In this document: piece after piece, positions 1 through 64,000 of the stretch
How positions within the stretch are numbered: position 1 is the first letter of the stretch
Layout: the number at the start of each line of letters is the position of its first letter
DNA from: an uncultured Candidatus Saccharibacteria bacterium
Lineage (GTDB): Bacteria; Patescibacteriota; Minisyncoccia; Phycocordibacterales; CAIZLB01
Reading direction: 5' to 3'
Assembly (NCBI GenBank): GCA_964550955.1
Contig: CAZKAF010000001.1
Location: 7,993-71,992, forward strand
Length of the DNA: 64,000 nt
Made by a program: the position numbers and the translations under genes
The notes under the pieces: model-generated
Told to the model about the DNA's origin: nothing
Databases searched by the model: none
What the model saw: only the letters and a program-made list of their open reading frames with translations

Positions 1-750
1 TCGCTCATCATCATTCTCGGCTCGTATATCACTCACGGGTTCAACAAGACGACGACTTCGGCGGTAATCGGAATGATCATCACCATCTTGTTCACCGGAT
101 TCATGGCGGTGTACGCGGTCAGCGTCACAAGGCTTACGGGCTTCTTCTCTGAAGACGTCGTGTACCTGCATTTCAATACGGACGGCCAAATAAACATGCA
201 AGGATTGCTCCTTGGCGGAATTCTCATCGGCCTTCTCGGAGTCCTGTACGACGCGGCTATCAGCCAGGCGGTCGCCATCGAGGAGCTTGCAGTTCATGCG
301 CCGCATCTCTCGCGGAAGAAGCTTTTCGAGCGGGCGATGCGCATCGGACGCGAGCATATCGGCGCGCTTATCGACACGCTTGCTCTCGCGTATGTCGGCG
401 CGTCTTTGCCATTGCTTCTTCTTTTCTATTCTTCGGCGTCCACTTCGCTCATGAGCATCCTGAACAGGGAAGATTTTGCCACTGAAATCATGCGAACTAT
501 TATAGGAAGCATTGGCCTCATTCTTGCCGTGCCGATCACTTCGCTCGTGGCGGTGCTCATGCTCAAGAAAAAGGACGCAAAAAACAACGTGGCGGCGGGT
601 GTGGCGAGTAGCAGCGCTCAAGATGCTCGTCTGAGCACGGGTCCAGACATGAATACACGTGCGCATCAGCACGATGAAGACTGCGATGATCCTGTCGGCC
701 ATTCTCACGGCCACGTTTGCGGGCATGTCAGGAAGGAGCTGGGCAGGTAG
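1..750 (+). CDS. Polytopic integral membrane protein, 5'-truncated by the window edge. Possibly YibE/F-like. The C-terminal tail is His/Asp-rich (HQHDEDCDDPVGHSHGHVCGH).
   Basis: Frame 1 is open from position 1; the listed ORF 73..750 is the in-window part. The translation is hydrophobic and multi-helical (GGILIGLLGVLYDAAISQAVAIEEL...), with a poly-His/Asp tail suggesting metal binding. Family assignment is from memory only. Confidence 0.5.
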   Translation, partial: SLIIILGSYITHGFNKTTTSAVIGMIITILFTGFMAVYAVSVTRLTGFFSEDVVYLHFNTDGQINMQGLLLGGILIGLLGVLYDAAISQAVAIEELAVHAPHLSRKKLFERAMRIGREHIGALIDTLALAYVGASLPLLLLFYSSASTSLMSILNREDFATEIMRTIIGSIGLILAVPITSLVAVLMLKKKDAKNNVAAGVASSSAQDARLSTGPDMNTRAHQHDEDCDDPVGHSHGHVCGHVRKELGR

Positions 751-945
751 GGCGAACAAAATCGCGCTCATGATGCCTTTACAAACGCTCGGACGTAATG
801 TATTTTATCGGCAGAAACAGATCCCTGAAATCCGAGAGTCAGGGCAAGTCGGCACTAGCGTTTTGAACGTCTTCCAAGCATTTTCGGCAATCGATTTTGC
901 TTGCATGGGCGTGCGGCACGCTATTGCTGACTCTTTGAGTTCGGC

Positions 946-1635
946 ATGGAAGTCCTGGGCAGTTCCGGGCAAATTCAGCGAACTCAACGTATATCACACA
1001 TGCAACCGTCCATTACTACCGCATTCCAGACGCTTACGGGCACTCCGTTTCGCGTTCTCGTTACTGTTACCGACAAAACCGGTCTCGACCGCTTACGGCC
1101 TCTTCTCGACAGGGGAGCCGAATTCGTCTCTACCGGCGGCACTGCCGGGACCCTTCGCGACAAGCACGGCATTCCATGCACCGATGTTGCGAATGTCACC
1201 GGCTTCAAGGAAATGTTGGATGGCCGCGTCAAGATTCTTGACCCGCACATCTTCGCAGGCATTCTTGCCGACCAGTCTAATCCGGAGCATCTTCGTCAGC
1301 TGGATGAGGCGGAAATCGCCCCGTTTCACTTGGTCGTCGTGAACCTTTACGACTTTCTTGAGAGGCCCGGCATCGGTCAGATTGACGTCGGCGGTCCATC
1401 GGCACTTCGTGCTGCTGCGAAATCCGGCATCACCGTCATCGTTGACCCTTCCGATTACGAGCGTGTCATCCGCGAGGTCATGGCATCCGAAAGCGGACAG
1501 CCGTCGCTTGAGCTTCGGATTGATCTGGCGACCAAGGTGTTCCGGCATACGGCCGAGTACGACCGCCTCATCGCTGAATGGTTCGAGGATCAGGCTCTCG
1601 CGGACAAGAATCCCTTCGTCAGTGCTGGTCATTGA
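946..1635 (+). CDS. Standalone PurH-like MGS / IMP cyclohydrolase domain protein, lacking the AICAR transformylase domain.
   Basis: RVLVTVTDKTGL...FVSTGGTAGTLRDKHGIPCTDVANVTGFKEMLDGRVKILDPHIFAGIL...HLVVVNLYDF...DVGGPSALRAAAKSGITVIVDP matches the PurH N-terminal MGS-like domain motifs (SDKTG, STGGTA, MDGRVKTLHP, VVNLYPF, IGGP). The ORF is only about 229 aa. The start could instead be the ATG at 1000. Confidence 0.6.
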   Translation: MEVLGSSGQIQRTQRISHMQPSITTAFQTLTGTPFRVLVTVTDKTGLDRLRPLLDRGAEFVSTGGTAGTLRDKHGIPCTDVANVTGFKEMLDGRVKILDPHIFAGILADQSNPEHLRQLDEAEIAPFHLVVVNLYDFLERPGIGQIDVGGPSALRAAAKSGITVIVDPSDYERVIREVMASESGQPSLELRIDLATKVFRHTAEYDRLIAEWFEDQALADKNPFVSAGH

Positions 1636-1656
1636 TACTAGCTTTCTGATGCATAC

Positions 1657-1695
1657 AAAAAGCCAGGAACCGTTCGCGGTTCCTGGCTTTTCCAT
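1657..1695. terminator. Bidirectional rho-independent terminator between convergent genes.
   Basis: Perfect hairpin agccaggaaccg-ttcg-cggttcctggct (1661-1688), preceded by an A-run and followed by tttcc. Confidence 0.6.
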
Positions 1696-1742
1696 TAAAC
1701 GAAAACAAACTATCGGCTGAAGCCGACGGTTTTGTTGGAGTG

Positions 1743-3551
1743 TTATTTCTTGCCTGCAGCTCGCGCTTTCGCCCGGTCAGTATTCGTCAAATATTTCTTT
1801 CGAAGTCTTGCAGAAGTCGGAGTGATTTCCAAGTACTCGTCGTCATTGATCAGTTCGAGTCCTCGCTCGATAGTGATCTCGATTGGCGGAACAAGATACG
1901 TCGTCTCGTCCGTTCCGGAAGCTCGCATGTTCGTAAGCTGCTTTCCCTTAGTCGGGTTCACTTCCATCTCGTCTCCCTTCGAAGTGTTTCCGACGATCAT
2001 GCCTGCGTAAATCTCAGTACCGTGGCCGATGTAGAGCGTTCCTCGCGTCTGAAGGTTGCCGAGCGCGAATGTAACAGCTTTGCCATTTTCCATAGAGATC
2101 ATGGATCCTACGTCTCGCTTCTCGATTTCGCCCGCATACGGTCTGAATTCGATGAATCGCGATGACATGATTCCTTCGCCTTTTGTATCAACTACGAACT
2201 GGCTTCGGTAGCCAAGCAGTCCTCGAGTTGGAATATCGAAAGTCATTCGAGTCGTATTGTTGTCCTGCTTCATTGAAGACATGATGCCTTTTCGCTTTCC
2301 GAGCCTTTCGATGATGATGCCCGCGAATTCGTCAGGAGTATCGATCACAAGCTCTTCGTACGGTTCCTGCTTCTTTCCGTCAACTTCCTTGATGATAACT
2401 TCAGGCTGCGACACTTGGATCTCATATCCTTCTCGTCGCATTTGTTCCAGAAGGATGGCAACGTGAAGTTCGCCTCGCCCGTATACTTTCATGGTATCTC
2501 CGCTTCCGAAATCAACTTTAAGTCCAACGTTCACCTCAAGTTCTTTTTCAAGTCGGTCTCGGATCTGTCTGCTTGTAACGTATTTTCCTTCTCGTCCTGC
2601 GAAAGGCGAGTCGTTAACAAGGAAGTTTAGGGAAATAGTTGGTTCGTCGATAGAGATGGTTGGAAGCGAATGCGTATCAGGGCTGTCAGTGATGGTGTCA
2701 CCGATATATATGTTTGTAAGTCCGGCAATCATGGCAACGTCACCGGAGATTGCTTCAGCGGCATCTACTTTGCCCATGCCCGCGAATGTGAACAGTTTGA
2801 CTACTCGGCCTTGCTCAACCGTGCCGTCAGGCTTCTTGATGAATACGTTCTGGTTCGTCTTGATCTTTCCTTTCCAGATTCGAGCCACGGCAAGTCGTCC
2901 GAGGAAGTTGTCGTATGCCAAGTTAAATGGCTGCGCGACAAGCGGTTCCGAGCTTTCGTCTTTCGCCGGAGCGACTTTCTCGATGATGAGGTCAAAGAGC
3001 GGATCGAAGTCAACGAACTCGTCAGAGAGCTCTTTCTTGGCAACGCCGTCTCGTCCGATGGCGTAAATCATGGGGAAGTCGAGCTGCTCATCGTCAGCGC
3101 CGAGTTCCATGAAAAGTTCAAGCACTTCGTCATGCACTCTGGCAGGGTTTGCGGCCGGCTTGTCGAGCTTGTTCAGGATGACGATGGGCCGAAGTCCGAG
3201 CTCGATGGACTTCTTGAGCACGAATCGGGTTTGCGGCATCGGGCCTTCCTGCGCGTCTACGACGAGGAGCACGCAGTCGATCGATCGGAGGATTCGCTCC
3301 ACCTCAGAGCCGAAGTCGGCGTGACCCGGCGTGTCGATGATGTTGATCTTGTGCTCGACGCCGGTTTTCTTGCTCTTGTATGTAAGAGAAGCGTTCTTTG
3401 CATAAATGGTGATGCCTCGTTCCTGCTCAAGCGTATTTGAGTCCATTGAAGAAGCGTCTTTTACCATGCCGGTGTATCGCATCATCGAATCGACGATGGT
3501 TGTTTTTCCATGGTCTACGTGGGCGATGATTGCTATGTTTCGAATATCCAT
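1743..3551 (-). CDS. typA: Translational GTPase TypA/BipA
   Basis: N-terminus MDIRNIAIIAHVDHGKTTIVD...DSNTLEQERGITI...IIDTPGHADFGSEVER...NKLDKP is the trGTPase G-domain with BipA-type organisation, about 600 aa. Confidence 0.9.
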   Translation of the reverse strand: MDIRNIAIIAHVDHGKTTIVDSMMRYTGMVKDASSMDSNTLEQERGITIYAKNASLTYKSKKTGVEHKINIIDTPGHADFGSEVERILRSIDCVLLVVDAQEGPMPQTRFVLKKSIELGLRPIVILNKLDKPAANPARVHDEVLELFMELGADDEQLDFPMIYAIGRDGVAKKELSDEFVDFDPLFDLIIEKVAPAKDESSEPLVAQPFNLAYDNFLGRLAVARIWKGKIKTNQNVFIKKPDGTVEQGRVVKLFTFAGMGKVDAAEAISGDVAMIAGLTNIYIGDTITDSPDTHSLPTISIDEPTISLNFLVNDSPFAGREGKYVTSRQIRDRLEKELEVNVGLKVDFGSGDTMKVYGRGELHVAILLEQMRREGYEIQVSQPEVIIKEVDGKKQEPYEELVIDTPDEFAGIIIERLGKRKGIMSSMKQDNNTTRMTFDIPTRGLLGYRSQFVVDTKGEGIMSSRFIEFRPYAGEIEKRDVGSMISMENGKAVTFALGNLQTRGTLYIGHGTEIYAGMIVGNTSKGDEMEVNPTKGKQLTNMRASGTDETTYLVPPIEITIERGLELINDDEYLEITPTSARLRKKYLTNTDRAKARAAGKK

Positions 3552-3750
3552 ATGTTTTCTTTATGTTTAATATTGGGTCGATACCGTCCGCGAGCACGGC
3601 AAGCAAGTTGCCATAAGAAGTCTTATCGAGACGCGTGGGGAGCGATTTTTTAATTTCCTAAAATGAGCCTTGATTAAAGCATTAATTCTTAGTTTTGGCA
3701 ATTTATGGTATAGTGTCTCCAATTAACAAATAGCAATATCAACGCGCACC

Positions 3751-5313
3751 ATGAAAAGCAGATTTGGAAGAGTGAAGGCTTTATTCAGCAAGAAGAAGGT
3801 TTGGATACCTGCCTTGATCATCTTGGCAATCGCCGGCTTCAGCCTGTCCGGCAATAAATCTGACCAAAATGAGACGATTGTCACGGTCGAGCCCGCTACT
3901 TTCGTTCAGGAGGTCTCGGTTACGGGACAAGTCGTCGCGGCCAAGGACGCGAACATGGGCTTTGAGGCTTCGGGCAGGGTCGCGCGCGTAAATGCAGCCG
4001 TCGGAGATGTCGTCAGGGCCGGGCAGGTTCTCGCCTCGCTTTCAAATGCCGACGTCGTCGCCACGGTCGCTCAGCGGCAGGCGCAGGCAAGCGCTCAGGC
4101 TGCGCGATTGGCAGAAGTGCGCACCGGGTCAAGGCAGGAAGACGTGAATATCGCTCAGGCAGAATACGACGGCGCGATAACCGCATACGGCCAGAGCCTC
4201 CAGTCGCTCATCGACGATATCAAGGATGCATATTCGAAAGCGGATGATGCCGTGCGAACGAAAGTCGATCAGCTGTATTCGAATCCGCGAACGGTGAATC
4301 CTGAAATCATCCCGTTCGACAACTATCAGCTTCAGGCATCCCTGAATGCCAGAAGGTTGAGAGCCGGAGAAATTCTGGCCGAATGGAACAAGTCGCTTTC
4401 GACGCTGGCTGCCGATTCGTATTCGACTTCGTACCTGACGGAAGCCCGGGCGAACATCTCGTTCATGAGGGATTTCATGAACGACCTGTCCACGGCGGTT
4501 TCCTCGTTTCAGTCAAGCAGCGCGCTGACGCAGGCGACGCTGGACAAGTACAAGTCCGATGTCTCGAGCGCGCGAACGACCGTCAATTCCGCCCTTTCAA
4601 GCCTTTCTTCCGCCGAGCAGGCATATAAAAATGCCCTGACGGCAAAGCAGACGAAGGAGCAGCAGCTGGCTTTGAGAAAGTCCGGATCGACTTCGCAGCA
4701 GATCGCGCAGCAGCAGGCCCAATATCAGTCGGCAATGGCGGATGTCCAGTCCGCGCAGGCCGCAGTCTCAAAGACGCTCATCGTCGCTCCGTTTGACGGC
4801 GTCGTCACGAAGATCGACATCAAGGTCGGCGAAATCGTCTCAAGCAATGTCAGCGCCATTTCGCTGATAAGCGCTTCGGGCTTCGAAATCGAAAGCTTTA
4901 TCTCCGAAAACGACATTTCCAAAGTGCAGGTGGGACAGCCTGCCCGAGTGACGCTTGACGCGTACGGCCGGGACGTGATCTTCAGGGCGGAGGTCAGCCA
5001 GGTTGATCCGAGCGAGACGGTGAAGGACGGCGTGTCAACGTATAAGACGAAGCTGCAATTCGTCGAGGAAGACGGGCGAATCAGGTCCGGCATGACGGCC
5101 AACACCGTCATTCAGACTGCCGAGAAGCCCGCCGTCGTGATCATTCCTCAAGAGGCGCTCTTTCTCGAGGGCGCGGAGAAAGTCGTGACGGTCGTGGAAG
5201 GGAATTCAAGAACGAATCGGAAAGTGGTCACGGGCGGCATCAATACCAGGGGCGACATCGAGGTGATCGAAGGGCTGACGGTCGGAGAACGGATTGTCGT
5301 CAAGAAAAAATAA
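3751..5313 (+). CDS. HlyD-family periplasmic adaptor (membrane fusion protein) of a MacAB-like efflux system.
   Basis: N-terminal TM anchor, then a beta-barrel segment (VTGQVVAAKDANMGFEASGRVARVNAAVGDVVRAGQVLASL) and a long Ala/Gln-rich coiled coil. It lies directly upstream of an ABC permease and ATPase. Confidence 0.75.
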   Translation: MKSRFGRVKALFSKKKVWIPALIILAIAGFSLSGNKSDQNETIVTVEPATFVQEVSVTGQVVAAKDANMGFEASGRVARVNAAVGDVVRAGQVLASLSNADVVATVAQRQAQASAQAARLAEVRTGSRQEDVNIAQAEYDGAITAYGQSLQSLIDDIKDAYSKADDAVRTKVDQLYSNPRTVNPEIIPFDNYQLQASLNARRLRAGEILAEWNKSLSTLAADSYSTSYLTEARANISFMRDFMNDLSTAVSSFQSSSALTQATLDKYKSDVSSARTTVNSALSSLSSAEQAYKNALTAKQTKEQQLALRKSGSTSQQIAQQQAQYQSAMADVQSAQAAVSKTLIVAPFDGVVTKIDIKVGEIVSSNVSAISLISASGFEIESFISENDISKVQVGQPARVTLDAYGRDVIFRAEVSQVDPSETVKDGVSTYKTKLQFVEEDGRIRSGMTANTVIQTAEKPAVVIIPQEALFLEGAEKVVTVVEGNSRTNRKVVTGGINTRGDIEVIEGLTVGERIVVKKK

Positions 5314-5360
5314 AGCCTCGAATCCTGAATAAATCCATATCATAAGGCCATACATATATC

Positions 5361-6638
5361 ATGTCATTTTTCAAAAAAGAAACAGCTAGAGTCTGGAAGG
5401 TCGGCGTCTTTCTGGCATATCGCCAGATAAAGCGCGCGAGCCTTTGGACTACCATGCTGATCATCGCGGTGATGACCCTGACGTTTCTGAACCTCGTGGT
5501 AGTGAACGGCGTTCTGGTGGGCTTGATCGAGAGTTCCATTGACGCGACTCGGGACAGGGGAACGGGCGATGTCGTGATAACGAATTTGCAGCAGAAGAAT
5601 CAGATCGAGCGAAGCCAGGACATCCAAAACGTTCTCAGGAGCTTGCCCGAAGTGAGGGCGTTTTCTGCCAGGTATCTGGGGAACGGAGTCCTGAATGCGG
5701 ACTATCGGCGCCTGCTCAGGCAGGATGAGAGCTCGAACAGCGTCGGCGTGACCGTTGCGGGCATCGACCCGCTCAAGGAGAATTCAATCAGCCGCCTTTC
5801 AGAATACATAGTCGAAGGGTCATATCTCCAGCCGAACGATCCCGACGGCATCCTGATAGGGTCGAATTTCTTATATAAATATACTCCGATAGAGGTTTCA
5901 GGGTTCCAGACGCTGAAAGATGTCGAGATAGGGCAAAAGCTCAAGCTTACCGTCGGGAGCAGCTCGAAGGAGGTTGTCATACGGGGCGTGGTAAGGTCAA
6001 AAGTCGACTCTACGGATTTCCGCGTCTTCATGATCGAAAGCGAGGTCAGGAAAATGATCGGCAGGAGCGAATTGAACGTGAATGAAATTTCCATAAAGCT
6101 TGCGGCCGGGTCTACCGAGCAGGACGCGCTTCGGGTCAAGCAGCTGCTTCTCAATAACGGATTCGATGTCGGCGCGAGAATCCAGACGTATGTCGAGGCG
6201 CAGCCGAAATTCCTGAAAGACATGTCCGACACCTTCGGGCTTCTCGGAAACATGATCGGAAGCATCGGCCTCGCGGTCGCGTCGATCACCATCTTCATCG
6301 TCATATTCGTCAACGCCATCACCAGGAGAAAATTTATCGGCATTCTCAAGGGCATCGGCATCAGCTCGAAGGCGATTGAAATATCGTATATCATCCAGTC
6401 CATTTTCTATGCCGTTACCGGCTCGCTCCTGGGACTCTTGGTTTTGTACGGATTTCTTGTCCCGTACATCCAAGCGAATCCGATCGATTTTCCGTTCAGC
6501 GACGGATACCTGTATGCGCCTATCAACGGGACGATGCTTCGGGTGGTCGCGCTGCTCATCACGACCGTCATCGCGGGATACATACCTGCGAGAATGATCG
6601 TGAAGAAGAACACGCTCGATGCCATCCTCGGAAGATAA
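5361..6638 (+). CDS. ABC transporter permease, FtsX/MacB-like.
   Basis: N-terminal TM helix, a large periplasmic domain, then a C-terminal 3-TM FtsX-like region (IGSIGLAVASITIFIVIFVNAI...). Operon context supports the call. Confidence 0.75.
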   Translation: MSFFKKETARVWKVGVFLAYRQIKRASLWTTMLIIAVMTLTFLNLVVVNGVLVGLIESSIDATRDRGTGDVVITNLQQKNQIERSQDIQNVLRSLPEVRAFSARYLGNGVLNADYRRLLRQDESSNSVGVTVAGIDPLKENSISRLSEYIVEGSYLQPNDPDGILIGSNFLYKYTPIEVSGFQTLKDVEIGQKLKLTVGSSSKEVVIRGVVRSKVDSTDFRVFMIESEVRKMIGRSELNVNEISIKLAAGSTEQDALRVKQLLLNNGFDVGARIQTYVEAQPKFLKDMSDTFGLLGNMIGSIGLAVASITIFIVIFVNAITRRKFIGILKGIGISSKAIEISYIIQSIFYAVTGSLLGLLVLYGFLVPYIQANPIDFPFSDGYLYAPINGTMLRVVALLITTVIAGYIPARMIVKKNTLDAILGR

Positions 6639-6652
6639 CAACAATCAAAACA

Positions 6653-7345
6653 ATGAAACCAGACCTAAAAGAAAACATCATCGTGACAAGGGAATTGAAG
6701 AAGTCTTTCGTCGACGGGGACAAGGTGACCGAAGTCCTCAAGGGAATCAATCTTGAAATCAGGCGAGGGGAGTTCGTGGCGATCATGGGACGCTCGGGCG
6801 CCGGCAAAAGCACGCTGCTTTACCAGGTCAGCCTGCTGGATCATCTTACCTCCGGCGAGATTTACGTTGACGGCGTCCACGTGACGAACCTGCCCGAAGA
6901 CGCGCGCGTCTCCTTCCGCCTGAAAGAACTCGGATACGTGTTTCAGGATTACGCCCTCCTGCCTGACCTGACCGCAAGGGAGAATGTCGCCGTGCCGCTC
7001 ATCATGCAGGGCGTCGAGACTGCCGAGGCATACAGGATAGCGGAACAGACGCTCGGACGAGTCGGCCTCAGCCACAGGGTCGGGAATCTGCCGTCAAAGC
7101 TTTCGGGAGGGGAGCAGCAGCGCGTGAGCATCGCGCGGGCCATCGCGCATAAGCCGAAGATTCTTTTTGCGGACGAGCCGACCGCGAACCTCGATACCGA
7201 GTCATCGGCGCTGATATTGAAAATATTTCAGGAATTGAACGCGGAAGGCCAGACCATCGTCATGGTAACGCATGAAGACGAGTACGGCGCCGCCACCGAC
7301 CGGGTCATTTTCCTCAAGGATGGACAACTTTCGGAAGAAAGGTAA
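6653..7345 (+). CDS. ABC transporter ATP-binding protein, MacB/LolD family.
   Basis: Walker [13 protein letters not shown] signature [14 protein letters not shown], Walker B ILFADEPT and H-loop VTHE. Confidence 0.9.
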
Positions 7346-7465
7346 ACTAGCGGAAGGTCAGGACTTAGAAAAGGATGCCGGGCCTCGTGGCCCGGACGAC
7401 GGATGCGCTTCTATCGAACGCATCCTCTTTTCTTGCATTTGAAAACAAAATAGAAAGAGGTTGTT

Positions 7466-8545
7466 GTGAGCAATGAAAGAATTCAGAATTTACTGGACAG
7501 CGCATCGGGGGGTCCAAACCCCCTGTTCGCGAAAGCCGTCTTCGGCTTCTTGAATGCGGAGGGCGACTCGGCGTACTTCTCGACAGACAGGAGATTGGAG
7601 GCGGGAAGCCGTCCTGTCTCCCGGGAGTCCATCTTTGACGTGGCGTCCATCACCAAGGCTTTCTTGACGGTTCTCTGTCATGTCCTGCGGGAAAAGACGG
7701 AGAAATTCGACAACGATGCCAGGGTTGCCGGCACGCTTGAGATGCGGGGCGCCTTTACGGAGCATTTGACCGTCGGTCATCTGCTTCAGTTTTGCGCCCA
7801 GTTTACGGAAGGAGGGTATCCTACGCAGGATATCATCGCGCGGAAAAAAGGAGGCGGCGTGAGCGGGCTGCTTGAGGCGCTCCGCACATGCGGGCTTTGC
7901 AAGGAGCCGGGGCTGGAATGGACATACGGAAATCCGCATTCCATCCTTCTCGGGGTCTTTCTTGAGCGCGTCATGGGCGCCCCGCTTGAAGTTCTCATGA
8001 ATGAGCACCTCTTCGGGCCGCTCGGCATGGGAAGCACCATGCTGCGTCCCGTGTCCAAGCTGCACAAGGTCGTTCGGTCCCATCCCGACATCCCTCCCGG
8101 CACGATTCATGATCCGACCGCAAGGATAGCCTTGCAGGAAGGAAGGGCGATCGGTTCTGCCGGCTACTTCTCTTCGGCGGAAGACCTGCTCGGCTTTGCG
8201 GGCATGATTCTGAACAGGGGAATGCGCGGGCAGGATCGCATCCTTTCCGAGGAAACGGCGACATCCCTGCATCGGGGAATCCTGCCGAAATTCGGAAACG
8301 GTTTCGGCAAATGGAACGAGTTCAGGAAGAACCTCAGGCCCGAACCGTTCGCCGATGACTCGGCTCTTCACAAGCTGGGTCATACCGGATGCATCGTTTT
8401 CGTTTCCCCGAGGCACGGGGCATGCGGCGCGGTCCTGACGGATTTTCTCATGGCTTCTTCCGGCGACGGAAAAGACAGGAGGCGTCTGTATGAGCTGTTT
8501 GCCCAGCTGGCGACTTCGGCAGGGCTGCATCGGTTCGAAGCCTGA
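7466..8545 (+). CDS. Serine hydrolase of the beta-lactamase/transpeptidase superfamily.
   Basis: S-x-x-K active-site motif in FDVASITKAF. Size is about 360 aa, typical of class C-like esterases/PBPs. Confidence 0.65.
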   Translation: MSNERIQNLLDSASGGPNPLFAKAVFGFLNAEGDSAYFSTDRRLEAGSRPVSRESIFDVASITKAFLTVLCHVLREKTEKFDNDARVAGTLEMRGAFTEHLTVGHLLQFCAQFTEGGYPTQDIIARKKGGGVSGLLEALRTCGLCKEPGLEWTYGNPHSILLGVFLERVMGAPLEVLMNEHLFGPLGMGSTMLRPVSKLHKVVRSHPDIPPGTIHDPTARIALQEGRAIGSAGYFSSAEDLLGFAGMILNRGMRGQDRILSEETATSLHRGILPKFGNGFGKWNEFRKNLRPEPFADDSALHKLGHTGCIVFVSPRHGACGAVLTDFLMASSGDGKDRRRLYELFAQLATSAGLHRFEA

Positions 8546-8565
8546 TCCGTTCTGGTTGGTCCTGG

Positions 8566-8602
8566 CCCCTCGGCGCGCAAACGCGTGCCGAGGGGCTTTC
8601 AT
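8566..8602 (+). terminator. Rho-independent terminator
   Basis: gcccctcggcgcgc-aaacgc-gtgccgaggggc hairpin followed by tttc. Downstream GC drops sharply. Confidence 0.55.
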
Positions 8603-8826
8603 TACCCCTCTAAACCACCGGCTTCAGCCGGTGTGCGCATTTAAAGACAACGTCATATTATGAATACCACCTGATCAAGCGCACGAGTTGCGTTAACTAT
8701 AATTTATAATTATCTTTGCAACAAACACCCAATGTAAGCGTTTCTTGCTGTGCAATAAAAAATCCTAATGCAGCCTTGCGCACAATTTGCGTATTCTGGA
8801 AAAAGTTGTATTATTTATGTCTCACA

Positions 8827-10041
8827 ATGATCAAAAATAATATCGTTTATAGTGAATATTGCAATTATCGATTTAAGCTAAAACGTGCCGAAGGAAGCTA
8901 TCTTTGGGATGAAAATGGCAGGAAATATATTGATTTTACCTCTGGCTGGAACGTGACAAATTTGGGCTGGAATGACCCCGAAATTAATACTGCGATAAAA
9001 GAGCAGGTAGATAAAAACGTGTTCGCGCCTTTGTGGTGTTCTGACGAAATTCAAGAGAAATACGCTCAGAGACTGACAGAGTCCTTGCCCGAACCGCTCG
9101 ATACGTGCATAAAGACAACGGGCGGAACTGAAGCCGTCGAAGTGTCAATTAAAGTTGCTCGGGCTGCCACAGGACGAAAAAAAATTATTGGTTTTAAAAA
9201 CAGTTACCATGGGCAATTGTTCGCCTCGATGGCACTTGGTTTTACAGACAATTTGGTTGAGAAAATTTTACCATTAGTGCCTGAATTTATTCAGATCGAT
9301 TATCCCAGAGACAATGGTGATAAAGAAGTATTGAATAATTTTCTCATGGACCTTGAAAAAAGGATATCAAATCACGATGTCGCGGCAATCGTTACCGAGG
9401 CAAACATGATTACTGGCTGGGGGTCTGCATTCGTCGCGCCGATTGGGTATCTCAAGGCGGTAAGGGATCTTGTTTCAAAATACGGGACCCTGCTGATCGT
9501 TGATGAAGTGGGAACTGGTTTTTCAAGAACTGGAAAATTATTTGCTATTGAGCATGAGAACGTTGTTCCAGATATGATATGTCTCGCTAAAGGCATATCG
9601 AATGGCGGCGGTGCTTTAGGGGCAGTCGTTGGCAGTTTTGACCTTATTAATAATGTGATTGGAGTCACAAACATCATATCTACTTTTGGATGGGTTCCAA
9701 CGGCTTGTGCGGCAGCGCTTAAAACACTCGAGATTCATCAAAGGGACAAGGTGTGGGAGATGGCTGATTCTAAAGGGAGATATCTTTTGTCTGAATTAAA
9801 ATCTAAGCTGGCTAACAATCCAAAGGTTGTCGACGTAAGGGGTGTGGGCATGGAGATTGGAATTGAAATTCCGGTTGATGCGACCCGGTATAATAATATT
9901 ATAGATTTTGCTGCCAAAGAGGGGTTACATTTGACTGGGGATACAGAAAGCGTGATTCAGCTTATGCCGCCTCTCACTATTTCCAAAGAAGATATTGAAA
10001 AAGGCATTGATATATTAGTTAGGACGCTTTCTTCCTGTTAA
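8827..10041 (+). CDS. Class-III PLP-dependent aminotransferase (ArgD/GabT-like), first gene of an AT-rich operon.
   Basis: LIVDEVGTGFSRTGKLFA is the class-III aminotransferase PLP-region signature, alongside the ...GGTEAVE... motif. The ORF opens at 8716 but the likely start is ATG 8827 (MIKNNIV...). Confidence 0.8.
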   Translation: MIKNNIVYSEYCNYRFKLKRAEGSYLWDENGRKYIDFTSGWNVTNLGWNDPEINTAIKEQVDKNVFAPLWCSDEIQEKYAQRLTESLPEPLDTCIKTTGGTEAVEVSIKVARAATGRKKIIGFKNSYHGQLFASMALGFTDNLVEKILPLVPEFIQIDYPRDNGDKEVLNNFLMDLEKRISNHDVAAIVTEANMITGWGSAFVAPIGYLKAVRDLVSKYGTLLIVDEVGTGFSRTGKLFAIEHENVVPDMICLAKGISNGGGALGAVVGSFDLINNVIGVTNIISTFGWVPTACAAALKTLEIHQRDKVWEMADSKGRYLLSELKSKLANNPKVVDVRGVGMEIGIEIPVDATRYNNIIDFAAKEGLHLTGDTESVIQLMPPLTISKEDIEKGIDILVRTLSSC

Positions 10042-10055
10042 TAAAATATTATATT

Positions 10056-11558
10056 ATGCCAAAAAAATTGACGCCGAGACGGAACAAGCAGAGTGGATTT
10101 TTTGATTCTTTGGCAAAGAAGAGGAGTGAGCATGTCTTTGAATGCTCGGATATTAAAACCCTAAAAGGTTTTCTTAAGAGCCATAAAGAGGTTCGTTATC
10201 CTAAAAAGTTTGCGACGACGTTATATATGTGTGGTAGAAAAAAGATTTCTGGGAAACCTAAGCCACTATCTCACGCTGCTATTAAGGTGCGTTTTTATCA
10301 TGACAAACCGATGCATAGGTTTTTTATACCTAATAAAGATGCGGCGTGTATCACCGAGATCAAGACCCGTCCCAAGGATGACTGGGGGAGTACTGTTCGC
10401 CAGAAAGCTCGCTTTGGAGTTGATAGCATTATGAGTTATCGAGACCTAGAAAACGTGTCTGAAGAAGTGCTTTCGGGAAAAAAGATTAAGAAAATCAATA
10501 ATGAGACTGTATCGTTATCCAGGTGTCTTAAAAAGATAGCGAATGAATACAATCTTGTGACGTTTGAGGCTGTAGCGGCGACATCTTACAGAAGGAGGCA
10601 TTTTGACGCGGATAATCATCGAATTACAGTTGATAGTGACATAAAGTATTATCTTACCGCTACCCACGATAGGGATACATTGTTTTCTTTAGCTAGGCGC
10701 AGACCGGGGTTTGTGCTTGAGGTAAAGGTTGAGCATGTTGGTAAAAATCTTAAGAATGACGATGGCGACCATCTTCTAAAGGAGTTAGGGAAAATACCTG
10801 GTTTAATCGCCGAACCAAACAGAAAAGGAGCAGACCTGTTAGACCTTGTGTTACAAAAAGAACATCTTTTCCATGAGCCAGAACTTAAAGCGAAGTCCTC
10901 ATCAGAGTGGCTCGTCACGGAAAGAGAGATGAAGCTGGACGCAGATAACGATTTACGCGTGCAACTTGGTGGTATACGTTTCCCAGAAAATATCGCCGTT
11001 GGGATGATAAGGAAAGACAAAAGTTATCAAAGAATATACAGTCATGGTTCTAATATTGTTTTTTCAATGCAATATAATAAAGACAGCCCACCCTCAAAAA
11101 GGGTTATCAAATATAAGATGAATCTGAAGAGTTCAAGTTCAAAAATTAGCGTCAGACAGGAGACAGTCGAGCGTTATAGTAAAAAGAGGATATCTGAAAT
11201 ATTAGGAAATCCTGTCGATGATAAGTCGACCTTGATAACGTCCTATTTCTTGAGAGACAGAGCTATCTTGTCTGTGTATCTTAGCGACACAGGGAATGTT
11301 TTTGATATTTGCGTGGATGAAGTAAACTTTATTGGTAAGAAAAAAAGTATACCATTACACCAGCTTGAAATTGAGTTTGTTGGAGTAATCGGTGACAAGG
11401 ACGGTAAAAGTTTTATCAAAAACAATGTCAGGACGATTGAGTCCGATTTTATGGTAATTAGGAAAATCATCATGCATGAATATGCTAGATTAGGCATCGC
11501 TCTGCGAGACTCTCATATTACGAAAGCGATTTGGGCGATGAACCAAGTTTCAAGATAA
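10056..11558 (+). CDS. Hypothetical Lys-rich protein. The N-terminal half has a weak CYTH/VTC-like triphosphate-tunnel pattern.
   Basis: Possible tunnel-fold motifs: KVRFY...ACITEIKTRPKD...VRQKARF, YRRRHFDADNHRITVDSDIKYY, FVLEVKVEH and C-terminal LEIEFVG. The assignment is from memory of family patterns, not a search. Confidence 0.45.
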   Translation: MPKKLTPRRNKQSGFFDSLAKKRSEHVFECSDIKTLKGFLKSHKEVRYPKKFATTLYMCGRKKISGKPKPLSHAAIKVRFYHDKPMHRFFIPNKDAACITEIKTRPKDDWGSTVRQKARFGVDSIMSYRDLENVSEEVLSGKKIKKINNETVSLSRCLKKIANEYNLVTFEAVAATSYRRRHFDADNHRITVDSDIKYYLTATHDRDTLFSLARRRPGFVLEVKVEHVGKNLKNDDGDHLLKELGKIPGLIAEPNRKGADLLDLVLQKEHLFHEPELKAKSSSEWLVTEREMKLDADNDLRVQLGGIRFPENIAVGMIRKDKSYQRIYSHGSNIVFSMQYNKDSPPSKRVIKYKMNLKSSSSKISVRQETVERYSKKRISEILGNPVDDKSTLITSYFLRDRAILSVYLSDTGNVFDICVDEVNFIGKKKSIPLHQLEIEFVGVIGDKDGKSFIKNNVRTIESDFMVIRKIIMHEYARLGIALRDSHITKAIWAMNQVSR

Positions 11559-11563
11559 ATATT

Positions 11564-12718
11564 ATGGATACCCGTAAGAACATAAAATATATTCATGATT
11601 TAATCAAGGAATCTAGGAATAAAATTATCGATATCTTGACCGATATCGAGCCGTATTCGATAGCCGAGTTTGAGATTGATTCAGCATGCACCACATTATC
11701 GGAAATCTTGAATAATGTCGACCAAGTCAGGATTGACGTCAAAAGCATCGCGGTATATTTACCCGTCAACCTGCCCCTTTATTCATTGATTCTATACGGT
11801 ATTGTTCCGAGCCTACAAGCTGAAAATGTTTATGTGCGTCCACCAGTAGAGATAGGCGACATTACGAAAAAGATACGTGACTCATTCTTCAAAACAGTCA
11901 AGAACGTGCATGTTGTGGGTTTACCGAGAAGAGCATTTGGAGATGGGTTTACAGCCTGTGCAGACGTCGTAATATTTACAGGTAGGTACGATCCAGCTCT
12001 TGACCTTATAGAAAAATATAATCCGAAACTTTTTATTTATAATGGATCTGGGGTTAATCCAATTATTGTTGCTAAAGGGGCGGACCTGTCATTAGCAGTT
12101 GAAAAAGTGATTCACGCCAGAATCTTTAACGGTGGTCAAGACTGCTGTGCTCCAGATGCCATTTTTGTGGAGGATTCGATTAAGGCAGAGTTTATGTTTT
12201 TGCTGAAGAATCAGGTTGAAAAAATTAATGTCGGCAGTTATAAAGACCCAGATGTGACAGTAGGGAAGATCTTGGACAAGAAATATATTGCATCAGCAAA
12301 GGCTTTCCTCGAGGATAAAGCAGATATGATTGTTTTTGGCGGAAAGATAGATGAAGAGGGCGGGGTTATCTACCCTACCATTATTGATGAGGTAGACCAT
12401 CAAAGATACGATGATTTTCAAGAGCTGTACGCACCCATTTTCAATATTTTAACATTCAAGACACATGATGAGGTCGAGAGGGTACTTAACTCTAGAGAGT
12501 ATCAAGATTTCGCCATGTGCTACTCCATTTTTGGTAATATTAAAATCAATGTCGCCAACACCATTTTGCTTAAAAATCAGACTCTGCTCGATGTCGAAGG
12601 TGGAAATATACCATTTGGCGGTTATGGAAAAAAATCGAGTTTTGTCAGAAAAAATGGCAAAACTTTTCCAAGACCAATCCTTATCCCCTGGGAAATAAAG
12701 ACGATCGCGGAGGCTTAA
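11564..12718 (+). CDS. Aldehyde-dehydrogenase-superfamily protein, short form (ProA/acylating-ALDH-like, N-terminally truncated relative to canonical ALDH).
   Basis: Catalytic-Cys motif NGGQDCCAPD, then GGKIDEEGGVIYPTII and PFGGYGKKSSF (the ALDH PFGG motif). It is about 385 aa versus about 480 for typical ALDH. The ORF opens at 11531 and overlaps the previous gene; ATG 11564 is the likely start. Confidence 0.6.
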   Translation: MDTRKNIKYIHDLIKESRNKIIDILTDIEPYSIAEFEIDSACTTLSEILNNVDQVRIDVKSIAVYLPVNLPLYSLILYGIVPSLQAENVYVRPPVEIGDITKKIRDSFFKTVKNVHVVGLPRRAFGDGFTACADVVIFTGRYDPALDLIEKYNPKLFIYNGSGVNPIIVAKGADLSLAVEKVIHARIFNGGQDCCAPDAIFVEDSIKAEFMFLLKNQVEKINVGSYKDPDVTVGKILDKKYIASAKAFLEDKADMIVFGGKIDEEGGVIYPTIIDEVDHQRYDDFQELYAPIFNILTFKTHDEVERVLNSREYQDFAMCYSIFGNIKINVANTILLKNQTLLDVEGGNIPFGGYGKKSSFVRKNGKTFPRPILIPWEIKTIAEA

Positions 12719-12761
12719 TAATAATATTTTAGGGGTTGTTATAATACGCACATGTATTATA

Positions 12762-14480
12762 GTGATATCAAATATTATGAAAAATGGTGAGATAATTAAG
12801 GAACTACTAATTCGTGCCGCCGAGAGTCAAAATCTTCAAATGAGGGAGGTGTTGGTCATGTTCTCAAACGACCTGTCAAATGGTGACTATTCTTCCAATA
12901 TCGCCCTAGTGGCTGCAAAGGAGATTAAGACTTCGCCTAAGGCTTTAGCTGATAAATTGGTGGCAGCTTTGTATAAAAATGGCCTGCCTAAAGAAGTAAA
13001 AAAGGTAGAAGTAGCCGGCATCGGTTTTATTAATTTCTACCTGTCTTCACGTTATATGGATGAACAGATCAAGGGTATAGTCGATCTGCCGGAAAAATAT
13101 GGCGCATCTTTGATAAATGCCGGCAAGAAAATTCTCGTTGAGCATTCAAGCCCTAACCTTTTCAAACCATTTCACATAGGCCATCTAATGAATAACACTA
13201 TTGGAGAATCAATAGCTAGGCTCGCTCAATTCTCTGGCGCAGAAGTGACAAAAATATCTTACCCTTCGGATATATCGCTCGGGATTGGAAAGGCAATATG
13301 GGCACTTAACCAAGAAGATGCGATAAGGCTTGATTCTTTTGACAGCCTTGAAGAGAAAGTCGCCTTTTTGGGCGAATGTTATGTGCGGGGTACAAATGCT
13401 TTTATTGATAATGTAAACGTTCAACAGCAGGTTAGAGATATAACAAAAAAACTTTATGACAAGGTTCCAGGTGCAGAATTTGACATGTTTGAAAAGTGTA
13501 AAGAATTGAACCTGTCGTATTTCAAGTCTATCATCGAAAAACTTGGTTCAAGTTTCGACTCTTTTATTTTTGAAAGTGAGGCTGGTGTAGAAGGCGAAAA
13601 GATTGTTTCAGAAAATATTGGCAAGGTTTTTGAGAACAGCAACGGGGCAATCATATATAGGGGTGAGGATGAGGGTTTGCATACTAGGGTATTTGTTAAT
13701 CGCGAGGGCTATCCCACATATGAATCAAAGGATATAGGGTTACTTTCATTGAAGTTCAAGCGCTACAACCCAGATATATCAATTTTTGTTACGGATAATG
13801 AACAAAGAGCATATTTTGAGGTTGTTTCTTCTGCCGCAAGTAAGATTGACAAAGATTGGAGCGATAAGACGATACATCTTACTCATGGAAGAATGACATT
13901 TAAAGGCAAAAAAATGTCATCGCGTCTAGGTGGCGTTCCCCTTGCGACGACCATAATAGATGCCGTATCTGAAGAAGTGAAAAGCCGTAAGGAAGATCTG
14001 GATAATAGTAGTGCTGAGGCGATATCAATTGGTGCGGTGAAGTTTACTGTCCTTAGGGTTATGGCAGGAAAAGACATAAATTTTGACCCAGATACGTCAC
14101 TTTCTTTTGAGGGTGATTCGGGTCCATATCTTCAATATACCGCAGTAAGAGCGGCATCAATCCTTAAGAGGGCAAAAGAGGGGAATATGGTCAGTGAGAC
14201 TGTGAATTTTACTGAGGATAGAGATATCAGCAAGGTCGAAAGAATCGTCGTGCGTTTCCCGGAAGTTGTCGATCTGGCCATAAAGGAATGGTCGCCACAT
14301 CATTTGGTAACGTATCTTTTGGAGTTGGCGCAAGCCTTCAACGGTTGGTATGTAAATACAAAAGTATTAGATTCTTCAAATCCATCGATGCAAAATAACA
14401 TCATGTTAACATCGGCTGTATATACCGTAATCAAAAACGGTCTCAGGCTTCTGGGTATCCAAGTTCCTGCGAGTATGTAG
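12762..14480 (+). CDS. argS: Arginine--tRNA ligase
   Basis: HIGH region SSPNLFKPFHIGHLMNNTIGESIARL matches the ArgS pattern (SANPTGPLHVGH...GDSLAR). There is an N-terminal Arg_tRNA_synt_N-like segment, and the C-terminus ends ...PASM as ArgS proteins do. The gene lies inside the AT-rich segment. Confidence 0.85.
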   Translation: MISNIMKNGEIIKELLIRAAESQNLQMREVLVMFSNDLSNGDYSSNIALVAAKEIKTSPKALADKLVAALYKNGLPKEVKKVEVAGIGFINFYLSSRYMDEQIKGIVDLPEKYGASLINAGKKILVEHSSPNLFKPFHIGHLMNNTIGESIARLAQFSGAEVTKISYPSDISLGIGKAIWALNQEDAIRLDSFDSLEEKVAFLGECYVRGTNAFIDNVNVQQQVRDITKKLYDKVPGAEFDMFEKCKELNLSYFKSIIEKLGSSFDSFIFESEAGVEGEKIVSENIGKVFENSNGAIIYRGEDEGLHTRVFVNREGYPTYESKDIGLLSLKFKRYNPDISIFVTDNEQRAYFEVVSSAASKIDKDWSDKTIHLTHGRMTFKGKKMSSRLGGVPLATTIIDAVSEEVKSRKEDLDNSSAEAISIGAVKFTVLRVMAGKDINFDPDTSLSFEGDSGPYLQYTAVRAASILKRAKEGNMVSETVNFTEDRDISKVERIVVRFPEVVDLAIKEWSPHHLVTYLLELAQAFNGWYVNTKVLDSSNPSMQNNIMLTSAVYTVIKNGLRLLGIQVPASM

Positions 14481-14582
14481 GTTTGTTTCGGGTAATTTTA
14501 CTTTTTAAATAAAAGTTGTATGATATTGTCATAAGGAGAAGAACCTTAAAAATCTACAGTCAAAAGACCAACAACTAACCAA

Positions 14583-14593
14583 GGGGGGGGGGG
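14583..14593. repeat. G11 homopolymer tract
   Basis: aaggggggggggggcg read directly from the sequence; intergenic. Confidence 0.9.
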
Positions 14594-14710
14594 CGTCATG
14601 CCTATTGTGGTCCGAGTATCTGCATGCCCGACCAGGGCGAAGAAGGAAGCGTAGAAATCTGTCATAGGCTCACTGCTGCCGTCGAAAGCATCGAGGGGCT
14701 TGAACTCAAA

Positions 14711-14744
14711 TGACCAACCACCAGCTCATCGCTGGTGGTTGGTC
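14711..14744. repeat. Perfect 15-bp inverted repeat with a 4-nt loop (strong stem-loop).
   Basis: tgaccaaccaccagc-tcat-gctggtggttggtca; no clear T-tract follows. Confidence 0.9.
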
Positions 14745-14864
14745 ATTGATAAATTCGGAGATTGTGCTAAAAGTATGATGAATCTCTCAGGCGAACTTGA
14801 TTGTTCGCGGCCAAGTTCATTTGTTAAGCGCATAAAACCATAACCAAGAAAGGGAACACAGAAG

Positions 14865-15227
14865 ATGACTCCAGGCATCAATAGCATCGTCAGGCAGGTT
14901 GAATTCGATGAGGACGTAACTTTTTTGCTGAAGGATCCGCATTCCCGAAGCGAATCAGGGGCGGTGCACTTTCAAGGATTCGTCACGGTCCTCAAGAATG
15001 TGGCAGGGCCCGTTCAGGCGGAGGATGACAAGTGGCTGTTCGGGTTCGTCGTTTCTTTCTTCTCCGATGGGAAGATTCAGTGCGACGTGTATCAGGACGG
15101 CACGATCATCGGTCATCTGACCAGCGATAATCCTTCCGACGTTCCGCTGCCGGAATCAGGCAATGAGCGGCTGTGCAAATACGTCCTCGATGCGATCAGG
15201 AGATATCGCGAGGAAGAGGAAGGCTGA
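14865..15227 (+). CDS. Hypothetical protein (120 aa)
   Basis: Clean ORF with host-like codon usage, followed by a strong terminator. No recognisable motif. Confidence 0.5.
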   Translation: MTPGINSIVRQVEFDEDVTFLLKDPHSRSESGAVHFQGFVTVLKNVAGPVQAEDDKWLFGFVVSFFSDGKIQCDVYQDGTIIGHLTSDNPSDVPLPESGNERLCKYVLDAIRRYREEEEG

Positions 15228-15248
15228 ATTTGCCTGCCGAAAACTTGA

Positions 15249-15296
15249 AAGCCTCGCGTGCGCCCATGCACGCGAGGCTTTTCTTTCGCTTTTTTC
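15249..15296 (+). terminator. Rho-independent terminator
   Basis: 13-bp stem aagcctcgcgtgc/gcacgcgaggctt with loop gcccat, followed by ttctttcgcttttttc. Confidence 0.65.
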
Positions 15297-15368
15297 AGTA
15301 TTTCTGCTATATTTTGACTCACGTGCATATCCGTCGCGGAACCTGCAATGCGTAGCTACACATAATAT

Positions 15369-17279
15369 ATGAATCTTAAAAACATCCGAAACTTCAGCAT
15401 CATCGCTCATATTGACCACGGAAAGTCCACGCTTGCCGACCGCATGCTTGAGCTTACCAATACTATTGAGAAGCGAAAGATGATGAACCAGGTTCTCGAC
15501 AACATGGAGCTTGAACGGGAAAAAGGCATTACGATCAAGATGCGGCCGGTGCAGATGCATTATGCGGTCAAGCCTGATGTCGCCGCCGCGAAAGGCATAG
15601 AAGTGGGCGAGTATCAATTGAACCTCATCGATACCCCGGGCCATATCGACTTCTCATATGAAGTATCCCGCGCGCTCAAGGCGGTAGAGGGTTCCATTCT
15701 TCTGGTTGACGCGACGCAGGGCGTTCAGGCTCAGACATTGACCACGCTTCGAATGGCGCAGGATGTCGGCCTGAAAATTATCCCGGTGCTTTCCAAGGTC
15801 GATTCGCCACTCGCCCGGCTTGATGACATCAAGGAAGAAATGATCTCGCTTCTCGGCTGCGAGCTTGAAGATATCATCGAAACGTCCGGCAAGACGGGGC
15901 AGGGCGTTGAAGGATTGTTGCAGGAAGTCATCAAAAAGATCCCCGCGCCGGTCGAGGAAATCGTTCAGTCCGGAAGCTTCCGGGGCCTCGTCTTCGACTT
16001 TCAATATTCAAATCATAAGGGCGTAATCGTCTTCGTTCGAGTCATGGACGGATCGGTCAAAAAAGGCGACGAGCTGCTTTTCAAAATCGCCGATGAGAAG
16101 TTCTATGCGCTTGAAGTCGGCATCTTCACGCCGGGCGAAGTGGCGACCGGAACTCTCGATGCGGGCCAGATCGGCTACATCGTTACGGGCATCAAGCAGC
16201 CGGGCATCGCATCGGTGGGAGATACCATCACCCTTCTCAAGAAGCCGCTTCCCGAGCTTGCAGGTTACATGAGTCCTTCGCCCGTGGTCTGGGCTTCGGT
16301 GTATCCGGAGGATGCTGACGACTTCGAGCTTCTCAAGCAGGCGCTCGGTCGGCTGAGGCTTTCCGACTCGGCCTTTTCTCATGAGGAAGAATCTTCAGGT
16401 TCTCTCGGGCGAGGCTTCAGATGCGGTTTCCTCGGACTCCTTCACTTGGAAATCATTACTGAGCGACTGAAGCGGGAATTCAATCTCAATCTTGTCATAG
16501 CGACGCCGAGCATTACCTACGAAGTGACGCTCAGGGGCGGATCTCACGGAGCGGCGGTCCAAAACAGCCTGGGAAATATTTATTCCGGGCAAATAAAGGT
16601 GAACGAAGCGGGAGAGAAAACCGTGATGGTATATTCTCCTTCGCTTTTTCCGGACCATGGACAGTACGAACGGGTCAGGGAGCCATGGGTCAAGCTTTCC
16701 ATAATAACGCCGGACGCATACACCGGTCCCATCTATCAGCTCTTATACGATCACGAGGCCGAGCTTCGAGACACCGTCTCGTTCGGCGACGGCCGCGCGC
16801 AGCTTGTCATCGACATGCCGCTTCGGGAGTTGATGAGAAACTTTTTCGATGAGCTCAAGAGCATCTCTTCCGGATATGCGTCCTTGTCATACGAGTTTGA
16901 AGGACTGAGGGATGCGGACGTCACTCGGATGGACGTGCTCGTTGCCGACGAGCCGATTGAGGCTTTCACTAAAGTGGTTGCGAACAGAAGGACGGACGAG
17001 GAGGCGAACAAGACGGTAGACCGGCTTGAAGCCGTGCTTCCTCGGCAGCTTTTCACGACCAAGATTCAGGCGAAATGCAATGGGCGAATTATCGCGTCGC
17101 GAACTCTTTCCGCGCTCAGAAAAGACGTTACCGGATATCTGTACGGAGGCGACATTACTCGAAAGATGAAGCTCCTGGAAAAGCAGAAGAAAGGAAAGAA
17201 GAAGATGCTTGAGCGAGGCAGGGGCCAAGTGAACATCCCGCACGACGTGTTCTTGAAGATGATGAAGACGGGAGAATAA
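15369..17279 (+). CDS. lepA: Elongation factor 4 (LepA)
   Basis: MNLKNIRNFSIIAHIDHGKSTLADR...DNMELEREKGITIK...LIDTPGHIDFSYEVSR...; the LepA-specific C-terminus (...GRGQVNIPHDVFLKMMK) and about 600 aa length. Confidence 0.9.
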   Translation: MNLKNIRNFSIIAHIDHGKSTLADRMLELTNTIEKRKMMNQVLDNMELEREKGITIKMRPVQMHYAVKPDVAAAKGIEVGEYQLNLIDTPGHIDFSYEVSRALKAVEGSILLVDATQGVQAQTLTTLRMAQDVGLKIIPVLSKVDSPLARLDDIKEEMISLLGCELEDIIETSGKTGQGVEGLLQEVIKKIPAPVEEIVQSGSFRGLVFDFQYSNHKGVIVFVRVMDGSVKKGDELLFKIADEKFYALEVGIFTPGEVATGTLDAGQIGYIVTGIKQPGIASVGDTITLLKKPLPELAGYMSPSPVVWASVYPEDADDFELLKQALGRLRLSDSAFSHEEESSGSLGRGFRCGFLGLLHLEIITERLKREFNLNLVIATPSITYEVTLRGGSHGAAVQNSLGNIYSGQIKVNEAGEKTVMVYSPSLFPDHGQYERVREPWVKLSIITPDAYTGPIYQLLYDHEAELRDTVSFGDGRAQLVIDMPLRELMRNFFDELKSISSGYASLSYEFEGLRDADVTRMDVLVADEPIEAFTKVVANRRTDEEANKTVDRLEAVLPRQLFTTKIQAKCNGRIIASRTLSALRKDVTGYLYGGDITRKMKLLEKQKKGKKKMLERGRGQVNIPHDVFLKMMKTGE

Positions 17280-17296
17280 AAAAAACGAAATGATTA

Positions 17297-17340
17297 GGCC
17301 CATAAAGCTCTGCAGAGCTTTATGGGCCTTTTGTTCTTTG
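17297..17340. terminator. Bidirectional terminator: a 34-nt perfect palindrome flanked by an A-run and a T-run.
   Basis: aggcccataaagctctg|cagagctttatgggcct, preceded by aaaaaaaacgaaa and followed by tttgttctttg. Confidence 0.65.
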
Positions 17341-17347
17341 AATTTGA

Positions 17348-17455
17348 TTAAAACAGCGCCGGGATGTACATCAGGATCATCGAGGCGATCAGGATGATGC
17401 AGAGCGTCATCCAGATGAATTTGATGGCTTTCTGATTCTTTGGATTAAATAGCAT
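17348..17455 (-). CDS. Possible small membrane protein (35 aa).
   Basis: Minus-strand MLFNPKNQKAIKFIWMTLCIILIASMILMYIPALF* immediately after the bidirectional terminator. It is the only plausible part of the 202-aa minus-strand ORF that is antisense to the ftsB-like gene. Confidence 0.3.
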   Translation of the reverse strand: MLFNPKNQKAIKFIWMTLCIILIASMILMYIPALF

Positions 17456-17909
17456 GTCGTATATACTATCAATATTTATGAAAGAGTTCCAGCAGAGAAA
17501 CAAGGCGAAAAAAAGGCTATATTCAAAGACGGTTTTGTTCCTGCTTCTCGTCGTGCTCGTTCTTGTGTCGCGCGGGGTGGTAAACGTGTATCTGAAGGAA
17601 AAGGAAAGCCGCATAGAAATGGAGCGGGTGGCCGTGCAAAAAGCCGAGCTTGAGAACAGGTATGGCCAGATAAAGAACCGGGCGGACCATCTCGAAAGCG
17701 ATGCGGGGATAGAGGCGGAGATTAGAAGCAAGTTCGACGTGGTCAAGGAAGGGGAGGGCGTCATCGTCATCGTGGACAAGGAATTGCCCGTGGTCGAGGA
17801 GGATAATCGCGGCGTCTTGAAAAAATTCTGGGATTCGGTCATCGGAGTATTCAGGAAGGATGAGGCGACTACAACAAAGGCTGAAACGGGAAATGTTGTT
17901 TCGGAATAG
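17454..17909 (+). CDS. Septum formation initiator (FtsB/DivIC-like)
   Basis: Short basic N-terminus, a single TM (VLFLLLVVLVLV), a coiled coil (LKEKESRIEMERVAVQKAELENRYGQIK) and a C-terminal IEAEIRSKFDVVKEGEGVIVI resembling the FtsB/DivIC terminus. Confidence 0.6.
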   Translation: MSYILSIFMKEFQQRNKAKKRLYSKTVLFLLLVVLVLVSRGVVNVYLKEKESRIEMERVAVQKAELENRYGQIKNRADHLESDAGIEAEIRSKFDVVKEGEGVIVIVDKELPVVEEDNRGVLKKFWDSVIGVFRKDEATTTKAETGNVVSE

Positions 17910-17933
17910 CTTGCGAGGTATAATGGGCTGATT

Positions 17934-18230
17934 ATGACAATAAAAATATACAGCACGCCATCATGCGGTTATTGCAAGGTGGCAAAAGCATTCCTTACAA
18001 GTCACAATGTTGCCTTTACGGATATCGATGTATCGGTTGATGTCAATGCGCGGGAGGAGATGGTAGACAAGAGCGGACAGCTCGGAGTGCCCGTCTTCGA
18101 CATCGACGGCCAGATTATTGTCGGCTATAACGAGCAGCTCCTCTCCAAGGTTGCCGGCATCGGGCAGGCCAGCCCTTCTGCGGATGCGGGCGCGGAAGCT
18201 CCGGACGAGGCCCTGCCCAAAGCGGAATAA
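17934..18230 (+). CDS. Glutaredoxin-like thioredoxin-fold protein
   Basis: IKIYSTPSCGYCKVAKAFL (CxxC on the Grx/NrdH fold) with VPVFDIDGQIIVGYN matching the Grx V-P / GG-region. Confidence 0.7.
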   Translation: MTIKIYSTPSCGYCKVAKAFLTSHNVAFTDIDVSVDVNAREEMVDKSGQLGVPVFDIDGQIIVGYNEQLLSKVAGIGQASPSADAGAEAPDEALPKAE

Positions 18231-18284
18231 GCTTCGGGCAAGTTCGGCCGGACGAGGCGAAGGAAGCCTCTCTAAAATGTTCAA

Positions 18285-18695
18285 ATGAAGAAATTCAATA
18301 CAGCCATTATCAGCATCATCGCCATCCTCTTCGGAGCGTTCGCGACGTATTTCCTTTACCCCTACATGTCAGATTCATTCAATTCATCGGTCGTGCGAAG
18401 CGGCGACACGGTTTTCGTTCATTATACTGGCAAGCTGCAAAGCGGAGCCAAGTTCGACAGCTCGCATGACCGGGGCGAGCCGTTCGGGTTCGTGGTGGGA
18501 GTGGGAATGGTCATCAAGGGCTGGGACGAAGGGGTGCTCGGCATGGAAGTCGGCGAGAAGAAAACGCTGAGCATCCCTGCAGACAAGGCATACGGATCGC
18601 AAGGCGTGTCGGACGGGCTCGGCGGGTACGTCATTCCGCCCAACGCGCCGCTCATCTTTGATGTCGAAGTGATTAAGGTCGAGAAGGCCAAATAG
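18285..18695 (+). CDS. Membrane-anchored FKBP-type peptidyl-prolyl cis-trans isomerase
   Basis: N-terminal TM, then VHYTGKLQSGAKFDSSHDRGEPFGFVVGVGMVIKGWDEGVLGMEVGEKKTLSIPADKAYG...LIFDVEVIKV, which is the canonical FKBP domain. Confidence 0.85.
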   Translation: MKKFNTAIISIIAILFGAFATYFLYPYMSDSFNSSVVRSGDTVFVHYTGKLQSGAKFDSSHDRGEPFGFVVGVGMVIKGWDEGVLGMEVGEKKTLSIPADKAYGSQGVSDGLGGYVIPPNAPLIFDVEVIKVEKAK

Positions 18696-18815
18696 TCTGG
18701 CGGAAGAGCGAAAAGCCTTGAAAGCCTGGGCGGCCGCACGGCATTTGCCCGGCAAAAGCTGGTTATTTAGACAGAATGTCGGTTTTTCCATCTTTCGTGG
18801 TATAAAGTACACATT

Positions 18816-18890
18816 GCCCTCGTAGTTCAATGGATAGAACGAGCCCGTCCTAAGGGTTTGATGTCGGTTCGATTCCGGCCGAGGGCACCA
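18816..18890 (+). tRNA. tRNA-Arg(CCT)
   Basis: Cloverleaf folded by hand: acceptor GCCCTCG/CGAGGGC, D-arm GTTC-AATGGATA-GAAC, anticodon arm AGCCC-GTCCTAA-GGGTT (anticodon CCT), T-arm GTCGG-TTCGATT-CCGGC, discriminator A and an encoded CCA. Confidence 0.85.
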
Positions 18891-19067
18891 CAAGGGCACT
18901 TCTGTTTTGATGAATCAAAAAAAGTCGCACCGCAAAGGCGTCTCTGTTTCGCGCGCTTATGATAAATCGAAACGCGTCCGGGGTGCCACGTCCCACACCG
19001 GAAAACCCCCCAGTTATGCTCCTCGCCGTACTTCATGAAGTCTGACTTATGAGGTAAAATTGCAGGA

Positions 19068-20342
19068 ATGAAAACGAAAAAATATTTATCCAAAATCGGG
19101 CTGGCAATCCTTGCTCTCTCTTTCTTCTTCGCGCAATCAGCTCTGGTATACGCCTGCGGCATCAGCATGATTCCTTCGGCTGCCTCGGGATGGGCATACG
19201 GCAACGATTCCGCGGAACAATCTTTCATAAATTACCAGGACGGCATCGAGCACCTGATCATCAGCAGGACTTTTGAGAACGAAAGCGCTGATACGGTTTG
19301 GATCATTCCGATTCCCGCGGCGCCGGATTCCATAAATGTGGACGTTCTTTCGGAAAGTCCCAAGTTTTTTGGCTACGACATAATTCTCGAAGCGGAGGCA
19401 GAGCTGAAGAACATCAGGAAGAGGCTGCTTTCAACTCAGATTTATCCGGCTGTTCCGGGAATCATCGCTTCGCTGGGGAATAATGCCTTGGGATTGGACG
19501 GAATGGTCCGTTCTGCAGGGTCGCTTGGCGTGCCGGGCGGGACGGCCGGAGTGCGCGTGTACGAGCATATTGAAAAAGACGGCATGATTGCCGAAGTGCT
19601 TTCAGCTTCCGATTCCGACGCTCTCTATGATTACTTGCAAGGAAAAGGCCTCAATGCGGAAAAGGATTCTATTTCCATCTTCCAGGATTACATCGGCAAG
19701 GATTTTTCATTTGTCGCCGCATGGATCAGCCCTTCGGCTGAAACAGTTCAGGCAAAAGGAGTGCTCATGAAATTTCCCGCGGACAAGATTTTTTATCCCC
19801 TGAAGCCCGGGTCAGCGTATCCGGGAGAGGGAATGCCCGAAACCATTACGGTGGTCGGGCACGTCACGCCTGAGCTCTATTCCGGAATCAAGGACTTCGC
19901 ATACGTTGATTACTATCGCTCATACAGGCCATTGAATATCGCCGGGTTTTATTCGTCCGGGCAAGAGTTCAATTACACCAAAATAGTCGTCGATGCTCCG
20001 CCGCAAAATCTCACTGAAGACTTGCATATTTCTTCGAAAGCGCCGTTGAGGGTCATCGCCGCCGTTTCGATTTCCGAACGCCCGTTCGTGCATTTTATCC
20101 TGCTGCTCGCGCTGATTTCGCTCATTTCCTCCTATGCCGCAAGCAGGCTGCTCTTGGCGGACAGGCGTTTCGGAACGACCATAAAGATGGCTGTTGCCGG
20201 AAGCTTTACCCTGCTCGGCACGATTATCGGATCGCGATTCTTCCTTGCGGAAAAGCGCTGGAAATTTGTTCTGGCTCATTCTGTCGTTTTCGTTCTGGCG
20301 ACGCTCGCCTTGCTGTTCCTGTTCTTGACCATCTTCTCTTAA
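19068..20342 (+). CDS. Hypothetical secreted/membrane-anchored protein: signal peptide, large extracytoplasmic domain and C-terminal TM helices.
   Basis: N-terminus MKTKKYLSKIGLAILALSFFFAQSALVYAC and hydrophobic helices in the C-terminal roughly 90 aa. No known catalytic motif. Confidence 0.5.
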   Translation: MKTKKYLSKIGLAILALSFFFAQSALVYACGISMIPSAASGWAYGNDSAEQSFINYQDGIEHLIISRTFENESADTVWIIPIPAAPDSINVDVLSESPKFFGYDIILEAEAELKNIRKRLLSTQIYPAVPGIIASLGNNALGLDGMVRSAGSLGVPGGTAGVRVYEHIEKDGMIAEVLSASDSDALYDYLQGKGLNAEKDSISIFQDYIGKDFSFVAAWISPSAETVQAKGVLMKFPADKIFYPLKPGSAYPGEGMPETITVVGHVTPELYSGIKDFAYVDYYRSYRPLNIAGFYSSGQEFNYTKIVVDAPPQNLTEDLHISSKAPLRVIAAVSISERPFVHFILLLALISLISSYAASRLLLADRRFGTTIKMAVAGSFTLLGTIIGSRFFLAEKRWKFVLAHSVVFVLATLALLFLFLTIFS

Positions 20343-20475
20343 GACTTGATACCCTTTGACCTTTGCAGGGTTTTTCCTGCCGAGGGTCGAGTCTCGAAGC
20401 CTGCATGAAGTGAAGCCTGCATATTGCCGGCGCTATGGCTTAATGCGGATTATTGTGCTAAAAATAAAAAAACTA

Positions 20476-21429
20476 ATGCCAGAAAATTTGCATAAAAATT
20501 CAGCAGCGGCTCAGACCCGAACGCTTGTCTCGCCGGAACAGGCCGATTACGCCCTTCTCGATACAGGAGACGGCATGAAGCTCGAGCGATACGGCGATAT
20601 CGTCCTCGCGCGTCCCGACCCTCAGGTTCTCTGGAAGAAAAGATTGCCGGAATCGGAATGGGACAAGGCCGACGCTTTTTTTGCGCGGACTAAAGGGGAC
20701 GATCGAGGCGCCTGGGAATACAGGAAGAAGGATATTGAAAATGGCTGGAAAATCAATTACGACAATCTGGCGTTCAAAATCAGGCCGACTCCTTTCAAGC
20801 ATACGGGCCTGTTTCAGGAGCAGATAAGCAACTGGCAATGGGCGAGGGAAGCCATAGAAAAAAGAATCAAGGAGCGGGGCGGACGCGACAAGGGCGAGCC
20901 GATACGGGTCTTGAACCTCTTCGGATACACGGGCGGCGCGACTATATCCGCATCCAAGGCCGGGGCGGAAGTGACGCATGTCGACGCGTCAAAATCTTCC
21001 ATAACATGGGCGAAGGAAAATGCCGAGCTCTCCGGGCTTGCGAGCAGGCCGATTCGATGGATACTCGAAGACGCGCATGCGTTCGTCAAAAGGGAACTGC
21101 GAAGGGGCAGCACATACGACGCGATCATCATGGATCCGCCGGCATTCGGTCGCGGCGCCAAAGGGGAGGTCTGGAGAATTGAGGACGATTTCATTCCGCT
21201 TCTTGAGAGCTCGCTGAAGCTGCTTTCGGACAAGCCCCTGTTCGTCATTCTCAACGGATATTCCGCGGGATATTCGCCGCTGACATATCAGAACAGCCTC
21301 GTCGAGCTTCAGGAAAGATGCGGCGGTTCCGTTGAAAGCGGGGAGCTGGTCATTGCCGAAGAGCCGCGGTCCGGCCTTTCGTCGAGGCTTCTCGCCTGCG
21401 GAATGGTGAGCCGGTGGAAGAGCGCGTAG
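20476..21429 (+). CDS. Class I SAM-dependent rRNA methyltransferase, RlmI/YwbD-like.
   Basis: VLNLFGYTGGATISASKAGAEVTHVDASKSSI (motif I region) and DAIIMDPPAFGRG (DPP motif IV) resemble RlmI (LNCFSYTGGF...VDTS...VIVMDPPKF). The ORF opens at 20356; ATG 20476 is the likely start. Confidence 0.7.
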   Translation: MPENLHKNSAAAQTRTLVSPEQADYALLDTGDGMKLERYGDIVLARPDPQVLWKKRLPESEWDKADAFFARTKGDDRGAWEYRKKDIENGWKINYDNLAFKIRPTPFKHTGLFQEQISNWQWAREAIEKRIKERGGRDKGEPIRVLNLFGYTGGATISASKAGAEVTHVDASKSSITWAKENAELSGLASRPIRWILEDAHAFVKRELRRGSTYDAIIMDPPAFGRGAKGEVWRIEDDFIPLLESSLKLLSDKPLFVILNGYSAGYSPLTYQNSLVELQERCGGSVESGELVIAEEPRSGLSSRLLACGMVSRWKSA

Positions 21430-21537
21430 CTTGCAGAAAAGAACTCGCTGTCGCTTGTCACCGGTCGGACGGCCGATACGGGAGGGGCTGAACCTTCGGG
21501 CTGGAAAAACTCGGGCAAGTGTGCTAAAGTTCTCGGC

Positions 21538-21810
21538 ATGGACCAAGAAATCCAGGAGCTCAATGAAAAAATAGACGAGCTGCGAGTCATCGTGGAAGAG
21601 AATACCCGCATGACGGCCAGCTTGTATCGGCGGGCTCGTTTTTCCATGCTCATATCCGGAATCAAATGGTTCATCATCATAGGAGCGGCGGTAGGAGCAT
21701 TCTACTACGTGCAGCCTGCCGTGGATTCTCTCATGCAGACATATTCCGCCATCACGGGCGCGGAAGGAGGCTCAAGCCCGAACTTCATGAATTTCTTCAA
21801 GTCTTTTTAG
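21538..21810 (+). CDS. Small hypothetical protein with one TM helix
   Basis: Coiled N-terminus then FIIIGAAVGAFYYV; 90 aa. Confidence 0.4.
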   Translation: MDQEIQELNEKIDELRVIVEENTRMTASLYRRARFSMLISGIKWFIIIGAAVGAFYYVQPAVDSLMQTYSAITGAEGGSSPNFMNFFKSF

Positions 21811-21851
21811 GTCTCATTTGATAGGTTGATAGAGTTCAGGTGAAATTGAAA

Positions 21852-21976
21852 AAATAAAATATGCCGACCGGAGATGCATAATAGTCTCAGTTGGCAGAGC
21901 GAGACAGAACGATGGTTTAAAAAACAATATGCCGACGAAAGATTTCACAGTCTCAGTTGGTAGAGCAAGGGCTCAA
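21852..21976 (+). repeat. Two tandem degenerate tRNA 5'-half-like units (about 60-65 nt each) immediately upstream of tRNA-Phe.
   Basis: Each unit is aaaa(a)a(c/t)aa-tatgccga(c)-[12-14 nt]-agtctcagttgg(c/t)agagc..., compared with tRNA-Phe gccgagatagctcagttggtagagca. The units lack an anticodon arm and T-arm. Confidence 0.6.
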
Positions 21977-21990
21977 TAAAAAAACAATAT

Positions 21991-22066
21991 GCCGAGATAG
22001 CTCAGTTGGTAGAGCATTTCCCTGAAGAGGAAGGGGTCGCCGGTTCGAATCCGGCTCTCGGCACCA
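21991..22066 (+). tRNA. tRNA-Phe(GAA)
   Basis: Acceptor GCCGAGA/TCTCGGC, D-arm GCTC-AGTTGGTA-GAGC, anticodon arm TTTCC-CTGAAGA-GGAAG (anticodon GAA), T-arm GCCGG-TTCGAAT-CCGGC and an encoded ACCA. Confidence 0.9.
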
Positions 22067-22069
22067 TGC

Positions 22070-22102
22070 AATACGCGCGCGGAATTCATCCGCGCGCGTA
22101 TT
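22070..22102 (+). terminator. GC-rich hairpin right after tRNA-Phe; terminator-like but with a weak T-tract.
   Basis: aatacgcgcgcgg-aattcat-ccgcgcgcgtatt, then aatttgag. Confidence 0.45.
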
Positions 22103-22270
22103 AATTTGAGAAGGCAAATAAGCCCTTTTTAAAGAAGGCTTTCCAGGGTCGAAAGACTTGACATATTATTTAGATATAGTATAATATACAAGACGATGCA
22201 TAGCGGTGTTGCTGTGGATGAAGAAGACAGGATGAACCTGTCTTCGAACTGAAACAGCCAGACAAAACAC

Positions 22271-23059
22271 ATGAATACACCAATGCCTACCGCTTCCTGC
22301 ATCGTCATCAACTCCCGTTCTCGGGAGTTGAAAACAACCCTGGCCATCGTCAAGATTGCCAGGCAAACTAAGGACCCATTCCAGCTTTCTCCGCTGGTTA
22401 TCCGGCACTCGCTGGAAATCAGCGCGGACTTCGAAACATTCAGGGAGAGATACCCTGATCTGCCCATAGTCGTCATCACAGACGGTTACCGGGCGGTGAC
22501 GTCGGAGGGGTTTGTCGAGTGGGCCGACGGCGGCTCGTTTGGCAAGCATGCTCTTATCGTTGGCGAAATGCCAATCGGAAAGAGCCTTCGGACTCTCTCC
22601 CGGAGGTCTTCTCGGGCAATCGTGTTCCCTCCGGGAACACCGATAAAAAAAGTCCAAACACCTTCCGGGTCAAACTGGGAGTTGGCTGGTCTGGCAAGGG
22701 CAGGGCTTCGACTGCTAGCGGATGAACAATTCTACGAAGCCTTCCTGGTCACGGGTCAATCTGACTGGGTGAAAGCATGGGGATTCGTTCATCCTGAAAC
22801 AGACTGGTCGTGGTCAGAACATGTTCAGCTCGACCACCAATCCGACCGCTGGTCGGACGAAGGCCTTGCGAAAGACCTTCTGGTGAAAGTCGGAAGGCGT
22901 GACAGCGAAGGCAAACAGGCCTTCATTGATCGGACCAAGCAGGAGACGAGTCCTGTGGGAGAAATCCTCGGGGAAGAAAGGTTCCAGGAAGTCCTGGAAC
23001 AGCTCGTTCCAGAGCTAAGCCAAGAGGAGGCTGCCTTATCCGACGACGAACGTTGGTAG
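22271..23059 (+). CDS. Hypothetical protein (262 aa)
   Basis: Longest ORF in the region with host-like GC and no recognisable motif. It is antisense to the shorter 22166..22657 ORF. Confidence 0.45.
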   Translation: MNTPMPTASCIVINSRSRELKTTLAIVKIARQTKDPFQLSPLVIRHSLEISADFETFRERYPDLPIVVITDGYRAVTSEGFVEWADGGSFGKHALIVGEMPIGKSLRTLSRRSSRAIVFPPGTPIKKVQTPSGSNWELAGLARAGLRLLADEQFYEAFLVTGQSDWVKAWGFVHPETDWSWSEHVQLDHQSDRWSDEGLAKDLLVKVGRRDSEGKQAFIDRTKQETSPVGEILGEERFQEVLEQLVPELSQEEAALSDDERW

Positions 23060-23328
23060 GTCTGACCTCCACATACCCAAAGGGTTCTCTGTAACCATGA
23101 TACAGAGTTGGGCGCTGCGATGCGCTTCGTAAAAACCGACACAGTCGGCGTTTCTGGAGATTCGTAAAATCTCCGCCTTATTCAATCCATCAATCTATTG
23201 GTGAAGTGACAGGGACTGAAATCAAGCGCCGTCCTGTGCAGCAAACGCTTATTAACAGCCGCATCTGTTGACCTTTTGAAACATGTGTTATTATTAAGGC
23301 GCACATTACAAATTTCAGCAAAAAATCC

Positions 23329-23643
23329 ATGCAAGATAAAGATACAGAGTTTCTCGAATTTATTGTTAAATCGCTTGTCGAAAACGTAGATGCCGTGAAG
23401 ACTAGCAGGCGCGTTGATGATATGGGGGTTTTCGTTGAGTTGACTGTTGATCCGGTGGACATGGGCAAGATTATCGGCCGGAACGGCCATACTGCGCAGG
23501 CTATCCGAACTATCATGAAGGCGTTCGGAAAGAAGCATCAGGCAAACATCTCCATCCAGATCAAGGAGCCTGTAGGCGGAACTCGCGACGGCGCTTCGAC
23601 GGTCAAGACAGTGGACGAAGCGATTGCGGATCTGAAAATGTAA
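23329..23643 (+). CDS. KH-domain RNA-binding protein (YlqC/UPF0109-like)
   Basis: KIIGRNGHTAQAIRTIMKAF is the KH GxxG loop region. About 100 aa and directly upstream of trmD, as in the rpsP-ylqC-rimM-trmD neighbourhood. Confidence 0.75.
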   Translation: MQDKDTEFLEFIVKSLVENVDAVKTSRRVDDMGVFVELTVDPVDMGKIIGRNGHTAQAIRTIMKAFGKKHQANISIQIKEPVGGTRDGASTVKTVDEAIADLKM

Positions 23644-23658
23644 GCCACTCGAAGCATT

Positions 23659-23694
23659 AGGCAAAGGCCGCCTGTTTCAGGGCGGCCTTTGCCT
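23659..23694 (+). terminator. 14-bp stem hairpin after the KH gene (attenuator/terminator-like, no strong T-tract).
   Basis: aggcaaaggccgcc-tgtttcag-ggcggcctttgcct. Confidence 0.4.
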
Positions 23695-23774
23695 TGCATG
23701 GCGTGCAAATTTAACGACGGAAAGCAAAGCCTGTCAATTGAGCGGCGGATATGATATATTGCCAGACAATAAGT

Positions 23775-24476
23775 ATGAATTTCCATATCGTCACATTGTT
23801 TCCAGAGTCTTTGGCCTCGTATCTTGGCGAGTCTATCGTTGCGCGCGCGCAAGCTGAAAAACTGATATCCGTCTCGGCATATAACCCGCGCGACTTCGTC
23901 AAGCCGACCAGGACTCAAGCGAAGAACGAGAAGCCATATCTTCGGGTGGACGACAGGCCGTATGGCGGCGGTCCGGGCATGGTCATGCAGGCCGAGCCTG
24001 TGGCGAAGGCCGTCGACAAGGCGCTGGCAAAGGCGCAAAAGAGGAAATCGTTCAAAAAAGCGCTCATCGTTTTCTTAAGTCCTGCCGGCACGCAGTTCAC
24101 GAACGCCCTTGCGACGGATTATGTCAAAAAATATTCTGACGTCGTCATCGTTTGCGGAAGATACGAAGGGATTGATGCGCGCATTAAAAAGATTTTCAAA
24201 ACAGTCGATATAACCGTCGGCCCGTTCGTCACAACGGGCGGGGAGTTGCCGGCGATGCTAATGATAGATGTCATGGCACGTCAGATTCCGGGAGTCTTGG
24301 GAAAGTTCGAGAGCAGGGAGGAATCAAGGGTGTCTTCAAGCGACGTGTATACGCGCCCCGAGGTTTTGTCGTACAAGGGCAAAAAGTACAAGGTTCCGCC
24401 GGTGCTTCTTTCGGGCGACCATAAAAAGATCGATGAATGGAGGGAATCGATTGGGGGTGTTGGAAATTCTGCATAA
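23775..24476 (+). CDS. trmD: tRNA (guanine37-N1)-methyltransferase
   Basis: MNFHIVTLFPE..., then RVDDRPYGGGPGMVM, GRYEGIDAR and TTGGELPAM match TrmD SPOUT motifs. The ORF opens at 23751. Confidence 0.9.
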   Translation: MNFHIVTLFPESLASYLGESIVARAQAEKLISVSAYNPRDFVKPTRTQAKNEKPYLRVDDRPYGGGPGMVMQAEPVAKAVDKALAKAQKRKSFKKALIVFLSPAGTQFTNALATDYVKKYSDVVIVCGRYEGIDARIKKIFKTVDITVGPFVTTGGELPAMLMIDVMARQIPGVLGKFESREESRVSSSDVYTRPEVLSYKGKKYKVPPVLLSGDHKKIDEWRESIGGVGNSA

Positions 24477-24520
24477 GTGAAAAGTTAGAGTGCGGTACGC
24501 ATGTTATAATATAATTCATT

Positions 24521-24799
24521 ATGCGTGACATGCTGAAAACCATAGCTTGCGTTCTCGCACTTAGCTTTGCGAGCGCTCTGATTTTTGGTGTGGTCTCTTA
24601 TCCCGAAGAGTTCTCAATTTACGGTATTGGTTTTAAGATGAAGCCATTTATCATTGCGGCTTTTGTATTGGCGCTAGGTCTCTACCGGAATAATTTGAAT
24701 CCTCACGGTTATCGATTTCTTACACCTAAAGATCTGGCCATTTATCTTCTTACTACGGTAGCTTTAGTTGCGGCATATTTTGTAACAGCACTTCTTTAA
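24521..24799 (+). CDS. Small membrane protein (92 aa, 3 predicted TM helices) in an AT-rich insert.
   Basis: Hydrophobic helices (IACVLALSFASALIFGVV, FIIAAFVLALGLY, LLTTVALVAAYFVTALL); AT-rich codon usage. Confidence 0.4.
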   Translation: MRDMLKTIACVLALSFASALIFGVVSYPEEFSIYGIGFKMKPFIIAAFVLALGLYRNNLNPHGYRFLTPKDLAIYLLTTVALVAAYFVTALL

Positions 24800-24841
24800 T
24801 GATGTTGGGATTGGATTATGATAGAATCGAGCTATTAAATC

Positions 24842-25234
24842 ATGACTAATCTAACTTTGAAACAACCGGCTATTCATGTATTTATCGATGCTTCTAATTT
24901 ATGGCAAGCACAAAAGGCAAAAGGTAGGATGTTTGATTATGAAAAGCTTAAAAAGGTCCTTAAGGACAAATTTGCAGCATCAAAGATTGAATTTTTCTAC
25001 TATACTGCATATCCGGCAGAAGGTACGCGCGACCGCAGCATGGATGGTAAGCACAAATTTTATACATATCTAAAAAAGAATCTTGGTTTCACTGTAATTA
25101 AAAAAGTGTTCATCTTTTCTTCTAAAAATAATGTATCACAAGAGTTGAGAACGGGTGCTGACAAGTATTTTGACGTACTCCTTTTGGAAGAAGATGTTTG
25201 GGGACGGGCGCTTGAACGAAAGCAAGCCAGATAA
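24842..25234 (+). CDS. NYN-domain (LabA-like) putative ribonuclease, possibly C-terminally truncated or frameshifted.
   Basis: IHVFIDASNLW matches the NYN N-terminal motif (vFiDgaNl). It is only 130 aa, and an adjacent out-of-frame ORF (25155..25373) continues. Confidence 0.5.
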   Translation: MTNLTLKQPAIHVFIDASNLWQAQKAKGRMFDYEKLKKVLKDKFAASKIEFFYYTAYPAEGTRDRSMDGKHKFYTYLKKNLGFTVIKKVFIFSSKNNVSQELRTGADKYFDVLLLEEDVWGRALERKQAR

Positions 25235-25523
25235 ATTCAATCAAAGCGCACTTAGTATGGTTTTAAAAAGTAAGCAAAAAAGCAGCCCTCCTTGCGGAGG
25301 GCTGCCCTTGGATGTAGTACCCTTTCAGTTATGGAAACCGAAAGACTTGCCCAGTATACGGCTAGCCGGCTAAGAAATCAAGCCTGTGTACAGTTAACCA
25401 TATGAGAATTGAATTAATCGGAAAATCTGCAAAACAGTCCACCGTCAAGTGGAAAACCCGCCAAGACACAGAAATAAGGCTTTGAACCCCCTAGGTTGTA
25501 CCCAGGATGTCAACAGGCTAGCG

Positions 25524-25552
25524 TTGACACCTGTGGATAAATCGATTATCAT
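25524..25552 (+). promoter_or_regulatory. Near-consensus sigma70-type promoter (TTGACA-17 nt-TATCAT) in the long rpoB upstream region.
   Basis: ttgaca at 25524-25529, a 17-nt spacer, tatcat at 25547-25552. It is about 340 nt upstream of the rpoB ATG. Confidence 0.35.
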
Positions 25553-25891
25553 AAAGTTCCTGCGTTAGACGATTGAGTTATACGGGCCGGCTCTTTCGCG
25601 GACTTCATTCTTTTCTCATAAAACTTTGCCTATTTAGTTGGTCCGTCCGATGCCTTTATGCAAATTTTATGCTCGAAGTTTGAAGCAAACCCCACTACTA
25701 TTACCGGGAAACTAATAGTATTTTTAATATTTAGATTATTCTAAAAACTAACGCATCTGCATCGGTTTCAGAAATTTTGTTCGTTACCGTATATCCATAT
25801 ACGGCTCGATCGCAAAATCTCTTCCAACCGGCACATCTGCATTTAGTTTTTAAAAATAATCTTGTTCCACCTAACTAGACGCTAAAACCTT

Positions 25892-28800
25892 ATGCGCCAG
25901 AAAAAGTATTTTTCACGGTTTAAGGAGCCGCTCGCGCCGCTCCCGAACCTAGTTGAAGGACAGATTGAATCTTATAAATGGTTACTCGACAAAGGATTGA
26001 AGGAAGTTTTCAGCGAATTTGTCTCTATTAAGGACTATTCGGACAAGAAGTTCGAATTGGACTTTACCGGATTTGAAATTGTCGCTCCTAAGTATGATGA
26101 ATTTCATGCAAAGGAAAACAAGATGAACTACGAAGGCGGTCTCAAGGTGATGGTCAAGCTCAAAAACAAGATTCTCGGTTCTGTCAAAGAACAGGAGGTT
26201 TTTATGGCTGACTTCCCGATGATGACGGATCACGGCACATTTATCATCAACGGCATCGAGCGACTCATCGTTCCGCAGATCATTCGATCTTACGGGGCGT
26301 TTTTCACGTCTCAGGAAGTCAAAGGCAAGAACTACTTCGGCGCGAAGATCATTCCTGCGCGAGGCGCATGGATTGAAATCGAAAGCGATGCCGACGGCGC
26401 GGTTTACGTGCGAATCGACAGAAAGCGAAAGTTCCCGGTAACTTCGCTTCTTCGAGCTTTCGGCGTTGAAACTGATACGGACATGAAGGAGCTCTTCAAA
26501 GATAGCCAGTACGGAAAGCAGTATATCGAAGCTACGCTCGCCAAGGATCATGCGCGAACCAAGGAAGAGGCGTACATCGAAATCCACAAGCGACTTCGAG
26601 ACGGAGACCTGGCAACGGCGGAAAACGCGCGGGATTTCTTCAATGCGCTCATGAGCGCTGAACGATATGACCTTTCAAAGGTAGGACGATTCAGATTCAA
26701 CCAGCGATTCGGCAAGGACATGGGTGAGAAGGCCCTCTCACAGATGACTCTTACTGTCGACGACTTGGCATCTACAATAAAGATGCTTATCGAGCTTAAC
26801 CACAACCCCCTTGCTATCAAGGACGACATCGACCATCTCGGTTCGAGGCGGGTTCGATTCGTGGGCGAGCTTCTCCAGCAGAAAATCCGAGTCGGCATGA
26901 CGCAGATCAAGCGAAACATTCAGAACCGAATGTCCACTATTGATACGGATGCGAATCTCCCGGTTCAATTCATTTCTCCTCGACCTCTCCAGGCCCGAAT
27001 CAAGGAATTCTTCACGACGAACCAATTGTCGCAATTCATGTCGCAGGAAAACATCCTTGCGGAAATCGAGCATCTTCGAAGAATCTCAGCTCTTGGTCAA
27101 GGCGGTCTTACGCGAGAACGAGCGGGCATCGAAGTTCGAGACGTGCACCAGTCGCATTACGGGCGAATCTGTCCGATTCATACTCCTGAAGGCCAGAACA
27201 TCGGCCTCGTGCTCCAGCTTGCAACATATGCTCGAGTCAACCATTTCGGCATGATCGAGACTCCGTATGCAAAAGTTAAGGACGGAAAAATCACTAAAGA
27301 AATCGTCTACTTGAACGCGCTGGAAGAAGCTGGTCATAAGATTGCCCACGCTGCCACTAAGTACAATGACAAGGGCGTTATCGAAGAAGATATCGTGGAA
27401 GTTCGAGTCGACGGCGAGCCGATTCTCATCAGCAAGGACGAAGTGGACTATATCGACGTCGCGCCGGAACAGGCATTCTCGATCTCAACATCGATGATTC
27501 CGTTCTTGAACCACGACGATGCCAACCGAGCGCTCATGGGTTCAAACATGCAGAAACAGGCGACTCCTTGCATCGTTCCTGAAGCGCCTTTGGTTGCGAC
27601 AGGCATCGAAGAGAAAGCTGCTGAAGATACGGGGCGAGTTATCCTTGCTCCTGAAGAGGGAACTGTTACATATGTAGATGCCAAGAAAATCGTGCTTAAG
27701 GGCGCGAAGAAGGAGCATGAATACAGGCTGGCGACATATAACCGAACGAACCAGTTCACGGCTTCGCATCAGCGACCGACTGTTTCTTTGAATCAGAAAG
27801 TTAAGCGAGGCGATGTGCTTGCTGACACTTCTACATCTGTAGATGGTCAAATGGCTCTTGGTCAGAACTGTCTCGTTGCCTTCATGGCATGGTCAGGCGC
27901 GAACTATGAAGATGCCATCATTCTTTCTGAAAGACTTGTTAAGGACTCCAAGTTCACGACGGTTCATATTGAAGAATTCATCATCAACGTTCGAGACACG
28001 AAGCTTGGTCCGGAAGTCACGACTCACGACATTCCAAACGTGGGCGAAAACCGGCTCAAGAATCTCGACGTGGACGGCATCATCCGAGTAGGCGCTGAAG
28101 TTCGACCTGGCGATATCATCGTAGGTAAAATTACTCCAAAGACTGAAACTCAGCTTACTCCGGAAGAACGACTCCTTCGATCAATCTTCGGTGAGAAATC
28201 ACGAGACGTGAAGGACACTTCAAAGCGACTTGAAAACGGAAAGAAAGGACGAGTTATCGGCGTTAAAATCTTCTCGCGAGAGAAAGGCGACAAGCTCGAC
28301 TCAGGAATCATCAAGCGAATCCACGTTGAGGTCGCGGTTCTTCGAAACATCTCAGTGGGCGACAAGCTTGCTGGACGACACGGAAACAAGGGTGTCATCT
28401 CGCGAATCCTTCCTGTTGAAGACATGCCATTCATGGAAGACGGAACTCCGGTTGACGTCATCCTGACTCCGCTCGGCGTTCCTTCTCGAATGAACCTCGG
28501 ACAGATTCTCGAGCTCCACCTCGGCCTTGCTGCCAAGACGCTCAACTATCAGGCGATCGTTCCTCCATTTGCGGGCGCGACTGTCGATGAGGTCAAGAAA
28601 GAGCTTGTTACGGCCGGATTCAACGAAAGCGGAAAGATGAAGCTCTTCGACGGGCGAACGGGCGAAAAGTTCGAGCAGGACGTCGCGGTCGGATACATGT
28701 ATATCCTCAAGCTTCACCACATGGTGGACGACAAGATTCACATGCGATCCATCGGTCCGTACTCTCTCATTACTCAGCAGCCGCTTGGAGGCAAGGCTCA

Positions 28801-29083
28801 GGGCGGAGGCCAGAGATTCGGAGAAATGGAAGTGTGGGCATTGGCTGGTTACGGCGCGGCTCATACGCTCCGGGAAATGCTCACAATCAAGTCGGACGAC
28901 ATCCAGGGACGATCGCAAGCCTTCGACTCCATCGTTAAGGGTCAGAAGCTGCTTGAGCCAAACGCTCCCGCGTCATTCAACGTGCTCCTTTCAAACTTGA
29001 GAGGACTCGGCATCGACGTGGAGCTCAGAGGGGAAGATGAAGAAGGTCGAATTATCGAAGCAACGGACATTCTCGAAGTCTAA
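25892..29083 (+). CDS. rpoB: DNA-directed RNA polymerase subunit beta (short, 1063 aa)
   Basis: LPNLVEGQIESYKWLL N-terminus, FGEMEVWALAGYGAAHTLREMLTIKSDD, NRLKN..., RHGNKGVISRILPVEDMPF and other canonical RpoB blocks. Confidence 0.95.
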   Translation: MRQKKYFSRFKEPLAPLPNLVEGQIESYKWLLDKGLKEVFSEFVSIKDYSDKKFELDFTGFEIVAPKYDEFHAKENKMNYEGGLKVMVKLKNKILGSVKEQEVFMADFPMMTDHGTFIINGIERLIVPQIIRSYGAFFTSQEVKGKNYFGAKIIPARGAWIEIESDADGAVYVRIDRKRKFPVTSLLRAFGVETDTDMKELFKDSQYGKQYIEATLAKDHARTKEEAYIEIHKRLRDGDLATAENARDFFNALMSAERYDLSKVGRFRFNQRFGKDMGEKALSQMTLTVDDLASTIKMLIELNHNPLAIKDDIDHLGSRRVRFVGELLQQKIRVGMTQIKRNIQNRMSTIDTDANLPVQFISPRPLQARIKEFFTTNQLSQFMSQENILAEIEHLRRISALGQGGLTRERAGIEVRDVHQSHYGRICPIHTPEGQNIGLVLQLATYARVNHFGMIETPYAKVKDGKITKEIVYLNALEEAGHKIAHAATKYNDKGVIEEDIVEVRVDGEPILISKDEVDYIDVAPEQAFSISTSMIPFLNHDDANRALMGSNMQKQATPCIVPEAPLVATGIEEKAAEDTGRVILAPEEGTVTYVDAKKIVLKGAKKEHEYRLATYNRTNQFTASHQRPTVSLNQKVKRGDVLADTSTSVDGQMALGQNCLVAFMAWSGANYEDAIILSERLVKDSKFTTVHIEEFIINVRDTKLGPEVTTHDIPNVGENRLKNLDVDGIIRVGAEVRPGDIIVGKITPKTETQLTPEERLLRSIFGEKSRDVKDTSKRLENGKKGRVIGVKIFSREKGDKLDSGIIKRIHVEVAVLRNISVGDKLAGRHGNKGVISRILPVEDMPFMEDGTPVDVILTPLGVPSRMNLGQILELHLGLAAKTLNYQAIVPPFAGATVDEVKKELVTAGFNESGKMKLFDGRTGEKFEQDVAVGYMYILKLHHMVDDKIHMRSIGPYSLITQQPLGGKAQGGGQRFGEMEVWALAGYGAAHTLREMLTIKSDDIQGRSQAFDSIVKGQKLLEPNAPASFNVLLSNLRGLGIDVELRGEDEEGRIIEATDILEV

Positions 29084-29125
29084 AGAAATAGTTTCAAATA
29101 ACTATTCAAATAAAACAAAGAATAT

Positions 29126-32100
29126 ATGACTACAAAAACCCCTATCGAAATAAACAACAAGAATCATTCAATCGACGACTTCAGTTCAGTCGTATTGAAG
29201 CTCGCGTCGCCTGACAGAATCCGAGAATGGTCTTACGGCGAGGTCACGAAGCCTGAGACGATGAACTATCGAACTCAGCGAAGCGAGAAGAACGGCCTCT
29301 TCGATGAAAAGATATTCGGTCCTGAAAAAGACTATGAATGCTATTGCGGAAAATACAAAGGCATCCGATACAAAGGCATTGTCTGCGAGAAATGCGGAGT
29401 CGAGCTTACGCGATCCATCGTTCGACGAGAACGAATGGGACATATCGAGCTTTCAGTTCCAGTGGGACATATCTGGTACCTTCGAACGCTTCCTTCGAGA
29501 ATCGCCACGATTCTCGGCATGAGCGCCGCTGATGTGGAAAAAGTAGTGTACTTCGCGGGATATCTCATCACGGCCGTTAACAAGGACGAAAAAGAAAAGC
29601 TCCTTAAGGAGCTCGACGGCGAATTCAAAAGCAAGATCAAATCTTTGAGCGATGAAAAGTCAAAAGATGCCCTGACTGAGCTCCTGATGGGTGCCAAGCG
29701 GGAGATCGAAAGCATCGAGATCGGAAAAGTTCTCGACGAAGTTGAATACCATAAGTATTCGCTCAAGTACGGCGTCTGCTTTACGGCGGGCATCGGCGCT
29801 GAAGCTGTCTTCAATATTTTCAAACAGCTCGACATGAAGAAGCTCCTTGTGCAGCTTGAAGAAAACCTCCAGAAGGTTTCTGCTGCTGAGCGAGAAAAGC
29901 TCATGCGACGAGTGAGTCTCGTCAAGTCCATGTCACGATCAGGCATTCGGCCTGAATGGATGTTCATCAGCGCCCTTCCGGTTATTCCGGCGGCGCTTCG
30001 ACCTATGGTCGCGCTTGAAGGCGGACGGCATGCGACATCTGACGTAAACGACCTATATCGACGAGTTATTAACCGAAACAATCGACTCAAGAAGCTCAAG
30101 GAGATCAATGCTCCCGATGTTATCCTTCGAAACGAGAAGCGAATCCTCCAGGAAGCAGTCGATGCCCTTATCGACAACTCAATCCGAAGCGGCAGCGCGG
30201 TATATGCAGGGCTCAATGCTGCTCAGCGACGACCTCTTAAGTCTCTTGCGGATAACCTCAAGGGCAAGCGAGGACTCTTCCGACAGAACCTCCTCGGCAA
30301 GCGAGTAGACTACTCCGGACGATCAGTTATCGTCGTGGGTCCTGACCTCAAGCTCAACCAGTGCGGTCTTCCAAAGCACATGGCACTTGAGCTCTTCCGA
30401 CCATTCGTTATCTCGGAACTTCTTAAGCGAGAAATGGCTTTCAACATTCGAGGCGCATCGCGACTTATCGATGACGGCATTCCCGAAGTTTGGGCCATTC
30501 TCGAACAGGTGATTCAGAACAAGCGAGTGCTCCTTAACCGAGCGCCTACGCTTCACCGACTCTCTATCCAGGCATTCAAGCCGGTTCTCATCGAAGGAAA
30601 TGCGATTCAGGTTCACCCTCTTGTATGTTCTCCATTCAACGCGGACTTCGACGGCGACACCATGGCCGTTCACGTTCCGCTTTCGGAAGAAGCTCAGAAA
30701 GAAGCCGAGATGATCATGGAATCTTCCAAGAACATCCTCAAGCCTGGTTCCGGAGACCCGACGGTCACGAACAAGATGCTCGACATCGTTCTCGGATCAT
30801 ACTGGATGACAAAGAACGTTGCCGGAGAAAAAGGCGAAGGAAAAGTCTTTGTCGGTCCGGACGAAGCCATCTCGGCTCAGACATACGATCTCGTCTCATA
30901 TCGAGCGCAGATCAAGGTGCGAGCGCCTATCGACGGCCCTCAGGCTGACAAGTACAAGGAATTCGCCGGAACAATCTTTGAAACGACAGTCGGGCGAATC
31001 CTCTTCAACAATCTTCTTCCTGACGACTATCCGTTCATCAATAAAGAAATCACGAAGGGCGTGATGATGGCCCTTGTCGACGACATGATTACGCATCGAG
31101 GCATCGAGAACGTTCCCGCGCTCATCGACAGCATCAAGACATTCGGATTCAAGTACGTGACGCAGTCGGGCGTAACGTGGAGCATCGACGACGTTAAGGT
31201 GCCGGAAGGCAAGACCGCGGTGATCGACACGGCTCAGGCCAAGTCAAACGAGGTCATCTCTCAGTACAACGAAGGTCTTCTTTCAAAGGAGGAAAAGACT
31301 CGAAAGAACGTCGAAATCTGGCAGGATGCCAAGGCTCAGGTTGAAAAGCTGGTAGACCAGAACCTCAGCAAGAACAGTCCGGTCTTCGACATGGTGAACT
31401 CGGGAGCCCGAGGTTCCCTCGGTAACCTTACGCAGATGGTAGGAATGAAAGGCCTCATCTCGAACGCTCAAGGAGAGACAATCGAGCTTCCTATCGTTTC
31501 ATCCTTCAAGGAAGGTCTTACTCCTATCGAATACTTCGTAACGACTCACGGTGCCCGAAAAGGTATGACGGACACGGCCCTCAACACGGCGCGAGCGGGT
31601 TACCTGACTCGACGATTGTTCGTGGTCGCGCAAAGCGTCATGGTCACTGAAGAAGATTGCGGAGCCAAAGACGGCGTCGCTATCCAGCGAGTCGGCGCAT
31701 CAGGCATTGCCACATCGCTTGTAAAGAGCGTGACTGGACGAGTGTTGTCTAAGGACATCGCGAATTCAAAAGGCGAGGTTCTCTTCAAGAGGGATCATCT
31801 CATCTCAAAGGATGACGCGGGTCTTCTCGAAAAGGAAGGCGTGACTGAAGTGACGGTACGATCGCCGCTCATGTGCAAGACAGAACAGGGAGTATGCGCC
31901 AAGTGCTACGGATATGACCTCGGACGAAACAAGCTCGTCGAAGTAGGCGAAGCGGTCGGTACGATCGCCGCGCAGGCGATTGGCGAGCCGGGCACGCAGC
32001 TTACGATGAGAACCTTCCATGCCGGAGGCGTGGCTACGGTAGGCGGAGACATCACGCACGGTCTTCCTCGAGTTGAAGAAATCTTCGACAACCGAACGCC

Positions 32101-32836
32101 GAAGAACCCTGCAATCATCGCCACTCATGACGGCGTCATCACTGAAGTGAAGGAGGTCAACAAGGAACGGGTCATCAAGATTCTTCCTGATGTTCCGACT
32201 AAGTCAAAGAAGGGCAGCGAGGTGGAATACACGTTCCACTATGCGCGAGTTCCGGTAGTGAAAGTCGGTCAGCATGTTTCCAAGGGAGACTTCCTGACAG
32301 ACGGCTCAGCCGATCTTGAAGAGCTCTTCGAGCTTGGCGGGCGAGAAAAGGCTCAGGAATACATCATCTCTGAAGCGAAGAAAATCTACGAGCTCCAGGG
32401 CGAAAACGTTTCTCGAAAGCACCTCGAAGTAGTCGTTCGGGAAATGTTCGGACGAGTGCGGGTCAAGGAGCCGGGCGATTCGCAGTTCGCAGCGGGCGAC
32501 TATGTGGAGAAATTCCAGTTCGACGAAGTCAACAGGGAGGTGAAGGCTCAGGGCGGCATTGAGGCAAAAGCGGAACCTGTAATCATGGGCATCGCCGAAG
32601 CGTCTCTCAACCGAAGAAGCTTCCTTTCCGCGGCGTCGTTCCAGCATACGAACCGAATGCTTATCTCGGCATCGCTCAAGGCCAACAAGGATCCGCTCTA
32701 CGGCATCATGGAAAACGTGATCATCGGACGACTGATTCCTGCCGGCACCGGATTCAAGGGCAGCGCCAAGCATCAGATGATCGAGGATTTCAAGGCTCGA
32801 ATTGTCGAGAACGAAGACTCCGAATCGGAAGCATAG
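29126..32836 (+). CDS. rpoC: DNA-directed RNA polymerase subunit beta'
   Basis: Zn-finger YECYCGKYKGIRYKGIVCEKCGVE, the catalytic NADFDGD motif and many further RpoC blocks. Confidence 0.95.
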   Translation: MTTKTPIEINNKNHSIDDFSSVVLKLASPDRIREWSYGEVTKPETMNYRTQRSEKNGLFDEKIFGPEKDYECYCGKYKGIRYKGIVCEKCGVELTRSIVRRERMGHIELSVPVGHIWYLRTLPSRIATILGMSAADVEKVVYFAGYLITAVNKDEKEKLLKELDGEFKSKIKSLSDEKSKDALTELLMGAKREIESIEIGKVLDEVEYHKYSLKYGVCFTAGIGAEAVFNIFKQLDMKKLLVQLEENLQKVSAAEREKLMRRVSLVKSMSRSGIRPEWMFISALPVIPAALRPMVALEGGRHATSDVNDLYRRVINRNNRLKKLKEINAPDVILRNEKRILQEAVDALIDNSIRSGSAVYAGLNAAQRRPLKSLADNLKGKRGLFRQNLLGKRVDYSGRSVIVVGPDLKLNQCGLPKHMALELFRPFVISELLKREMAFNIRGASRLIDDGIPEVWAILEQVIQNKRVLLNRAPTLHRLSIQAFKPVLIEGNAIQVHPLVCSPFNADFDGDTMAVHVPLSEEAQKEAEMIMESSKNILKPGSGDPTVTNKMLDIVLGSYWMTKNVAGEKGEGKVFVGPDEAISAQTYDLVSYRAQIKVRAPIDGPQADKYKEFAGTIFETTVGRILFNNLLPDDYPFINKEITKGVMMALVDDMITHRGIENVPALIDSIKTFGFKYVTQSGVTWSIDDVKVPEGKTAVIDTAQAKSNEVISQYNEGLLSKEEKTRKNVEIWQDAKAQVEKLVDQNLSKNSPVFDMVNSGARGSLGNLTQMVGMKGLISNAQGETIELPIVSSFKEGLTPIEYFVTTHGARKGMTDTALNTARAGYLTRRLFVVAQSVMVTEEDCGAKDGVAIQRVGASGIATSLVKSVTGRVLSKDIANSKGEVLFKRDHLISKDDAGLLEKEGVTEVTVRSPLMCKTEQGVCAKCYGYDLGRNKLVEVGEAVGTIAAQAIGEPGTQLTMRTFHAGGVATVGGDITHGLPRVEEIFDNRTPKNPAIIATHDGVITEVKEVNKERVIKILPDVPTKSKKGSEVEYTFHYARVPVVKVGQHVSKGDFLTDGSADLEELFELGGREKAQEYIISEAKKIYELQGENVSRKHLEVVVREMFGRVRVKEPGDSQFAAGDYVEKFQFDEVNREVKAQGGIEAKAEPVIMGIAEASLNRRSFLSAASFQHTNRMLISASLKANKDPLYGIMENVIIGRLIPAGTGFKGSAKHQMIEDFKARIVENEDSESEA

Positions 32837-33023
32837 CAGCTTTCGGGAGCCGGCATCGGACTGCGCGGCCCGATGCCGGAATTGCGCGCGGCGCGAGATG
32901 TCTCGACGTCGGCATGGTAGTAAGATTAAATATTAGCCTCTAATACTTTAAATCTGGCTGCCTTGTGTGGGCCTGTTCACTGGCGGACGGGTCCTCAGAA
33001 GGCAGCCAGATAACAAACTACGA

Positions 33024-34838
33024 ATGTCATCAGCAGCAGAACAAATCAAGGAGCGGCTGGGGATTGCCGAAGTGGTCGGCGCATATATAAAGCTGGAAAA
33101 GGCGGGGGCGAACTACAAGGCTCGCTGCCCTTTTCATAATGAAAAGACCCCGTCCTTCTTCATCTCGCCCGGGCGAAACTCGTACTACTGCTTCGGCTGC
33201 GGCGCGAAAGGGGATGCCTTCACCTTCGTCCAGGAATTCGAAAAAGTCGATTTTGTCGGCGCGCTGAAAATTCTGGCCGAAAAGGCCGGCATCGAGCTGC
33301 AGTCGATGCGAAACGAGAACAAGGGCGAAACCGACAGGCTTCGAAGCGTTCTCGAGATGTCGACGAAATATTACCAGCAGGAGCTCTCGCGTTCGGGCAA
33401 GGCGCTCGAATACTTGAAAAGCCGAGGCCTTGCCGACAAGACCATTTCGGATTGGAGAATCGGCTACGCGCCGAACGAATGGAGAAAGCTCAGCGAATTT
33501 CTCGCTTCCAAAAGGGTAAGCGATGCCGACATGGAAACGGTCGGCCTCATCAAGTGGCCCGAGGACCAGGCGAAGGGCAGAAGCCCGTACGATCGGTTCC
33601 GGGCGCGCATCATGTTCCCGCTGTTCGACGCGTCCTCGCGCGTCATCGGATACTCCGGAAGAATCTTCGGCGTGCCCGATGCTGACGGGCCGAAATACTT
33701 GAACAGTCCCGACACGGTCCTGTTCAACAAGTCGGAAACGCTGTACGGGTTCCATAAGGCGAAAGAGGGCGTCCGCGAATGGAGATATGCCATTCTGGTG
33801 GAAGGCCAGATGGACCTGCTCATGTGCCATCAGTCCGGATTCACGAACGCGGTCGCGACGTCCGGCACCTCGCTGACGCCCCAGCACCTTGAAAAATTGA
33901 AGAAAATATCAGATAATTTGATGTTAGTATACGATGCTGACAAAGCAGGTCTCAAAGCGACGCTTCGCGCGTGGACCGGCGCTCTGGCAATCGGTATGGA
34001 TGTCAAAGTAGCGGGACTTCCGACGGGCGAAGATCCCGCCTCGATTCTTTTGAAAGACAAAGAAGAGTTCAAGAAAGCCCTCAAAAATTCAAAACACATA
34101 ATCGAGTACTACCTTGATATCCTTGCAAAGGAATCTAAAAAAGAAGGCCGGTCTCCGGAAAAATTTAAAAAATCAATACAGGAAGAGCTCCTGCCGTACG
34201 TGGCAGTCATAGAAAGCGCCATAGCGCGTTCAGGTTTCATATCAAAGATAAGCCTTGCAACGGGCATTCGCGAGGACGATATCCGCGAGGAGGTTGAGAA
34301 AATCATGAAAAATATCAGGGCGAATCAGCCCGCTCAGCCGTCAGGTTCCGGACAGCCGGCATCGCCCGCGTCCGACGGATCAAGATCGTCAGCCGGCTCG
34401 TCAGGCTCGCAGGATCAGGGCGCCGAGCGAAGCGTCATCATGCGCGACCCGTCGATACGAAGGCTTGTCGGACTCGTCCAATGGCTGATTTCGAAGAAGG
34501 ACGAGGATACGGCCGGTGCCATCACCGAGCGAGTCGAGACGCTCCTGTCGGCGGACGAATTGGCGGACTTCAAGACGCTCGTCGGCCAGCCGAGGGAAGA
34601 GCTCATTTTCGAAGCCGAAGTGCTCTTTCAGGGAAGCTCGAAAATAGACAGGGAGATAGGGCACATGGTGGACGGGATAGAGGAGCGGATGCTGAAGGAA
34701 AAATTATCAAAAAAAATGTCGGAGCTTCACATGGCAGAAGGCAGGAAGGACAAGAAGAAGGCGGAAGAATTGATAGAGGCCTGCCAGAAGATTTCGCAGC
34801 AATTATCAGATTTAAATAAGAAGAGGGTAAATTATTAA
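33024..34838 (+). CDS. dnaG: DNA primase
   Basis: CHC2 zinc finger [30 protein letters not shown] and TOPRIM region [30 protein letters not shown]...LVYDADKAG. The ORF opens at 32967; ATG 33024 matches the canonical DnaG N-terminus. Confidence 0.9.
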
Positions 34839-34843
34839 AAAAC

Positions 34844-36217
34844 ATGAAAAATAAAAAACAAAAGGAAATGAAACATAAGAAAACAGCCAAGTCCGCGCCG
34901 AAGCCGGCGAAATCCGGCAAATCAGCGAAGGCTTCAAGGCCCGTCGCCAGAGCCAAGGCGCCTGCCAAGAGTCCGGCCAAAGCTTCGAAAGCCGCGGTCA
35001 GGCATGCGAAATCCCCGGCGAAGCCGGCTGCAAAAGCCCAGGCTCACAAAAATTCCAAAACTCCGGCGAAAGGCCAGAAGGCTCCCGAAAAGCACGTGAA
35101 GACGACCCTCACTCCTGCCGAGCCGAAGAAGAAGACGAAGGAAGAAATCGCCTATGACGCGAAGGCGAACGTCCTGCTCCTTCGGGGGAAAGACAGGGGC
35201 TTCGTGACGTACGACGAGATCCTCAAGGAATTCCCTCATATCGAGCTTGATGTCATGTTCCTCGATTACCTCTACGAGAAATTCTCTTCTGCCGGCATCG
35301 ACATTCTCGAAGGAGGAGGAATGCTCAACTTCAAGCAGGAAGAGGAGGAGATGCTCAAGAAGTACAGCATGAACAAGAGCGACTCGACCTACGACTCCAT
35401 CCAGATGTACCTCAAGGAAATCGGCCAGTATCCGCTCATCAATGCGCATGACGAGAAGGAGCTCGCCAAGCGAATCCAAGCCGGCGACATTGAGGCCAAG
35501 AACTTGCTTGCCAAGGCAAACCTTCGGCTTGTGGTTTCCATTGCCAAGAAATACGCGAACAGAAGCCCTGACCTCACGCTTCTTGACCTCATTCAGGAAG
35601 GAAACCTCGGCCTCTTCAAGGCGGTTGAAAAGTTCGACTGGTCCAAAGGCTTCAAGTTTTCAACGTATGCGACATGGTGGATCAGGCAGTCTATCACGAG
35701 AGCCCTTGCCGACCAGTCGCGAACGATTCGAGTTCCGGTGCATATGGTAGAAACTATCGCAAAATACAAGCAGGTGGTGCGACGGCTCTTCCAGGATCTC
35801 GGACGAGAGCCGCTTCCTGAGGAAATTGCCACCGAGATGGGCATCGAAGTGGACAAGATTTATACTATTGAAAAAATCGACCAGAATACCGTGTCGCTCG
35901 ACACGCCCGTGAACGACGATGAGGACAAGTCATCCGCATTCGGAGACTTCATCGCCGATGACAAGATCCTTTCTCCTGATCAGGAATCTTCGCGAAGAAT
36001 CCTGGCCGACCAGGTCCAGGAAATCCTCGGCGACCTTTCGGAGAAGGAGAGGGAAATCCTCGCGCTCCGGCACGGTCTCAACGACGGAATCCAGCATACG
36101 CTTGAGGAGGTAGGAAAGATGTTCGGCGTGACGCGAGAGCGAATCCGGCAGATTGAAGCCAAGGCTCATGAGAAAATCCGGCAGCATGAGAAGGTGAATC
36201 GGCTGAAGAACTACTAG
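34844..36217 (+). CDS. rpoD: Primary sigma-70 factor with a ~100-aa Lys/Ala/Pro-rich N-terminal extension.
   Basis: Region 2 [39 protein letters not shown], region 1.2 [11 protein letters not shown], regions 3/4 ...[13 protein letters not shown]...[21 protein letters not shown]-terminal [54 protein letters not shown]. Confidence 0.9.
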
Positions 36218-36308
36218 AGAATTGCCAGCTGGCCGGCTTAAGGCTCAAGCAAACTTCCGGGCTTAAGTAAATTTCCGCGTAGGTCAAAATAGGCAAAAGC
36301 ATAAGAAA

Positions 36309-36345
36309 GCCCCTCTCACCGTTTCCGGGAGAGGGGCTCTGCTTT
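36309..36345. terminator. Bidirectional terminator between rpoD (+) and a convergent membrane-protein gene (-).
   Basis: gcccctctc-accgtttccggg-agaggggc then tctgcttt; upstream aagaaa. Confidence 0.6.
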
Positions 36346-36970
36346 ATCTCCAATACGAACGCACGAAGAGGCAAGCTATGCCGGCATAGAACGCGGCGGC
36401 AAAGACGATGACGATGAATCTCAAGGTCTTCTTCGATGATTCGGCCGCATTTATGCCGTAATGGTTGTCGCATGCCGCGAATGCCAAGGCCGGATACGCG
36501 AACAGCAGAGGGGCGCAGGCGGCGAAGAGCCGGTCCGTAAATGCGGCTCCGTGCGTCAGGAAGAACAGCGTGACATACGGTATGAGCCATAGCACTCTCG
36601 ACTGGTTTTCCTGAAGCTCGGGGTTTTTCCGCTTGCGACTTTCGCCGCATAGTTCCTCGTATTCTGCCCGTCGCTCGAATTCCTGCTTGACTCTGGCGAT
36701 GCGCCTCATGTGCGCCAAGACTGACGCTGATGAGAATGCATAAGTCGCGAATACGATGATCCACTGCAAGTCGGTAAGCTCGGCGGCTGCCGGTTTCCCG
36801 ATACCCCCGGCAATGAGCTTGATGCTCAGGAGGATTCCTAAAATGAGAAGCAGCCTTGCGACCGCGAACTGGCTCATGCCCGTCACCTTGTCTATCCATA
36901 TGACCGCGGGCTGAACGTACTCTTTCATCACGTGAATCTCAAGGTCGGCAATCGTCTCGATGTCTTTCAT
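36344..36970 (-). CDS. Hypothetical integral membrane protein (208 aa)
   Basis: Multiple hydrophobic helices (FAVARLLLILGILLSIKLIAGGI, WIIVFATYAFSSASVL, LWLIPYVTLFFL, FIVIVFAAAFYAGIACLFV). Confidence 0.5.
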   Translation of the reverse strand: MKDIETIADLEIHVMKEYVQPAVIWIDKVTGMSQFAVARLLLILGILLSIKLIAGGIGKPAAAELTDLQWIIVFATYAFSSASVLAHMRRIARVKQEFERRAEYEELCGESRKRKNPELQENQSRVLWLIPYVTLFFLTHGAAFTDRLFAACAPLLFAYPALAFAACDNHYGINAAESSKKTLRFIVIVFAAAFYAGIACLFVRSYWR

Positions 36971-37107
36971 TTTGAATGATCCTTTCCGTGTTGGTTGATT
37001 TGGCTTTCGTTTTCAAGGGTCATCCATTCGGACGACTGACTGATTTCACATGGATTTAATCACGCATGCTTGATTGAGTCAATGGTGTCGGCCTCGGAGC
37101 TTTCTCC

Positions 37108-40100
37108 GTGTATAATGATCGCATGTCATTCTCATTTGCGGAGCGGTATAAGAAGCTCAATAAGGCCCAGAAGCAGGCCGTGGACACCATAGAGGGCCCG
37201 CTGCTCGTCGTCGCCGGTCCCGGCTCCGGAAAGACCGAAATATTGAGCCTCAGGGTGGCTCAGATTCTCAAGGAAACGCAGGCTCTGCCCTCGAACATCC
37301 TCTGCCTGACTTTCACCGATTCGGCCGCGGTGAACATGCGGGACCGCCTCTCGAAGCTTATCGGGCAGGAGGCGTATCGGGTGGCTATCCACACGTTCCA
37401 CAGCTTTGCCATCGAGTGCATCCAGAAATATCCGGAGTTCTTCTACAAGGGCGCCGTTTTCGCGCCGGCGGACCCCATTTCCCAAATAGCGATTCTTGAG
37501 GAAATTTTCGGGAATCTTTCGCATGACAATCCGCTTCGCTCGTCGCATCCGGACCAGGGGTTCGTGTATCTTTCGGACGTGTCGCGAATCATCGGCCACC
37601 TGAAGAAGGCGGGCGTCAATCCCGACGAGCTCGACGAGCTGCTCAAGGAAAACGAGATCGACATGGCGCATGTCTCGGAACTTCTCGGACCCTTGATGTC
37701 GAAGACCGTTTCGGCGAAAGTCGTGGGGGAAATTGCCGCAGCCCAAAAGCAGCTGGCTGAAAAGGCGTCGTTCAAGAATGCGCATGCCGACATACATGCA
37801 AAGACCGGCTTCCCGTCGCTTTTGCATGCCGTGGCGATCTCTCTCGAAGAGGCTCTCATCCGCGCAAGCGATTTGGGCAAGAACGAGCCCGTCTCAAAAT
37901 GGAAGGAAAAATGGTTCAAGAAAGACGATTCCGGAACCAAAGTATTTCGAGACGTTCTTTCGCTGGAGAAAATAAAAGTGGTGTCGGGCATTTACAGGCA
38001 GTACAGGGAAACGATGCACGCCCGGTCGATGTTCGACTTCGATGACATGATTCTCGACCTCATCGCGGCCATCGAATCCCATCCGCGCCTTAGACACGAT
38101 CTCCAGGAGCAGTTCCAGTACATCCTCGTCGACGAATTCCAGGACACGAACAACGCGCAGATGCGAATCATCAAGCTTGTCGCGGACGCGCCGGTGCATG
38201 AGGGGAAGCCGAACATCATGGTGGTAGGGGACGATGACCAGGCGGTGTACAAGTTCCAGGGCGCGGAGCTCTCGAACATCCTCAACTTCAGGACTTCCTT
38301 TTCCGATGTCGGCGTCGTGAACATGACTTCGAACTACAGGTCGACTCAGGACATTCTCGACGTGGCGACGCATATCATCAGGAAGGGCGAGCACCGCCTG
38401 GAGAACCTCATACCTCAGCTCGAAAAGACGCTCGTGGCGTCAAATCCTGAAATCAAGCGCGGCTCGATCGTTCATAAGGTATTTGATACGAGCCTTCACG
38501 AGCTTCACTACGTTTCGAGGCGCATCAGGTCGCTTCTCGAATCGGGCGTTTCGGCGAATGACATTGCGGTCATCTCAAGCAAGCACAGGCAGCTCGAATC
38601 GCTTGTGCCGTACATGAAGGGCGCCGGCGTGCCCATAAAGTACGAGCGCGAGCAGAACGTCTTTCTCGAGCCGCATATCGCCCAGCTCATACTCATGGGC
38701 AGGTTCGTCAATTCGATCGCCCGGCACGGAAGTTCAGAGGCTGACGAGCACTTGCCGCGAATCCTGGCATTTCCGTTCTGGGGCTTGCCGCGGATGTCCA
38801 TTTGGAATATTTCAAAGACGGCTTATGCCGAAAGAAAGACATGGCTTGAAGCCATGGTCGGGTCAGAGGACGCTCAGGTCAGGCGCATTGCCGAGTTCCT
38901 GATCGACCTCGGCGAGCGGGCGCCGGACGAGCCGCTGGAAAGCCTGCTTGATCAGATGATCGGCGCGCACGTGCAGCTTGTTCAGGAGAATGAGGACGAG
39001 GAAGTGGAAGGCGAAGAAGCGGAAACTTTCAGGGGATCGGAAAGCGCGGCTGCCGGCAAAGCGTCCGGAGCTGTCGAAAAACTTGCAGTCGACGGGGATT
39101 ACGGCAGCCCGTTCAAGTCGTATTATTTCAACAAGGAAAGATTCGATCATGCCCGCGCGGAGTACCTGTCTTTCCTGTCGAGCCTCAGGGTTTTCGTGAA
39201 GGCGCTTCGCGAGTACAAGGGGAAGGCCTCGGCGGTCGAGACCTTGAAGCTGCAGGACATGATCGACTTCGTGGACATTCATCAGAAAAACGGCGTCGCC
39301 CTGAATGACCAGAGCCCGTTTGCCAACTCGACGAATGCGGTGCATCTGCTCTCGGCGCACAAGTCAAAAGGGCTCGAGTTCGACACGGTCTTCGTGCTTT
39401 CCTGCACGGACGATGTCTGGGCGGGAAGGGGCGGAAGCAGGAAGATAACCCTGCCCGCGAACATGCCGATCGAGCCGGCAGGCGAAAGCGACGATGACAA
39501 GCTCCGGCTTTTTTATGTGGCCCTGACTCGCGCGAAAAAGAACCTTTACATAACGTCGTATAAGGTCAAGGACGACGGCAAGGAGGCGCTCATGCTGCGC
39601 TTCCTGACTTCCGACTCGGAGCTGCATGAAGAAGTGCTCAAGAAGTTATATGCCCCGGAACAGGGAGATGAAGAAATGTTCAAGGAAACATATACGCCCG
39701 AAACTCACGAATTGCTTACCGCCTCGTGGATCCTGTATCATACTCCGCCGTTTTTCGGCGAGGAACGGGCGCTCCTGAAGTCCGTGCTTGAAAACTACCA
39801 GCTTTCGGTGACGCATCTGAACAATTACTTGAACGTGGCGAAAGGCGGACCTCAGCTTTTCCTGGAACAGAACCTGCTTCGATTTCCTCAGGCCAAGAGC
39901 CCTTCCGGCTCGTTCGGAACGGCGGTGCACAGGACTTTGGAAAAGGCGGGGGTGCACGTTCGCGCCGAAGGCAAGCTGCCCGGCAAGGATGAATTCCTGG
40001 CCTGGTTCAAGGCGCATCTCGCGCACGAGAGGCTTTCAAGGGCGGACATGAGGCTGTTTGAAGGACGGGGGATTTCCGCGCTCTCGGCATTTTATGATCA

Positions 40101-40653
40101 GAAGATGGACGGGCTGCAGGCGACGGACTTGCTTGAGGTGAACTTCAAGAACCAGGGAGTCATCCTGGCAATGCCCGATTCCGTATCGAATCCTTCCTCG
40201 GCCGGTCCGGATTTTGAAATTCATCCCGCGCATTTGGCGGGAAAAATTGACCGCATCGTGAAAGTCTCCGGCGGCGAATACGAAGTTCGCGACTACAAGA
40301 CGGGAAAGCCCAAGTCCGAATGGGAAGGAAAGGACGAGTACGAGAAGATAAAGCTGCACGAGTACGGTCGCCAGCTCATGTTCTACAAGATTCTCGTCGA
40401 GCATTCCCGGGATTATTCCGATTTCAAGGTAAGCCGAGGCGTGCTGGATTTTGTCGAGCCGCATAAGAACGGCAGCGTGGTCGAGCTCCGGCTCGATATC
40501 GACCCCGAGCTGCACGAGAGAACGAAGAGGCTCGCGGCGGTCGTGTTCGGCAAGATAATGAATCTTGATTTTCCGGACGTGGCAGGGAAGTATGAGCCGA
40601 CATTGAAAGGCATCCGGCAGTTCGAGGATGATTTGCTGGAAGGAAAAATATAG
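37108..40653 (+). CDS. UvrD/PcrA-family SF1 helicase fused to a C-terminal PD-(D/E)xK (RecB/Cas4-like) nuclease domain (AddA-like).
   Basis: Q-motif/Walker A [53 protein letters not shown], YRSTQ and [13 protein letters not shown]. The C-terminus has ...[10 protein letters not shown], consistent with a RecB-type nuclease motif. Confidence 0.8.
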   Translation: [1181 protein letters not shown]

Positions 40654-40659
40654 AAATAA

Positions 40660-40692
40660 AAAAACGCCCGCATTCAAGCGGGCGTTTTTTCT
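40660..40692. terminator. Bidirectional rho-independent terminator
   Basis: aaaaa-acgcccgc-attcaa-gcgggcgt-tttttt between convergent genes. Confidence 0.7.
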
Positions 40693-40742
40693 ATGCGATG
40701 AATCTGTTGCTCGAACCGATTTTCGCCATTCTCTGATCAGGA

Positions 40743-41495
40743 TTAAGAGCTGAGAAGCCTGTCCACGATGCTCTTGAGAGCTGCCGTCGGAAGCGCTCCG
40801 AGTCCGCTGCCGTTCGCATCGACGAGGGGAACTATCTCGGTCTTGTTGCCAGTCTTGACGATGATGACGGTATGCGGAGTTCCTCGCGCGCCCGCCTCAT
40901 ATCCCTTGGCTTTTTCTTCCTGAATCTTTGCTGCATATTTTCCGCTGTCCAAGCATGTCATGAACGCAGCCTTGTCCAAGTTGAGTCGTTCCGCGAAAGT
41001 CGGAAGGAGGGCAAGGTCGAGGCTGTCGTTTCCTTGGGTGTTTTCGTAAATCATGTCCACATAATTCCAAAAGGCGTCAGGGCCTCCGATTTCGGCCGCG
41101 CACTCGGTTGCCTCAGCTTCTTTCGGCGCCTGCTTGTGCATGTCGAGCGGGAAATGCCTGTACACCCACGCGACGTTTCCTGTCGCTTCATACTGCGCCA
41201 TGATCTCTTTCAGCGTAGAGTGGAATCTCTTGCAGAAAGGGCATTCAGTATCGGAATATTCGACGATGGTAACCTTCGCATCCCTGCTTCCTCGGACGTG
41301 ATCAGTCTGCCTGACCGGCTCAACGACCGGTTCCGGCTGCTCGGGCTTCAGCGCGGAATTGATGATGTCCTTGGCGCTTCCCGCCTTGTTGGACGAGAGC
41401 GTTCCGGTGCCTGATAAATATACGGCAAGCGCAATCAATCCTCCCGCAACGACGATCGCGACCGGAGTGACTATCTTGTTTAAATTGTTGTTCAT
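40743..41495 (-). CDS. Membrane-anchored DsbA-family thiol:disulfide oxidoreductase
   Basis: N-terminal TM, CxxC in EYSDTECPFCKRFH, and the thioredoxin-fold cis-Pro region GTPHTVI. Confidence 0.75.
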   Translation of the reverse strand: MNNNLNKIVTPVAIVVAGGLIALAVYLSGTGTLSSNKAGSAKDIINSALKPEQPEPVVEPVRQTDHVRGSRDAKVTIVEYSDTECPFCKRFHSTLKEIMAQYEATGNVAWVYRHFPLDMHKQAPKEAEATECAAEIGGPDAFWNYVDMIYENTQGNDSLDLALLPTFAERLNLDKAAFMTCLDSGKYAAKIQEEKAKGYEAGARGTPHTVIIVKTGNKTEIVPLVDANGSGLGALPTAALKSIVDRLLSS

Positions 41496-41611
41496 GCGTA
41501 CAAGTATATCACATCAAAAAAGCGGCCGTGAAGCCGTTTTGTGAATATATTGCGCGCGCTGTGCACAAGAGGATCGCCGTTCTCAGGGGAAACCGAGACC
41601 GGGCCAGTTTC

Positions 41612-42187
41612 CTAGAAGGGCAGGCTGAACGTCATCTTCACGTCCTCGGTCTTCTCCCAGTCCGTCGTGTCGATGGGGAATTCGGTGTCCGCGTCGCCCT
41701 CCTTGTACTTGAGCGTCTTCGTTCTCATGGCATAGTCGTGAACCTCTTTCGTGATTCGCACGTCTTCGAGGCAGTACTTGATGATCTTGTCGACTTCGCC
41801 CTTTTTCCACCATTCGATTGCCTCGAGCCCGTGCCCGCCTTTTCCGACGCCGAGCGTTGCCTGCGCGATGGAGCCGAGTCCGACTCTGAATCCGAGCGAT
41901 TTCCTAACCTCCTTGAGCAGGTCCAGGCTTTTGAGCCTCATGAGGTCGCCGGGGTAATATTTGTTGAGAATGGGAAGGTCAAAATGGTCGCCGTTGAACG
42001 TCACGATTGAGTCCGCCTTTTCAAGAATCGGCCAAAGCTTGTGCAGGTCTTCCTGAAGGTAGCTCGTGTATTTGTCAGTGGCCGTCTCGTAAATGCACAC
42101 GACCGAGATGTCCAGGAAGACGGGATCGCCCTTGCCGACTTCCTGAAATGAATTCCTCGTTTCAATATCTAAAAATACTTTGTTCAT
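41612..42187 (-). CDS. RNase-H-like 3'-5' exonuclease (YprB / PolB-exonuclease-like)
   Basis: VFLDIETRN (exo I), SIVTFNGDHFDLPIL (FNGxxFDxP) and YCLEDV (exo III) are typical of this family. Confidence 0.55.
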   Translation of the reverse strand: MNKVFLDIETRNSFQEVGKGDPVFLDISVVCIYETATDKYTSYLQEDLHKLWPILEKADSIVTFNGDHFDLPILNKYYPGDLMRLKSLDLLKEVRKSLGFRVGLGSIAQATLGVGKGGHGLEAIEWWKKGEVDKIIKYCLEDVRITKEVHDYAMRTKTLKYKEGDADTEFPIDTTDWEKTEDVKMTFSLPF

Positions 42188-42230
42188 TGGGTATGTTATT
42201 TTTTTTGTTTAATTTATCCTGACTCTTGCT

Positions 42231-43496
42231 TTATTCTGGCTTGGCGCCGGTCTCGGCATCGAGGTCTTTCATTTCGTACTTCCTGTCCCTGACCTCGTCC
42301 TCGCCGATGATGATGCACTTTGGAATGGATTGCTTCCTCGCATTCTTGATCTGATCGCCGATCGGCCTGTAGGAATAATTCACGGCAACGTTGGCGCCCG
42401 AATCTCTCAGTTCCCGCGCAACCTGAGTAGCATATTCTAAACAAGATTTGTCCATGATACAAATCATGACTTCGGCGGCAGGCACGTAAGCCGGCAAAAG
42501 GCCGCGCGTTTCCAGGAAATCCCTGAGCACGACGTCTCCCATTCCGAAGCCGAAAGCGGGAAGCGTCTCGCCGCCGAAAAGCGAGAGGAGATTGTCATAC
42601 CTGCCTCCGCCGAAGATCGAGCGATTGTTTTCAGGGTGCGTATCGAACACTTCAAAGACGGTTCCGGTGTAATAGTCGAAGCCTCGGATGATGTTCTCGT
42701 CATACATGGCGTTCTTGATGCCCGCGGCCTTGAGCGTCTCGATGATCTCGTCAAGCTCGTCCTTGGCCTGCTTGATGTCCGGAAATGCCATCGCTTCCTG
42801 ATACTGCGGACTGGAGGGGCTCAAGTTCAGGAATTCGAACGATTTGCCTATAACTTTTTCCGCCTCGCCGTAGAATACCTCCTGCGTCATCTTGTCCTTC
42901 TTGTCCATGAGCCGCTGGAATGACTTCGCCTGGTTCTCGTCGAGCTCGTACCAATTATTGAAAATGGCATTCAGCAGCTTCCTGCTGTTTACCCGGATGG
43001 AGAAGTCAGAATCGTCCGCGCCGAAGGCTTTCATTATGCTGTACGCAAGCTGGATCATTTCGATGTCCGCCTCGATGCCCGCAATGCCGAACGAATCCAC
43101 GTTCAGCTGCCAGTGCTCCCTGAGCCTGCCCCTCTGCGGCCTCTCATATCTGAAGACGTTCGGAATGGAGTACCATCGAACCGGAAACCCGAGCTCGCGC
43201 CTCCTGCCCGCGATCATTCTGGCCACGGTCGGAGTCATTTCGGGCCGAAGCGTGACCTCCCGCTCTCCTCTGTCAATGAAGGTATACGTCTGCTCGTTGA
43301 CGATCTCCTCGCTTGTCTTCGCCTTGTATAGTTCGGCAGGCTCAAGCACTGACGCGCCGTATTCGAGATAGCCGAATCTCTCGGCAGTTTTTTTCCATAC
43401 CGAGAATATGTGATTCTGCACGAACATGTCTTCGGGGTAGAAGTCCCTGACTCCTTTATATGGTTCGGTGCCTTGAGAGCTGGTGTTTTTTGTCAT
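42231..43496 (-). CDS. hisS: Histidine--tRNA ligase
   Basis: Class II motifs GVRDFYPED, RYERPQRGRLREHWQ and GFDYYTGTVFE, plus a C-terminal anticodon-binding domain. The ORF opens at 43544; ATG 43496 (MTKNT...) is the likely start. Confidence 0.9.
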   Translation of the reverse strand: MTKNTSSQGTEPYKGVRDFYPEDMFVQNHIFSVWKKTAERFGYLEYGASVLEPAELYKAKTSEEIVNEQTYTFIDRGEREVTLRPEMTPTVARMIAGRRRELGFPVRWYSIPNVFRYERPQRGRLREHWQLNVDSFGIAGIEADIEMIQLAYSIMKAFGADDSDFSIRVNSRKLLNAIFNNWYELDENQAKSFQRLMDKKDKMTQEVFYGEAEKVIGKSFEFLNLSPSSPQYQEAMAFPDIKQAKDELDEIIETLKAAGIKNAMYDENIIRGFDYYTGTVFEVFDTHPENNRSIFGGGRYDNLLSLFGGETLPAFGFGMGDVVLRDFLETRGLLPAYVPAAEVMICIMDKSCLEYATQVARELRDSGANVAVNYSYRPIGDQIKNARKQSIPKCIIIGEDEVRDRKYEMKDLDAETGAKPE

Positions 43497-43519
43497 ATAG
43501 GTATATATAATAGCGTATA

Positions 43520-44371
43520 ATGCAACCAAATGTAATCTCCTCAACGGATATTGACCGTGGTCTTGTTGATGGAATAATAGCCATATATAAGCATGAGGGA
43601 GAGACGCCGCTCGAATGCCTCGGAAGGCTCAAAATTCGTTTTCCCATTCTTCAAAACGTTCCCTTGAGCTATGCCGGCCGGCTTGACCCGCTGGCATCCG
43701 GCGTCATGCTGGTGCTCTCGGGCGAATTTAACAAGCTGCGCGAAAAATATCTCGGCTTTCCGAAGCAATACAAGATACGCGTGCTTTTCGGGATAGCCAC
43801 TGACACGGGGGATGTTATGGGGATGCTCCGCGGCGATAAAAACAAGCCCGGCTCCCTTGTCGACGCATCGACCGTCGAAAATATACGCCTTCAGGATGAA
43901 GACGGCATAAAAAGCGCATTAAGAAAATTCGTCGGACGATTCGAGGTGCCGTATCCCGCATATTCTTCGAAGCCCGTCCAAGGGAAGCCCTTGTTCGCAT
44001 GGGCGCAGGAAAACCGTCTCGATGAGATAGAGATTCCTATGCAGAGCTCGGAAATTCATGCGATTGACCTGCTTGGCATGGAGAAAGCTTCCGGCGCGGA
44101 AGTCGCCCGCCGGGCAATTGAAAGCGTATCGCTTGTCAAAGGAGATTTTCGCCAGTCTGAAATTTGCGAACAATGGGAAAATTTTGAGCGGCAATACGGA
44201 GACGCGCTTTTCATGCAAATTTCACTGTCAGTGCATGCGTCTTCCGGTACATATATGAGGTCTCTGGCCGAGCGGCTCGGCGCCGAATGCGGAACAAAAG
44301 CCCTGGCTTCCGAGATTGTCAGGACCAAGGTAGGGGAAATCGGAATCGAGGATGCGATTATCATAATTTGA
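43520..44371 (+). CDS. truB: tRNA pseudouridine(55) synthase
   Basis: YAGRLDPLASGVMLVLSGEFNK (catalytic Asp motif), IRVLFGIATDTGD and a C-terminal PUA-like segment. Confidence 0.85.
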   Translation: MQPNVISSTDIDRGLVDGIIAIYKHEGETPLECLGRLKIRFPILQNVPLSYAGRLDPLASGVMLVLSGEFNKLREKYLGFPKQYKIRVLFGIATDTGDVMGMLRGDKNKPGSLVDASTVENIRLQDEDGIKSALRKFVGRFEVPYPAYSSKPVQGKPLFAWAQENRLDEIEIPMQSSEIHAIDLLGMEKASGAEVARRAIESVSLVKGDFRQSEICEQWENFERQYGDALFMQISLSVHASSGTYMRSLAERLGAECGTKALASEIVRTKVGEIGIEDAIIII

Positions 44372-44473
44372 CGAGTCGCGGGAAATCTCGCCGCGCATCG
44401 CATCGCCGCTTTCGTCCAAGAATCTTCAGGGGTGCTTGAGCGGGAATTCATGCCGGCCGGCTAAACTGCCTGC

Positions 44474-45436
44474 ATGAATCCTGTCAGCGACAAAAGTCCT
44501 AAAAACATATCGGCGGCTTTCAAGGCGCGCGGAGCGAGCGGCTTCGTCAGCCTGATTCTTTCCGAGGCCTTGGCGCTGAATGCGAGCGACATACATATCG
44601 ACCCTCGTTCGGACATCGGGCACATGCAGCTTCGCATAAACGGATTCATGAAGCCGCAGTACGAGCTCGACAGGGTTCTGCTGCTCGAGTGCATAAGCAG
44701 GATAAAGATCCTGTCCAAGCTCCGGACCGACATTCATAACAAGGGGCAAGACGGTCGATTCATGCACTTGTCGCCGCTTGGCGAGAAGATCGATATACGA
44801 GTGTCGATCATGCCGACTTTTTACGGCGAGAATGCCGTTCTTCGGATCTTGCGGCCCAACAAGCAGCGCGCGCTGAAGTTCGCGGATTTGGGCATGGATG
44901 AAGCCCAGATTTCGACGCTTGAAAAATATGCGGAAGCGGGCCAAGGCGTGTTGCTCGTGGCGGGCGCGACCGGTTCCGGAAAGACGACTACGGTATATGC
45001 CATGGCGCGAATGCTCATTGCCTCGCAAAGAAACTTGGTAACTGTCGAGGATCCTGTCGAATACGTAATCGAAGGCGCCCGGCAAATACAGGTTTCTGAA
45101 AATTACTTCGGCTTCTCCGAAGCGCTGCGTTCCGTGCTCAGGCAAGACCCTGACGTCATTGTCGTCGGAGAAATACGCGACGCGGAAACCGCTCAGCTGG
45201 CTTTCAGAGCGGCCCTTACCGGTCACCTTGTCATCGCGACGATTCATGCGGAGGGCGCTTTCGGAGTCAGGGCAAGGCTTCTCGATCTCGGCGTGTCCGA
45301 AAACCTGCTGTCGCTTCTCAGGCTGGTCATCGGCCAAAAGCTGATTCCTCAGAAGGACGAGCAGATGAGGGTGGTTGCAAGGAAGGGGCTGTTTGAATTC
45401 ATAAACTTATCAGATTCAAAATCCGGGCATGAATAA
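44474..45436 (+). CDS. Type II/IV secretion-family assembly ATPase (PilB/GspE/ComGA-like, short form)
   Basis: Walker A GATGSGKTTT, VEDPVEY (Asp box), IVVGEIRD (Walker B) and TIHA (His box). Confidence 0.8.
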   Translation: MNPVSDKSPKNISAAFKARGASGFVSLILSEALALNASDIHIDPRSDIGHMQLRINGFMKPQYELDRVLLLECISRIKILSKLRTDIHNKGQDGRFMHLSPLGEKIDIRVSIMPTFYGENAVLRILRPNKQRALKFADLGMDEAQISTLEKYAEAGQGVLLVAGATGSGKTTTVYAMARMLIASQRNLVTVEDPVEYVIEGARQIQVSENYFGFSEALRSVLRQDPDVIVVGEIRDAETAQLAFRAALTGHLVIATIHAEGAFGVRARLLDLGVSENLLSLLRLVIGQKLIPQKDEQMRVVARKGLFEFINLSDSKSGHE

Positions 45437-46469
45437 GCTGCTTTTGCAAAAATATTTCAAATACGTTTCCCTGTACCTTGCATCGTCGCGAAGCCCCGAT
45501 GAGGCATTTGAATTGGCCCTTGCAAAAGTGAAGGACAAGAAGTTCGGAAAAGCTTTCGGCGTTTTCGTCGAAAGCGTCAAGTCCGGGAAAGACATAGACG
45601 CCTGCGTTCGGGCATTGCTTGCTGCCCGGGCCATAGACGGCACGCTGTACTCGCTGATCATTCTGGGCTACAAGACCGGGGCTCTTCAGGAGCATGTCCA
45701 GTACGGATATCAGTACTTGGACAAGAATCTTCTGTTCAAGAAGAAGATTGCCGGCGCGCTGGCGTATCCGGCGGTCGTGCTCTCCGCTTCCTTTCTGTCG
45801 GTAATCTACATCTCATATGCGGTGATGCCGAAGGTCGTGCCGGTCTTCGCGTCGCTGAAAGCTCCCTTGCCGCTCTCGACCAGATTTCTGCTCAGCGCGT
45901 CCGAATATGTCGCGGAATACGGATTCGCATGCGCGTTGGGAATCTCGGCATGCTCTGTGGGCCTGTTTCTGATTTACGGCAGGCATCCGGGATTCCGGGA
46001 TTTCGTTCAGAGGAATCAATACAGGGCGCCTTTGCTCGGGAGCCTCTTCTCGCTTTCGGACGTGCAAAGAATCTCGCTCAGCGTCGGAACGCTTTTGCGG
46101 GCGCAGGTTCCCGTAACTGACGCGCTGACCATAACGAGCGACGCGTGTCATAACGCGCATTTGGAGAATGGCCTGAATTTCATCAGGCGGCACTTCGAGG
46201 AAGGGAAGTCGTTGTCGGAATTGAAGGTGGAATCGCGCGTCATCAATCAGGATTTCTGCGACGCGCTCGTGCTCGGCGAGTCGACCGGCAGCATGCCCCA
46301 GGCGCTCCTTGACCTGAGCGAATTGTCCCGGCAGGAATATGAGGACCAGCTCAAAAAGATATCAAGCATGACGGAACCTCTGGCGCTTGTCGTATCCGCG
46401 GTTCTGGTCAGCGCCGTCGCGCTTTCCGTCATCAGTCCGATGTATTCACTGGTTCAGCATGTAAATTAA
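45429..46469 (+). CDS. GspF/PilC/ComGB-family inner-membrane platform protein
   Basis: Three-TM platform topology with paired cytoplasmic domains (GKSLSELKVESRVINQDFCDALVLGESTGSMPQAL ~ GspF motif); 8-nt overlap with the ATPase gene. Confidence 0.75.
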   Translation: MNKLLLQKYFKYVSLYLASSRSPDEAFELALAKVKDKKFGKAFGVFVESVKSGKDIDACVRALLAARAIDGTLYSLIILGYKTGALQEHVQYGYQYLDKNLLFKKKIAGALAYPAVVLSASFLSVIYISYAVMPKVVPVFASLKAPLPLSTRFLLSASEYVAEYGFACALGISACSVGLFLIYGRHPGFRDFVQRNQYRAPLLGSLFSLSDVQRISLSVGTLLRAQVPVTDALTITSDACHNAHLENGLNFIRRHFEEGKSLSELKVESRVINQDFCDALVLGESTGSMPQALLDLSELSRQEYEDQLKKISSMTEPLALVVSAVLVSAVALSVISPMYSLVQHVN

Positions 46470-46481
46470 TCGCGCGCGCAT

Positions 46482-47909
46482 ATGGATTCCGATTTAGCAA
46501 AATCAAATAGCGGCAGGCATGATCGGCCGCGACGGCGCAGGCCAAGTTACGGAAGCCTCGCGCGCGGCTCCGGCTTTCAGATTATCGAGGTCCTGCTGGC
46601 CGTTGCAATTTGCGCCATAGTCATAATTCCGCTCATCAATCTTCTTAACTCGGTCTATGTCGGCATGGTCAAGGACAGGAACGGCGCGCGGTTCCTGATG
46701 GCGGACGGGGCTTCCGATTCCGCATCCGGATTCTTGTCCAAGGGCAAGCAATGCCTGCTGACGGAAGTCATCGAAAGGATGATTGAAGGCAAGGAAGCCG
46801 GCGCGGAAGACATTGCTGACATGTTCAGCCTCGACGTTTTTACGCACCAGGAATTGGGCATCTCAGCCGTTACCGCCGTGACGGGCCTTTCTTTCAAAGG
46901 GCTGCTGCTTACCGCTTCGCTTGATTCTTCAAGCACGACCGATCCGGATCTCATGACCGTGGACATGGGGCCGTATGTTCAAACCGGAATGCACCATCTC
47001 GAGCCTTCCGGCTTCTTGGAAACCGGTCCGGGCATAGTCGCGCATGCAGCCGTTGGAAACGCGCTTTATACGGCAAACACGAGTTCTCTGGTGCAAGGCC
47101 ATGGATTGAAAATGCCGGAAAGGCTTCATGACGGAGCGGAAGGAGCAGGCGGCGGCGAAAGCGAAAGCCCGAATCAGGACGTTGTCAGATACGTCTTTCC
47201 GGGAGCAAATTCGCACAGCAGTCCGATTTCAAAAAGGATTCTGGTCGCGAACGATCTGGTGATTCTCGGAACGCAGAAAAGTCCGCTGTCCGAGATACAC
47301 ATATTTACCAAAGCAGGCGAGCTTGTCTCCATGATCAATACCGAGTACGGCATCAACGACATGCATCTGCATCAGAACGGCCTGATCGTGCTGGGTCCTC
47401 AGGATCCCGAGCTGCAGGTCTTCGACCTGTCTGATCCGTCGAATCCGATTCTTGCCGATGAGCTGGATTTTCCGGGAGGGTCAGGCAATGGGCGGTCCGT
47501 GGCGGCGCGCGGGCGAACCGCGTATCTGGGCAGGTCGAAGGGCGGCAATGAATTCTTGATTGCCAGCATCGGGCGCGGCATTGCGGAGGACGGCGGTACT
47601 GAGTTCTCGTCCGGAAAATTTATCGAAGCGGAAGCCTCGCTGAAGCTGAACGCGAGCATAGACAGGATCGCGGCTTCGCAAGGCGGCGCCTTGCTGTTTA
47701 CCTCGAACGAGCACGGGGAAGTGTATTTTGCATCGGCCAAAAGCAAGCCGGAGCGGTTCCTGCAATCTCCGTCGCCGTCGCTCACGCACTTCAAGGCGGA
47801 CTTGCCCGGAAGAGTCACGGACTATGCTTGCCTGGGCGACATGATATTTCTCTCGATCAAGTCGCCTGATTATCCGTTGGCGGTCTTAAGGCTCAAGCTG
47901 CGAATATGA
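46482..47909 (+). CDS. Large pilin-like protein with a type IV prepilin signal (G|FQIIE) and a roughly 400-aa C-terminal domain.
   Basis: ARGSG|FQIIEVLLAVAICAIVIIPL places Glu at +5 (class III signal). The C-terminal region has repeated beta-strand-like segments (LVILGT..., LIVLGP..., FLIASIG...). Confidence 0.6.
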   Translation: MDSDLAKSNSGRHDRPRRRRPSYGSLARGSGFQIIEVLLAVAICAIVIIPLINLLNSVYVGMVKDRNGARFLMADGASDSASGFLSKGKQCLLTEVIERMIEGKEAGAEDIADMFSLDVFTHQELGISAVTAVTGLSFKGLLLTASLDSSSTTDPDLMTVDMGPYVQTGMHHLEPSGFLETGPGIVAHAAVGNALYTANTSSLVQGHGLKMPERLHDGAEGAGGGESESPNQDVVRYVFPGANSHSSPISKRILVANDLVILGTQKSPLSEIHIFTKAGELVSMINTEYGINDMHLHQNGLIVLGPQDPELQVFDLSDPSNPILADELDFPGGSGNGRSVAARGRTAYLGRSKGGNEFLIASIGRGIAEDGGTEFSSGKFIEAEASLKLNASIDRIAASQGGALLFTSNEHGEVYFASAKSKPERFLQSPSPSLTHFKADLPGRVTDYACLGDMIFLSIKSPDYPLAVLRLKLRI

Positions 47910-48271
47910 AAGCGTCAAACGCAAGCCGAAAAGACGGCCGACCGAAAAGCGGGGGCATAACCCTGCTTGAGGTCCTGATATATGTGACCTTGTTTTCGTT
48001 CTGCTTTTCGACGCTCGGCCAGATTTCAATTTCGTCGCAAAAGATGGTCCAGAAGATTAACGCGGAGAAAGAAGCGCTTATGGTCGACATGCTCGTCCAT
48101 GCCTTCGCGCAGAATCACGCTCGCGGAAAAGGAGCATTCGTCGATGAGGAATCCGTAAAAGATTTTCTAGGCAGAATCCTTGTTCGGAGGGATACGACGA
48201 GGCGAGAATTGATCGGATCATTCGAAGCCTGGGCGTTCAGGTCGAGCTGCGTATTTTTCCGCCCGCGCTGA
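47906..48271 (+). CDS. Minor pseudopilin (prepilin-type N-terminal domain)
   Basis: KSGG|ITLLEVLIYVTLFSF, again with Glu at +5; 121 aa; 4-nt overlap with the upstream gene. Confidence 0.55.
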   Translation: MKASNASRKDGRPKSGGITLLEVLIYVTLFSFCFSTLGQISISSQKMVQKINAEKEALMVDMLVHAFAQNHARGKGAFVDEESVKDFLGRILVRRDTTRRELIGSFEAWAFRSSCVFFRPR

Positions 48272-48366
48272 ATCAGTTTGAAAAAGACGCGGCCGTGAAA
48301 TTTCAGAGGATAAGATATGAAATCGGCAATTCGCAGCGCTCATTGGAAATATATCTGCTATAATGC

Positions 48367-49089
48367 GTGCATATGGTATACGGATATAACGGAGGGGGAA
48401 TCGGATCGTACAAGAGCTCGCTGAACAGCGATGCCGGCGCGTCGGAACGATATCGAATTGACGCCGCCAAGAAAGAGATGGAGCGGCAGCAGAAAGACCG
48501 CGCCAAAATGCAGCTCGCGGACCTTAAGCGGAAATACGATCATAACAAGCTCGACATTTCTCATCGGGAAACTGAAATACGAAGGCTCGAATCCGAAATC
48601 GTGCATGGCGAGAGGGAAGTTCAGGAAATGGAGCGGATACTGAAGACGCTCGATGAAAAAGAGCATTCCTTCAAGGGGCGGATCGGAGATTCCGGCCTCC
48701 AGGTGAAGGAAATAGAGAAAAAGATGCACGACTTGCGCATGGAGTCGGACAAGAAGACTCACGAGGTGGTGCTGCTCGAAAGCCAGCTCCAGCATATTCA
48801 GCAAAAGCTGAACGCGGTCAAGCATGAGATAAGCGATATCGGCCAGACTATCCAGAAGCACGGGCTTGAGATCAAGCAGATCGAGGCGTCAGGTCACAAG
48901 TCGGCGCTTGACGCGGAACGGGCCAAGAGCGAGAAGATATACAAGCAGAAGGACGTGGACAACAAGGTAAGGTCCGTCGGATTCTTGAAAGACAAGAAAA
49001 CGCGGGAAAAGACCGAAGTCGAGCGCCTGAAGACTGAAAACCAGCGCATGGAAAGCGAAATCAGGATGCTTGAGCAGAAGGCGAGATAA
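48367..49089 (+). CDS. Hypothetical coiled-coil protein
   Basis: Heptad-rich, charged sequence (EIRRLESEIVHGEREVQEMERILKTLDEKE...); 240 aa. Confidence 0.4.
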   Translation: MHMVYGYNGGGIGSYKSSLNSDAGASERYRIDAAKKEMERQQKDRAKMQLADLKRKYDHNKLDISHRETEIRRLESEIVHGEREVQEMERILKTLDEKEHSFKGRIGDSGLQVKEIEKKMHDLRMESDKKTHEVVLLESQLQHIQQKLNAVKHEISDIGQTIQKHGLEIKQIEASGHKSALDAERAKSEKIYKQKDVDNKVRSVGFLKDKKTREKTEVERLKTENQRMESEIRMLEQKAR

Positions 49090-49449
49090 GCTGGACCGGT
49101 CCTTTTGCAATGGCAGATGGCCGCGCAGCGAGATATGCGCCGCTGAAGCGGTCATTTACAAGATTTTTAAATGGAGTAGGATTATCGGCATGACTTTGCG
49201 GGTGGGTGCCCGTCTTAGTTCTTCGACAAAGGCAAGGAAACTCAGACCATACCACGACCATGTCCATTCATTATCACAGGGCGCTTAATCCGGGCGGCAG
49301 GCCGCCGTCCAAGAAAAACAAGACAGCGCAGAAGCGCGAAAAGCAGCGCAACCGCCTGTTTCAGTCCAGCTGGTCGCCCTGGTAAGACAATGTCTTCTTC
49401 GGGCTCAAAAGCCCTGCCGTACGTCATGTATTGCAGGGCTTTTTCATTT

Positions 49450-49487
49450 AAAAAACACCGCGCATCTCTGCGCGGTGTTTTTTTGCT
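49450..49487. terminator. Bidirectional terminator downstream of eno.
   Basis: aaaaaa-caccgcgc-atctct-gcgcggtg-ttttttt. Confidence 0.65.
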
Positions 49488-49540
49488 GTATCGTATCGGG
49501 CCTATCCCCGTATCCGGGGCTTAAGGGCTTAAGTGCGCAA

Positions 49541-51031
<1,491 letters not shown>

Positions 51032-51243
51032 CTAAAAATGTCCTTTTCTGTGACGGGTGCTATTGTAGCATATTTGGCGAGTTGCTTGCAGGCGGCTCCT
51101 TCCGCCGCCTGAAATTGTTTTCGGACGCCTAAATGCCTCTTCCGGACGCCTGGGCACATCTTCAGGAAAACTTTACCGGGAATTCATGTCGGTCGGATAG
51201 ACTTGCACATAAGACGGTATTAGCATGGTAACCATAAAGCGAC

Positions 51244-51657
51244 ATGACTAAGGCAATTGAATTTGAACCAAGACCGGATGATGACGAGCTCGTGACGAAG
51301 GGGCATCTTCGAGATGCGCTGACTGATCGGCTGGGCAACTTCAAGCACGAGGTCAAGACTGAGATAAAGATGGAGCTGAAAGGGGATTTTGATGAGTTGA
51401 AAATGATGATTTCCAGCATTGCCGAAGACCAAAAGAATCTGCGCGAGCAAAATCAACGCGAGCACGAAGAGATGCGATTGGAGATGAGGGGCATCCGTTC
51501 TGATATTTCTGACATATGCAACAGGTGGGACCAGAAGTTTGAAAAGTGGGACCAAAAGTTCGAAGTTGTTCTGAAGTATATGGAGGGAAATGAGGAAGAT
51601 AAAAAGAGGACGAACAAGAGGCTCGGCGTACTTGAATCAAAAGTGCTGTTAGCGTAG
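51244..51657 (+). CDS. Hypothetical coiled-coil protein (137 aa)
   Basis: Charged heptad-like sequence with repeated WDQKFEKWDQKFE; no catalytic motif. Confidence 0.4.
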   Translation: MTKAIEFEPRPDDDELVTKGHLRDALTDRLGNFKHEVKTEIKMELKGDFDELKMMISSIAEDQKNLREQNQREHEEMRLEMRGIRSDISDICNRWDQKFEKWDQKFEVVLKYMEGNEEDKKRTNKRLGVLESKVLLA

Positions 51658-51669
51658 ACTGCACTGCAT

Positions 51670-52905
51670 ATGGCAAATCTGGGATTCTGGAAAAAATTGC
51701 ACGAAAGGGCGCAGGCTGAAAACAGGCCTCTTTTTGTCTTGGCGCCCATGGCGGACGTGACGGACTGCTCCTTTCGGCATGTCATAGCGAAGTATGGAAA
51801 GCCGGATGTCATGTGGACGGAGTTCGTCTCGGCCGACGGACTCATCCGGGCCACTCCTGAAGGCAGGGCCATTCTCATGCATGACCTTATATATAACACC
51901 GCGGACGCGCAGCCAGAATCTGCCCTTGGGCAGAATCAGAATGCCGGCAAGGCGGCTCACGCAGACCAAGACGGCCGAGTTTCTGAGCGACCGCTCGTGG
52001 CTCAGCTTTTCAGCTCGCATCCGGAATATATGGAGCAGGCATGCAAGCTCGTGGCCGAACTCGGGTATGACGGCGTGGACATAAACATGGGCTGTCCCGA
52101 CAAGGGAATCGAGAAGCAGGGCTGCGGCTCAGCGATGATTAAGAACCCGAAACTGGCTCAGGAAGTCGTGCGGGCGGCTCAGAAAGGGGCGGTCAGGATT
52201 CCGAAAAAAGAATTCAATGATGACCCTGAGCTTATTGCCCGATATGAAGCTGGGGATGAGGCTGCGCTTGTGCATCTGCCCGTGACAGTCAAGACAAGAA
52301 TCGGATATAACAAAGACGAGCTCGAAACGTGGCTGCCCGCCTTGCTTGAGGCCGAGCCTGCCGTCATTACGGTTCATGCGCGAACAAGAAAAGAAATGTC
52401 CAAGGTTCCTGCGCGCTGGGAACATGTGGCCCGAGCGATTGAGATTCGCGACGAATTCTACGTTAAGAAGTTTGCTGAAATGAAAGCTCTCGGAAAGGAT
52501 TTTGACGAAGCTGCAGCCCGCCTGTCGAGGACTCTGATATTCGGCAACGGCGACGTCAATACTGTTGCCGAAGGAATGATCAAATATCAGGAAACAAAAG
52601 CTGAGGGCATAATGATAGGCCGAGGCATCTTCGGCAATCCGTGGCTCTTCGAATCAATTCGAATGCCCGGCTTTGAGGCATATGTCCCGACCGTCGAGGA
52701 GAAACTGCGCGTGATGCTCGAGCATACGCATCTGTACGAAAAATATCTGGGCGGCGTCAAGAGCTTCGCGCTGATGAAGAAGCATTACAAGGCATACGTG
52801 AACGGCTTCGACGGCGCCAAGGAGCTTCGGCTGGAGCTCATGGAAAAAGCCGACTCTTTTGAGCAGGTGAGGGTGATTGTCGAGGATTTTTTGAAGAACA
52901 TGTAA
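51670..52905 (+). CDS. tRNA-dihydrouridine synthase (Dus family) with an internal insertion
   Basis: LAPMADVTDCSFRHV (Dus PMAGVTD.pFR motif), VDINMGCP, a catalytic-region Cys and a TIM-barrel layout. Confidence 0.8.
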   Translation: MANLGFWKKLHERAQAENRPLFVLAPMADVTDCSFRHVIAKYGKPDVMWTEFVSADGLIRATPEGRAILMHDLIYNTADAQPESALGQNQNAGKAAHADQDGRVSERPLVAQLFSSHPEYMEQACKLVAELGYDGVDINMGCPDKGIEKQGCGSAMIKNPKLAQEVVRAAQKGAVRIPKKEFNDDPELIARYEAGDEAALVHLPVTVKTRIGYNKDELETWLPALLEAEPAVITVHARTRKEMSKVPARWEHVARAIEIRDEFYVKKFAEMKALGKDFDEAAARLSRTLIFGNGDVNTVAEGMIKYQETKAEGIMIGRGIFGNPWLFESIRMPGFEAYVPTVEEKLRVMLEHTHLYEKYLGGVKSFALMKKHYKAYVNGFDGAKELRLELMEKADSFEQVRVIVEDFLKNM

Positions 52906-52980
52906 CCCTCTCCTTTTTTCTTCTGCCGCCGCGGCCCCATGAGGTCTTTTGTTCAAATTTCCTGAGATTAAGGTATAGTT

Positions 52981-55767
52981 ATGAGCATGAATGAAATTCG
53001 AAAAGAAGATAAAAAAAATAGCGGCCGGGCAGGCGCCGAGCTGAGCACTACCAGATATGCCCAGCCATATCTGAAAGATTCCTCCGAAGTCTTGTCTGAA
53101 CTCGAGACATCCATTCGCGGGCTGAGGCATTCCGACATTGCACCGCGGATGGAAAAATACGGCGCGAACAAGCTCCCCGAAGCGCCGAGAACGTCGCTTG
53201 CCACCATTTTCTTCAGGCAATTCCAAAGTTCCATCATTTACATACTTCTCATTGCGGCCCTGGTGGTTTTCATAATGGGAGACTACATTGACGCGGCGGT
53301 GATACTCGCGGTGCTCATCATCAATTCCATCGTCGGGACCGTGCAGGAAGGCAAGGCCGAGGACACGCTTGCCGCGCTCCGGAATTTCGCCACGACGACC
53401 TCGACCGTCATACGAAACGGCATCGAGGAAATGATTCCCGACACCGAGCTGGTGGTGGGAGACATTCTCGTCCTGAAGGAAGGGGACAAGGTCGGAGCTG
53501 ACGCCCGCCTGATGCAGGTGACGAGCCTGCGAATGGACGAATCGTCCCTCACGGGGGAATCGGAAGCGGTCGAGAAGAATATCGAGGCCTTGAGCGACAC
53601 CGCGGACATGGCCATCGAGGAGTTCAAGCAGAAGAACATGGTATTCAAGGGCACGAACGTCCAGGGCGGATCGGCGCTTGCCATCGTCACGGCGGTCGGC
53701 ATGGCAACGGCCATCGGAAACATTTCTCAGGAGCTTTCCGCCATCACTACGGAGGTTCCGCTCAAGGAGACAATCAGGAAGCTGTCGAAGCTGATCATCT
53801 ATGTCGTGCTGCTCGTCGGCGCCGTTACCTTCTCCATCGGCATCGCCAAGGGCTTCACGGTCGCCGTGATGGTCGCGACTGTCGTGGCAATGGCGGTGTC
53901 CGCGATTCCCGAAGGCCTGCCCGTGACCGTAACGCTCATCCTGGCGGCGGGCGTGTATCGAATGGGCAAGAAAAATGCATTGGTCAAAAAGCTGCAGGCC
54001 GTCGAGGCGCTCGGCCAGGCGGACATCGTGGCGACGGACAAGACGGGAACGCTTACGCTCAATCAGATGATGGTGCAGCAGGTGTATACCGGCGGAGAGC
54101 TGTACGACGTGACGGGCGCCGGATACGAGCCGAAAGGAAACATTACGCAAAGCTCGAACGGGGAAATCATCGACCCGAAGCTTCATGACGACGTGCTTCA
54201 CATGGCGCGCATCTCGGGCATCGTGGCGGATTCTCCGATCGCATACGACGAGTCGAAAGAAGAATGGAGAAGGGTTTCGGGCGATCCGACCGAGTCGGCG
54301 CTCACGGTGTTTGCGCAAAAGGTCGGGCTGCTGAAAGACGAGATGCTCAAGGAGTGGCCCATCCTGAACGAGATACAGTTTTCATCTGACATAAAATACC
54401 ATGCGGTGACGCATAAGGTTTTCAGCGAGACCATATATTTCATCGCGGGCGCGCCGGAAGTCGTTCTGGCAAAATGCGAGCGCTACGCGAAGGGCGTCAA
54501 GAATCACGAGATGACCGTTCAGGTCATGCAGGACGCGCATGACATGGTGGATCAGATGGCCTCGCAGGGCCTTCGGGTTCTCGCCCTTGCCATCCGAAAG
54601 GATCCGCCGGCATATGCGGAGGAGATCGGAAATATTCCCGATCTGACATTCGTCGGCCTTGTCGGAATCAGCGACGCCCTTCGGGAAAACATTCATGAGT
54701 CGGTCGTGAAGGCGCAGCAGGCCGGCGTGAAGATCGTGATGATTACCGGCGACTACATAGAGACGGCGAAAGCCATCGCGCGCAAGGCCGGAATATTCAA
54801 GGACGGCGACGAGGCCGTCACGGGAGACGACCTGGTCCGGATGTCTGACGAGCAGCTGTCCGAGGTCCTGCCGAAAGTGACGGTGTTCGCCCGCGTCTCG
54901 CCCGAGCACAAGTTCAAGATCGTCGAGCTGTATCGGTCTCGCGGCCTGACCATAGGCATGACGGGAGACGGAGTTAACGACGCGCTCTCGCTCGCGGCGG
55001 CTGACCTGGGCATAGCCATGGGCAAGACCGGAACCGAGGTTGCCAAGGAAGCGGCCGACATCGTGCTCCTTGATGACAACTTCAAGAGCATCGTCTCCGC
55101 CATCGAGGAAGGACGATACATCTATCACAGCATCAAGAAGATAATCACGTATCTCGCATCAACAAGCATTGCCGGTATTTTTATAATCATTACCGCGCTT
55201 CTTCTGGATTTCCCGCTTCCGATTTCCCCGAGCCAGATCATCTGGCTGAACTTCGTGACGGACGGATTCCTGGTCGTGGCGCTCGCCATGGAACAGAACA
55301 CGATGGGCGCCCGCATGTCGTCGCTCCATAGAAAAGGAAGGTCGCTGGTCACGCCCGTCATGGGAGTCAGGATCGCGCTCGGCGCTCTCGTCATGATGGT
55401 CGGCACGCTCATCGTCTTCGCATACTATCTCGACATTTCAAACTACGCCAAGGCGACGACGATGGCCCTAACGGTCATGGCCGCATATCAATGGTTCAAC
55501 GCCTGGAACTGCCGGTCCGAGAATCATTCGCTTTTCAAGATTCCGTTCTTCGCGAACAAGTATCTTGTCGTCTCAACGTTCCTGATCATCTGCATCCAGA
55601 CGCTCGGCATCTATTGGGGCCCGCTTCAGACCGTGCTCAGGACCGTGCCGCTGAATCTTTCGGATTGGGTAACGGTCATCATCACGGCATCGAGCATCAT
55701 CGTCGCCGACGAGCTTCGAAAGCTGATTTACAGATGGGTGAGGCAGGGAAGCGCGAAGCGGGCATAA
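52981..55767 (+). CDS. P-type cation-transporting ATPase (P2-type, Ca2+/Mg2+-like)
   Basis: DKTGTLT phosphorylation site, TGES actuator motif, the TGDGVNDALSL hinge, ten TM-like segments; 928 aa. Confidence 0.9.
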   Translation: MSMNEIRKEDKKNSGRAGAELSTTRYAQPYLKDSSEVLSELETSIRGLRHSDIAPRMEKYGANKLPEAPRTSLATIFFRQFQSSIIYILLIAALVVFIMGDYIDAAVILAVLIINSIVGTVQEGKAEDTLAALRNFATTTSTVIRNGIEEMIPDTELVVGDILVLKEGDKVGADARLMQVTSLRMDESSLTGESEAVEKNIEALSDTADMAIEEFKQKNMVFKGTNVQGGSALAIVTAVGMATAIGNISQELSAITTEVPLKETIRKLSKLIIYVVLLVGAVTFSIGIAKGFTVAVMVATVVAMAVSAIPEGLPVTVTLILAAGVYRMGKKNALVKKLQAVEALGQADIVATDKTGTLTLNQMMVQQVYTGGELYDVTGAGYEPKGNITQSSNGEIIDPKLHDDVLHMARISGIVADSPIAYDESKEEWRRVSGDPTESALTVFAQKVGLLKDEMLKEWPILNEIQFSSDIKYHAVTHKVFSETIYFIAGAPEVVLAKCERYAKGVKNHEMTVQVMQDAHDMVDQMASQGLRVLALAIRKDPPAYAEEIGNIPDLTFVGLVGISDALRENIHESVVKAQQAGVKIVMITGDYIETAKAIARKAGIFKDGDEAVTGDDLVRMSDEQLSEVLPKVTVFARVSPEHKFKIVELYRSRGLTIGMTGDGVNDALSLAAADLGIAMGKTGTEVAKEAADIVLLDDNFKSIVSAIEEGRYIYHSIKKIITYLASTSIAGIFIIITALLLDFPLPISPSQIIWLNFVTDGFLVVALAMEQNTMGARMSSLHRKGRSLVTPVMGVRIALGALVMMVGTLIVFAYYLDISNYAKATTMALTVMAAYQWFNAWNCRSENHSLFKIPFFANKYLVVSTFLIICIQTLGIYWGPLQTVLRTVPLNLSDWVTVIITASSIIVADELRKLIYRWVRQGSAKRA

Positions 55768-55899
55768 GCTGACTCCGTTCGCGACGCAGTTTCCGAAGGA
55801 ATATTGATTTAATATTAATATTGTGATATAATATATACAACGTCAGATGACGTCAGAACAAATCCAACAACAAAGTACCTTCAAAGGAGAAAATCGAAT

Positions 55900-56634
55900 A
55901 TGAGAGAAGAAACCATTGATCCGGCCCGGAAACTGACGGAATTGGCAGTTTTGGCCATCCTCATCCTGCATCGTCATTTTTACATTTCGTTTGCGAGGCG
56001 GTGGAACAGTCATCCTTCATTGGGGACTGTCAAGATTCTGGGCGCATACCTGAAATGCCCCGAAGAGGCAATCTCCGAGGCTGAAATGATAACCGCGGCG
56101 GCCATGGCGCAGGCCATCGTCAGCCGTCCTGACGGAAAGTCCGTCCGAGTGGAAGATTTGACGGAATTATTCGCCACGGCCATAACGGCCTCGACGATGA
56201 GAAAGTTCGAGGACTCCGTCCCCGAACAGGTCAGCGAGGCTGTCGGCGAAATAGTCGCGGAATTTCTTGCCGCAAAGCTGGGCTCCCAAAGCACCATGTC
56301 GCTGGCGCACAGCTTCATGGAGGGATATCAGTCCGCCTTGGCGCCGTTCGCGGGGTCATATCTGCGGATGTTCGGCCAGGGATCCTTCGCCATCGACATC
56401 CCTTCAAGCAAGGTGGACTTGCACGTCGCGCTTCATGTCCTGAAACTCTCAAAGCGAGCCGGACAGGAGTTCCTGTTCAGGGTTCGGGAACTCGTGATGA
56501 AGGGCGCCGCTCAGGAAATAGCCGCCGTCTCGAGGGACCATGCGCTGAACAGCGCCCAAGCTTTGGGGCAGCTTGGCTCTTCGGTCTGCGCCAGCATCCT
56601 GAAGGAAGCTGAATCTTCCGTCATTCCGTCGTAA
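55900..56634 (+). CDS. Hypothetical protein (244 aa)
   Basis: Clean ORF with a terminator downstream; no motif recognised. Confidence 0.4.
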   Translation: MREETIDPARKLTELAVLAILILHRHFYISFARRWNSHPSLGTVKILGAYLKCPEEAISEAEMITAAAMAQAIVSRPDGKSVRVEDLTELFATAITASTMRKFEDSVPEQVSEAVGEIVAEFLAAKLGSQSTMSLAHSFMEGYQSALAPFAGSYLRMFGQGSFAIDIPSSKVDLHVALHVLKLSKRAGQEFLFRVRELVMKGAAQEIAAVSRDHALNSAQALGQLGSSVCASILKEAESSVIPS

Positions 56635-56644
56635 GACGGCCCTT

Positions 56645-56708
56645 GGTCCCGAGAATCTTGCGCATCAGCAAAACGATGCGCGGGGTCCTCGGGGCTTTTT
56701 TTTATTTC
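56645..56708 (+). terminator. Compound stem-loop plus T8 tract
   Basis: cccgag...gcgcatc-agcaaaac-gatgcgc...ctcgggg then cttttttttatttc. Confidence 0.5.
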
Positions 56709-56842
56709 TTTCATTTTGTGGCTTATGCGCTTTCTCGGCTTGCCGGCCTGAGCCGTGCGCGTTCGGCTGGGACGCTTCCTCTTTTGGGTCTTCGAATGGA
56801 CTCCCGACTGCACAGAATCGCCGGATGCGATATAATACCTGC

Positions 56843-57997
56843 ATGTCAAAAATCTCAAATCCGCATCACGTATCCTTATACAGAAAATACAGGCCTGCCG
56901 GGTTCGGCGACATCTTGGGGCAGGATCATGTGGTGTCGGTCCTGAAGAAGTCGATTGCGGAAGGGAAGATCGCCCATGCCTACCTGTTCGCGGGATCGCG
57001 AGGCACGGGCAAGACGTCCATCGCGCGCATCTTCGCCAAGGAGCTCGGCACGAGCCAGAACGACTTGTATGAAATCGACGCGGCTTCGAACACGAGCGTC
57101 GACGACATTCGCGCGCTGTCCGAAGCGGTCGGCACGGTGCCGCTCGAGTCGAAGTACAAGGTATATATTTTGGACGAAGTCCACATGCTTTCCAAGGCCG
57201 CGTTCAACGCGTTCCTGAAGACGCTCGAGGAGCCGCCGAGGCATGTCATTTTCATATTGGCGACGACCGAGACGGAGAAGCTTCCCGATACCATCGTCTC
57301 GAGGTGCGAGGTGTACAATTTCAAGAAGCCGTCCGCGGACGCGCTCAGGAGCCATGTCATTGACCTGGCGAAAAAAGAAGGGATGAAGCTCGACGAGGCG
57401 GGAGCGAACCTGGTCGCCCTTCTCGGCGACGGATCGTTCAGGGACACTTTAAGCATTCTTCAGAAGGTGTTTTCGCTCGGGGCGAAGACGCTCGAAGAGG
57501 TCGAGGAAGTGACCGGCGCGCCGAAATCGGCCGTCATTTTTGACTATGTGAAGGGCATTCTTGCTGATGATGCCGAGCTCTCATATTCGGCCCTCCGGAA
57601 AATGGCCGAGAAGAACATCGATCCGAAAATGTTCGCCGACCTGGCGCTCGTGCGGCTGCGATACGTCCTGGCGCTGATGATTGCCAAGGCCGAAGCGGAG
57701 CAGATAGGGGCAAGCCTTTCGGAAGACGAGATTCGTGATATCGGAGCTTTGGCGAAGGAGCTGGCAGCAAGCGGAGCGGGCAGGGCCGGCGATTCGACAG
57801 GCGCCGCACATGGCGGTTCTGCTTCCGCAAATGCCGGCGCTTCAAGCGCTTCGGCTGCTTCGAACGCGGCCATTCCGTTCGGCCCGCAGAAGGTCGCGGG
57901 GGTCATAAAATCGGTGCTCGGCGTCTACAATTCGCTCGGAAAAACCTACATACCGAGCCTGCCCCTTGAACTTGTCATATCGGAGCATTCAAGGTAA
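56843..57997 (+). CDS. dnaX: DNA polymerase III gamma/tau subunit (short form)
   Basis: YRKYRP...GQDHVV...AHAYLFAGSRGTGKTSIARI (Walker A), ILDEVHML (Walker B), SRC (sensor-1 region) and GSFRDTLSIL (sensor 2). The ORF opens at 56825. Confidence 0.8.
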   Translation: MSKISNPHHVSLYRKYRPAGFGDILGQDHVVSVLKKSIAEGKIAHAYLFAGSRGTGKTSIARIFAKELGTSQNDLYEIDAASNTSVDDIRALSEAVGTVPLESKYKVYILDEVHMLSKAAFNAFLKTLEEPPRHVIFILATTETEKLPDTIVSRCEVYNFKKPSADALRSHVIDLAKKEGMKLDEAGANLVALLGDGSFRDTLSILQKVFSLGAKTLEEVEEVTGAPKSAVIFDYVKGILADDAELSYSALRKMAEKNIDPKMFADLALVRLRYVLALMIAKAEAEQIGASLSEDEIRDIGALAKELAASGAGRAGDSTGAAHGGSASANAGASSASAASNAAIPFGPQKVAGVIKSVLGVYNSLGKTYIPSLPLELVISEHSR

Positions 57998-58072
57998 ATT
58001 GGGTACCACGCGGCGGATTTAAGCCAGCATTCAAGCTTCAATTTTGAATTTTGGCCGCAATTGCCGCGTCAT

Positions 58073-58143
58073 TGCGGGATCGTCTAATGGTAGGACTGCG
58101 GATTTTGGTTCCGCCTATCTAGGTTCGAGTCCTAGTCCCGCAG
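58073..58143 (+). tRNA. tRNA-Gln(TTG)
   Basis: Acceptor TGCGGGA/TCCCGCA (a U1:A72 pair as in bacterial tRNA-Gln), D-arm GTCT-AATGGTA-GGAC, anticodon arm GCGGA-TTTTGGT-TCCGC (anticodon TTG), T-arm CTAGG-TTCGAGT-CCTAG, discriminator G, no encoded CCA. Confidence 0.8.
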
Positions 58144-58230
58144 CAACTTAGTTTTTCGTATCTAGCGACCTAGAGGGGTCAAAATACGTTAATTCCTAAA
58201 AACCCTTGTTTGTGGGATAATTGAGTCATT

Positions 58231-59454
58231 ATGAATCAGGCTCAAAAGAAAGAAAAATTCTATTTTTATAAAGGGAATATTAATGTTCTCGATAAGTTAG
58301 AAGATAAAACTAAAGAAAACATTCTCGCTCAGATTCAAAAAGAAATCTTACAGATTTTTGATGTAAAGAATTTATCTTTTTTACTTGGATCGGGCTGCTC
58401 ATCCTTTGTCAAAGAATCCGAGCAGATCGGGATTCCTACCATGGAACCTTTAGCAAAATTATTTTATGCGACACTTAATGCAGGCGATAAGGATGTTTTA
58501 AGGGATATTGTAAAGATAGATATCTCAATTGCTCCTTTTAATAACAATCTGGAAAGTTTTTTAGAAGTTTTGTTTAGCTTCAATTTTATTTATGACGTCC
58601 AGGGTGATAAAGCGCTTAAGCAAAAAATCCAGTCTTTGATTGATAAAACTAAAGAATTCATTCTTGAGAAATGTATTAACAAAGCAAATATAGCTCATAC
58701 TGATGTTATAGATTTATACAAGTTGTTTTATAAAAAACTTGTATATAGAAATAATAGCTTGTCAAAAGTTAATATTTTTACGACTAACTATGATTTGTAT
58801 TCAGAAAAGGCTTTGGACCAGCTCAGTATTTTATATAGTAATGGTTTTTCAGGAAATATAGAGAGATATTTCAATCCCACTACTTTTAACTATGCTTTCG
58901 CCGAACAGATGGAATTGAGTTCTAATAAATGGAATGTGATAGATAATTTTGTTTACCTATACAAACTTCATGGATCAGTAAATTGGGTAGAGACGGACAC
59001 AAAAGGAAAAATATTTAATATTCAAGAAATACAGGATCCAACAGAGAAAATCGAAGCATCGATGATTTACCCGACTCCTATGAAGCAGACTTCTAGTTTT
59101 GGTTCCCCGTACTCTGACTTATTTAGGGAATTTCAAAAAAAGTTAATGCAAGAAAAAAATATACTTGTAACAGCGGGGTACAGTTTTAGTGATCAACACG
59201 TTAATAATTTGATCTATCAAGCTTTAACAATCCCCACATTTCGTATTGTTATATTTCAAGATCCTGCAAAAGAAAGTATCAAAAGACTTCTAGATCTCAA
59301 TGATCCTCGTATATGGATTATTGGAGGGGAAATTGATTCAGAAAATATCCATTACTTTAGCTACATTGTTAATAACTTGTTACCTGATATTCGTCAGCAA
59401 AAAATTGAAAGTAGCATAGAGCAAGCTATAAAGAGTCTTATAGATAAAAAATAA
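58231..59454 (+). CDS. SIR2-family (SIR2_2-like) NAD+-dependent/NADase domain protein
   Basis: Rossmann Gly motif LLGSGCS, IFTTNYD and LYKLHGSVNW match the SIR2_2 defense-associated family signatures (TTNYD; HG with catalytic His). Confidence 0.75.
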   Translation: MNQAQKKEKFYFYKGNINVLDKLEDKTKENILAQIQKEILQIFDVKNLSFLLGSGCSSFVKESEQIGIPTMEPLAKLFYATLNAGDKDVLRDIVKIDISIAPFNNNLESFLEVLFSFNFIYDVQGDKALKQKIQSLIDKTKEFILEKCINKANIAHTDVIDLYKLFYKKLVYRNNSLSKVNIFTTNYDLYSEKALDQLSILYSNGFSGNIERYFNPTTFNYAFAEQMELSSNKWNVIDNFVYLYKLHGSVNWVETDTKGKIFNIQEIQDPTEKIEASMIYPTPMKQTSSFGSPYSDLFREFQKKLMQEKNILVTAGYSFSDQHVNNLIYQALTIPTFRIVIFQDPAKESIKRLLDLNDPRIWIIGGEIDSENIHYFSYIVNNLLPDIRQQKIESSIEQAIKSLIDKK

Positions 59455-59459
59455 CTCAA

Positions 59460-61487
59460 ATGATAATTGATGATAAAAAACGAGTTATTGGAAAAATAAT
59501 CTCTATAAACTCAGATAGGTTTTCAGTTGAACTTTTGAGTGGTACAAGAAACTTTAATGCAAATGGTTATGATGATATACATTATTTTGCTCAGATAAAC
59601 AGCTATGTTATTGTCCCTTATCAAAATTATTATATTGTGGCTGAAGTTGTAAGTGTGAGGGAAAAGGATGAAAAAACTCCAGAAGATATAAGGGAACAAG
59701 AACTAAATAAAAGTCATTCGATTAAATATCTTGATGTATTACCAATAGGTAGGATTTCCGAAGATAAGTTTGATTTTGGCGTATCTGTTTACCCTACATT
59801 ATACAGTGATGTTTTGTACATAAAAGATAGTGAACTAGACATTATATTTGATGTAAGAAATTATGAAGCTAATAAGTGTAATGGATGTAACTTGAATACG
59901 TGTGTTATACCAGAACACAAAACTCTAAAATATAAAAACAAAACCGCGATGCTTGCTTTGGAGATTGGAAGGTCAGCAATATTTCCAGACTACAAGGTTA
60001 AAATAAGTATCGATAAGTTTTTTGGTAGCCACTCAGCTGTATTGGGAAATACCGGAAGTGGTAAGTCTTGCACTATTTCATCCATGCTTCAGACATTGTT
60101 TAAGAAGAAAGATTTCTCTTCTCTAGGGGCAACCTTTTTAATATTTGATGTGAATGGTGAATACAAGAGCGCTTTTGAAGGATTACAAAATGCTGAAATT
60201 AAAATAAAAAATCTTAGCATTGAAGGTAAAGAAGGCTATGAGGAATTTAAGTTGCCACACCATTTTTTTAATTTAGAAGAATGGGAAATACTTTTGCAAG
60301 CAAGCGAAAAGACACAGAGACCAGTTTTAAGATCCGCCCTAGGGATAGCTACTCTATTTAGCAAAGAGGATGGTCAAAGTATCATAAAAACAAAGAACCA
60401 TATTCTTGCTACATGTATTACGTTGATAATGAGAGATGAGACTAGTAGTCCTTCGAAAAAAGATAGAATCATTTCAATTTTAAGAAAATTTAAGACAGAA
60501 GAAATTAAATTAACTAAGAAGTTTAGCGAAACACCGATTTCTTATGATAAGGGTGCAAAGACTAAGGAGGCGACAATCGAGAATAGTTTGTATGTTCATT
60601 TCGGAGAAATCATAGGTACTGATGAGCTGCATGATTATCTTGAGAGTAAGGACACAAACGGGGATTCAATATTTTTTAGGGATGATTTTGAGATGCCTAG
60701 TTATGACAAAGAAGCAGTTTTCAATTTTAATGAAATAGAAAACGCCCTAGAGCTTGCCCTGCTTTATGAAGAGGCACATGGTAATAAGCATATTAGAGAT
60801 TATTGCTCGTCACTTCTTACAAGATTTAAAAGTATAAAGGAAAGAAGTGATTTTAATTTTATTAAGGAGAAAGCCACTCTATCAAAAGAAAAGTATTTAG
60901 AAGATTTGTTGGGAATCAGTAAAAGTAAAAAGACTTCACAAGTAATTATTCTCGATTTGAACTCAGTCGAGGACGAGCTAATTGAGATTGTTTCAACTGT
61001 GGTAACAAGAATAATCTTTGATAAATTGAAAAGTTTAAAAAATAGAAATATTTTCCCAGTGAATCTTATCCTAGAAGAAGCCCATCGATATATATCAAAT
61101 GAGCCTCAGCGAAATTTTCTTAAAGAAAATCGAGTCTTTGATAGGGTTGCAAAAGAGGGAAGGAAGTATGGTCTATTCTTTTTGATATCTTCTCAGCGGC
61201 CTAGCGAATTATCTCGAACAGTTTTGTCTCAGTGTAATAACTTTATAGTTCATCGTATTCAAAACCCTGATGACTTGTCTCATATTAGACAGATTACACC
61301 TCATATCTCTGAGACTACATTGAGAAAGTTACCTTCAATACCTACACAGCATGCATTAATATTTGGGGGAGCTGTAAATATTCCGGCCTTATTTAAGGTC
61401 AATAATGCTGATCCATTGCCAAATAGTGATAACAATAAAGTAAGTGAGAATTGGTTTATAGCCAAAAACCAAGAAATTAAGTTTTAG
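59460..61487 (+). CDS. HerA-like (FtsK/HerA superfamily) ATPase
   Basis: Walker A HSAVLGNTGSGKSCT, Walker B VNLILEEAHRYI, an N-terminal HAS-barrel-like region and ISSQRPSEL (arginine finger region). 675 aa and 5 nt downstream of the SIR2 gene. Confidence 0.8.
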   Translation: MIIDDKKRVIGKIISINSDRFSVELLSGTRNFNANGYDDIHYFAQINSYVIVPYQNYYIVAEVVSVREKDEKTPEDIREQELNKSHSIKYLDVLPIGRISEDKFDFGVSVYPTLYSDVLYIKDSELDIIFDVRNYEANKCNGCNLNTCVIPEHKTLKYKNKTAMLALEIGRSAIFPDYKVKISIDKFFGSHSAVLGNTGSGKSCTISSMLQTLFKKKDFSSLGATFLIFDVNGEYKSAFEGLQNAEIKIKNLSIEGKEGYEEFKLPHHFFNLEEWEILLQASEKTQRPVLRSALGIATLFSKEDGQSIIKTKNHILATCITLIMRDETSSPSKKDRIISILRKFKTEEIKLTKKFSETPISYDKGAKTKEATIENSLYVHFGEIIGTDELHDYLESKDTNGDSIFFRDDFEMPSYDKEAVFNFNEIENALELALLYEEAHGNKHIRDYCSSLLTRFKSIKERSDFNFIKEKATLSKEKYLEDLLGISKSKKTSQVIILDLNSVEDELIEIVSTVVTRIIFDKLKSLKNRNIFPVNLILEEAHRYISNEPQRNFLKENRVFDRVAKEGRKYGLFFLISSQRPSELSRTVLSQCNNFIVHRIQNPDDLSHIRQITPHISETTLRKLPSIPTQHALIFGGAVNIPALFKVNNADPLPNSDNNKVSENWFIAKNQEIKF

Positions 61488-61492
61488 TTGAT

Positions 61493-62815
61493 TTATTCTA
61501 AAATTACTTTTTTGTGTATTAAAATCAACTTACTCTTGAACGATTGCATGAGTTCTCGCTTCTCCTCAACGGTTCCTTCTTTAAGTAAGTATTTTGCATA
61601 AGCTCTAACGTCAATCTTACTTTGCTTGTCTTCCTGATCTCGGGTGAGTCCTAGCACTTTATTTCTGAAGTTATTGAACCTACCCATTTCCAGCTCGAGC
61701 TTCTGCCGCACTCCGATCTTGTCCAGATCAATCTTCTCAATGATTTCGATGAGCTGCGTAATTAATTGTTGCTCGGGCAGGTAAGTGTTCTTGCAGTATT
61801 TGTCATAGAAGCGAGTGCAGCTGTAGTAGATATGTTTTCTTTGCGTGCCGTCGATAAGGCCTTTGAATTTCTCTTGCGCACAGACTCCTGAGTTGCAGAG
61901 TCCGCACTTCATCAATCTCGTGAATGCGAATTCCTTTCTAGTCGGTCCCTTAGGTTTGTTCATGTCCAGTTTCTCCTGAACCTTTTTGAATAGCTCTTGG
62001 CTGATGATCGGCTCATGCTGGCCTACAAACCATTTGCCGCTTTTCCTGGGATATTCAAGAAGTCCGCAGTAGAGGGGGTTCCTGAGAACTGTGAATATAT
62101 TTCCAAGTGAGAATGGCTTATTCCCTCTGGTCTTGAATTTGAGGTCTTCCTTCATCCATCTGTACAGATCCCGTCCGCTCCATTTCTCGTATGCGACTTT
62201 CTCGAACATGATTTTGATCGCATGGGCTCTCTGGGGATCCTGAATGATATGGCATTTCTTCGTCCTGTCCGGATGGTTCAGATATCCGGTAGGGGCGACG
62301 GATGGCCAGAGCCCCATCTCGATTCTTGTACGAAGCCCTCGCTTAACGTTGATGCTCTTGTTGTCGTTCTCAAGCTTTGCTTGTGAGCCGAGGATCATCA
62401 GCAAGAATTTCTCATTCGGATTATTCGTGAACTTCTGGCTATATGTCCTGATTTCGATTAGCTTCTTCTGGTCGAGAAGATCTACGAGTGCACCGAGATC
62501 TCCAGCGTTACGCGCAAGGCGATCAGGATGCCATACGAGTATTCCTGTGAACTTTCCCATTCGGATATCGGCAAGAAGCTGGTTGTAGACAGGGCGCTGC
62601 CCGCAGTCTTTTGCCGAATGGGATTCTCTGTAGATTTGCCCGACTTCCAGCCCGTTCTTCTGGGCAAGCTCCAGCATTTCCTTCACTTGGGAATCGATGG
62701 ACAAAGCCTGCTTTTCTTCCGCTTCGCTCGACTTGCGGGCATACAGGGCGTATTTGGTGGTTATTAATGGCTCGACCTCGTCAGGAGTCACTTGTAGCGG
62801 GTTTTGTATTTGCAC
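61493..62815 (-). CDS. Large serine recombinase (resolvase/integrase family)
   Basis: N-terminal resolvase domain YALYARKSSEAEEKQALSIDSQ (catalytic Ser), VWHPDRLAR, a recombinase domain and a C-terminal zinc ribbon (CGLC...SCTRFYDKYC) plus coiled coil. Confidence 0.85.
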   Translation of the reverse strand: MQIQNPLQVTPDEVEPLITTKYALYARKSSEAEEKQALSIDSQVKEMLELAQKNGLEVGQIYRESHSAKDCGQRPVYNQLLADIRMGKFTGILVWHPDRLARNAGDLGALVDLLDQKKLIEIRTYSQKFTNNPNEKFLLMILGSQAKLENDNKSINVKRGLRTRIEMGLWPSVAPTGYLNHPDRTKKCHIIQDPQRAHAIKIMFEKVAYEKWSGRDLYRWMKEDLKFKTRGNKPFSLGNIFTVLRNPLYCGLLEYPRKSGKWFVGQHEPIISQELFKKVQEKLDMNKPKGPTRKEFAFTRLMKCGLCNSGVCAQEKFKGLIDGTQRKHIYYSCTRFYDKYCKNTYLPEQQLITQLIEIIEKIDLDKIGVRQKLELEMGRFNNFRNKVLGLTRDQEDKQSKIDVRAYAKYLLKEGTVEEKRELMQSFKSKLILIHKKVILE

Positions 62816-62991
62816 ACCAACACAAGTACCGTAAAGACCTTTTCAAAGCTACCTAATACTACAACACGGAGCAGAAGGTTGAACAAGTCAACTACACATT
62901 TTTTAATAATGAAGCTAGATTTGTCAGTATGTTGTGTAATTCAAACAATCTATATGTAGAGGCTAATTTCCTATATAATAGGCTTAACATT

Positions 62992-64000
62992 ATGGTTTCT
63001 AGCCAGAAAAAATTGGAGAATTTACTTCGCAGACACAGTGTAATAGCTGAGGATGGTTTTTTTCTTATTTCGTTTATTTATATAAAGAAACACATTTTTA
63101 ATATCAAGGAATCAAATCTAGAAGAGATATTTAAAAAAGGAGATAAGATATTTAAAAAAATTAGCGCCGATAAGAATCTTGTTGCCTTTTTGGATGAGAT
63201 TGTTTTGTTAGATCCGTATGGAGAGCATTTGCCCGTATGGTATCAATTTTTTCTAAGCAGAAGATTTAGAGGTAATTCAGGTAAATTTTTTACACCTCGA
63301 TCAATTGCTAAGGCAATGGCAGACCTTCTGCCCATTAAAAAAGATGCGATCGTAATGGACCCTACTTGTGGAGGAGGAACCTTTTTATTGGAAGTGTCGA
63401 AAAGATGGGGAAATACACCCGTACATCTTGTGGGTAATGATTTAGATGAATCATTAATTGATTTATCCACTTTGGTTTTATCTATTGGTACGCAAAAGAA
63501 TCATAAGAAATCATTTTTAAATACAGACATCTATGAATCTCAGAAGTTCGGTATCTGGAAAGGAAAAGTTGATTACATTCTTGCTAACCCTCCTTTTTCT
63601 TTGCCGATAAAACAAGTTGAGTCTGGGAGCAATCTCTTTAATTTGGGCTATAAAACAAGCGATGCTGTTTTTCTAGATATATGCAAAGATCTTTTAAAAG
63701 ATGATGGTACTCTTGTTTGTCTGCTTCCTCATTCAATTATTGCTAATGCGGAGTATCAGCGTTTGAGAGAAGTTGTTGAGAATGACTGGAATCTTTTGGG
63801 GGTTATCGGTATGCCAGAAGGAATATTTCATCTCACAGCGGGAACTACAGCAAGGGCAGACATTGTAATGTTAAAAAAGAAAGGTAAAAAATCTCTCTCG
63901 GAATCAAAAACTTTTTTTGGATTTGCTCCTTCGATAGGGATACCTTTCAATAATAGACTAGCAACCTCAACAAAGAACGAATTGCAAGATCTTGTTAATA
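62992..64000 (+). CDS. N6-adenine DNA methyltransferase (HsdM/N6_Mtase family), 3'-truncated by the window edge.
   Basis: Hand translation of frame 1 from ATG 62992 gives GKFFTPRSIAKAMADLL (HsdM-type FxTPR), VMDPTCGGGTFLL (motif I) and ILANPPFS (NPPF motif IV). It is absent from the ORF track because no stop lies within the window. Confidence 0.75.
   Translation, partial: MVSSQKKLENLLRRHSVIAEDGFFLISFIYIKKHIFNIKESNLEEIFKKGDKIFKKISADKNLVAFLDEIVLLDPYGEHLPVWYQFFLSRRFRGNSGKFFTPRSIAKAMADLLPIKKDAIVMDPTCGGGTFLLEVSKRWGNTPVHLVGNDLDESLIDLSTLVLSIGTQKNHKKSFLNTDIYESQKFGIWKGKVDYILANPPFSLPIKQVESGSNLFNLGYKTSDAVFLDICKDLLKDDGTLVCLLPHSIIANAEYQRLREVVENDWNLLGVIGMPEGIFHLTAGTTARADIVMLKKKGKKSLSESKTFFGFAPSIGIPFNNRLATSTKNELQDLVN

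What the first reader, a model, noticed from the sequence alone, without database searches (positions are those of the whole stretch)
8716..14480. AT-rich four-gene operon: aminotransferase, CYTH/VTC-like protein, truncated ALDH and a dedicated arginyl-tRNA synthetase
About 5.8 kb of visibly lower GC (~35-40% versus ~57% flanks). The four genes are co-directional and tightly spaced or overlapping, sitting between a clean terminator (8566-8602) and a G11 tract plus perfect palindrome (14583-14744). The four genes are a class-III PLP aminotransferase, an unassigned 500-aa Lys-rich protein, a short ALDH-superfamily enzyme and a full-length ArgS. The aminotransferase and ALDH-like reductase resemble the ProA/ArgD type, which builds an amine from a carboxylate via an aldehyde. 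I do not know a described system with this combination. An aaRS copy embedded in a horizontally acquired enzyme operon could mean aminoacyl-tRNA-dependent (Arg-tRNA) biosynthesis, or self-resistance to an ArgRS-targeting compound. It could also be a xenologous replacement of the housekeeping argS.
Basis: partly seen in the sequence, partly recalled or inferred. Interest (0 to 1): 0.75.

Follow-up and report, generated by a model that had tools for sequence, protein, structure and literature searches.

The report
Mobile ArgRS-linked four-enzyme gene cassette
A 5.7-kb block of foreign DNA in a tiny Paceibacteria genome carries an arginyl-tRNA synthetase with three enzymes that recur beside ArgRS or tRNA-Arg genes across bacteria and archaea, which points to an undescribed arginyl-tRNA-linked pathway.

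Summary
Window 8827-14480 (+) holds four tightly spaced genes:
- a class-III aminotransferase;
- a 500-aa tandem triphosphate-tunnel (VTC/CYTH) protein;
- a 384-aa ALDH-like protein;
- a full-length ArgS.

Their GC3 is 0.39-0.40, against 0.57-0.76 for most other large ORFs in the window.

The block is an insertion. A close syntenic Paceibacterota relative has 1 kb at this site. A second metagenomic contig carries exactly the same four genes (80% nt identity) in different flanks.

The combination is not coincidental. AT, TTM, ALDH-like and ArgS (or an ArgS-derived protein) co-occur, in shuffled order, in at least seven lineages.

The ALDH-like family lies next to a bona fide argS in 19 of 78 species-representative loci. 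These span CPR, DPANN archaea, Nitrospirota, Actinomycetota and Proteobacteria. Another 14 loci have a degenerate ArgS paralog instead. tRNA-Arg genes sit inside three of these clusters.

The family keeps the catalytic Cys but lacks the hydrolytic Glu (Asn, Phe or Tyr instead), so it cannot act as an ordinary aldehyde oxidiser.

My best reading, inferred at about 0.4, is an ArgRS/Arg-tRNA-fed reductive pathway analogous to GluRS-GluTR-GSAM. The ArgS could also be a self-resistance copy. I could not test whether the genome holds a second argS. I found no description of this system.

The parts
8527..15283 (.). Segment with no counterpart in the syntenic relative L091 (GCA_036405975.1). That genome has 1.03 kb with two small unrelated ORFs between the beta-lactamase-like gene and lepA.
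   Evidence: blastn synteny: window 1-8526 and 15284-18187 match L091 at 72-84% nt, and nothing matches between them.
8787..14479 (+). The transferred four-gene block. One colinear match (79.9% nt over 5.7 kb) to contig L001, where the flanks are entirely different.
   Evidence: In L001, ArgS is followed by a dNK-like gene and IleRS, the conserved Paceibacteria context.
8827..10041 (+). Class-III (omega-type) PLP aminotransferase, 404 aa. A longer ORF from TTG 8716 is possible.
   Evidence: PF00202, E 1e-90, with no NCBIfam equivalog cutoff reached. The best solved relative is T. thermophilus acetylornithine/acetyl-lysine aminotransferase 1vef; the LAKG(I) stretch, which I take to hold the PLP lysine (own knowledge), is aligned. 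It is 43-57% identical to the AT of the other TTM-type clusters.
10056..11558 (+). Tandem triphosphate-tunnel-metalloenzyme protein, 500 aa, pI 9.7. The N-terminal half is VTC-like. The C-terminal half is CYTH-like, with ExExK at E289/E291/K293.
11564..12718 (+). ALDH-superfamily protein, 384 aa. It has the catalytic Cys194, the oxyanion Asn69 and Glu287, but Asn160 in place of the general-base Glu. I read it as a non-hydrolytic reductase or acyl-transfer type.
   Evidence: PF00171, E 1e-31. Residue mapping against 6k0z and 3pqa. Subfamily alignment. In 81 family members: Cys 81/81; general-base position N39, F20, Y9, E5.
12777..14480 (+). Full-length arginyl-tRNA synthetase, 567 aa, Paceibacteria type.
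   Evidence: TIGR00456, 328 bits against cutoff 262, with the N-terminal, catalytic and DALR domains. 55-69% identical to Paceibacterota ArgRS. The HIGH and MSSR motifs are intact and identical to stand-alone relatives.
8565..8602 (+). Terminator hairpin of the upstream beta-lactamase-like gene; left edge of the variable segment.
   Evidence: I7.
14583..14747 (.). G11 tract (14583-14593) and 17-bp perfect palindrome (14709-14747) in the spacer to the right of the block. Role unknown.
   Evidence: I2.
8801..8814 (+). Left copy of a 14-nt direct repeat, AAAAGTTGTATKAT. The right copy is at 14511-14524, so the pair brackets the block. This may be chance.
   Evidence: D6. Two-copy short repeats are often chance.

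Best explanation
**What it is (shown).** A horizontally transferred operon-like cassette. It belongs to a widespread, undescribed set of gene clusters built around a Glu-less ALDH-like enzyme paired with ArgRS, with ArgS-derived tRNA-binding proteins, or with tRNA-Arg genes.

**How it most likely works (inferred).**
1. ArgRS makes Arg-tRNA(Arg).
2. The ALDH-like enzyme attacks the activated ester with its conserved Cys. Lacking the water-activating Glu, it does not hydrolyse the thioester. It reduces it with NAD(P)H to an arginine-derived alpha-amino aldehyde. This is the chemistry GluTR performs on Glu-tRNA.
3. The class-III aminotransferase converts the aldehyde to an amine, or isomerises it as GSAM does.
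4. The basic tandem-TTM protein spends a nucleoside triphosphate or triphosphate on the product or on the tRNA. It takes the place held by a Pol-beta nucleotidyltransferase in sister clusters.

The end product would be an arginine-derived amine, or a phosphorylated or nucleotidylated derivative of it.
For: **Insertion and co-transfer of the four genes**
-.

**Co-occurrence of AT, TTM and ALDH-like with ArgS or an ArgS-derived protein**
- Seen in the window, L001, L037, L088, L090 and L094. L002 has AT, TTM and ALDH-like but no ArgS on its 11-kb contig.
- Gene order is shuffled, and TTM identity falls to 25-32%.

**ALDH-like family beside argS**
- 19 of 78 species loci from at least eight phyla have a true argS (TIGR00456, 308-487 bits) within a few kb.
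- 14 more have a degenerate ArgS paralog. It keeps the N-terminal domain, which binds tRNA in ArgRS (own knowledge), and has lost HIGH.
- My estimate of the chance expectation is at most about 1.5 loci.

**Further ArgS-derived pieces in the clusters**
- Stand-alone Arg_tRNA_synt_N or DALR proteins occur in L094, L090 and L024.

**tRNA genes**
- tRNA-Arg(UCU) genes lie inside L010, L011 and L027.
- A tRNA-like gene with a 6-nt anticodon loop (AACUAA) and an encoded CCA lies upstream of NRPS-ArgS-NTase-ALDH in L032.

**ALDH-like active site**
- Catalytic Cys 81/81; the general base is replaced.
- In ALDH6, Glu-to-Asn is reported to block thioester hydrolysis (PMC12041015).

**Analogy from ArgS-free relatives**
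- In these, the ALDH-like gene directly follows an AMP-forming ligase. The family therefore pairs generally with adenylate-forming enzymes.

**NTase and TTM**
- The Pol-beta NTase (24 loci, often fused to the ALDH) and the tandem TTM (7 loci) never occur together.

**State of the cluster ArgS**
- All cluster ArgS keep their catalytic motifs.

**Precedent**
- The C5 pathway: GluTR plus GSAM acting on tRNA-bound glutamate (PMC6399207).
Against: - There is no biochemical evidence of any kind.
- I know of no ALDH-fold enzyme that acts on aminoacyl-tRNA.
- The ALDH-like protein is acidic (pI 5.3), which is not typical of a tRNA binder.
- Its second Rossmann glycine and the K192 equivalent are altered, so cofactor use is uncertain.
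- The aminotransferase resembles ArgD, LysJ, GabT and putrescine aminotransferases rather than GSAM.
- Half of the ALDH-like loci have no ArgS. In Paceibacteria the argS beside the cluster sits in a conserved SmpB-ArgS-IleRS neighbourhood, so part of the association could be inherited synteny.
- The role of the TTM is a guess.
Confidence: 0.4

Rival explanations
1. Self-resistance. The three enzymes make an arginine analogue or arginyl-adenylate mimic that inhibits ArgRS, for example a reduced, then phosphorylated or nucleotidylated arginine derivative. The co-transferred ArgS is the insensitive or extra target copy that protects the producer. This can coexist with the tRNA-dependent model.
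For: - argS travels with the enzymes as one block.
- The close relative without the island must carry its essential argS elsewhere, so the host lineage had a native copy (inference).
- Large-genome carriers such as Nocardia, Magnetobacterium and a Bathymodiolus symbiont have argS inside the cluster, and it is likely a second copy.
- BGC-encoded ArgRS acting as immunity is documented for tiarins (bioRxiv 10.64898/2025.12.02.691738).
- NTase or GNAT fusions to the ALDH-like enzyme are compatible with nucleotide-linked warheads and acetylation immunity.
Against: - The window ArgS is near-identical in its catalytic motifs to stand-alone Paceibacteria ArgRS.
- In several Paceibacteria the cluster sits next to what looks like the housekeeping argS, in conserved synteny.
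- The degenerate ArgS paralogs and the isolated N-terminal or DALR domains cannot aminoacylate, so they cannot serve as replacement targets.
- No exporter was identified next to the window cassette in the ORF and domain scans.
Confidence: 0.2
2. A tRNA-independent, ProB/ProA/ArgD-like route. The TTM activates a side-chain carboxylate as an acyl phosphate, the ALDH-like enzyme reduces it to a semialdehyde, and the aminotransferase makes a diamino acid such as ornithine or diaminobutyrate. The product feeds arginine or polyamine metabolism. argS is merely co-regulated with arginine-related genes.
For: - The aminotransferase's best relatives are ArgD, LysJ, GabT and putrescine aminotransferases.
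- Glu-less ALDH-superfamily reductases of acyl phosphates exist, for example the ALDH18/ProA family (PMC12041015).
- Vtc4-type TTMs transfer the gamma-phosphate of ATP. This rests on my own knowledge plus the fold match.
- argS of a relative lies among arginase, Orn/Arg decarboxylase and deoxyhypusine synthase genes.
- A DDAH/ADI-family gene abuts the cluster in L090.
Against: - It does not explain the catalytically dead ArgS paralogs, the isolated tRNA-binding domains or the tRNA-Arg genes in the clusters.
- I know of no TTM that phosphorylates a carboxylate.
- No ProA or ArgC model appears among the 25 best of 42 NCBIfam matches.
Confidence: 0.15
3. A tRNA(Arg) maturation, modification or repair module. 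The TTM (an RNA-triphosphatase-like fold), or the Pol-beta NTase, methyltransferase and MBL hydrolase of sister clusters, act on the ends of tRNA-Arg. The ALDH-like enzyme and the aminotransferase make a small-molecule donor.
For: - The TTM fold also matches the Cet1 and Pct1 RNA triphosphatases.
- The TTM is basic, pI 9.7.
- Sister clusters carry an NTase, a SAM methyltransferase and an MBL-fold gene.
- tRNA-binding ArgS pieces and tRNA-Arg genes are present.
Against: - The best fold matches are polyphosphate polymerase and PPPi-ase, not RNA enzymes.
- I know of no tRNA modification that needs an ALDH plus a transaminase.
- The same ALDH family works in PKS/NRPS clusters with no tRNA component.
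Confidence: 0.1
4. An ordinary housekeeping segment. The four genes are functionally unrelated neighbours, and the low GC is local noise.
For: - The ArgS is a normal full-length enzyme of the host's own phylum.
Against: - There is a sharp GC3 step.
- A relative has an empty site.
- The identical four-gene block occurs in other flanks.
- The same families co-occur repeatedly across phyla.
Confidence: 0.03

Closest known systems
C5 pathway: GluRS, glutamyl-tRNA reductase (HemA), glutamate-1-semialdehyde aminomutase (HemL)
   Same: The proposed logic matches. An aaRS charges a tRNA. A Cys enzyme reduces the aminoacyl ester to an alpha-amino aldehyde with NADPH. A class-III PLP enzyme processes the aldehyde (PMC6399207). 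The genes here are an aaRS, a Cys-dependent reductase-type enzyme and a class-III aminotransferase.
   Different: The amino acid would be Arg, not Glu. The reductase candidate has an ALDH fold and is unrelated to GluTR. The aminotransferase is closer to ArgD, LysJ and GabT than to HemL. A tandem TTM is present that the C5 pathway lacks. Nothing has been shown biochemically.
ProB/ProA/ArgD and the LysW-carrier route (LysZ/LysY/LysJ): carboxylate to acyl phosphate to semialdehyde to amine
   Same: A Glu-less reductase followed by an omega-aminotransferase. The best solved relative of the AT is the T. thermophilus acetylornithine/acetyl-lysine aminotransferase 1vef, which I take to be the ArgD/LysJ enzyme.
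   Different: There is no amino-acid kinase and no ATP-grasp enzyme; a TTM would have to activate the carboxylate. LysY and ArgC belong to a different (GapDH-like) superfamily. The link to ArgRS and tRNA has no counterpart.
aaRS genes inside biosynthetic clusters as immunity (tiarins/ArgRS; also mupirocin/IleRS and indolmycin/TrpRS, from my own knowledge)
   Same: An aaRS gene co-inherited with enzymes on a mobile block. Resistant ArgRS copies are documented (bioRxiv 10.64898/2025.12.02.691738).
   Different: No RiPP precursor, YcaO or other tiarin genes. The ArgS shows no divergence in its motifs. Many sister clusters carry non-catalytic ArgS fragments instead.
Vtc4 polyphosphate polymerase and CYTH/TTM enzymes (YgiF, class IV adenylate cyclase, thiamine triphosphatase, Cet1)
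   Same: The tunnel fold, and ExExK plus basic and acidic tunnel residues conserved in both halves.
   Different: It is a soluble two-tunnel protein with no SPX or membrane domain. It belongs to a rare family of about 54 representatives, always seen so far next to the ALDH-like gene. Its substrate is unknown.
ALDH6 methylmalonate-semialdehyde dehydrogenase and other acyl-transferring or reductive ALDHs (ALDH20, LuxC, ProA)
   Same: The catalytic Cys is kept and the general-base Glu is replaced by Asn or another residue, which prevents hydrolysis of the thioester (PMC12041015).
   Different: No NCBIfam or Pfam subfamily assignment. It is shorter at the N-terminus. It partners with aaRS, AMP-ligases or NTases rather than CoA enzymes.
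tRNA-utilising small peptide aldehyde pathway (livipeptin, PMC10548850)
   Same: An arginine-derived aldehyde combined with an aminoacyl-tRNA-using step. L032 places an NRPS A-T-C module next to ArgS-NTase-ALDH.
   Different: There the aldehyde is made by an NRPS reductase domain, and the tRNA enzyme is an L/F-transferase. No homologous genes are present here.

Membership tests
Arginyl-tRNA synthetase (TIGR00456 / class Ic aaRS) | Whole-protein score above the curated equivalog cutoff, with the N-terminal, catalytic and DALR domains | tested here: met
   328 bits against cutoff 262; PF03485, PF00750 and PF05746 all present.
Arginyl-tRNA synthetase (TIGR00456 / class Ic aaRS) | HIGH signature and MSxR/KMSK-region motif | tested here: met
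   PFHIGH and KKMSSR, identical to stand-alone Paceibacteria ArgRS.
Arginyl-tRNA synthetase (TIGR00456 / class Ic aaRS) | tRNA-dependent arginine activation and aminoacylation | not testable with these tools
   Needs an enzyme assay.
Hydrolytic NAD(P)+ aldehyde dehydrogenase (PF00171) | ALDH domain, catalytic Cys and oxyanion Asn | tested here: met
   PF00171, E 1e-31. Cys194, Asn69 and Glu287 align with 6k0z and 3pqa.
Hydrolytic NAD(P)+ aldehyde dehydrogenase (PF00171) | General-base Glu (ALDH2 Glu268) that activates water for deacylation | tested here: not met
   Asn160 in the window protein. Across the family: N39, F20, Y9 and only E5 of 81.
Gamma-glutamyl-phosphate reductase ProA (ALDH18) | Match to a ProA model | tested here: not met
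   Not among the 25 best of 42 NCBIfam matches, and no model reached its cutoff. The resemblance is limited to being a Glu-less, Cys-dependent ALDH.
Glutamyl-tRNA reductase (HemA) | Homology to the GluTR fold | tested here: not met
   The only Pfam families found for the reductase candidate are Aldedh and a weak LuxC match. The claim is 'works like', not 'is a member'.
Class-III PLP aminotransferase (PF00202) | Full-length domain match and PLP lysine | tested here: met
   E 1e-90 over profile positions 9-403. LAKGIS aligns with LAKALG of 1vef; I take this to be the PLP-lysine motif (own knowledge).
Class-III PLP aminotransferase (PF00202) | Assignment to a specific enzyme (ArgD, GabT, BioA, HemL and so on) | tested here: not met
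   All NCBIfam equivalogs are far below cutoff, and HemL is not among the best 25.
Triphosphate tunnel metalloenzyme (CYTH/VTC) | Eight-stranded tunnel fold | tested here: met
Triphosphate tunnel metalloenzyme (CYTH/VTC) | ExExK motif and conserved Arg/Lys/Glu tunnel residues | tested here: met
   E289-x-E291-x-K293, with R23, E25, R79, K103, K117, R180, E222, K224, K354, E438 and E440 invariant in 23 sequences.
Triphosphate tunnel metalloenzyme (CYTH/VTC) | Pfam VTC (PF09359) sequence match | tested here: inconclusive
   The window protein has no Pfam hit. 18 of 23 family members hit VTC. The profile hits Vtc2 at E 7.6e-5.
Triphosphate tunnel metalloenzyme (CYTH/VTC) | Polyphosphate polymerase or triphosphatase activity | not testable with these tools
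   Needs an enzyme assay.
Horizontally acquired genomic island | Compositional break, absence from a syntenic relative, and the same block in another context | tested here: met
   No integrase or clear att sites were found.
Known anti-phage defence systems (PADLOC) | Any of the four proteins matching a defence model | tested here: not met
   No hits for all four.

The most novel reading that the evidence does not exclude
The Glu-less ALDH-like family is a second, evolutionarily independent class of aminoacyl-tRNA reductase, after GluTR. Together with ArgRS or ArgS-derived tRNA-binding proteins, it would found a widespread Arg-tRNA-dependent pathway in CPR bacteria, DPANN archaea and scattered other phyla. 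Its arginine-derived aldehyde would be transaminated, then phosphorylated (TTM clusters) or nucleotidylated and methylated (NTase clusters). The product might be an arginyl-adenylate-like antimetabolite.
Probability: 0.3. Interest if true: 0.85.

Novelty: new variant of a known kind. Interest (0 to 1): 0.72.

Why it matters
tRNA-dependent metabolism outside translation is known from only a handful of systems: the C5 pathway, transamidation, cell-wall and lipid aminoacylation, and a few natural products.

- **A new reaction partnership.** A conserved cluster coupling ArgRS/tRNA-Arg to a thioester-forming but non-hydrolysing ALDH would add a new enzyme class to that list.
- **A function for the TTM family.** It would give a first functional context to a rare family of tandem triphosphate-tunnel proteins.
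- **Metabolism in reduced genomes.** It would point to an unrecognised arginine-derived metabolite in CPR bacteria and DPANN archaea. The arginine-derived product would still be worth identifying under the self-resistance reading or the tRNA-independent rival.
- **Gene transfer.** The window shows an aaRS gene being transferred between Paceibacteria as part of a metabolic cassette.

All of this is directly testable with four recombinant proteins and Arg-tRNA.

Tried and rejected
- **Phage DNA hypermodification.** The dCTP deaminase, ThyX-like, Tmk, deoxyribosyltransferase and MazG genes beside the cassette in L001 suggested this. I rejected it. The other flank is IleRS in conserved Paceibacteria synteny, and a scan of viral contigs with the ALDH profile found nothing.
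- **Known defence system.** No PADLOC hits.
- **Riboswitch, T-box or other leader.** Rfam finds only three tRNAs in the window.
- **First AF2 model of the TTM.** With 3 sequences it was unusable (pLDDT 52). I repeated it with 23 sequences.
- **Metagenome scans for more TTM loci.** The scan that ran gave one weak locus.
- **'NrtL'.** This is an ArgS-related NCBIfam name. The literature search returned only unrelated uses, and the window ArgS scores 81 bits against a cutoff of 340.
- **A JGI-named 'lysyl-tRNA synthetase' ALDH fusion (P0282).** I checked it as a possible aaRS-ALDH Rosetta stone. Pfam sees only the ALDH domain.
- **Flanking att sites or an integrase.** Only a 14-nt two-copy repeat was found, which may be chance.
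- **A second argS.** None in the 64-kb window.
- **Literature.** Five searches found no description of this gene combination.

Full report
**1. The observation**

Window 8716-14480 contains four co-directional ORFs.
- Gene calls on identical metagenomic contigs put the starts at 8827, 10056, 11564 and 12777.
- That leaves gaps of 14, 5 and 58 nt, which is operon-like.
- Pfam and NCBIfam assign three of the four: Aminotran_3 (E 1e-90), Aldedh (E 1e-31) and ArgS (TIGR00456, 328 bits, cutoff 262, all three ArgRS domains). The 500-aa protein gets no hit.
- The four genes have GC 0.39-0.41 and GC3 0.39-0.40. Most other large ORFs of the window have GC3 0.57-0.76.

The only corrections concern start codons and the word 'truncated'.

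**2. It is an insertion, and the four genes move together**

The host is a Candidatus Paceibacterota (CPR) bacterium. Its LepA falls in a 90%-identity cluster with a protein of that name, and the window lies on a 696-kb contig.

A close relative, L091 (GCA_036405975.1), shows what the site looks like without the island.
- It is colinear with window 1-8526 and 15284-18187 at 72-84% nt identity.
- Where the window has 6.8 kb, it has only 1.03 kb with two small unrelated ORFs.

A second contig, L001, shows that the four genes travel as a unit.
- It shares one uninterrupted 5.7-kb match (79.9% nt) with window 8787-14479. That span runs from 40 nt upstream of the aminotransferase start to the ArgS stop, and the flanks are entirely different.
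- In L001 the block is followed by a dNK-like gene and IleRS, and the contig is low-GC from about 3.7 kb onward, including IleRS.
- The order SmpB, c47, [ALDH cluster], ArgS, c86, IleRS recurs in other Paceibacteria: L013, L031 and L067, and partly in L037.

I conclude that an L001-like low-GC Paceibacterium is the donor type. The AT-TTM-ALDH-ArgS block was copied as a unit into a new site of a higher-GC Paceibacterium. No integrase was found. The only candidate boundary repeat is a 14-nt two-copy match.

**3. The ArgS**

- It is an ordinary Paceibacteria ArgRS. It is 85% identical to the L001 copy and 55-69% identical to hundreds of Paceibacterota ArgRS.
- Its HIGH and MSSR regions are identical to those of relatives that stand alone (L005, L007).
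- Those relatives live in 36-39% GC genomes.
- Nothing marks it as neofunctionalised.
- Whether the host also keeps a native argS is unknown. The window has none, and it also lacks the SmpB-IleRS neighbourhood where Paceibacteria usually keep argS.
- The island-free relative must have argS elsewhere. This is inference.

**4. The 500-aa protein**

- It belongs to a very rare family. The word-indexed search of 5.8 billion clusters found 3 proteins, and a profile search of 1.84 billion found 54 representatives.
- Charged residues are invariant in both halves of a 23-sequence alignment. The N-terminal half has R23, E25, R79, K103, K117, R180, E222 and K224. The C-terminal half has E289-x-E291-x-K293, K354, E438 and E440.
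- 18 of 23 members hit Pfam VTC, and the profile hits yeast Vtc2.
- With that alignment AF2 gives pLDDT 88.4 and pTM 0.87.

It is therefore a soluble tandem triphosphate-tunnel metalloenzyme with both tunnels apparently competent, and it is basic (pI 9.7).

**5. The ALDH-like protein**

- Alignment to solved ALDHs shows that the oxyanion Asn (N69), the catalytic Cys (C194 in GQDC) and the E399 equivalent (E287) are present.
- The general-base Glu is Asn160, in the motif N-G-x-G-x-N-P.
- In 81 family members the Cys is invariant. The general-base position is N (39), F (20), Y (9) and E in only 5.
- A recent review states that replacing this Glu by Asn in ALDH6 removes the catalytic water. That prevents thioester hydrolysis, so the acyl group is passed to another acceptor. 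The review also notes that reductive ALDHs (LuxC, ALDH20, ProA) lack the residue too (PMC12041015).

The enzyme should form a Cys-thioester but not hydrolyse it. It is a reductase or acyl-transfer type, not an aldehyde oxidiser.

**6. Comparative genomics**

A scan of one genome per GTDB species with the ALDH-like profile returned 78 loci. I clustered their ORFs and annotated representatives. Three architectures emerged.

(a) *ArgS-linked clusters, 19 loci.*
- They come from Saccharibacteria, Paceibacteria, Gracilibacteria, Jorgensenbacteria, Woesearchaeota, Nanohaloarchaea, Ca. Magnetobacterium, Bdellovibrionales, two Pseudomonadota (one a Bathymodiolus symbiont) and Nocardia.
- A bona fide argS (TIGR00456, 308-487 bits) lies within a few kb of the ALDH-like gene, mostly directly adjacent and in either orientation.
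- A Pol-beta nucleotidyltransferase usually accompanies it, either separate or fused to either end of the ALDH.
- A SAM methyltransferase is often present, and sometimes an MBL-fold protein.
- Nocardia has ArgS, ALDH, an ArgS-catalytic-domain paralog, a methyltransferase and an NTase.
- Magnetobacterium adds separate Arg_tRNA_synt_N and DALR proteins.
- The symbiont puts an NRPS A-T-C module in front.

(b) *Saccharibacteria-type clusters, 14 loci.*
- These are mostly Saccharibacteria. The neighbour is a 336-483-aa protein that matches ArgS residues 36-318 (hhalign probability 97.9).
- It keeps the N-terminal domain but has lost HIGH.

(c) *PKS/NRPS-type clusters.*
- These occur in Paenibacillus, Bacillus, Streptomyces, Amycolatopsis and Bradyrhizobium and have no ArgS.
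- In the Paenibacillus-type clusters the ALDH-like gene directly follows an AMP-forming ligase.

By my estimate, chance would put argS within 10 kb of a given gene in fewer than about 2% of loci. The observed figure is 24%, or 42% when the ArgS-derived paralogs are counted.

**7. The window's own variant**

The TTM family was followed separately.
- L088 has APH, TTM, ArgS and ALDH.
- L090 has radical SAM, NUDIX, AT, ALDH, TTM and an ArgS_N-only protein, with a DDAH/ADI gene and a recombinase/Prim-Pol element beside them.
- L094 has a 94-aa ArgS_N protein, TTM, ArgS, AT and ALDH.
- L037 has AT, TTM, ALDH and ArgS. L002 has AT, TTM and ALDH.
- The aminotransferases of these clusters are 43-57% identical to each other, apart from L037 (33% to the window AT). 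The TTMs are only 25-35% identical.
- None of the seven TTM clusters has the Pol-beta NTase, and none of the 24 NTase clusters has the TTM. This suggests that the two NTP-using proteins fill equivalent slots.

**8. tRNA genes**

- ARAGORN finds tRNA-Arg(UCU) inside three ArgS-ALDH clusters: L010, L011 (between ArgS and the methyltransferase) and L027.
- In L032 a tRNA-like gene lies immediately upstream of the NRPS-ArgS-NTase-ALDH cluster. It has a 6-nt anticodon loop (AACUAA) and an encoded CCA.
- Among the eight tRNA or tRNA-like genes found in 25 ArgS-, ArgS_N- or TTM-linked loci, three or four are of the Arg type.
- The window's own tRNA-Arg(CCU) at 18816 lies outside the island and is shared with the relative.

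**9. Mechanism**

*Shown:* the families, the active-site state, the mobility, and the conserved association with ArgRS, ArgS fragments and tRNA-Arg.

*Inferred:*
- The ALDH-like enzyme partners with adenylate-forming enzymes (ArgRS or an ANL ligase) and needs an activated acyl donor.
- For ArgRS, the released activated product is Arg-tRNA(Arg). From my own knowledge, ArgRS needs tRNA even to activate arginine.
- The non-catalytic ArgS paralogs and the isolated N-terminal or DALR domains make sense as adaptors that recognise tRNA-Arg.
- I therefore propose that the Cys attacks Arg-tRNA, the thioester is reduced to an arginine aldehyde, and the class-III aminotransferase converts that aldehyde.
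- This is the logic of GluRS, GluTR and GSAM (PMC6399207), achieved with an unrelated fold.
- The TTM (the NTase elsewhere) would then phosphorylate or nucleotidylate the product, or act on the tRNA. This step is the weakest.

*Against the proposal:*
- there is no biochemistry;
- the ALDH-like protein is acidic;
- its Rossmann motif is altered;
- the aminotransferase is ArgD/GabT-like rather than HemL-like;
- part of the adjacency in Paceibacteria may be inherited synteny.

I give the pathway model 0.4. The statement that this is a mobile, functionally coupled ArgRS-linked cassette I hold at about 0.85.

**10. Rivals**

- *Self-resistance (0.2).* BGC-encoded ArgRS immunity is now documented for tiarins. 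A reduced and nucleotidylated arginine would resemble an arginyl-adenylate analogue. However, the ArgS motifs are unchanged, and dead ArgS fragments cannot replace a target. This rival is compatible with the main model.
- *A ProA/ArgD-like, tRNA-independent route (0.15).* This fits the aminotransferase and the arginine-related neighbours. It does not explain the tRNA-related parts.
- *A tRNA-Arg processing module (0.1).*
- *Coincidence (0.03).*

**11. Novelty**

Five full-text searches found no description of an ArgRS/ALDH/TTM/aminotransferase or ArgRS/ALDH/NTase cluster. Every family member that carries a database name is called only 'aldehyde dehydrogenase family protein', 'acyl-CoA reductase-like' or something similarly generic.

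I class it as a new variant of a known kind, namely aaRS-containing or tRNA-linked metabolic gene clusters. There is a real chance, about 0.3, that it hides a categorically new enzyme activity: an ALDH-fold aminoacyl-tRNA reductase.

Noticed in passing
window 58231-61487 (+), next to tRNA-Gln 58073-58144: A second low-GC island (GC 0.31-0.33, GC3 0.27-0.28) encoding a SIR2-like protein and a HerA ATPase. Both match PADLOC SIR2 and HerA models strongly (473 and 844 bits). This is a SIR2-HerA anti-phage defence pair in a CPR genome, inserted beside a tRNA gene.
   Followed up: partly
window 24842-25234 (+): A small low-GC ORF (130 aa, GC 0.37, GC3 0.33) with a weak NYN-domain match, in a low-GC stretch at 24.5-26 kb. 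It may be another small foreign insert.
   Followed up: partly
window 8801-8814 and 14511-14524: A 14-nt direct repeat, AAAAGTTGTATKAT, brackets the four-gene block. It could be a remnant of the insertion or a repeated promoter-like element, or it could be chance.
   Followed up: no
window 14583-14593 and 14709-14747: A G11 homopolymer and a 17-bp perfect palindrome lie in the spacer right of the island. The adjacent 120-aa ORF (14865-15227) has host-like GC but no similarity to the ORF at the same place in the relative L091.
   Followed up: partly
window 18888-20530: A further segment without a counterpart in the syntenic relative L091. It includes the 424-aa ORF at 19068-20342.
   Followed up: no
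L001 11373-13544; L013 16798-20262 (also L031, L037, L067): The Paceibacteria IleRS carries a histidine-phosphatase (His_Phos_1) domain inserted into the catalytic domain, an unusual aaRS architecture.
   Followed up: no
L032 4348-4423: A tRNA-like gene with a 6-nt anticodon loop (AACUAA) and an encoded CCA, directly upstream of an NRPS(A-T-C)-ArgS-NTase-ALDH cluster in a Bathymodiolus methanotrophic symbiont. It could be a dedicated non-translational tRNA-Arg-like adaptor.
   Followed up: partly
L018-L038, L075 (mostly Saccharibacteria): A degenerate ArgS paralog (336-483 aa, N-terminal domain kept, HIGH lost) sits next to the ALDH-like gene. Histidine-kinase-like ATPases, arrays of up to four single-domain response regulators and two unknown conserved proteins lie alongside.
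   Followed up: partly
L041-L078 (Paenibacillus, Bacillus): A conserved biosynthetic cluster: FabG, AMP-ligase, Glu-less ALDH-like, ThDP enzyme, ketosynthase, FabA and a roughly 2170-aa megasynthase. It uses the same ALDH subfamily without any ArgS. I did not identify the product.
   Followed up: no
L007 1-9701: In a relative, the ArgS (62% identical) lies directly after genes for arginase-family proteins (two), Orn/Arg decarboxylase and deoxyhypusine synthase. This is arginine and polyamine genes clustering with argS.
   Followed up: no
L090 11547-15232: The AT-ALDH-TTM-ArgS_N cluster abuts a serine recombinase and a Prim-Pol/AAA_25 gene, which suggests it rides on a mobile element there.
   Followed up: no

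Follow-up and report, generated by a model that had tools for sequence, protein, structure and literature searches.

A putative tandem triphosphate-tunnel protein encoded with ALDH-like, aminotransferase and arginine--tRNA ligase genes in a low-GC cassette

Results

The tandem tunnel protein and its cassette

A 500-residue protein encoded in the window (the whole 64,000-nucleotide stretch of DNA analysed here) very probably consists of two tunnel metalloenzyme (TTM; CYTH/VTC-type) barrels in a single chain, as judged from a structural model, its fold matches and an alignment. We are similarly confident that its gene forms a conserved module with that of an ALDH-like enzyme and, usually, with those of an arginine--tRNA ligase (ArgS, ArgRS) and a class-III aminotransferase. 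The tunnel metalloenzymes known so far have one barrel each and act on triphosphates by hydrolysis, cyclisation or polymerisation. The Patescibacteria/CPR have an otherwise minimal metabolism. The cassette and its genes are as follows.

8787..14479, no strand assigned: low-GC four-gene cassette (aminotransferase, tandem tunnel protein, ALDH-like protein, ArgS)
8827..10041, + strand: class-III (omega-type) PLP aminotransferase, 404 aa (Pfam Aminotran_3, E=1.3e-90)
10056..11558, + strand: tandem triphosphate-tunnel protein, 500 aa
11564..12718, + strand: ALDH-superfamily protein, 384 aa (Pfam Aldedh, E=1.3e-31)
12777..14480, + strand: arginine--tRNA ligase (ArgS), 567 aa, second gene downstream of the tunnel gene (TIGR00456)

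The open reading frame of the tunnel protein starts with ATG and stops with TAA, both read from the letters, and the identical 500-aa protein is a called gene on a 696,200-bp NCBI contig. A preliminary description of this DNA had presented it as a basic protein, in agreement with a pI of 9.73 (K+R = 94 versus D+E = 63). Most of its relatives have a pI of 5-6.5, so overall basicity is no family trait, and the idea that it signals nucleic-acid binding was dropped because most family members are acidic. The motif strings picked out in that description (KVRFY, ACITEIKTRPKD, VRQKARF, YRRRHFDADNHRITVDSDIKYY, FVLEVKVEH and EIEF) all occur in the translation. The protein itself has no Pfam match, even at E<=1, and no NCBIfam match, and a direct PDB sequence search gave a chance match only.

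In the full AlphaFold (AF2) model (pLDDT 88.8, pTM 0.87), each half is made of 8-9 long strands plus terminal helices, and by prediction the closed antiparallel beta-barrel tunnel of about eight strands with a C-terminal plug helix, as in TTMs, is present. The top structural matches of the full model were yeast Vtc4/Vtc2 (E=4e-10, prob 1.0), with other tunnel enzymes next in rank. Nearly all Foldseek matches at prob 1.0 were TTMs or relatives of the Med18/20 fold, with modest TM-scores against solved TTMs (0.3-0.55); viral VTC-like/SPX proteins, viral 'mRNA 5'-phosphatase' proteins and the CyaB-like putative adenylate cyclases 2aca and 2gfg were also found. Two outcomes had been named beforehand as speaking against a tunnel protein, a structure prediction lacking the tunnel fold and a profile match to a different confident family, and neither occurred.

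Twenty-six full-length family sequences were aligned, with 29% mean column identity. The residues of the Arg/Lys/Glu pattern noticed earlier, namely R79, K103, K117, R180, D193, E222, K224 and E438/E440, are invariant in this alignment, so that the motifs cannot be put down to chance. Charged i, i+2 pairs are located on the predicted strands of the N-half (K77/R79, E101/K103, K117/R119, R180/H182, E222/K224) and of the C-half (K352/K354, R400/R402, E438/E440); this spacing, together with homology, suggests that the conserved charged residues may face the lumen. Alignment of the N-half against the C-half by hhalign was weak (probability 4.6%), and internal duplication is therefore not demonstrable by sequence.

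Two different predicted barrels

The domains and signatures of the tunnel protein are listed below.

10116..10859, + strand: N-terminal VTC-type tunnel domain, residues ~21-268 (Pfam VTC in relatives, profile, fold, alignment)
10860..11555, + strand: predicted C-terminal CYTH-type tunnel domain, residues ~269-500, with full acidic patch (model, fold matches)
10920..10934, + strand: ExExK signature of the C-tunnel, E289-R-E291-M-K293 (alignment)
11361..11375, + strand: ExE metal-binding strand of the C-tunnel, Q436-L-E438-I-E440, the 'EIEF' motif (alignment)

The N-terminal barrel is VTC-like. A CYTH/VTC-like N-half had been suggested from the letters, and Pfam VTC matches in relatives, along with the Vtc4/Vtc2 fold matches, now support it: PF09359 matches the N-half of 18 of the 26 full-length members (E<=0.1), the best match being residues 42-225 of P0003 (E=1.3e-11, 45 bits against a cut-off of 23), and the family profile reached the yeast Vtc2 structure 3g3o in the PDB at E=0.01. 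The strands of the N-half model run from E23-30 to E219-226, and its invariant residues are R23, E25, R79, K103, K117, R180, D193, E222 and K224. The beta-1 motif reads R23-x-E25-x-V27, and the ExExK signature is absent from this half. Residue 27, equated with K200 of Vtc4 by motif position, is Val in the window protein, which thus has no equivalent of the beta-1 catalytic lysine; it is V/G/C/P/I/S across the ArgS-linked clade and R/K in P0008 and nearly all more distant family members. Lys200 is reportedly essential in Vtc4, a finding ascribed to Hothorn et al. in 2009. The acidic patch of the N-tunnel is replaced by basic residues, R23 for the first Glu and K224 for the last, and Vtc4p also has basic residues at acidic-patch positions (PMC4641920).

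Vtc4p (PF09359; PDB 3g3q/3g3r) is among the closest known proteins, as the best full-model match, with R23 and K224 of the window protein at the acidic-patch positions and with N-halves of relatives above the Pfam VTC threshold. It differs in sequence (identity ~17%), in the Val27 found at the position of the beta-1 Lys, in the second tunnel fused C-terminally in the window protein, and in context, which is vacuolar polyphosphate synthesis for Vtc4p but ArgRS and an ALDH-like enzyme in the window. Moreover, the window protein has no SPX domain, and no VTC membrane subunit (VTC1/DUF4956-type), SPX or CHAD was found in the window or related loci.

The C-terminal barrel is predicted to be a canonical two-metal CYTH-type tunnel. 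The preliminary description had left this half unassigned except for EIEF; that motif belongs to its C-terminal ExE metal-binding strand, and the half is better described as a second tunnel barrel, whose ExExK signature had been overlooked. E289/E291/K293 are invariant in 26/26 full-length members and in 27 C-half sequences, and so are E438/E440 of the ExE strand, the counterpart of E169/E171 in AtTTM3 (PMC4641920). Along the chain, ExExK is followed by K354, R367, R400, R402 and D421, and then by ExE. Modelled alone, the C-half reached a pLDDT of 92.5 and matched YgiF 5a60 (E=1.4e-5, TM 0.51), as well as Pct1/Cet1 (4e-4), the vaccinia D1 triphosphatase and mouse ThTPase. No CYTH (PF01928) match was obtained for the 27 C-half sequences in a Pfam scan at E<=10, so that superfamily membership of this half rests on fold and motifs, not on a Pfam family; when the PDB was searched with a C-half profile, no CYTH chain came up and the matches were chance ones to WD40 (Prp19).

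The C-half shares with E. coli YgiF 5a60, AtTTM3, SaTTM 7nsf and ThTPase 2jmu the first-strand ExExK, the last-strand ExE and the Lys/Arg residues between them, but differs from the CYTH-type triphosphatases in having no PF01928 match or CHAD and in being fused behind a VTC-like tunnel. Similarly, Cet1, Pct1 and vaccinia D1 have the tunnel fold and acidic patch in common with it (E ~4e-4), whereas a capping-enzyme partner is missing here, the context is bacterial and identity is ~15%.

Distribution of the family

The tunnel protein belongs to a rare, unnamed family, with 54 clusters at E<=1e-3 among 1.84 billion (1.84e9) representatives. None of the curated profiles of Pfam and NCBIfam covers the double-barrel protein. 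A literature search found no description of a conserved protein joining a Vtc4-like and a hydrolase-type tunnel, and searches on NrtL, CYTH/ArgRS, tandem TTM/ALDH and ArgRS/ALDH/Patescibacteria gave nothing relevant. The 26-sequence profile, used in a word-indexed homologue search, returned the same 3 proteins only, and scans of genome contigs with A1 and P0004 returned no relatives; A2 has diverged too far for scans by pattern. Phage DNA hypermodification, an idea suggested by neighbouring nucleotide-metabolism genes in L002 and L010, was dropped after tblastn against 50,697 phage genomes gave no match. No cassette protein matched a PADLOC defence model. L007 and L008 encode more distant full-length family members and lack the module entirely.

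Transfer of the cassette and conservation of the module

Base composition and alignment show the four genes of this Paceibacterota genome to be one horizontally acquired cassette that was transferred as a single block. Their GC content is 0.39-0.41 per gene versus 0.51-0.60 in the flanks (40% versus 53% overall). A single blastn block of 5,694 nt (5.7 kb) is 79.9% identical to L002 4928-10604; its edges coincide exactly with the cassette borders, the flanking genes differ and the L002 context is unrelated. Neither direct (att-like) repeats nor an integrase was found at the cassette borders, and the cassette contains no tRNA gene.

ArgS scores 327.9 bits against TIGR00456 (cut-off 261.65), matches Pfam Arg_tRNA_synt_N, tRNA-synt_1d and DALR_1, and has canonical HIGH and MSSR motifs in a motif alignment; it may be the only housekeeping ArgRS of the cell. 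For the aminotransferase, whose called gene encodes the 404-aa form, the nearest NCBIfam models are those of acetylornithine/ornithine/GABA-type transaminases, with scores that all stay well under the cut-offs, and its orthologues in L001, L002, L006, L012, L014, L015 and L085 are 47-86% identical.

An ALDH-like gene adjoins the tunnel gene at every clade locus with enough flank (the window, L001, L002, L003, L006, L010, L014, L015, L059, L060 and L085). Of these loci, 8 have a full ArgS and 7 the aminotransferase; L012 also has the aminotransferase, on a contig that ends before any ALDH-like gene. A full ArgS is absent nearby in L001, L006 and L085. Gene order and orientation are shuffled between loci, and the tunnel and ALDH-like genes overlap by 17 nt in L001 and 47 nt in L006 and are separated by 5 nt in the window. 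The proximity of ArgS had been pointed out earlier as unusual; the neighbour is indeed there, but far from being an oddity it recurs across relatives of ~25-35% identity. In addition, L006 encodes an ArgS-N-domain protein and carries a gene resembling DDAH/arginine dihydrolase (E=1e-72), and a stand-alone ArgS N-domain of 94 aa occurs in L014. The ArgS N-domain binds the tRNA D-loop.

The ALDH-like enzyme

The Pfam Aldedh match of the ALDH-like protein lacks the first ~130 profile positions. The protein retains the oxyanion Asn69 and the catalytic Cys194 (12143-12145), while the position of the general base Glu268 is occupied by Asn160 (12041-12043); in alignments with PDB sequences, N160 falls on the E of ELGGK and C194 on the catalytic Cys. 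The protein therefore does not have the Glu268 plus Cys302 signature of hydrolytic ALDHs. This pattern, Cys kept and Glu268 lost, is conserved in its orthologues, which retain the equivalents of Cys302, Asn169 and Glu399, and in the wider ALDH-like set the Glu268 position is N in 56, E in 2 and S/D/F/Y/Q/L in the rest. Acylating ALDHs are also devoid of Glu268, because a non-water nucleophile resolves the thioester (PMC4762007).

The ALDH-like family is much wider than the tunnel family and is often found beside ArgRS. Of 78 loci found via the ALDH-like protein alone, 23 have ArgS, mostly <200 bp away, and 5 the tunnel protein. Since most ArgS/ALDH-like pairs are without it, the tunnel protein would be an accessory and not a core step. 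One ALDH-like member is fused to a class-I LysRS (PF01921, E=2e-106; L092), one to an ANL AMP-binding adenylase (E=1.6e-55), and several, repeatedly, to Pol-beta nucleotidyltransferase domains; others are fused to metallo-beta-lactamase and methyltransferase domains. ArgRS, class-I LysRS, ANL adenylases and Pol-beta nucleotidyltransferases are ATP alpha-phosphate transferases. These contexts and fusions suggest an undescribed reductase family acting on activated acyl groups or aminoacyl-tRNA. A tRNA-Arg(UCU) gene adjoins three of the ArgS/ALDH-like pairs.

Discussion

We propose that the tunnel protein, the ALDH-like enzyme, the aminotransferase and ArgRS act in a hitherto undescribed, ATP-dependent pathway linked to arginine or to its tRNA, an explanation whose chances we put at about even. 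The narrower suggestion that the tunnel protein is the ATP- or triphosphate-cleaving partner in a carboxylate-to-aldehyde(-to-amine) pathway is more doubtful. The C-tunnel would be the catalytic site, binding Mg/Mn-ATP or another triphosphate and cleaving or transferring it, and the degenerate N-tunnel would hold a phosphorylated ligand or product. In this way, the tunnel protein would be a partner to the ALDH-like enzyme, using ATP for activation or as driving force. As the latter is missing the water-activating Glu, its thioester would not be hydrolysed, and an activated acyl group, such as an acyl-phosphate, an acyl-adenylate or an aminoacyl ester, would be the substrate on which the enzyme works as a reductase (or phosphorolytic dehydrogenase). 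The aminotransferase would interconvert aldehyde and amine, and the substrate would be related to arginine, either Arg-tRNA/Arg-AMP from the linked ArgRS or a Glu/Orn pair. We know of no TTM that serves as carboxylate kinase or adenylase, the known acidic-patch TTMs being, to our knowledge, hydrolases or cyclases. Moreover, ArgRS could itself be the activator where present, which would leave the tunnel protein without a necessary role.

ProB (glutamate 5-kinase), ProA (gamma-glutamyl-phosphate reductase) and ornithine aminotransferase, like the carboxylic-acid reductases, follow the logic proposed here, combining ATP-dependent carboxylate activation, a thiol reductase of the ALDH family and an omega-transaminase; a further shared feature is that the makers and users of a labile intermediate are translationally coupled, and the fusion of an ALDH-like relative to an ANL adenylase recalls the ANL-plus-reductase architecture of carboxylic-acid reductases. 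In contrast to these systems, the activating protein here would be a TTM instead of an amino-acid kinase or ANL enzyme, and the ALDH-like protein has no specific likeness to ProA, which is absent from its best 25 NCBIfam matches.

A more specific version, which we regard as speculative and unlikely, is an aminoacyl-tRNA synthetase-coupled amino-acid reduction pathway in CPR bacteria, the arginine (elsewhere lysine) counterpart of the C5 route. The ALDH-like enzyme would capture Arg-tRNA(Arg) or Arg-AMP, supplied by the linked ArgRS, in thioester form and reduce it to argininal, and the class-III aminotransferase would transaminate or isomerise the aldehyde. ATP or triphosphate would be handled by the tunnel protein, as a subunit of a kind not known before, its slot being filled in other lineages by a fused Pol-beta nucleotidyltransferase or ANL adenylase. 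By analogy with the C5 trio (GluRS, GluTR and GSA aminomutase), the cassette has a class-I synthetase needing tRNA for activation, a Cys-dependent NAD(P)H enzyme unable to hydrolyse its thioester and an enzyme of class-III aminotransferase fold. GluTR, however, lies outside the ALDH family, the C5 route has no tunnel enzyme and the reaction of the cassette is a proposal. If true, this would be the second case, after glutamyl-tRNA reductase, of an aminoacyl-tRNA being diverted to small-molecule metabolism, and the tunnel fold would have a new biochemical role.

Other explanations start from the tunnel fold itself. The C-tunnel could be a short-chain polyphosphatase or tripolyphosphatase, perhaps with a polyphosphate-binding or polymerising N-tunnel, in phosphate or energy storage. 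Vtc4 polyphosphate polymerase (E=4e-10) and tripolyphosphatase YgiF are indeed the best structural matches, viral VTC-like/SPX proteins match too, a full acidic patch like that of the C-tunnel marks hydrolases (PMC4641920) and distant family members do without the module. Such a self-contained phosphate-polymer enzyme, whose neighbours would be related to it loosely, for example by co-regulation, nevertheless seems improbable in a clade where the N-tunnel has lost its beta-1 Lys and where VTC1/DUF4956-type membrane partners, SPX and CHAD are not encoded nearby. Also against it, adjacency to the ALDH-like gene is strict in the clade at ~25-35% identity, through shuffled gene orders and with overlapping frames.

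The matches of the C-half to Pct1, Cet1, vaccinia D1 and viral 'mRNA 5'-phosphatase' proteins would fit an enzyme of RNA ends, a Cet1-like 5'-triphosphatase or tRNA-directed phosphotransferase working on tRNA-Arg with ArgRS, the module then serving tRNA-linked chemistry, processing or repair. Conserved adjacency to ArgS, the ArgS N-domain proteins of L006 and L014, the tRNA-Arg(UCU) beside three ArgS/ALDH-like pairs and the ALDH-like fusions to Pol-beta nucleotidyltransferase, metallo-beta-lactamase and methyltransferase domains, which are typical of RNA-end enzymes, are all consistent with this. The tunnel protein follows the ALDH-like gene better than ArgS, however (L001, L006, L085), its family is mostly acidic (pI 5-6.5) with no recognisable RNA-binding domain, the cassette has no tRNA gene and the YgiF match is at least as good as those to RNA triphosphatases, so that we judge this reading quite unlikely. 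Finally, it is highly improbable that the protein regulates the neighbouring metabolic genes as a signalling enzyme or nucleotide cyclase (class IV adenylate-cyclase-like CYTH): 2aca and 2gfg are among the fold matches and two-metal acidic-patch TTMs include an adenylate cyclase (PMC4641920), but Vtc4 and YgiF give stronger matches than the cyclases, effector or receptor domains and PADLOC matches are lacking, and such close translational coupling to an enzyme would rather be expected of a stoichiometric partner than of a protein that generates a signal.

In these tiny CPR bacteria, the genes of the proposed arginine-linked pathway form a mobile cassette. All four cassette proteins are small and soluble.

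The tunnel protein family

The 500-aa open reading frame was confirmed by direct reading on the plus strand, from an ATG at 10056 to a TAA ending at 11558, and an identical sequence is already recorded as a called gene on the NCBI contig. The LepA encoded nearby is 90% identical to a protein annotated from a Candidatus Paceibacterota MAG, which places the host among the CPR/Patescibacteria. All the peptide strings quoted in the preliminary description were found in its translation. The basic character noted there holds for the window copy (pI 9.73) but not for the family; most relatives are acidic, so basicity is a local trait. Pfam, NCBIfam and PADLOC contain no match to the protein, and a sequence search of the PDB gave just a chance one. 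A word-indexed search of 5.8 billion proteins retrieved only the protein itself and the homologues P0002 (73%) and P0003 (32%). Searched exhaustively with an HMM, 1.84 billion cluster representatives yielded 54 family proteins at E<=1e-3, of which about 30 are full-length (460-508 aa). The family is real but rare.

A tandem tunnel fold

Residues 42-225 of P0003 match Pfam VTC (PF09359) at E=1.3e-11, scoring 45 bits where the cut-off is 23. In total, VTC is hit by 18 of the 26 full-length family members, and the family profile retrieved the yeast Vtc2 tunnel structure 3g3o (E=0.01). The CYTH/VTC-like tunnel suggested earlier for the N-terminal half is thus borne out, Vtc4 being also the top structural match (see below). 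In the alignment of these 26 sequences (mean column identity 29%), the invariant positions are nearly all charged: R23, E25, R79, K103, K117, R180, D193, E222 and K224 in the N-half, and E289, E291, K293, K354, D421, Q436, E438, E440 and K490 in the C-half, where R367, R400 and R402 are near-invariant. The C-half carries the ExExK signature of CYTH enzymes (E289-x-E291-x-K293), and the EIEF motif previously remarked upon is E438-x-E440.

The AlphaFold2 model built on the 26-sequence alignment is confident (pLDDT 88.8, pTM 0.87), with disorder confined to residues 1-20, and predicts two beta-rich halves of 8-9 long strands apiece, each followed by helices. Foldseek against the PDB returned tunnel enzymes as best matches, led by the Vtc4 polyphosphate polymerase 3g3q (E=4e-10, probability 1.0), then Vtc2/3, YgiF, PH1819, the Sulfolobus TTM, CyaB-like cyclases and the Cet1/Pct1 RNA triphosphatases; Med18/20, built on the same barrel, were hit as well. 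There are also matches to viral VTC-like and "mRNA 5'-phosphatase" models. Modelled alone, the C-half (pLDDT 92.5) matched YgiF (E=1.4e-5, TM 0.51), Pct1/Cet1 (E about 4e-4), the vaccinia D1 triphosphatase and mouse thiamine triphosphatase. This half had been left unassigned; the model and its ExExK and ExE motifs point instead to a second tunnel. Its assignment rests on fold and motifs, because sequence profiles link the C-half neither to CYTH nor to any PDB chain and hhalign aligns the two halves weakly. By model and motifs, the protein is a tandem tunnel with catalytic motifs intact in the C-tunnel.

Hydrolase- and cyclase-type TTMs bind a second metal through a four-Glu acidic patch (E2, E4, E90 and E171 in AtTTM3), whereas Vtc4p has basic residues there, which guide the polyP chain as it grows (Martinez et al., PMC4641920). 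The C-tunnel has Glu at the ExExK and ExE patch positions (E289, E291, E440), and E438 occupies the site-1 metal position equivalent to AtTTM3 E169. The N-tunnel is basic at the patch positions (R23, K224), like Vtc4. Members of the window's clade have no beta-1 Lys in this tunnel: residue 27 is V, G, C, P, I or S, as against R or K in P0008 and nearly all more distant members. Because the acidic patch is kept only in the C-tunnel, we infer that this is probably the catalytic site, and that the N-tunnel, with its basic patch and missing Lys, may be a divergent ligand- or product-binding tunnel.

Fold and motifs place the protein in the TTM superfamily. Two narrower labels were rejected: Vtc4-type polyphosphate polymerase, for want of the beta-1 Lys and of VTC partners, and Pfam CYTH, for lack of a profile match. 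The tandem VTC-like and CYTH-like architecture corresponds to no curated family in Pfam or NCBIfam and was found in no paper by literature search; the same holds for its ArgRS/ALDH-like/aminotransferase context.

A mobile four-gene cassette

Cassette features in the window
8827-14480, cassette: class-III aminotransferase, tunnel protein, ALDH-family protein and ArgS
11564-12718, ALDH-like gene

The cassette has a GC content of 39-41%, against 51-60% for the genome. Window 8787-14479 aligns with L002, the contig carrying P0002, as one 5,694-nt block of 79.9% identity; beyond the cassette borders homology ceases and the neighbouring genes are different, so the four genes moved as a unit. The tunnel, ALDH-like and ArgS gene starts (10040-10058, 11557-11566 and 12770-12779) follow AT-rich leaders that resemble one another (AAATATTAT..ATG) and lack an obvious Shine-Dalgarno sequence. 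These leaders and intergenic gaps of 5-58 nt are consistent with one transcription unit.

Eleven loci were sufficiently flanked for comparison (window, L001, L002, L003, L006, L010, L014, L015/16, L059, L060/61 and L085). The tunnel gene adjoins an ALDH-like gene in every one, among relatives 25-35% identical; a full ArgS accompanies the pair in 8/11 and an aminotransferase in 7/11. In the flanked loci of this clade the coupling is obligate, within an arginine/ArgRS-themed cassette whose gene order and orientation vary. L012 also has the aminotransferase, its contig stopping short of any ALDH-like gene. All related loci have 31-40% GC. L007 and L008, the loci of two family members further removed, lack the module. 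In L006 a cassette variant lies within a mobile element:
L006 4879-16148, radical-SAM/SPASM, NUDIX, aminotransferase, ALDH-like, tunnel protein, ArgS-N-like (stand-alone ArgS N-domain, 10416-11468), DDAH/arginine-dihydrolase-like (E=1e-72); then serine recombinase and prim-pol/AAA_25
An extra stand-alone ArgS N-domain (94 aa) is found at L014 5723-6007.

The ALDH-like partner

The ALDH-like protein aligns with ordinary ALDHs from about profile position 131 on and keeps C194 as its catalytic Cys, N69 as its oxyanion Asn, an equivalent of E399 and the GG motif. Asn160 stands in place of the general base Glu268 (ELGGK motif). Acylating ALDHs, which resolve the thioester with a non-water nucleophile, also lack Glu268 (PMC4762007). 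Scanning metagenomes with this protein as the sole anchor gave 342 relatives, from which 78 non-redundant loci were surveyed (metagenome loci L017-L096); at the Glu268 position 56 sequences have N and just 2 have E. Of the 78 loci, 23 contain ArgS, mostly no more than 200 bp away, 5 the tunnel protein and 1 the aminotransferase; among the 23 loci whose flanks reach at least 2.5 kb on each side, ArgS occurs in 10. The Glu268-less family is thus far commoner than the tunnel protein.

The ALDH-like domain is fused, in continuous open reading frames, to a class-I LysRS (PF01921, E=2e-106; L092 73-3453) and to an ANL AMP-binding adenylase (E=1.6e-55; L082 4629-7364). Pol-beta nucleotidyltransferase fusions occur in L020 (2066-3745), L052, L072, L080, L081, L084 and L090, and single fusions to a GNAT (L042), a metallo-beta-lactamase (L047) and a SAM methyltransferase (L068). 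ArgRS, LysRS, ANL enzymes and nucleotidyltransferases all attack the ATP alpha-phosphate to give an activated acyl or nucleotidyl intermediate. The frequent ArgS neighbourhood suggests that the Glu268-less proteins are a family of reductases whose substrates are activated acyl groups or aminoacyl-tRNA. This ALDH-like/aaRS association may outweigh the tunnel protein as a lead.

A tRNA-Arg(UCU) adjoins three ArgS/ALDH-like pairs (L017 2305-2378, L019 6495-6569, L036 4802-4876). Among ALDH-linked ArgS proteins (homologues in L003, L010, L014, L019-L021, L023, L035, L036, L039, L046, L053, L059, L060 and L079), the first His of HIGH is in most cases Gly or Ser (GIGH, GVGH, SVGH, SIGH, GINH), and two have HIGN/HVGN; the window and L002 proteins retain HIGH. 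At the contig end of L023, 2 kb from its ArgS/ALDH-like pair, a second ArgS-related frame (6879-7226) is limited to the DALR anticodon-binding region and shares 30% identity with the adjacent full ArgS.

Possible functions

We tentatively propose that the tunnel protein is an ATP/triphosphate-cleaving activating partner of the ALDH-like enzyme. It would make an activated acyl substrate or drive its formation; the ALDH-like Cys would take this as a thioester and reduce it with NAD(P)H to the aldehyde, or would run the reverse, phosphorolytic reaction, and the aminotransferase would interconvert aldehyde and amine. In an analogue of the C5 pathway, ArgRS would supply Arg-tRNA for conversion to argininal and then an amine or aminoketone, which would account for the aaRS adjacency and fusions and leave the tunnel protein auxiliary only. 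In an analogue of ProB/ProA/OAT (Glu <-> Orn), the tunnel protein would serve as the ATP:carboxylate phosphotransferase, passing on the gamma-phosphoryl group as Vtc4 does; such a scheme would account for the tight tunnel/ALDH-like coupling and the L006 arginine dihydrolase, with ArgS a metabolic neighbour only.

A free-standing tri/polyphosphatase or polymerase would suit the leading Vtc4 match and the C-tunnel Glu patch; we consider it rather unlikely, the Vtc4-type label having been rejected and the gene lying beside its ALDH-like partner in every flanked locus of the window's clade. A tRNA- or RNA-end enzyme, suggested by the Cet1/Pct1 matches and the ArgS neighbour, is improbable. CyaB-like cyclases rank lower than Vtc4, and a cyclase, which could use the same acidic patch, seems very improbable.

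Other features of the window

7466-8545 (+), serine beta-lactamase/PBP-family gene (Pfam Beta-lactamase, E=7e-32) adjoining the left side of the island
7490-8602 (-), 370-aa antisense frame overlapping it, probably a high-GC shadow ORF
14709-14747, perfect 17-nt inverted repeat with a 5-nt loop, in the spacer 3' of argS
15247-15282, strong 16-bp hairpin with a T-run, just 5' of lepA
18816-18890, tRNA-Arg(CCU), 4.3 kb downstream and outside the island
58073-58144, tRNA-Gln(TTG)
58231-61487, second island, GC 31-33% compared with about 55%, and lower still than in the cassette; it holds two ORFs (407 and 675 aa)

The second island starts 87 nt past the tRNA-Gln and looks like a tRNA-adjacent insertion.

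What the first reader, a model, noticed from the sequence alone, without database searches (positions are those of the whole stretch)
21852..22066. Tandem degenerate tRNA 5'-half-like repeats upstream of tRNA-Phe
Two ~60-nt units precede the intact tRNA-Phe, each with the same A-rich leader plus tatgccga. Each reproduces the tRNA's acceptor 5' strand and D-arm (agtctcagttggtagagc), carries a 12-14-nt insert and lacks the anticodon and T arms. This looks like serial partial duplication of the tRNA 5' region, for example scars from repeated integration or excision at this tRNA, or promoter duplication. Alternatively it is an unusual split or permuted arrangement. A GC-rich hairpin and a hypothetical gene follow the tRNA.
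Basis: seen in the sequence. Interest (0 to 1): 0.55.

Follow-up and report, generated by a model that had tools for sequence, protein, structure and literature searches.

The report
Conserved tRNA-Phe-derived leader hairpin repeats
Just upstream of the phenylalanine tRNA gene of an uncultured Paceibacterota (CPR) bacterium lie two repeats copied long ago from the start of that tRNA gene, altered so each folds back on itself into a hairpin; related bacteria keep 0-3 copies, so they are not random scars, but their function is unproven.

Summary
Two units (68 and 60 nt) at 21851-21978 precede tRNA-Phe(GAA) at 21991-22066. Each has the tRNA's A-rich leader, GCCGA and a D-arm-like block. Neither is a tRNA by ARAGORN or Rfam.

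The integration-scar and split-tRNA readings are not supported.
- The same kind of unit sits at the orthologous locus in 7 of 12 related Paceibacterota lineages, in 1-3 copies. One further lineage has a decayed relic and four have none.
- Copy number differs between near-identical strains.
- All ten distinct units share three changes relative to the tRNA: G6 to C, an 8-14 nt insertion, and one extra pyrimidine.
- Together these changes create a two-tier hairpin (GCCGAC/GUUGGY plus GAGRU/GYCUC) of -8 to -15 kcal/mol. It is always stronger on the + strand.
- A covariance model separates units (55-68 bits) from the tRNA's own 5' end (15-28 bits) and finds nothing else.

In silico, unmodified duplicates would capture the tRNA's acceptor 3' strand; the real units do not.

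Best reading: an ancient tandem duplication of leader plus tRNA nt 1-26, kept as self-locking hairpins in the pre-tRNA-Phe leader. Covariation is not statistically significant and there is no transcript evidence, so function stays inferred. The feature is moderately interesting: a new variant of tRNA-derived repeats.

The parts
21538..21810 (+). Small ORF (90 aa; coiled-coil plus one hydrophobic helix; conserved GAFYYVQP). It marks the locus: in every related locus fetched here it lies directly upstream of tRNA-Phe.
   Evidence: 170 homologues; context
21810..21836 (+). Decayed D-arm-like relics at the 5' edge of the array (GTCTCATTTGATAG, then GTTGATAGAG).
   Evidence: 12 of 14 matches to GTCTCAGTTGGTAG, shuffle p=0.004. 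Clearer relics sit at the same place in L205, L206 and L208.
21826..21855 (+). The only sigma-70-like promoter match upstream of the array (TTGATA-18-AAAAAT, with TG before the -10). The predicted start is at about 21862-21863, the first base of the U1 hairpin.
   Evidence: 9 of 12 matches. This is a consensus match only and is not conserved in relatives.
21851..21862 (+). U1 leader (AAAATAAAATAT), with U at -1 and A at -2 as before the tRNA.
21863..21895 (+). U1 hairpin. Outer stem GCCGAC/GUUGGC, inner stem GAGAU/GUCUC, 8-nt loop.
   Evidence: -14.2 kcal/mol on +, -7.9 on -; covariance model 59.6 bits
21896..21918 (+). U1 3' flank (AGAGCG..., a D-stem-3'-like stretch followed by a non-conserved tail).
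21919..21930 (+). U2 leader (AAAAAACAATAT), identical to the tRNA leader.
21931..21961 (+). U2 hairpin. Outer stem GCCGAC/GUUGGU, inner stem AGAU(U)/(A)GUCU.
   Evidence: -9.0 kcal/mol on +, -3.6 on -; covariance model 59.8 bits
21962..21978 (+). U2 3' flank (AGAGCAAGGGCTCAAT).
21979..21990 (+). Leader of the genuine tRNA (AAAAAACAATAT).
21991..22066 (+). tRNA-Phe(GAA), with CCA encoded.
22070..22102 (+). GC-rich perfect 14-bp hairpin after the tRNA, a probable terminator with a weak T tract.
   Evidence: I1
22158..23059 (+). Lineage-specific insertion: a perfect TTGACA-16-TATAAT promoter (22158-22185) plus a 262-aa ORF (22271-23059) of unknown family. It is not part of the repeat system.
   Evidence: Absent from all related loci, where khpA follows the tRNA. 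khpA in the window is at 23329-23643.

Best explanation
The units belong to a conserved family of tRNA-Phe-derived leader repeats, specific to this locus in a clade of Paceibacterota.

Origin (inferred from anatomy): a tandem duplication of the segment 'short A/U-rich leader + nt 1-26 of tRNA-Phe'. Unequal crossing-over since then gives 0-3 copies, strain-level copy-number differences, two paralogous unit types, and decayed edge copies.

Shown: every unit carries the same three derived changes.
- G6 to C.
- An 8-14 nt insertion that supplies GAGRU plus a loop.
- One extra pyrimidine before CUC.

These changes convert the pseudo-5'-half into a self-contained two-tier hairpin on the + strand. 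It has a 6-bp outer stem, GCCGAC/GUUGGY, built from the 'acceptor' and 'D-loop' pieces. It has a 3-5-bp inner stem, and about 12 stacked layers in all.

Inferred: no terminator separates the upstream ORF from the tRNA, so the units are transcribed as the 5' leader of pre-tRNA-Phe and discarded when RNase P cuts at tRNA +1. The hairpin sequesters the tRNA-like strands. That stops them competing with the genuine 5' half for the acceptor 3' strand, and it gives the precursor a stable structured leader.

That leader most likely acts as a stability or punctuation element between the upstream mRNA and the tRNA, by providing a protective stem-loop at the ends that processing creates. The anatomy, conservation and insulation are well supported. 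The positive function is a guess.
For: The hairpin:
- Units are present and chance is excluded.
- They are not tRNAs.
- The hairpin is predicted for all 10 distinct units at -8.1 to -15.4 kcal/mol. It is always more stable on the + strand than on the - strand. The tRNA's own nt 1-20 fold to only -2.6 kcal/mol.
- 94.5% of 110 pair cells are standard pairs, against 13-41% when the partner is slid by 1-3 columns. One-sided changes at the closing pair keep it paired (G.U to G-C or A-U).

Conservation:
- Units sit at the orthologous site in L002 (2), L197/198 (1), L202 (1), L205/207 (1), L206 (1), L208/209 (3), L210 (2) and L193 (at least 1).
- The flanking small-ORF protein is only 45-60% identical across these genomes.
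- 21 of 47 alignment columns are invariant, including the unit-specific C6.
- The covariance model scores units at 55-68 bits and the tRNA 5' end at 15-28 bits. It finds nothing else in the window or in 46 loci.

Array dynamics:
- L208/L209 have 3 units and L210 has 2, with the same flanking protein.
- L205 and L206 differ by 0.6% in the small ORF but by 33% in the unit region.
- Edge relics are present.

Insulation: unmodified copies of leader + nt 1-26 capture the acceptor 3' strand with P=0.94. With the real units that probability is 0.00, and the tRNA acceptor stem forms with P=1.0.

Transcription context: no terminator-like site was found between the small ORF and the tRNA, and no consensus promoter lies immediately before the tRNA copy.
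Against: - No transcript or processing data exist.
- Covariation is not above shuffled controls. Columns are mostly invariant, and the one variable pair reads AU 3, GC 3, GU 2, mismatch 2.
- Four of twelve related lineages lack units entirely (L001, L194, L195, L201) and one has only a relic (L203), so the element is dispensable.
- Identity of the flanks to the tRNA could be kept by gene conversion rather than selection.
- The thermodynamic misfolding test ignores co-transcriptional folding.
- In the window the minimum-free-energy fold of the two-unit leader pairs U1 with U2 rather than forming two local hairpins.
Confidence: 0.5

Rival explanations
1. The array is a functionless tandem repeat. 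It persists through expansion and contraction plus gene conversion from the tRNA gene. Selection acts only to keep each copy 'locked' in a hairpin so it cannot disturb tRNA folding.
For: - Distribution is patchy and copy-number changes are frequent.
- Decay increases with distance from the tRNA: window U2 is closer to the tRNA than U1, which is closer than the relics; in L208, U3/U2 are closer than U1, which is closer than the relic.
- Leaders are near-identical within a genome but differ between genomes.
- Covariation is not significant.
- The insulation effect alone explains the unit-specific changes.
Against: - A harmless decayed copy, as in L203, is always reachable. Deletion between direct repeats is also easy.
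- Even so, intact units with the same derived features persist in lineages whose flanking protein is only about 45-60% identical, in small CPR genomes.
- The tracts identical to the tRNA (9-17 and 16 nt) are short for efficient conversion.
- Unit-specific positions (C6, GAG, the extra Y) have no template in the tRNA.
Confidence: 0.3
2. The array is a tandem promoter array. Each duplication copied the tRNA promoter, so several promoters drive tRNA-Phe, and the tRNA-like pieces are passengers.
For: - The leaders are A/T-rich and contain -10-like hexamers.
- A motif TTGAAAA(A)TAAAAT recurs before repeats in four genomes.
- In the window a TTGATA-18-AAAAAT(+TG) site lies before U1.
Against: - The scans found no sigma-70-like site before U2 or before the tRNA copy in the window.
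- They found none before the units or the tRNA in L002, L202 or L208, although the same scans find strong promoters for the downstream gene.
- The repeat period can be as short as 43 nt (L206), with an 8-nt leader, which leaves no room for a complete promoter.
- The -10-like hexamers adjoining +1 would start transcription inside the tRNA.
Confidence: 0.1
3. The units are scars of repeated site-specific integration or excision at tRNA-Phe.
For: tRNA-Phe is an integration hotspot in this clade. L201, L203, L205 and L206 carry a 15-18 nt duplicate of the tRNA 3' end downstream.
Against: - Those real scars are copies of the 3' end and lie downstream.
- The units are 5' end plus leader, 43-77 nt apart, with nothing between them.
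- There is no integrase nearby and no copy of the tRNA 3' end elsewhere in the window.
- The units carry conserved non-tRNA features shared across genomes.
Confidence: 0.03
4. The units are halves of a split or permuted tRNA, or degenerate tRNA pseudogenes of another isoacceptor.
For: They contain an acceptor-like 5' strand and a D-arm-like block.
Against: - ARAGORN and the Rfam tRNA model give no hit even at E<=10.
- There is no anticodon-stem segment.
- No T-arm plus GTCGGC partner exists in the window.
- The 'acceptor' strand pairs with the 'D-loop' within the unit.
Confidence: 0.01

Closest known systems
Tandem repeats distal to E. coli tyrT that each contain the last ~19 nt of tRNA-Tyr (178-bp repeats; Egan & Landy 1978, Rossi et al. 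1981; recalled from my own knowledge, not retrieved)
   Same: Both are tandem units next to a bacterial tRNA gene. Each unit holds a partial copy of that tRNA, and both are thought to arise by duplication and unequal recombination.
   Different: The tyrT repeats copy the 3' end, lie downstream and are 178 bp long. The units here copy the 5' end plus the leader, lie upstream, are 43-77 nt long, are remodelled into hairpins, and are conserved across a clade.
Functional by-products of pre-tRNA spacers, such as the 3'ETS-leuZ sRNA sponge of E. coli (Lalaouna et al. 2015; own knowledge)
   Same: Both are non-tRNA segments of a tRNA precursor that are conserved and could have a role of their own after processing.
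   Different: 3'ETS-leuZ is a 3' trailer that is not derived from tRNA and acts by base-pairing with sRNAs. No target, stability or expression data exist for the units here.
t-elements of plant mitochondria (tRNA-like structures that define mRNA ends through RNase P and RNase Z; Forner et al. 2007, PMC1920247, found)
   Same: Both are tRNA-derived structures placed between an mRNA and a neighbouring gene that may punctuate a co-transcript.
   Different: t-elements keep an acceptor/T-arm-like fold that the processing enzymes recognise. The units here pair the acceptor strand with the D-loop, and they lack a T-loop and a CCA-like 3' end.
tRNA-gene fragments left as att-site direct repeats by integrases (Williams 2002; own knowledge)
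   Same: Both are partial tRNA copies near an intact tRNA gene.
   Different: att repeats are exact copies of the 3' part and flank a mobile element. The units meet none of these criteria.
Hairpin ('minihelix') model substrates of bacterial RNase P, such as pATSer and the 4.5S RNA precursor (own knowledge)
   Same: Both are helices of about 12 layers starting at +1. The units have the tRNA's own leader, U at -1 and A at the discriminator-like position.
   Different: The closing pair is mostly G.U rather than G-C. There is no RCCA 3' end (AGAG or AGGG instead) and no T-loop-like loop.

Membership tests
tRNA gene / tRNA pseudogene | Cloverleaf detectable by a tRNA covariance model or ARAGORN | tested here: not met
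   ARAGORN finds only 21991-22066 in this region. Rfam RF00005 gives no match to either unit, at the gathering score or at E<=10.
Split tRNA 5' half (Nanoarchaeum type) | The 5' half extends through the anticodon stem/loop and is followed by a sequence complementary to the leader of a 3' half | tested here: not met
   The units end after the D-arm-like block, and their tails are not conserved.
Split tRNA 5' half (Nanoarchaeum type) | A separate 3'-half gene with a T arm and a complementary acceptor strand (GTCGGC) | tested here: not met
   There is no such candidate in the 64-kb window. The rest of the genome could not be searched.
Integrase att-site scar | Exact direct repeat of the tRNA segment at the crossover (usually the 3' part) flanking a mobile element | tested here: not met
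   The repeats are 5' end plus leader, with a 43-77 nt period and nothing in between. There is no second copy of the tRNA 3' end in the window. The units differ from the tRNA in conserved ways.
Tandem sigma-70 promoters | A -35/-10 pair with 16-18 nt spacing in front of each repeat | tested here: inconclusive
   Only U1 has a 9/12 site. None was found at the arrays of L002, L202 or L208. The scan covers consensus promoters only.
Intrinsic terminator | GC-rich hairpin immediately followed by a U tract | tested here: not met
   On the + strand each hairpin is followed by AGAGC..., not by U's. On the - strand the hairpins are weaker. A-rich leaders that would give a T run are present only in the window, not in L002 or L197.
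RNase P minihelix-type substrate | Helix of about 12 bp from +1, with U at -1 | tested here: met
   6 bp, one mismatch layer and 3-5 bp. U at -1 and A at -2 are invariant in the 10 units.
RNase P minihelix-type substrate | G+1-C+72 closing pair, 3' RCCA, and a T-loop-like loop | tested here: not met
   The closing pair is G.U in 8 of 10 units. The 3' flank is AGAG or AGGG, and the loops are not UUCRANY.
RNase P minihelix-type substrate | Cleavage by RNase P at the 5' G | not testable with these tools
   This needs an in vitro assay or 5'-end mapping.
Conserved structured RNA element (cis-acting leader hairpin) | Base-pairing potential kept across homologues | tested here: met
   94.5% of cells are paired, against 13-41% for slid controls. 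All 10 units fold to the hairpin.
Conserved structured RNA element (cis-acting leader hairpin) | Statistically supported compensatory covariation | tested here: not met
   One pair has changes on both sides (AU 3, GC 3, GU 2, mismatch 2). The scores are reached by 227-247 of 500 shuffles.
Conserved structured RNA element (cis-acting leader hairpin) | Transcribed on the + strand as part of the pre-tRNA | not testable with these tools
   This is inferred only. There is no terminator between the small ORF and the tRNA. G.U pairs make the structure specific to the + strand.
Any Rfam family | Match to a curated covariance model | tested here: not met
   only tRNA matches, plus sub-threshold noise.

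The most novel reading that the evidence does not exclude
The repeats are a previously undescribed class of tRNA-derived cis-acting RNA: self-locked pseudo-5'-halves in the pre-tRNA-Phe leader. They would have an active role. One possibility is RNase P-cleaved punctuation that sets the ends and stability of the upstream mRNA and of the precursor. Another is a stable leader-derived small RNA or decoy that binds a factor recognising the 5' leader, acceptor or D region of tRNA-Phe. In either case copy number (0-3, varying between strains) would tune the effect.
Probability: 0.25. Interest if true: 0.65.

Novelty: new variant of a known kind. Interest (0 to 1): 0.45.

Why it matters
Partial tRNA copies beside tRNA genes are usually dismissed as integration scars or decaying pseudogenes. 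Here the copies were remodelled in one consistent way, into hairpins that neutralise their tRNA-like strands, and were then kept across a deep clade of genome-reduced CPR bacteria.

If they are functional, they add a tRNA-derived leader element to the short list of useful by-products of tRNA precursors. They also give a concrete handle on tRNA and mRNA co-transcript processing in organisms that cannot be cultured.

If they are not functional, they are a clean natural example of selection to insulate a duplicated RNA fragment so that it does not misfold its parent.

There is also a practical point: short-read contigs break inside the array, so it is under-represented in assemblies.

Tried and rejected
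- **Metagenome scan** with the D-arm 18-mer AGTCTCAGTTGGYAGAGC. All 116 hits were genuine tRNAs with an extra U in the D stem, or chance matches. None had GCCGAC upstream.
- **Viral-contig scan** with GCCGAC-N(8-22)-CTCAGTTGGYAGAG. It returned only chance GCCGAC sequences in front of real tRNAs.
- **Phage database BLAST** of the region. Only the tRNA itself matched.
- **Exact-protein look-ups** of the two flanking ORFs. Nothing was found, probably because gene starts were called differently. The 90-aa ORF did work.
- **Minus-strand terminator idea** (hairpin plus ATATTGTTTTTT). Rejected because the hairpins are weaker on the - strand and the T run is missing in L002 and L197.
- **D-loop TTGGTA as the -35 of the next unit's promoter.** Rejected because the spacing to any -10-like hexamer is 20-23 nt.
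- **integron attC-like site or DNA palindrome.** Rejected because the arm does not fit GTTRRRY and the stem needs G.U pairs.
- **T-box-like sensor** (UUC in the loop, UGGU). UUC occurs in only 2 of the 10 loops.
- **Covariation as proof of structure.** Tested and not significant.
- **Literature searches**. No description of such repeats was found.

Full report
**What is in the window**

The window is a chromosomal stretch of an uncultured CPR bacterium.
- It encodes LepA, an RlmI/RlmK-like RNA methyltransferase, TrmD, KhpA, RpoB and RpoC.
- The nearest genome records are Candidatus Paceibacterota MAGs.
- ARAGORN and Rfam find tRNA-Phe(GAA) at 21991-22066.

| Unit | Span | Composition |
|---|---|---|
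| U1 | 21851-21918 (68 nt) | A-rich leader, GCCGAC, 13-15 variable nt, AGTCTCAGTTGGCAGAGC, non-conserved tail |
| U2 | 21919-21978 (60 nt) | A-rich leader, GCCGAC, 13-15 variable nt, AGTCTCAGTTGGTAGAGC, non-conserved tail |

Chance does not explain them. The leader+GCCGA 17-mer and the D-arm-like 18-mer each occur three times in the window, only here, against 0.35 and 0.17 expected. An independent assembly from another sample (L196) has the identical sequence. Neither unit scores as a tRNA even at E<=10.

**The 'insert' makes a hairpin**

Folding each unit as RNA gives the same two-tier hairpin.
- The 'acceptor' GCCGAC pairs with the 'D-loop' GUUGGY.
- The inserted GAGAU pairs with GUCUC.

Relative to the tRNA, the units differ in three ways: G6 becomes C, 8-14 nt are inserted after position 6, and one pyrimidine is added before CUC. 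Each change adds base pairs.

| Sequence | Energy, + strand | Energy, - strand |
|---|---|---|
| Ten distinct units | -8.1 to -15.4 kcal/mol | always weaker |
| tRNA nt 1-20 | -2.6 kcal/mol | -4.0 kcal/mol (-4.2 for the L002 tRNA) |

The stems contain G.U pairs, which explains why the units' + strand is always the more stable.

**Relatives**

The methyltransferase located two syntenic genomes.
- L001 (78% identity) has no units: its tRNA starts 16 nt after the stop codon of the small ORF.
- L002 (69% identity) has two units with the same unit-specific features.

The 90-aa ORF at 21538-21810 lies directly upstream of tRNA-Phe in every related locus fetched here. A profile of it found 170 homologues, and I fetched the context of eleven of them.

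| Status | Loci |
|---|---|
| 1 unit | L197/L198, L202, L205/L207, L206 |
| 3 units | L208/L209 |
| 2 units | L210 |
| At least 1 unit (contig ends inside it) | L193 |
| Decayed relic only | L203/L204 |
| No units | L194, L195, L201 |

The small-ORF proteins of unit-bearing genomes are only 45-60% identical to one another, so the family is old. In the alignment of the ten distinct units, 21 of 47 columns are invariant. These include the unit-specific C6, U at -1 and A at -2.

A covariance model built from the units scores them at 55-68 bits and the tRNA's own 5' end at 15-28 bits. It hits nothing else in the window or in 46 loci. The units are therefore a discrete sequence class tied to this one locus.

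**Array dynamics**

- L208/L209 and L210 encode the same small-ORF protein but carry three and two units respectively.
- L205 and L206 differ by 0.6% in the small ORF and 0% in the tRNA, but by 33% in the unit region. Their single units belong to two different types.
  - One type has GAGAU with a UCAC-like loop, as in window U2.
  - The other has GAGGU with an rUAyA loop, as in L202.
  - I read this as differential retention of ancient paralogues.
- The leader before a unit and the leader before the tRNA are nearly identical within a genome: 24 nt in L197, 26 nt in L202, 12 nt in the window. Between genomes they differ.
- D-arm-like relics sit at the 5' edge of the arrays in L205, L206, L208 and, more decayed, at window 21810-21836.

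All of this is the behaviour of a tandem array evolving by unequal crossing-over and gene conversion. In L197 the repeat is exactly [24-nt leader + tRNA nt 1-26], apart from the remodelled centre. This points to a tandem duplication of that segment as the origin.

**How strong is the structural evidence**

On a structure-guided alignment, 94.5% of 110 pair cells are standard pairs, against 13-41% when partners are slid. The closing pair varies only by one-sided changes that keep it paired.

Covariation, however, is not above the shuffled controls. The only pair that varies on both sides reads AU 3, GC 3, GU 2 and mismatch 2. The hairpin is thus supported by conserved complementarity, by strand asymmetry, and by the fact that every derived change adds base pairs. 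It is not supported by compensatory statistics.

**What the hairpin does in silico**

I built a construct of two exact copies of leader + nt 1-26 in front of the tRNA. In it, the first copy takes the tRNA's acceptor 3' strand with probability 0.94.

In the real sequence the units take it with probability 0.00, and the genuine acceptor stem forms with probability 1.0. The remodelling therefore insulates the tRNA from its own partial duplicates. This is a thermodynamic calculation and ignores co-transcriptional folding.

**Transcription**

- No terminator-like site separates the small ORF from the tRNA.
- Consensus scans find strong promoters for the downstream gene. They find none at the arrays of L002, L202 or L208, and none in L001.
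- In the window one 9/12 site with an upstream TG (TTGATA-18-AAAAAT, 21826-21855) would start transcription at about the first base of U1.

I therefore infer, without direct evidence, that the units are part of the pre-tRNA-Phe leader, possibly of a co-transcript with the upstream genes.

**Explanations weighed**

- *Integration scars.* These are excluded by anatomy and conservation. Real 3'-end duplications of this tRNA do exist downstream in L201, L203, L205 and L206, and they look quite different.
- *Split or permuted tRNA.* Excluded.
- *Tandem promoters.* Unsupported but not excluded.
- *RNase P minihelix mimic.* This fits the helix of about 12 layers, U at -1 and the shared leader. It fails on the closing pair, the 3' end and the loop.

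The main open choice is between two readings.
- **Functional structured leader** (stability or punctuation element, or a leader-derived RNA). I give this about 0.5, including its anatomical core.
- **Functionless but constrained repeat**, kept by array dynamics and locked by selection against interference. I give this about 0.3.

The persistence of intact units in small CPR genomes over deep divergence, although loss is easy, tips me towards function. Their absence from a third of the lineages shows they are dispensable.

**Comparison with known systems**

The nearest precedents are:
- the tyrT distal repeats of E. coli, which are tandem units with the tRNA 3' end;
- functional spacer by-products such as 3'ETS-leuZ;
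- plant-mitochondrial t-elements (PMC1920247);
- att-site tRNA fragments.

None combines a 5'-end-plus-leader duplication, remodelling into a hairpin, and clade-wide conservation. No Rfam family matches, and full-text searches found no description. I classify the feature as a new variant of a known kind (tRNA-derived repeats and leader elements), with moderate interest.

**The downstream ORF**

The 262-aa ORF at 22271-23059 has a perfect TTGACA-16-TATAAT promoter. It has no Pfam, PHROG or NCBIfam match. It is absent from every related locus, where khpA follows the tRNA directly. It is a lineage-specific insertion unrelated to the repeats, and no att-type repeat flanks it.

Noticed in passing
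L201:1922-2070, L203:1738-1872, L205:1737-1864 (start also in L206); absent from the window: Downstream of tRNA-Phe and its terminator lies a 130-150-nt element. It begins with GCCGAG(A/G)G and a hairpin whose arms differ completely between loci yet stay complementary. It ends with a 15-18-nt copy of the tRNA-Phe 3' end. It could be a classical att-type scar with a conserved cargo, or a tRNA-like ncRNA. It has no Rfam match.
   Followed up: partly
window 22158-23059: A 262-aa ORF with a perfect consensus promoter and no family match in Pfam, PHROGs or NCBIfam is inserted between tRNA-Phe and khpA. It occurs only in this lineage and has no flanking att repeat.
   Followed up: partly
window 21538-21810 and homologues P0001-P0120: An uncharacterised family of small proteins (85-120 aa; N-terminal coiled coil, one hydrophobic helix, invariant GAFY..QP). 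It always sits between an RlmI-like methyltransferase and tRNA-Phe in Paceibacterota. 170 homologues were found and none is annotated.
   Followed up: partly
window 21846-21862; L202 1818-1843 and 1895-1920; L205 ~1595-1611; L208 ~1575-1596: A leader motif TTGAAAA(A)(A)TAAAAT recurs in front of at least one repeat or the tRNA in four distant genomes. It may be the real promoter or a processing signal. Its distance to +1 varies.
   Followed up: partly
L193, L196, L199, L200, L204 (contig ends): Short-read contigs repeatedly end inside the repeat array or in the first half of the tRNA. Such arrays are therefore likely to be under-represented or collapsed in metagenome assemblies.
   Followed up: no
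metagenome loci L077-L192: Many genuine tRNAs (Val-CAC, Thr-CGU, Ala-UGC and others) carry U8-A9-G-U-CUCAGUUGGUAGAGC. This is the same extra pyrimidine in the D stem that the units have.
   Followed up: no
window 10001-14000, 24001-26000 and 58001-64000: GC content is markedly lower here (0.39, 0.42 and 0.33-0.41) than the window's usual 0.50-0.57. These stretches may be acquired islands. tRNA-Gln at 58073-58144 borders the last one.
   Followed up: no
L002 4986-7199: Three extra genes lie between the methyltransferase and the small ORF. They include a 183-aa protein with a type IV pilin-like N-terminus and a 480-aa polytopic membrane protein. The window lacks them.
   Followed up: no
window 18780-18815: tRNA-Arg(CCU) has a -10-like TATAAA hexamer about 10 nt before its 5' end. 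tRNA leaders in this organism may therefore be very short.
   Followed up: no
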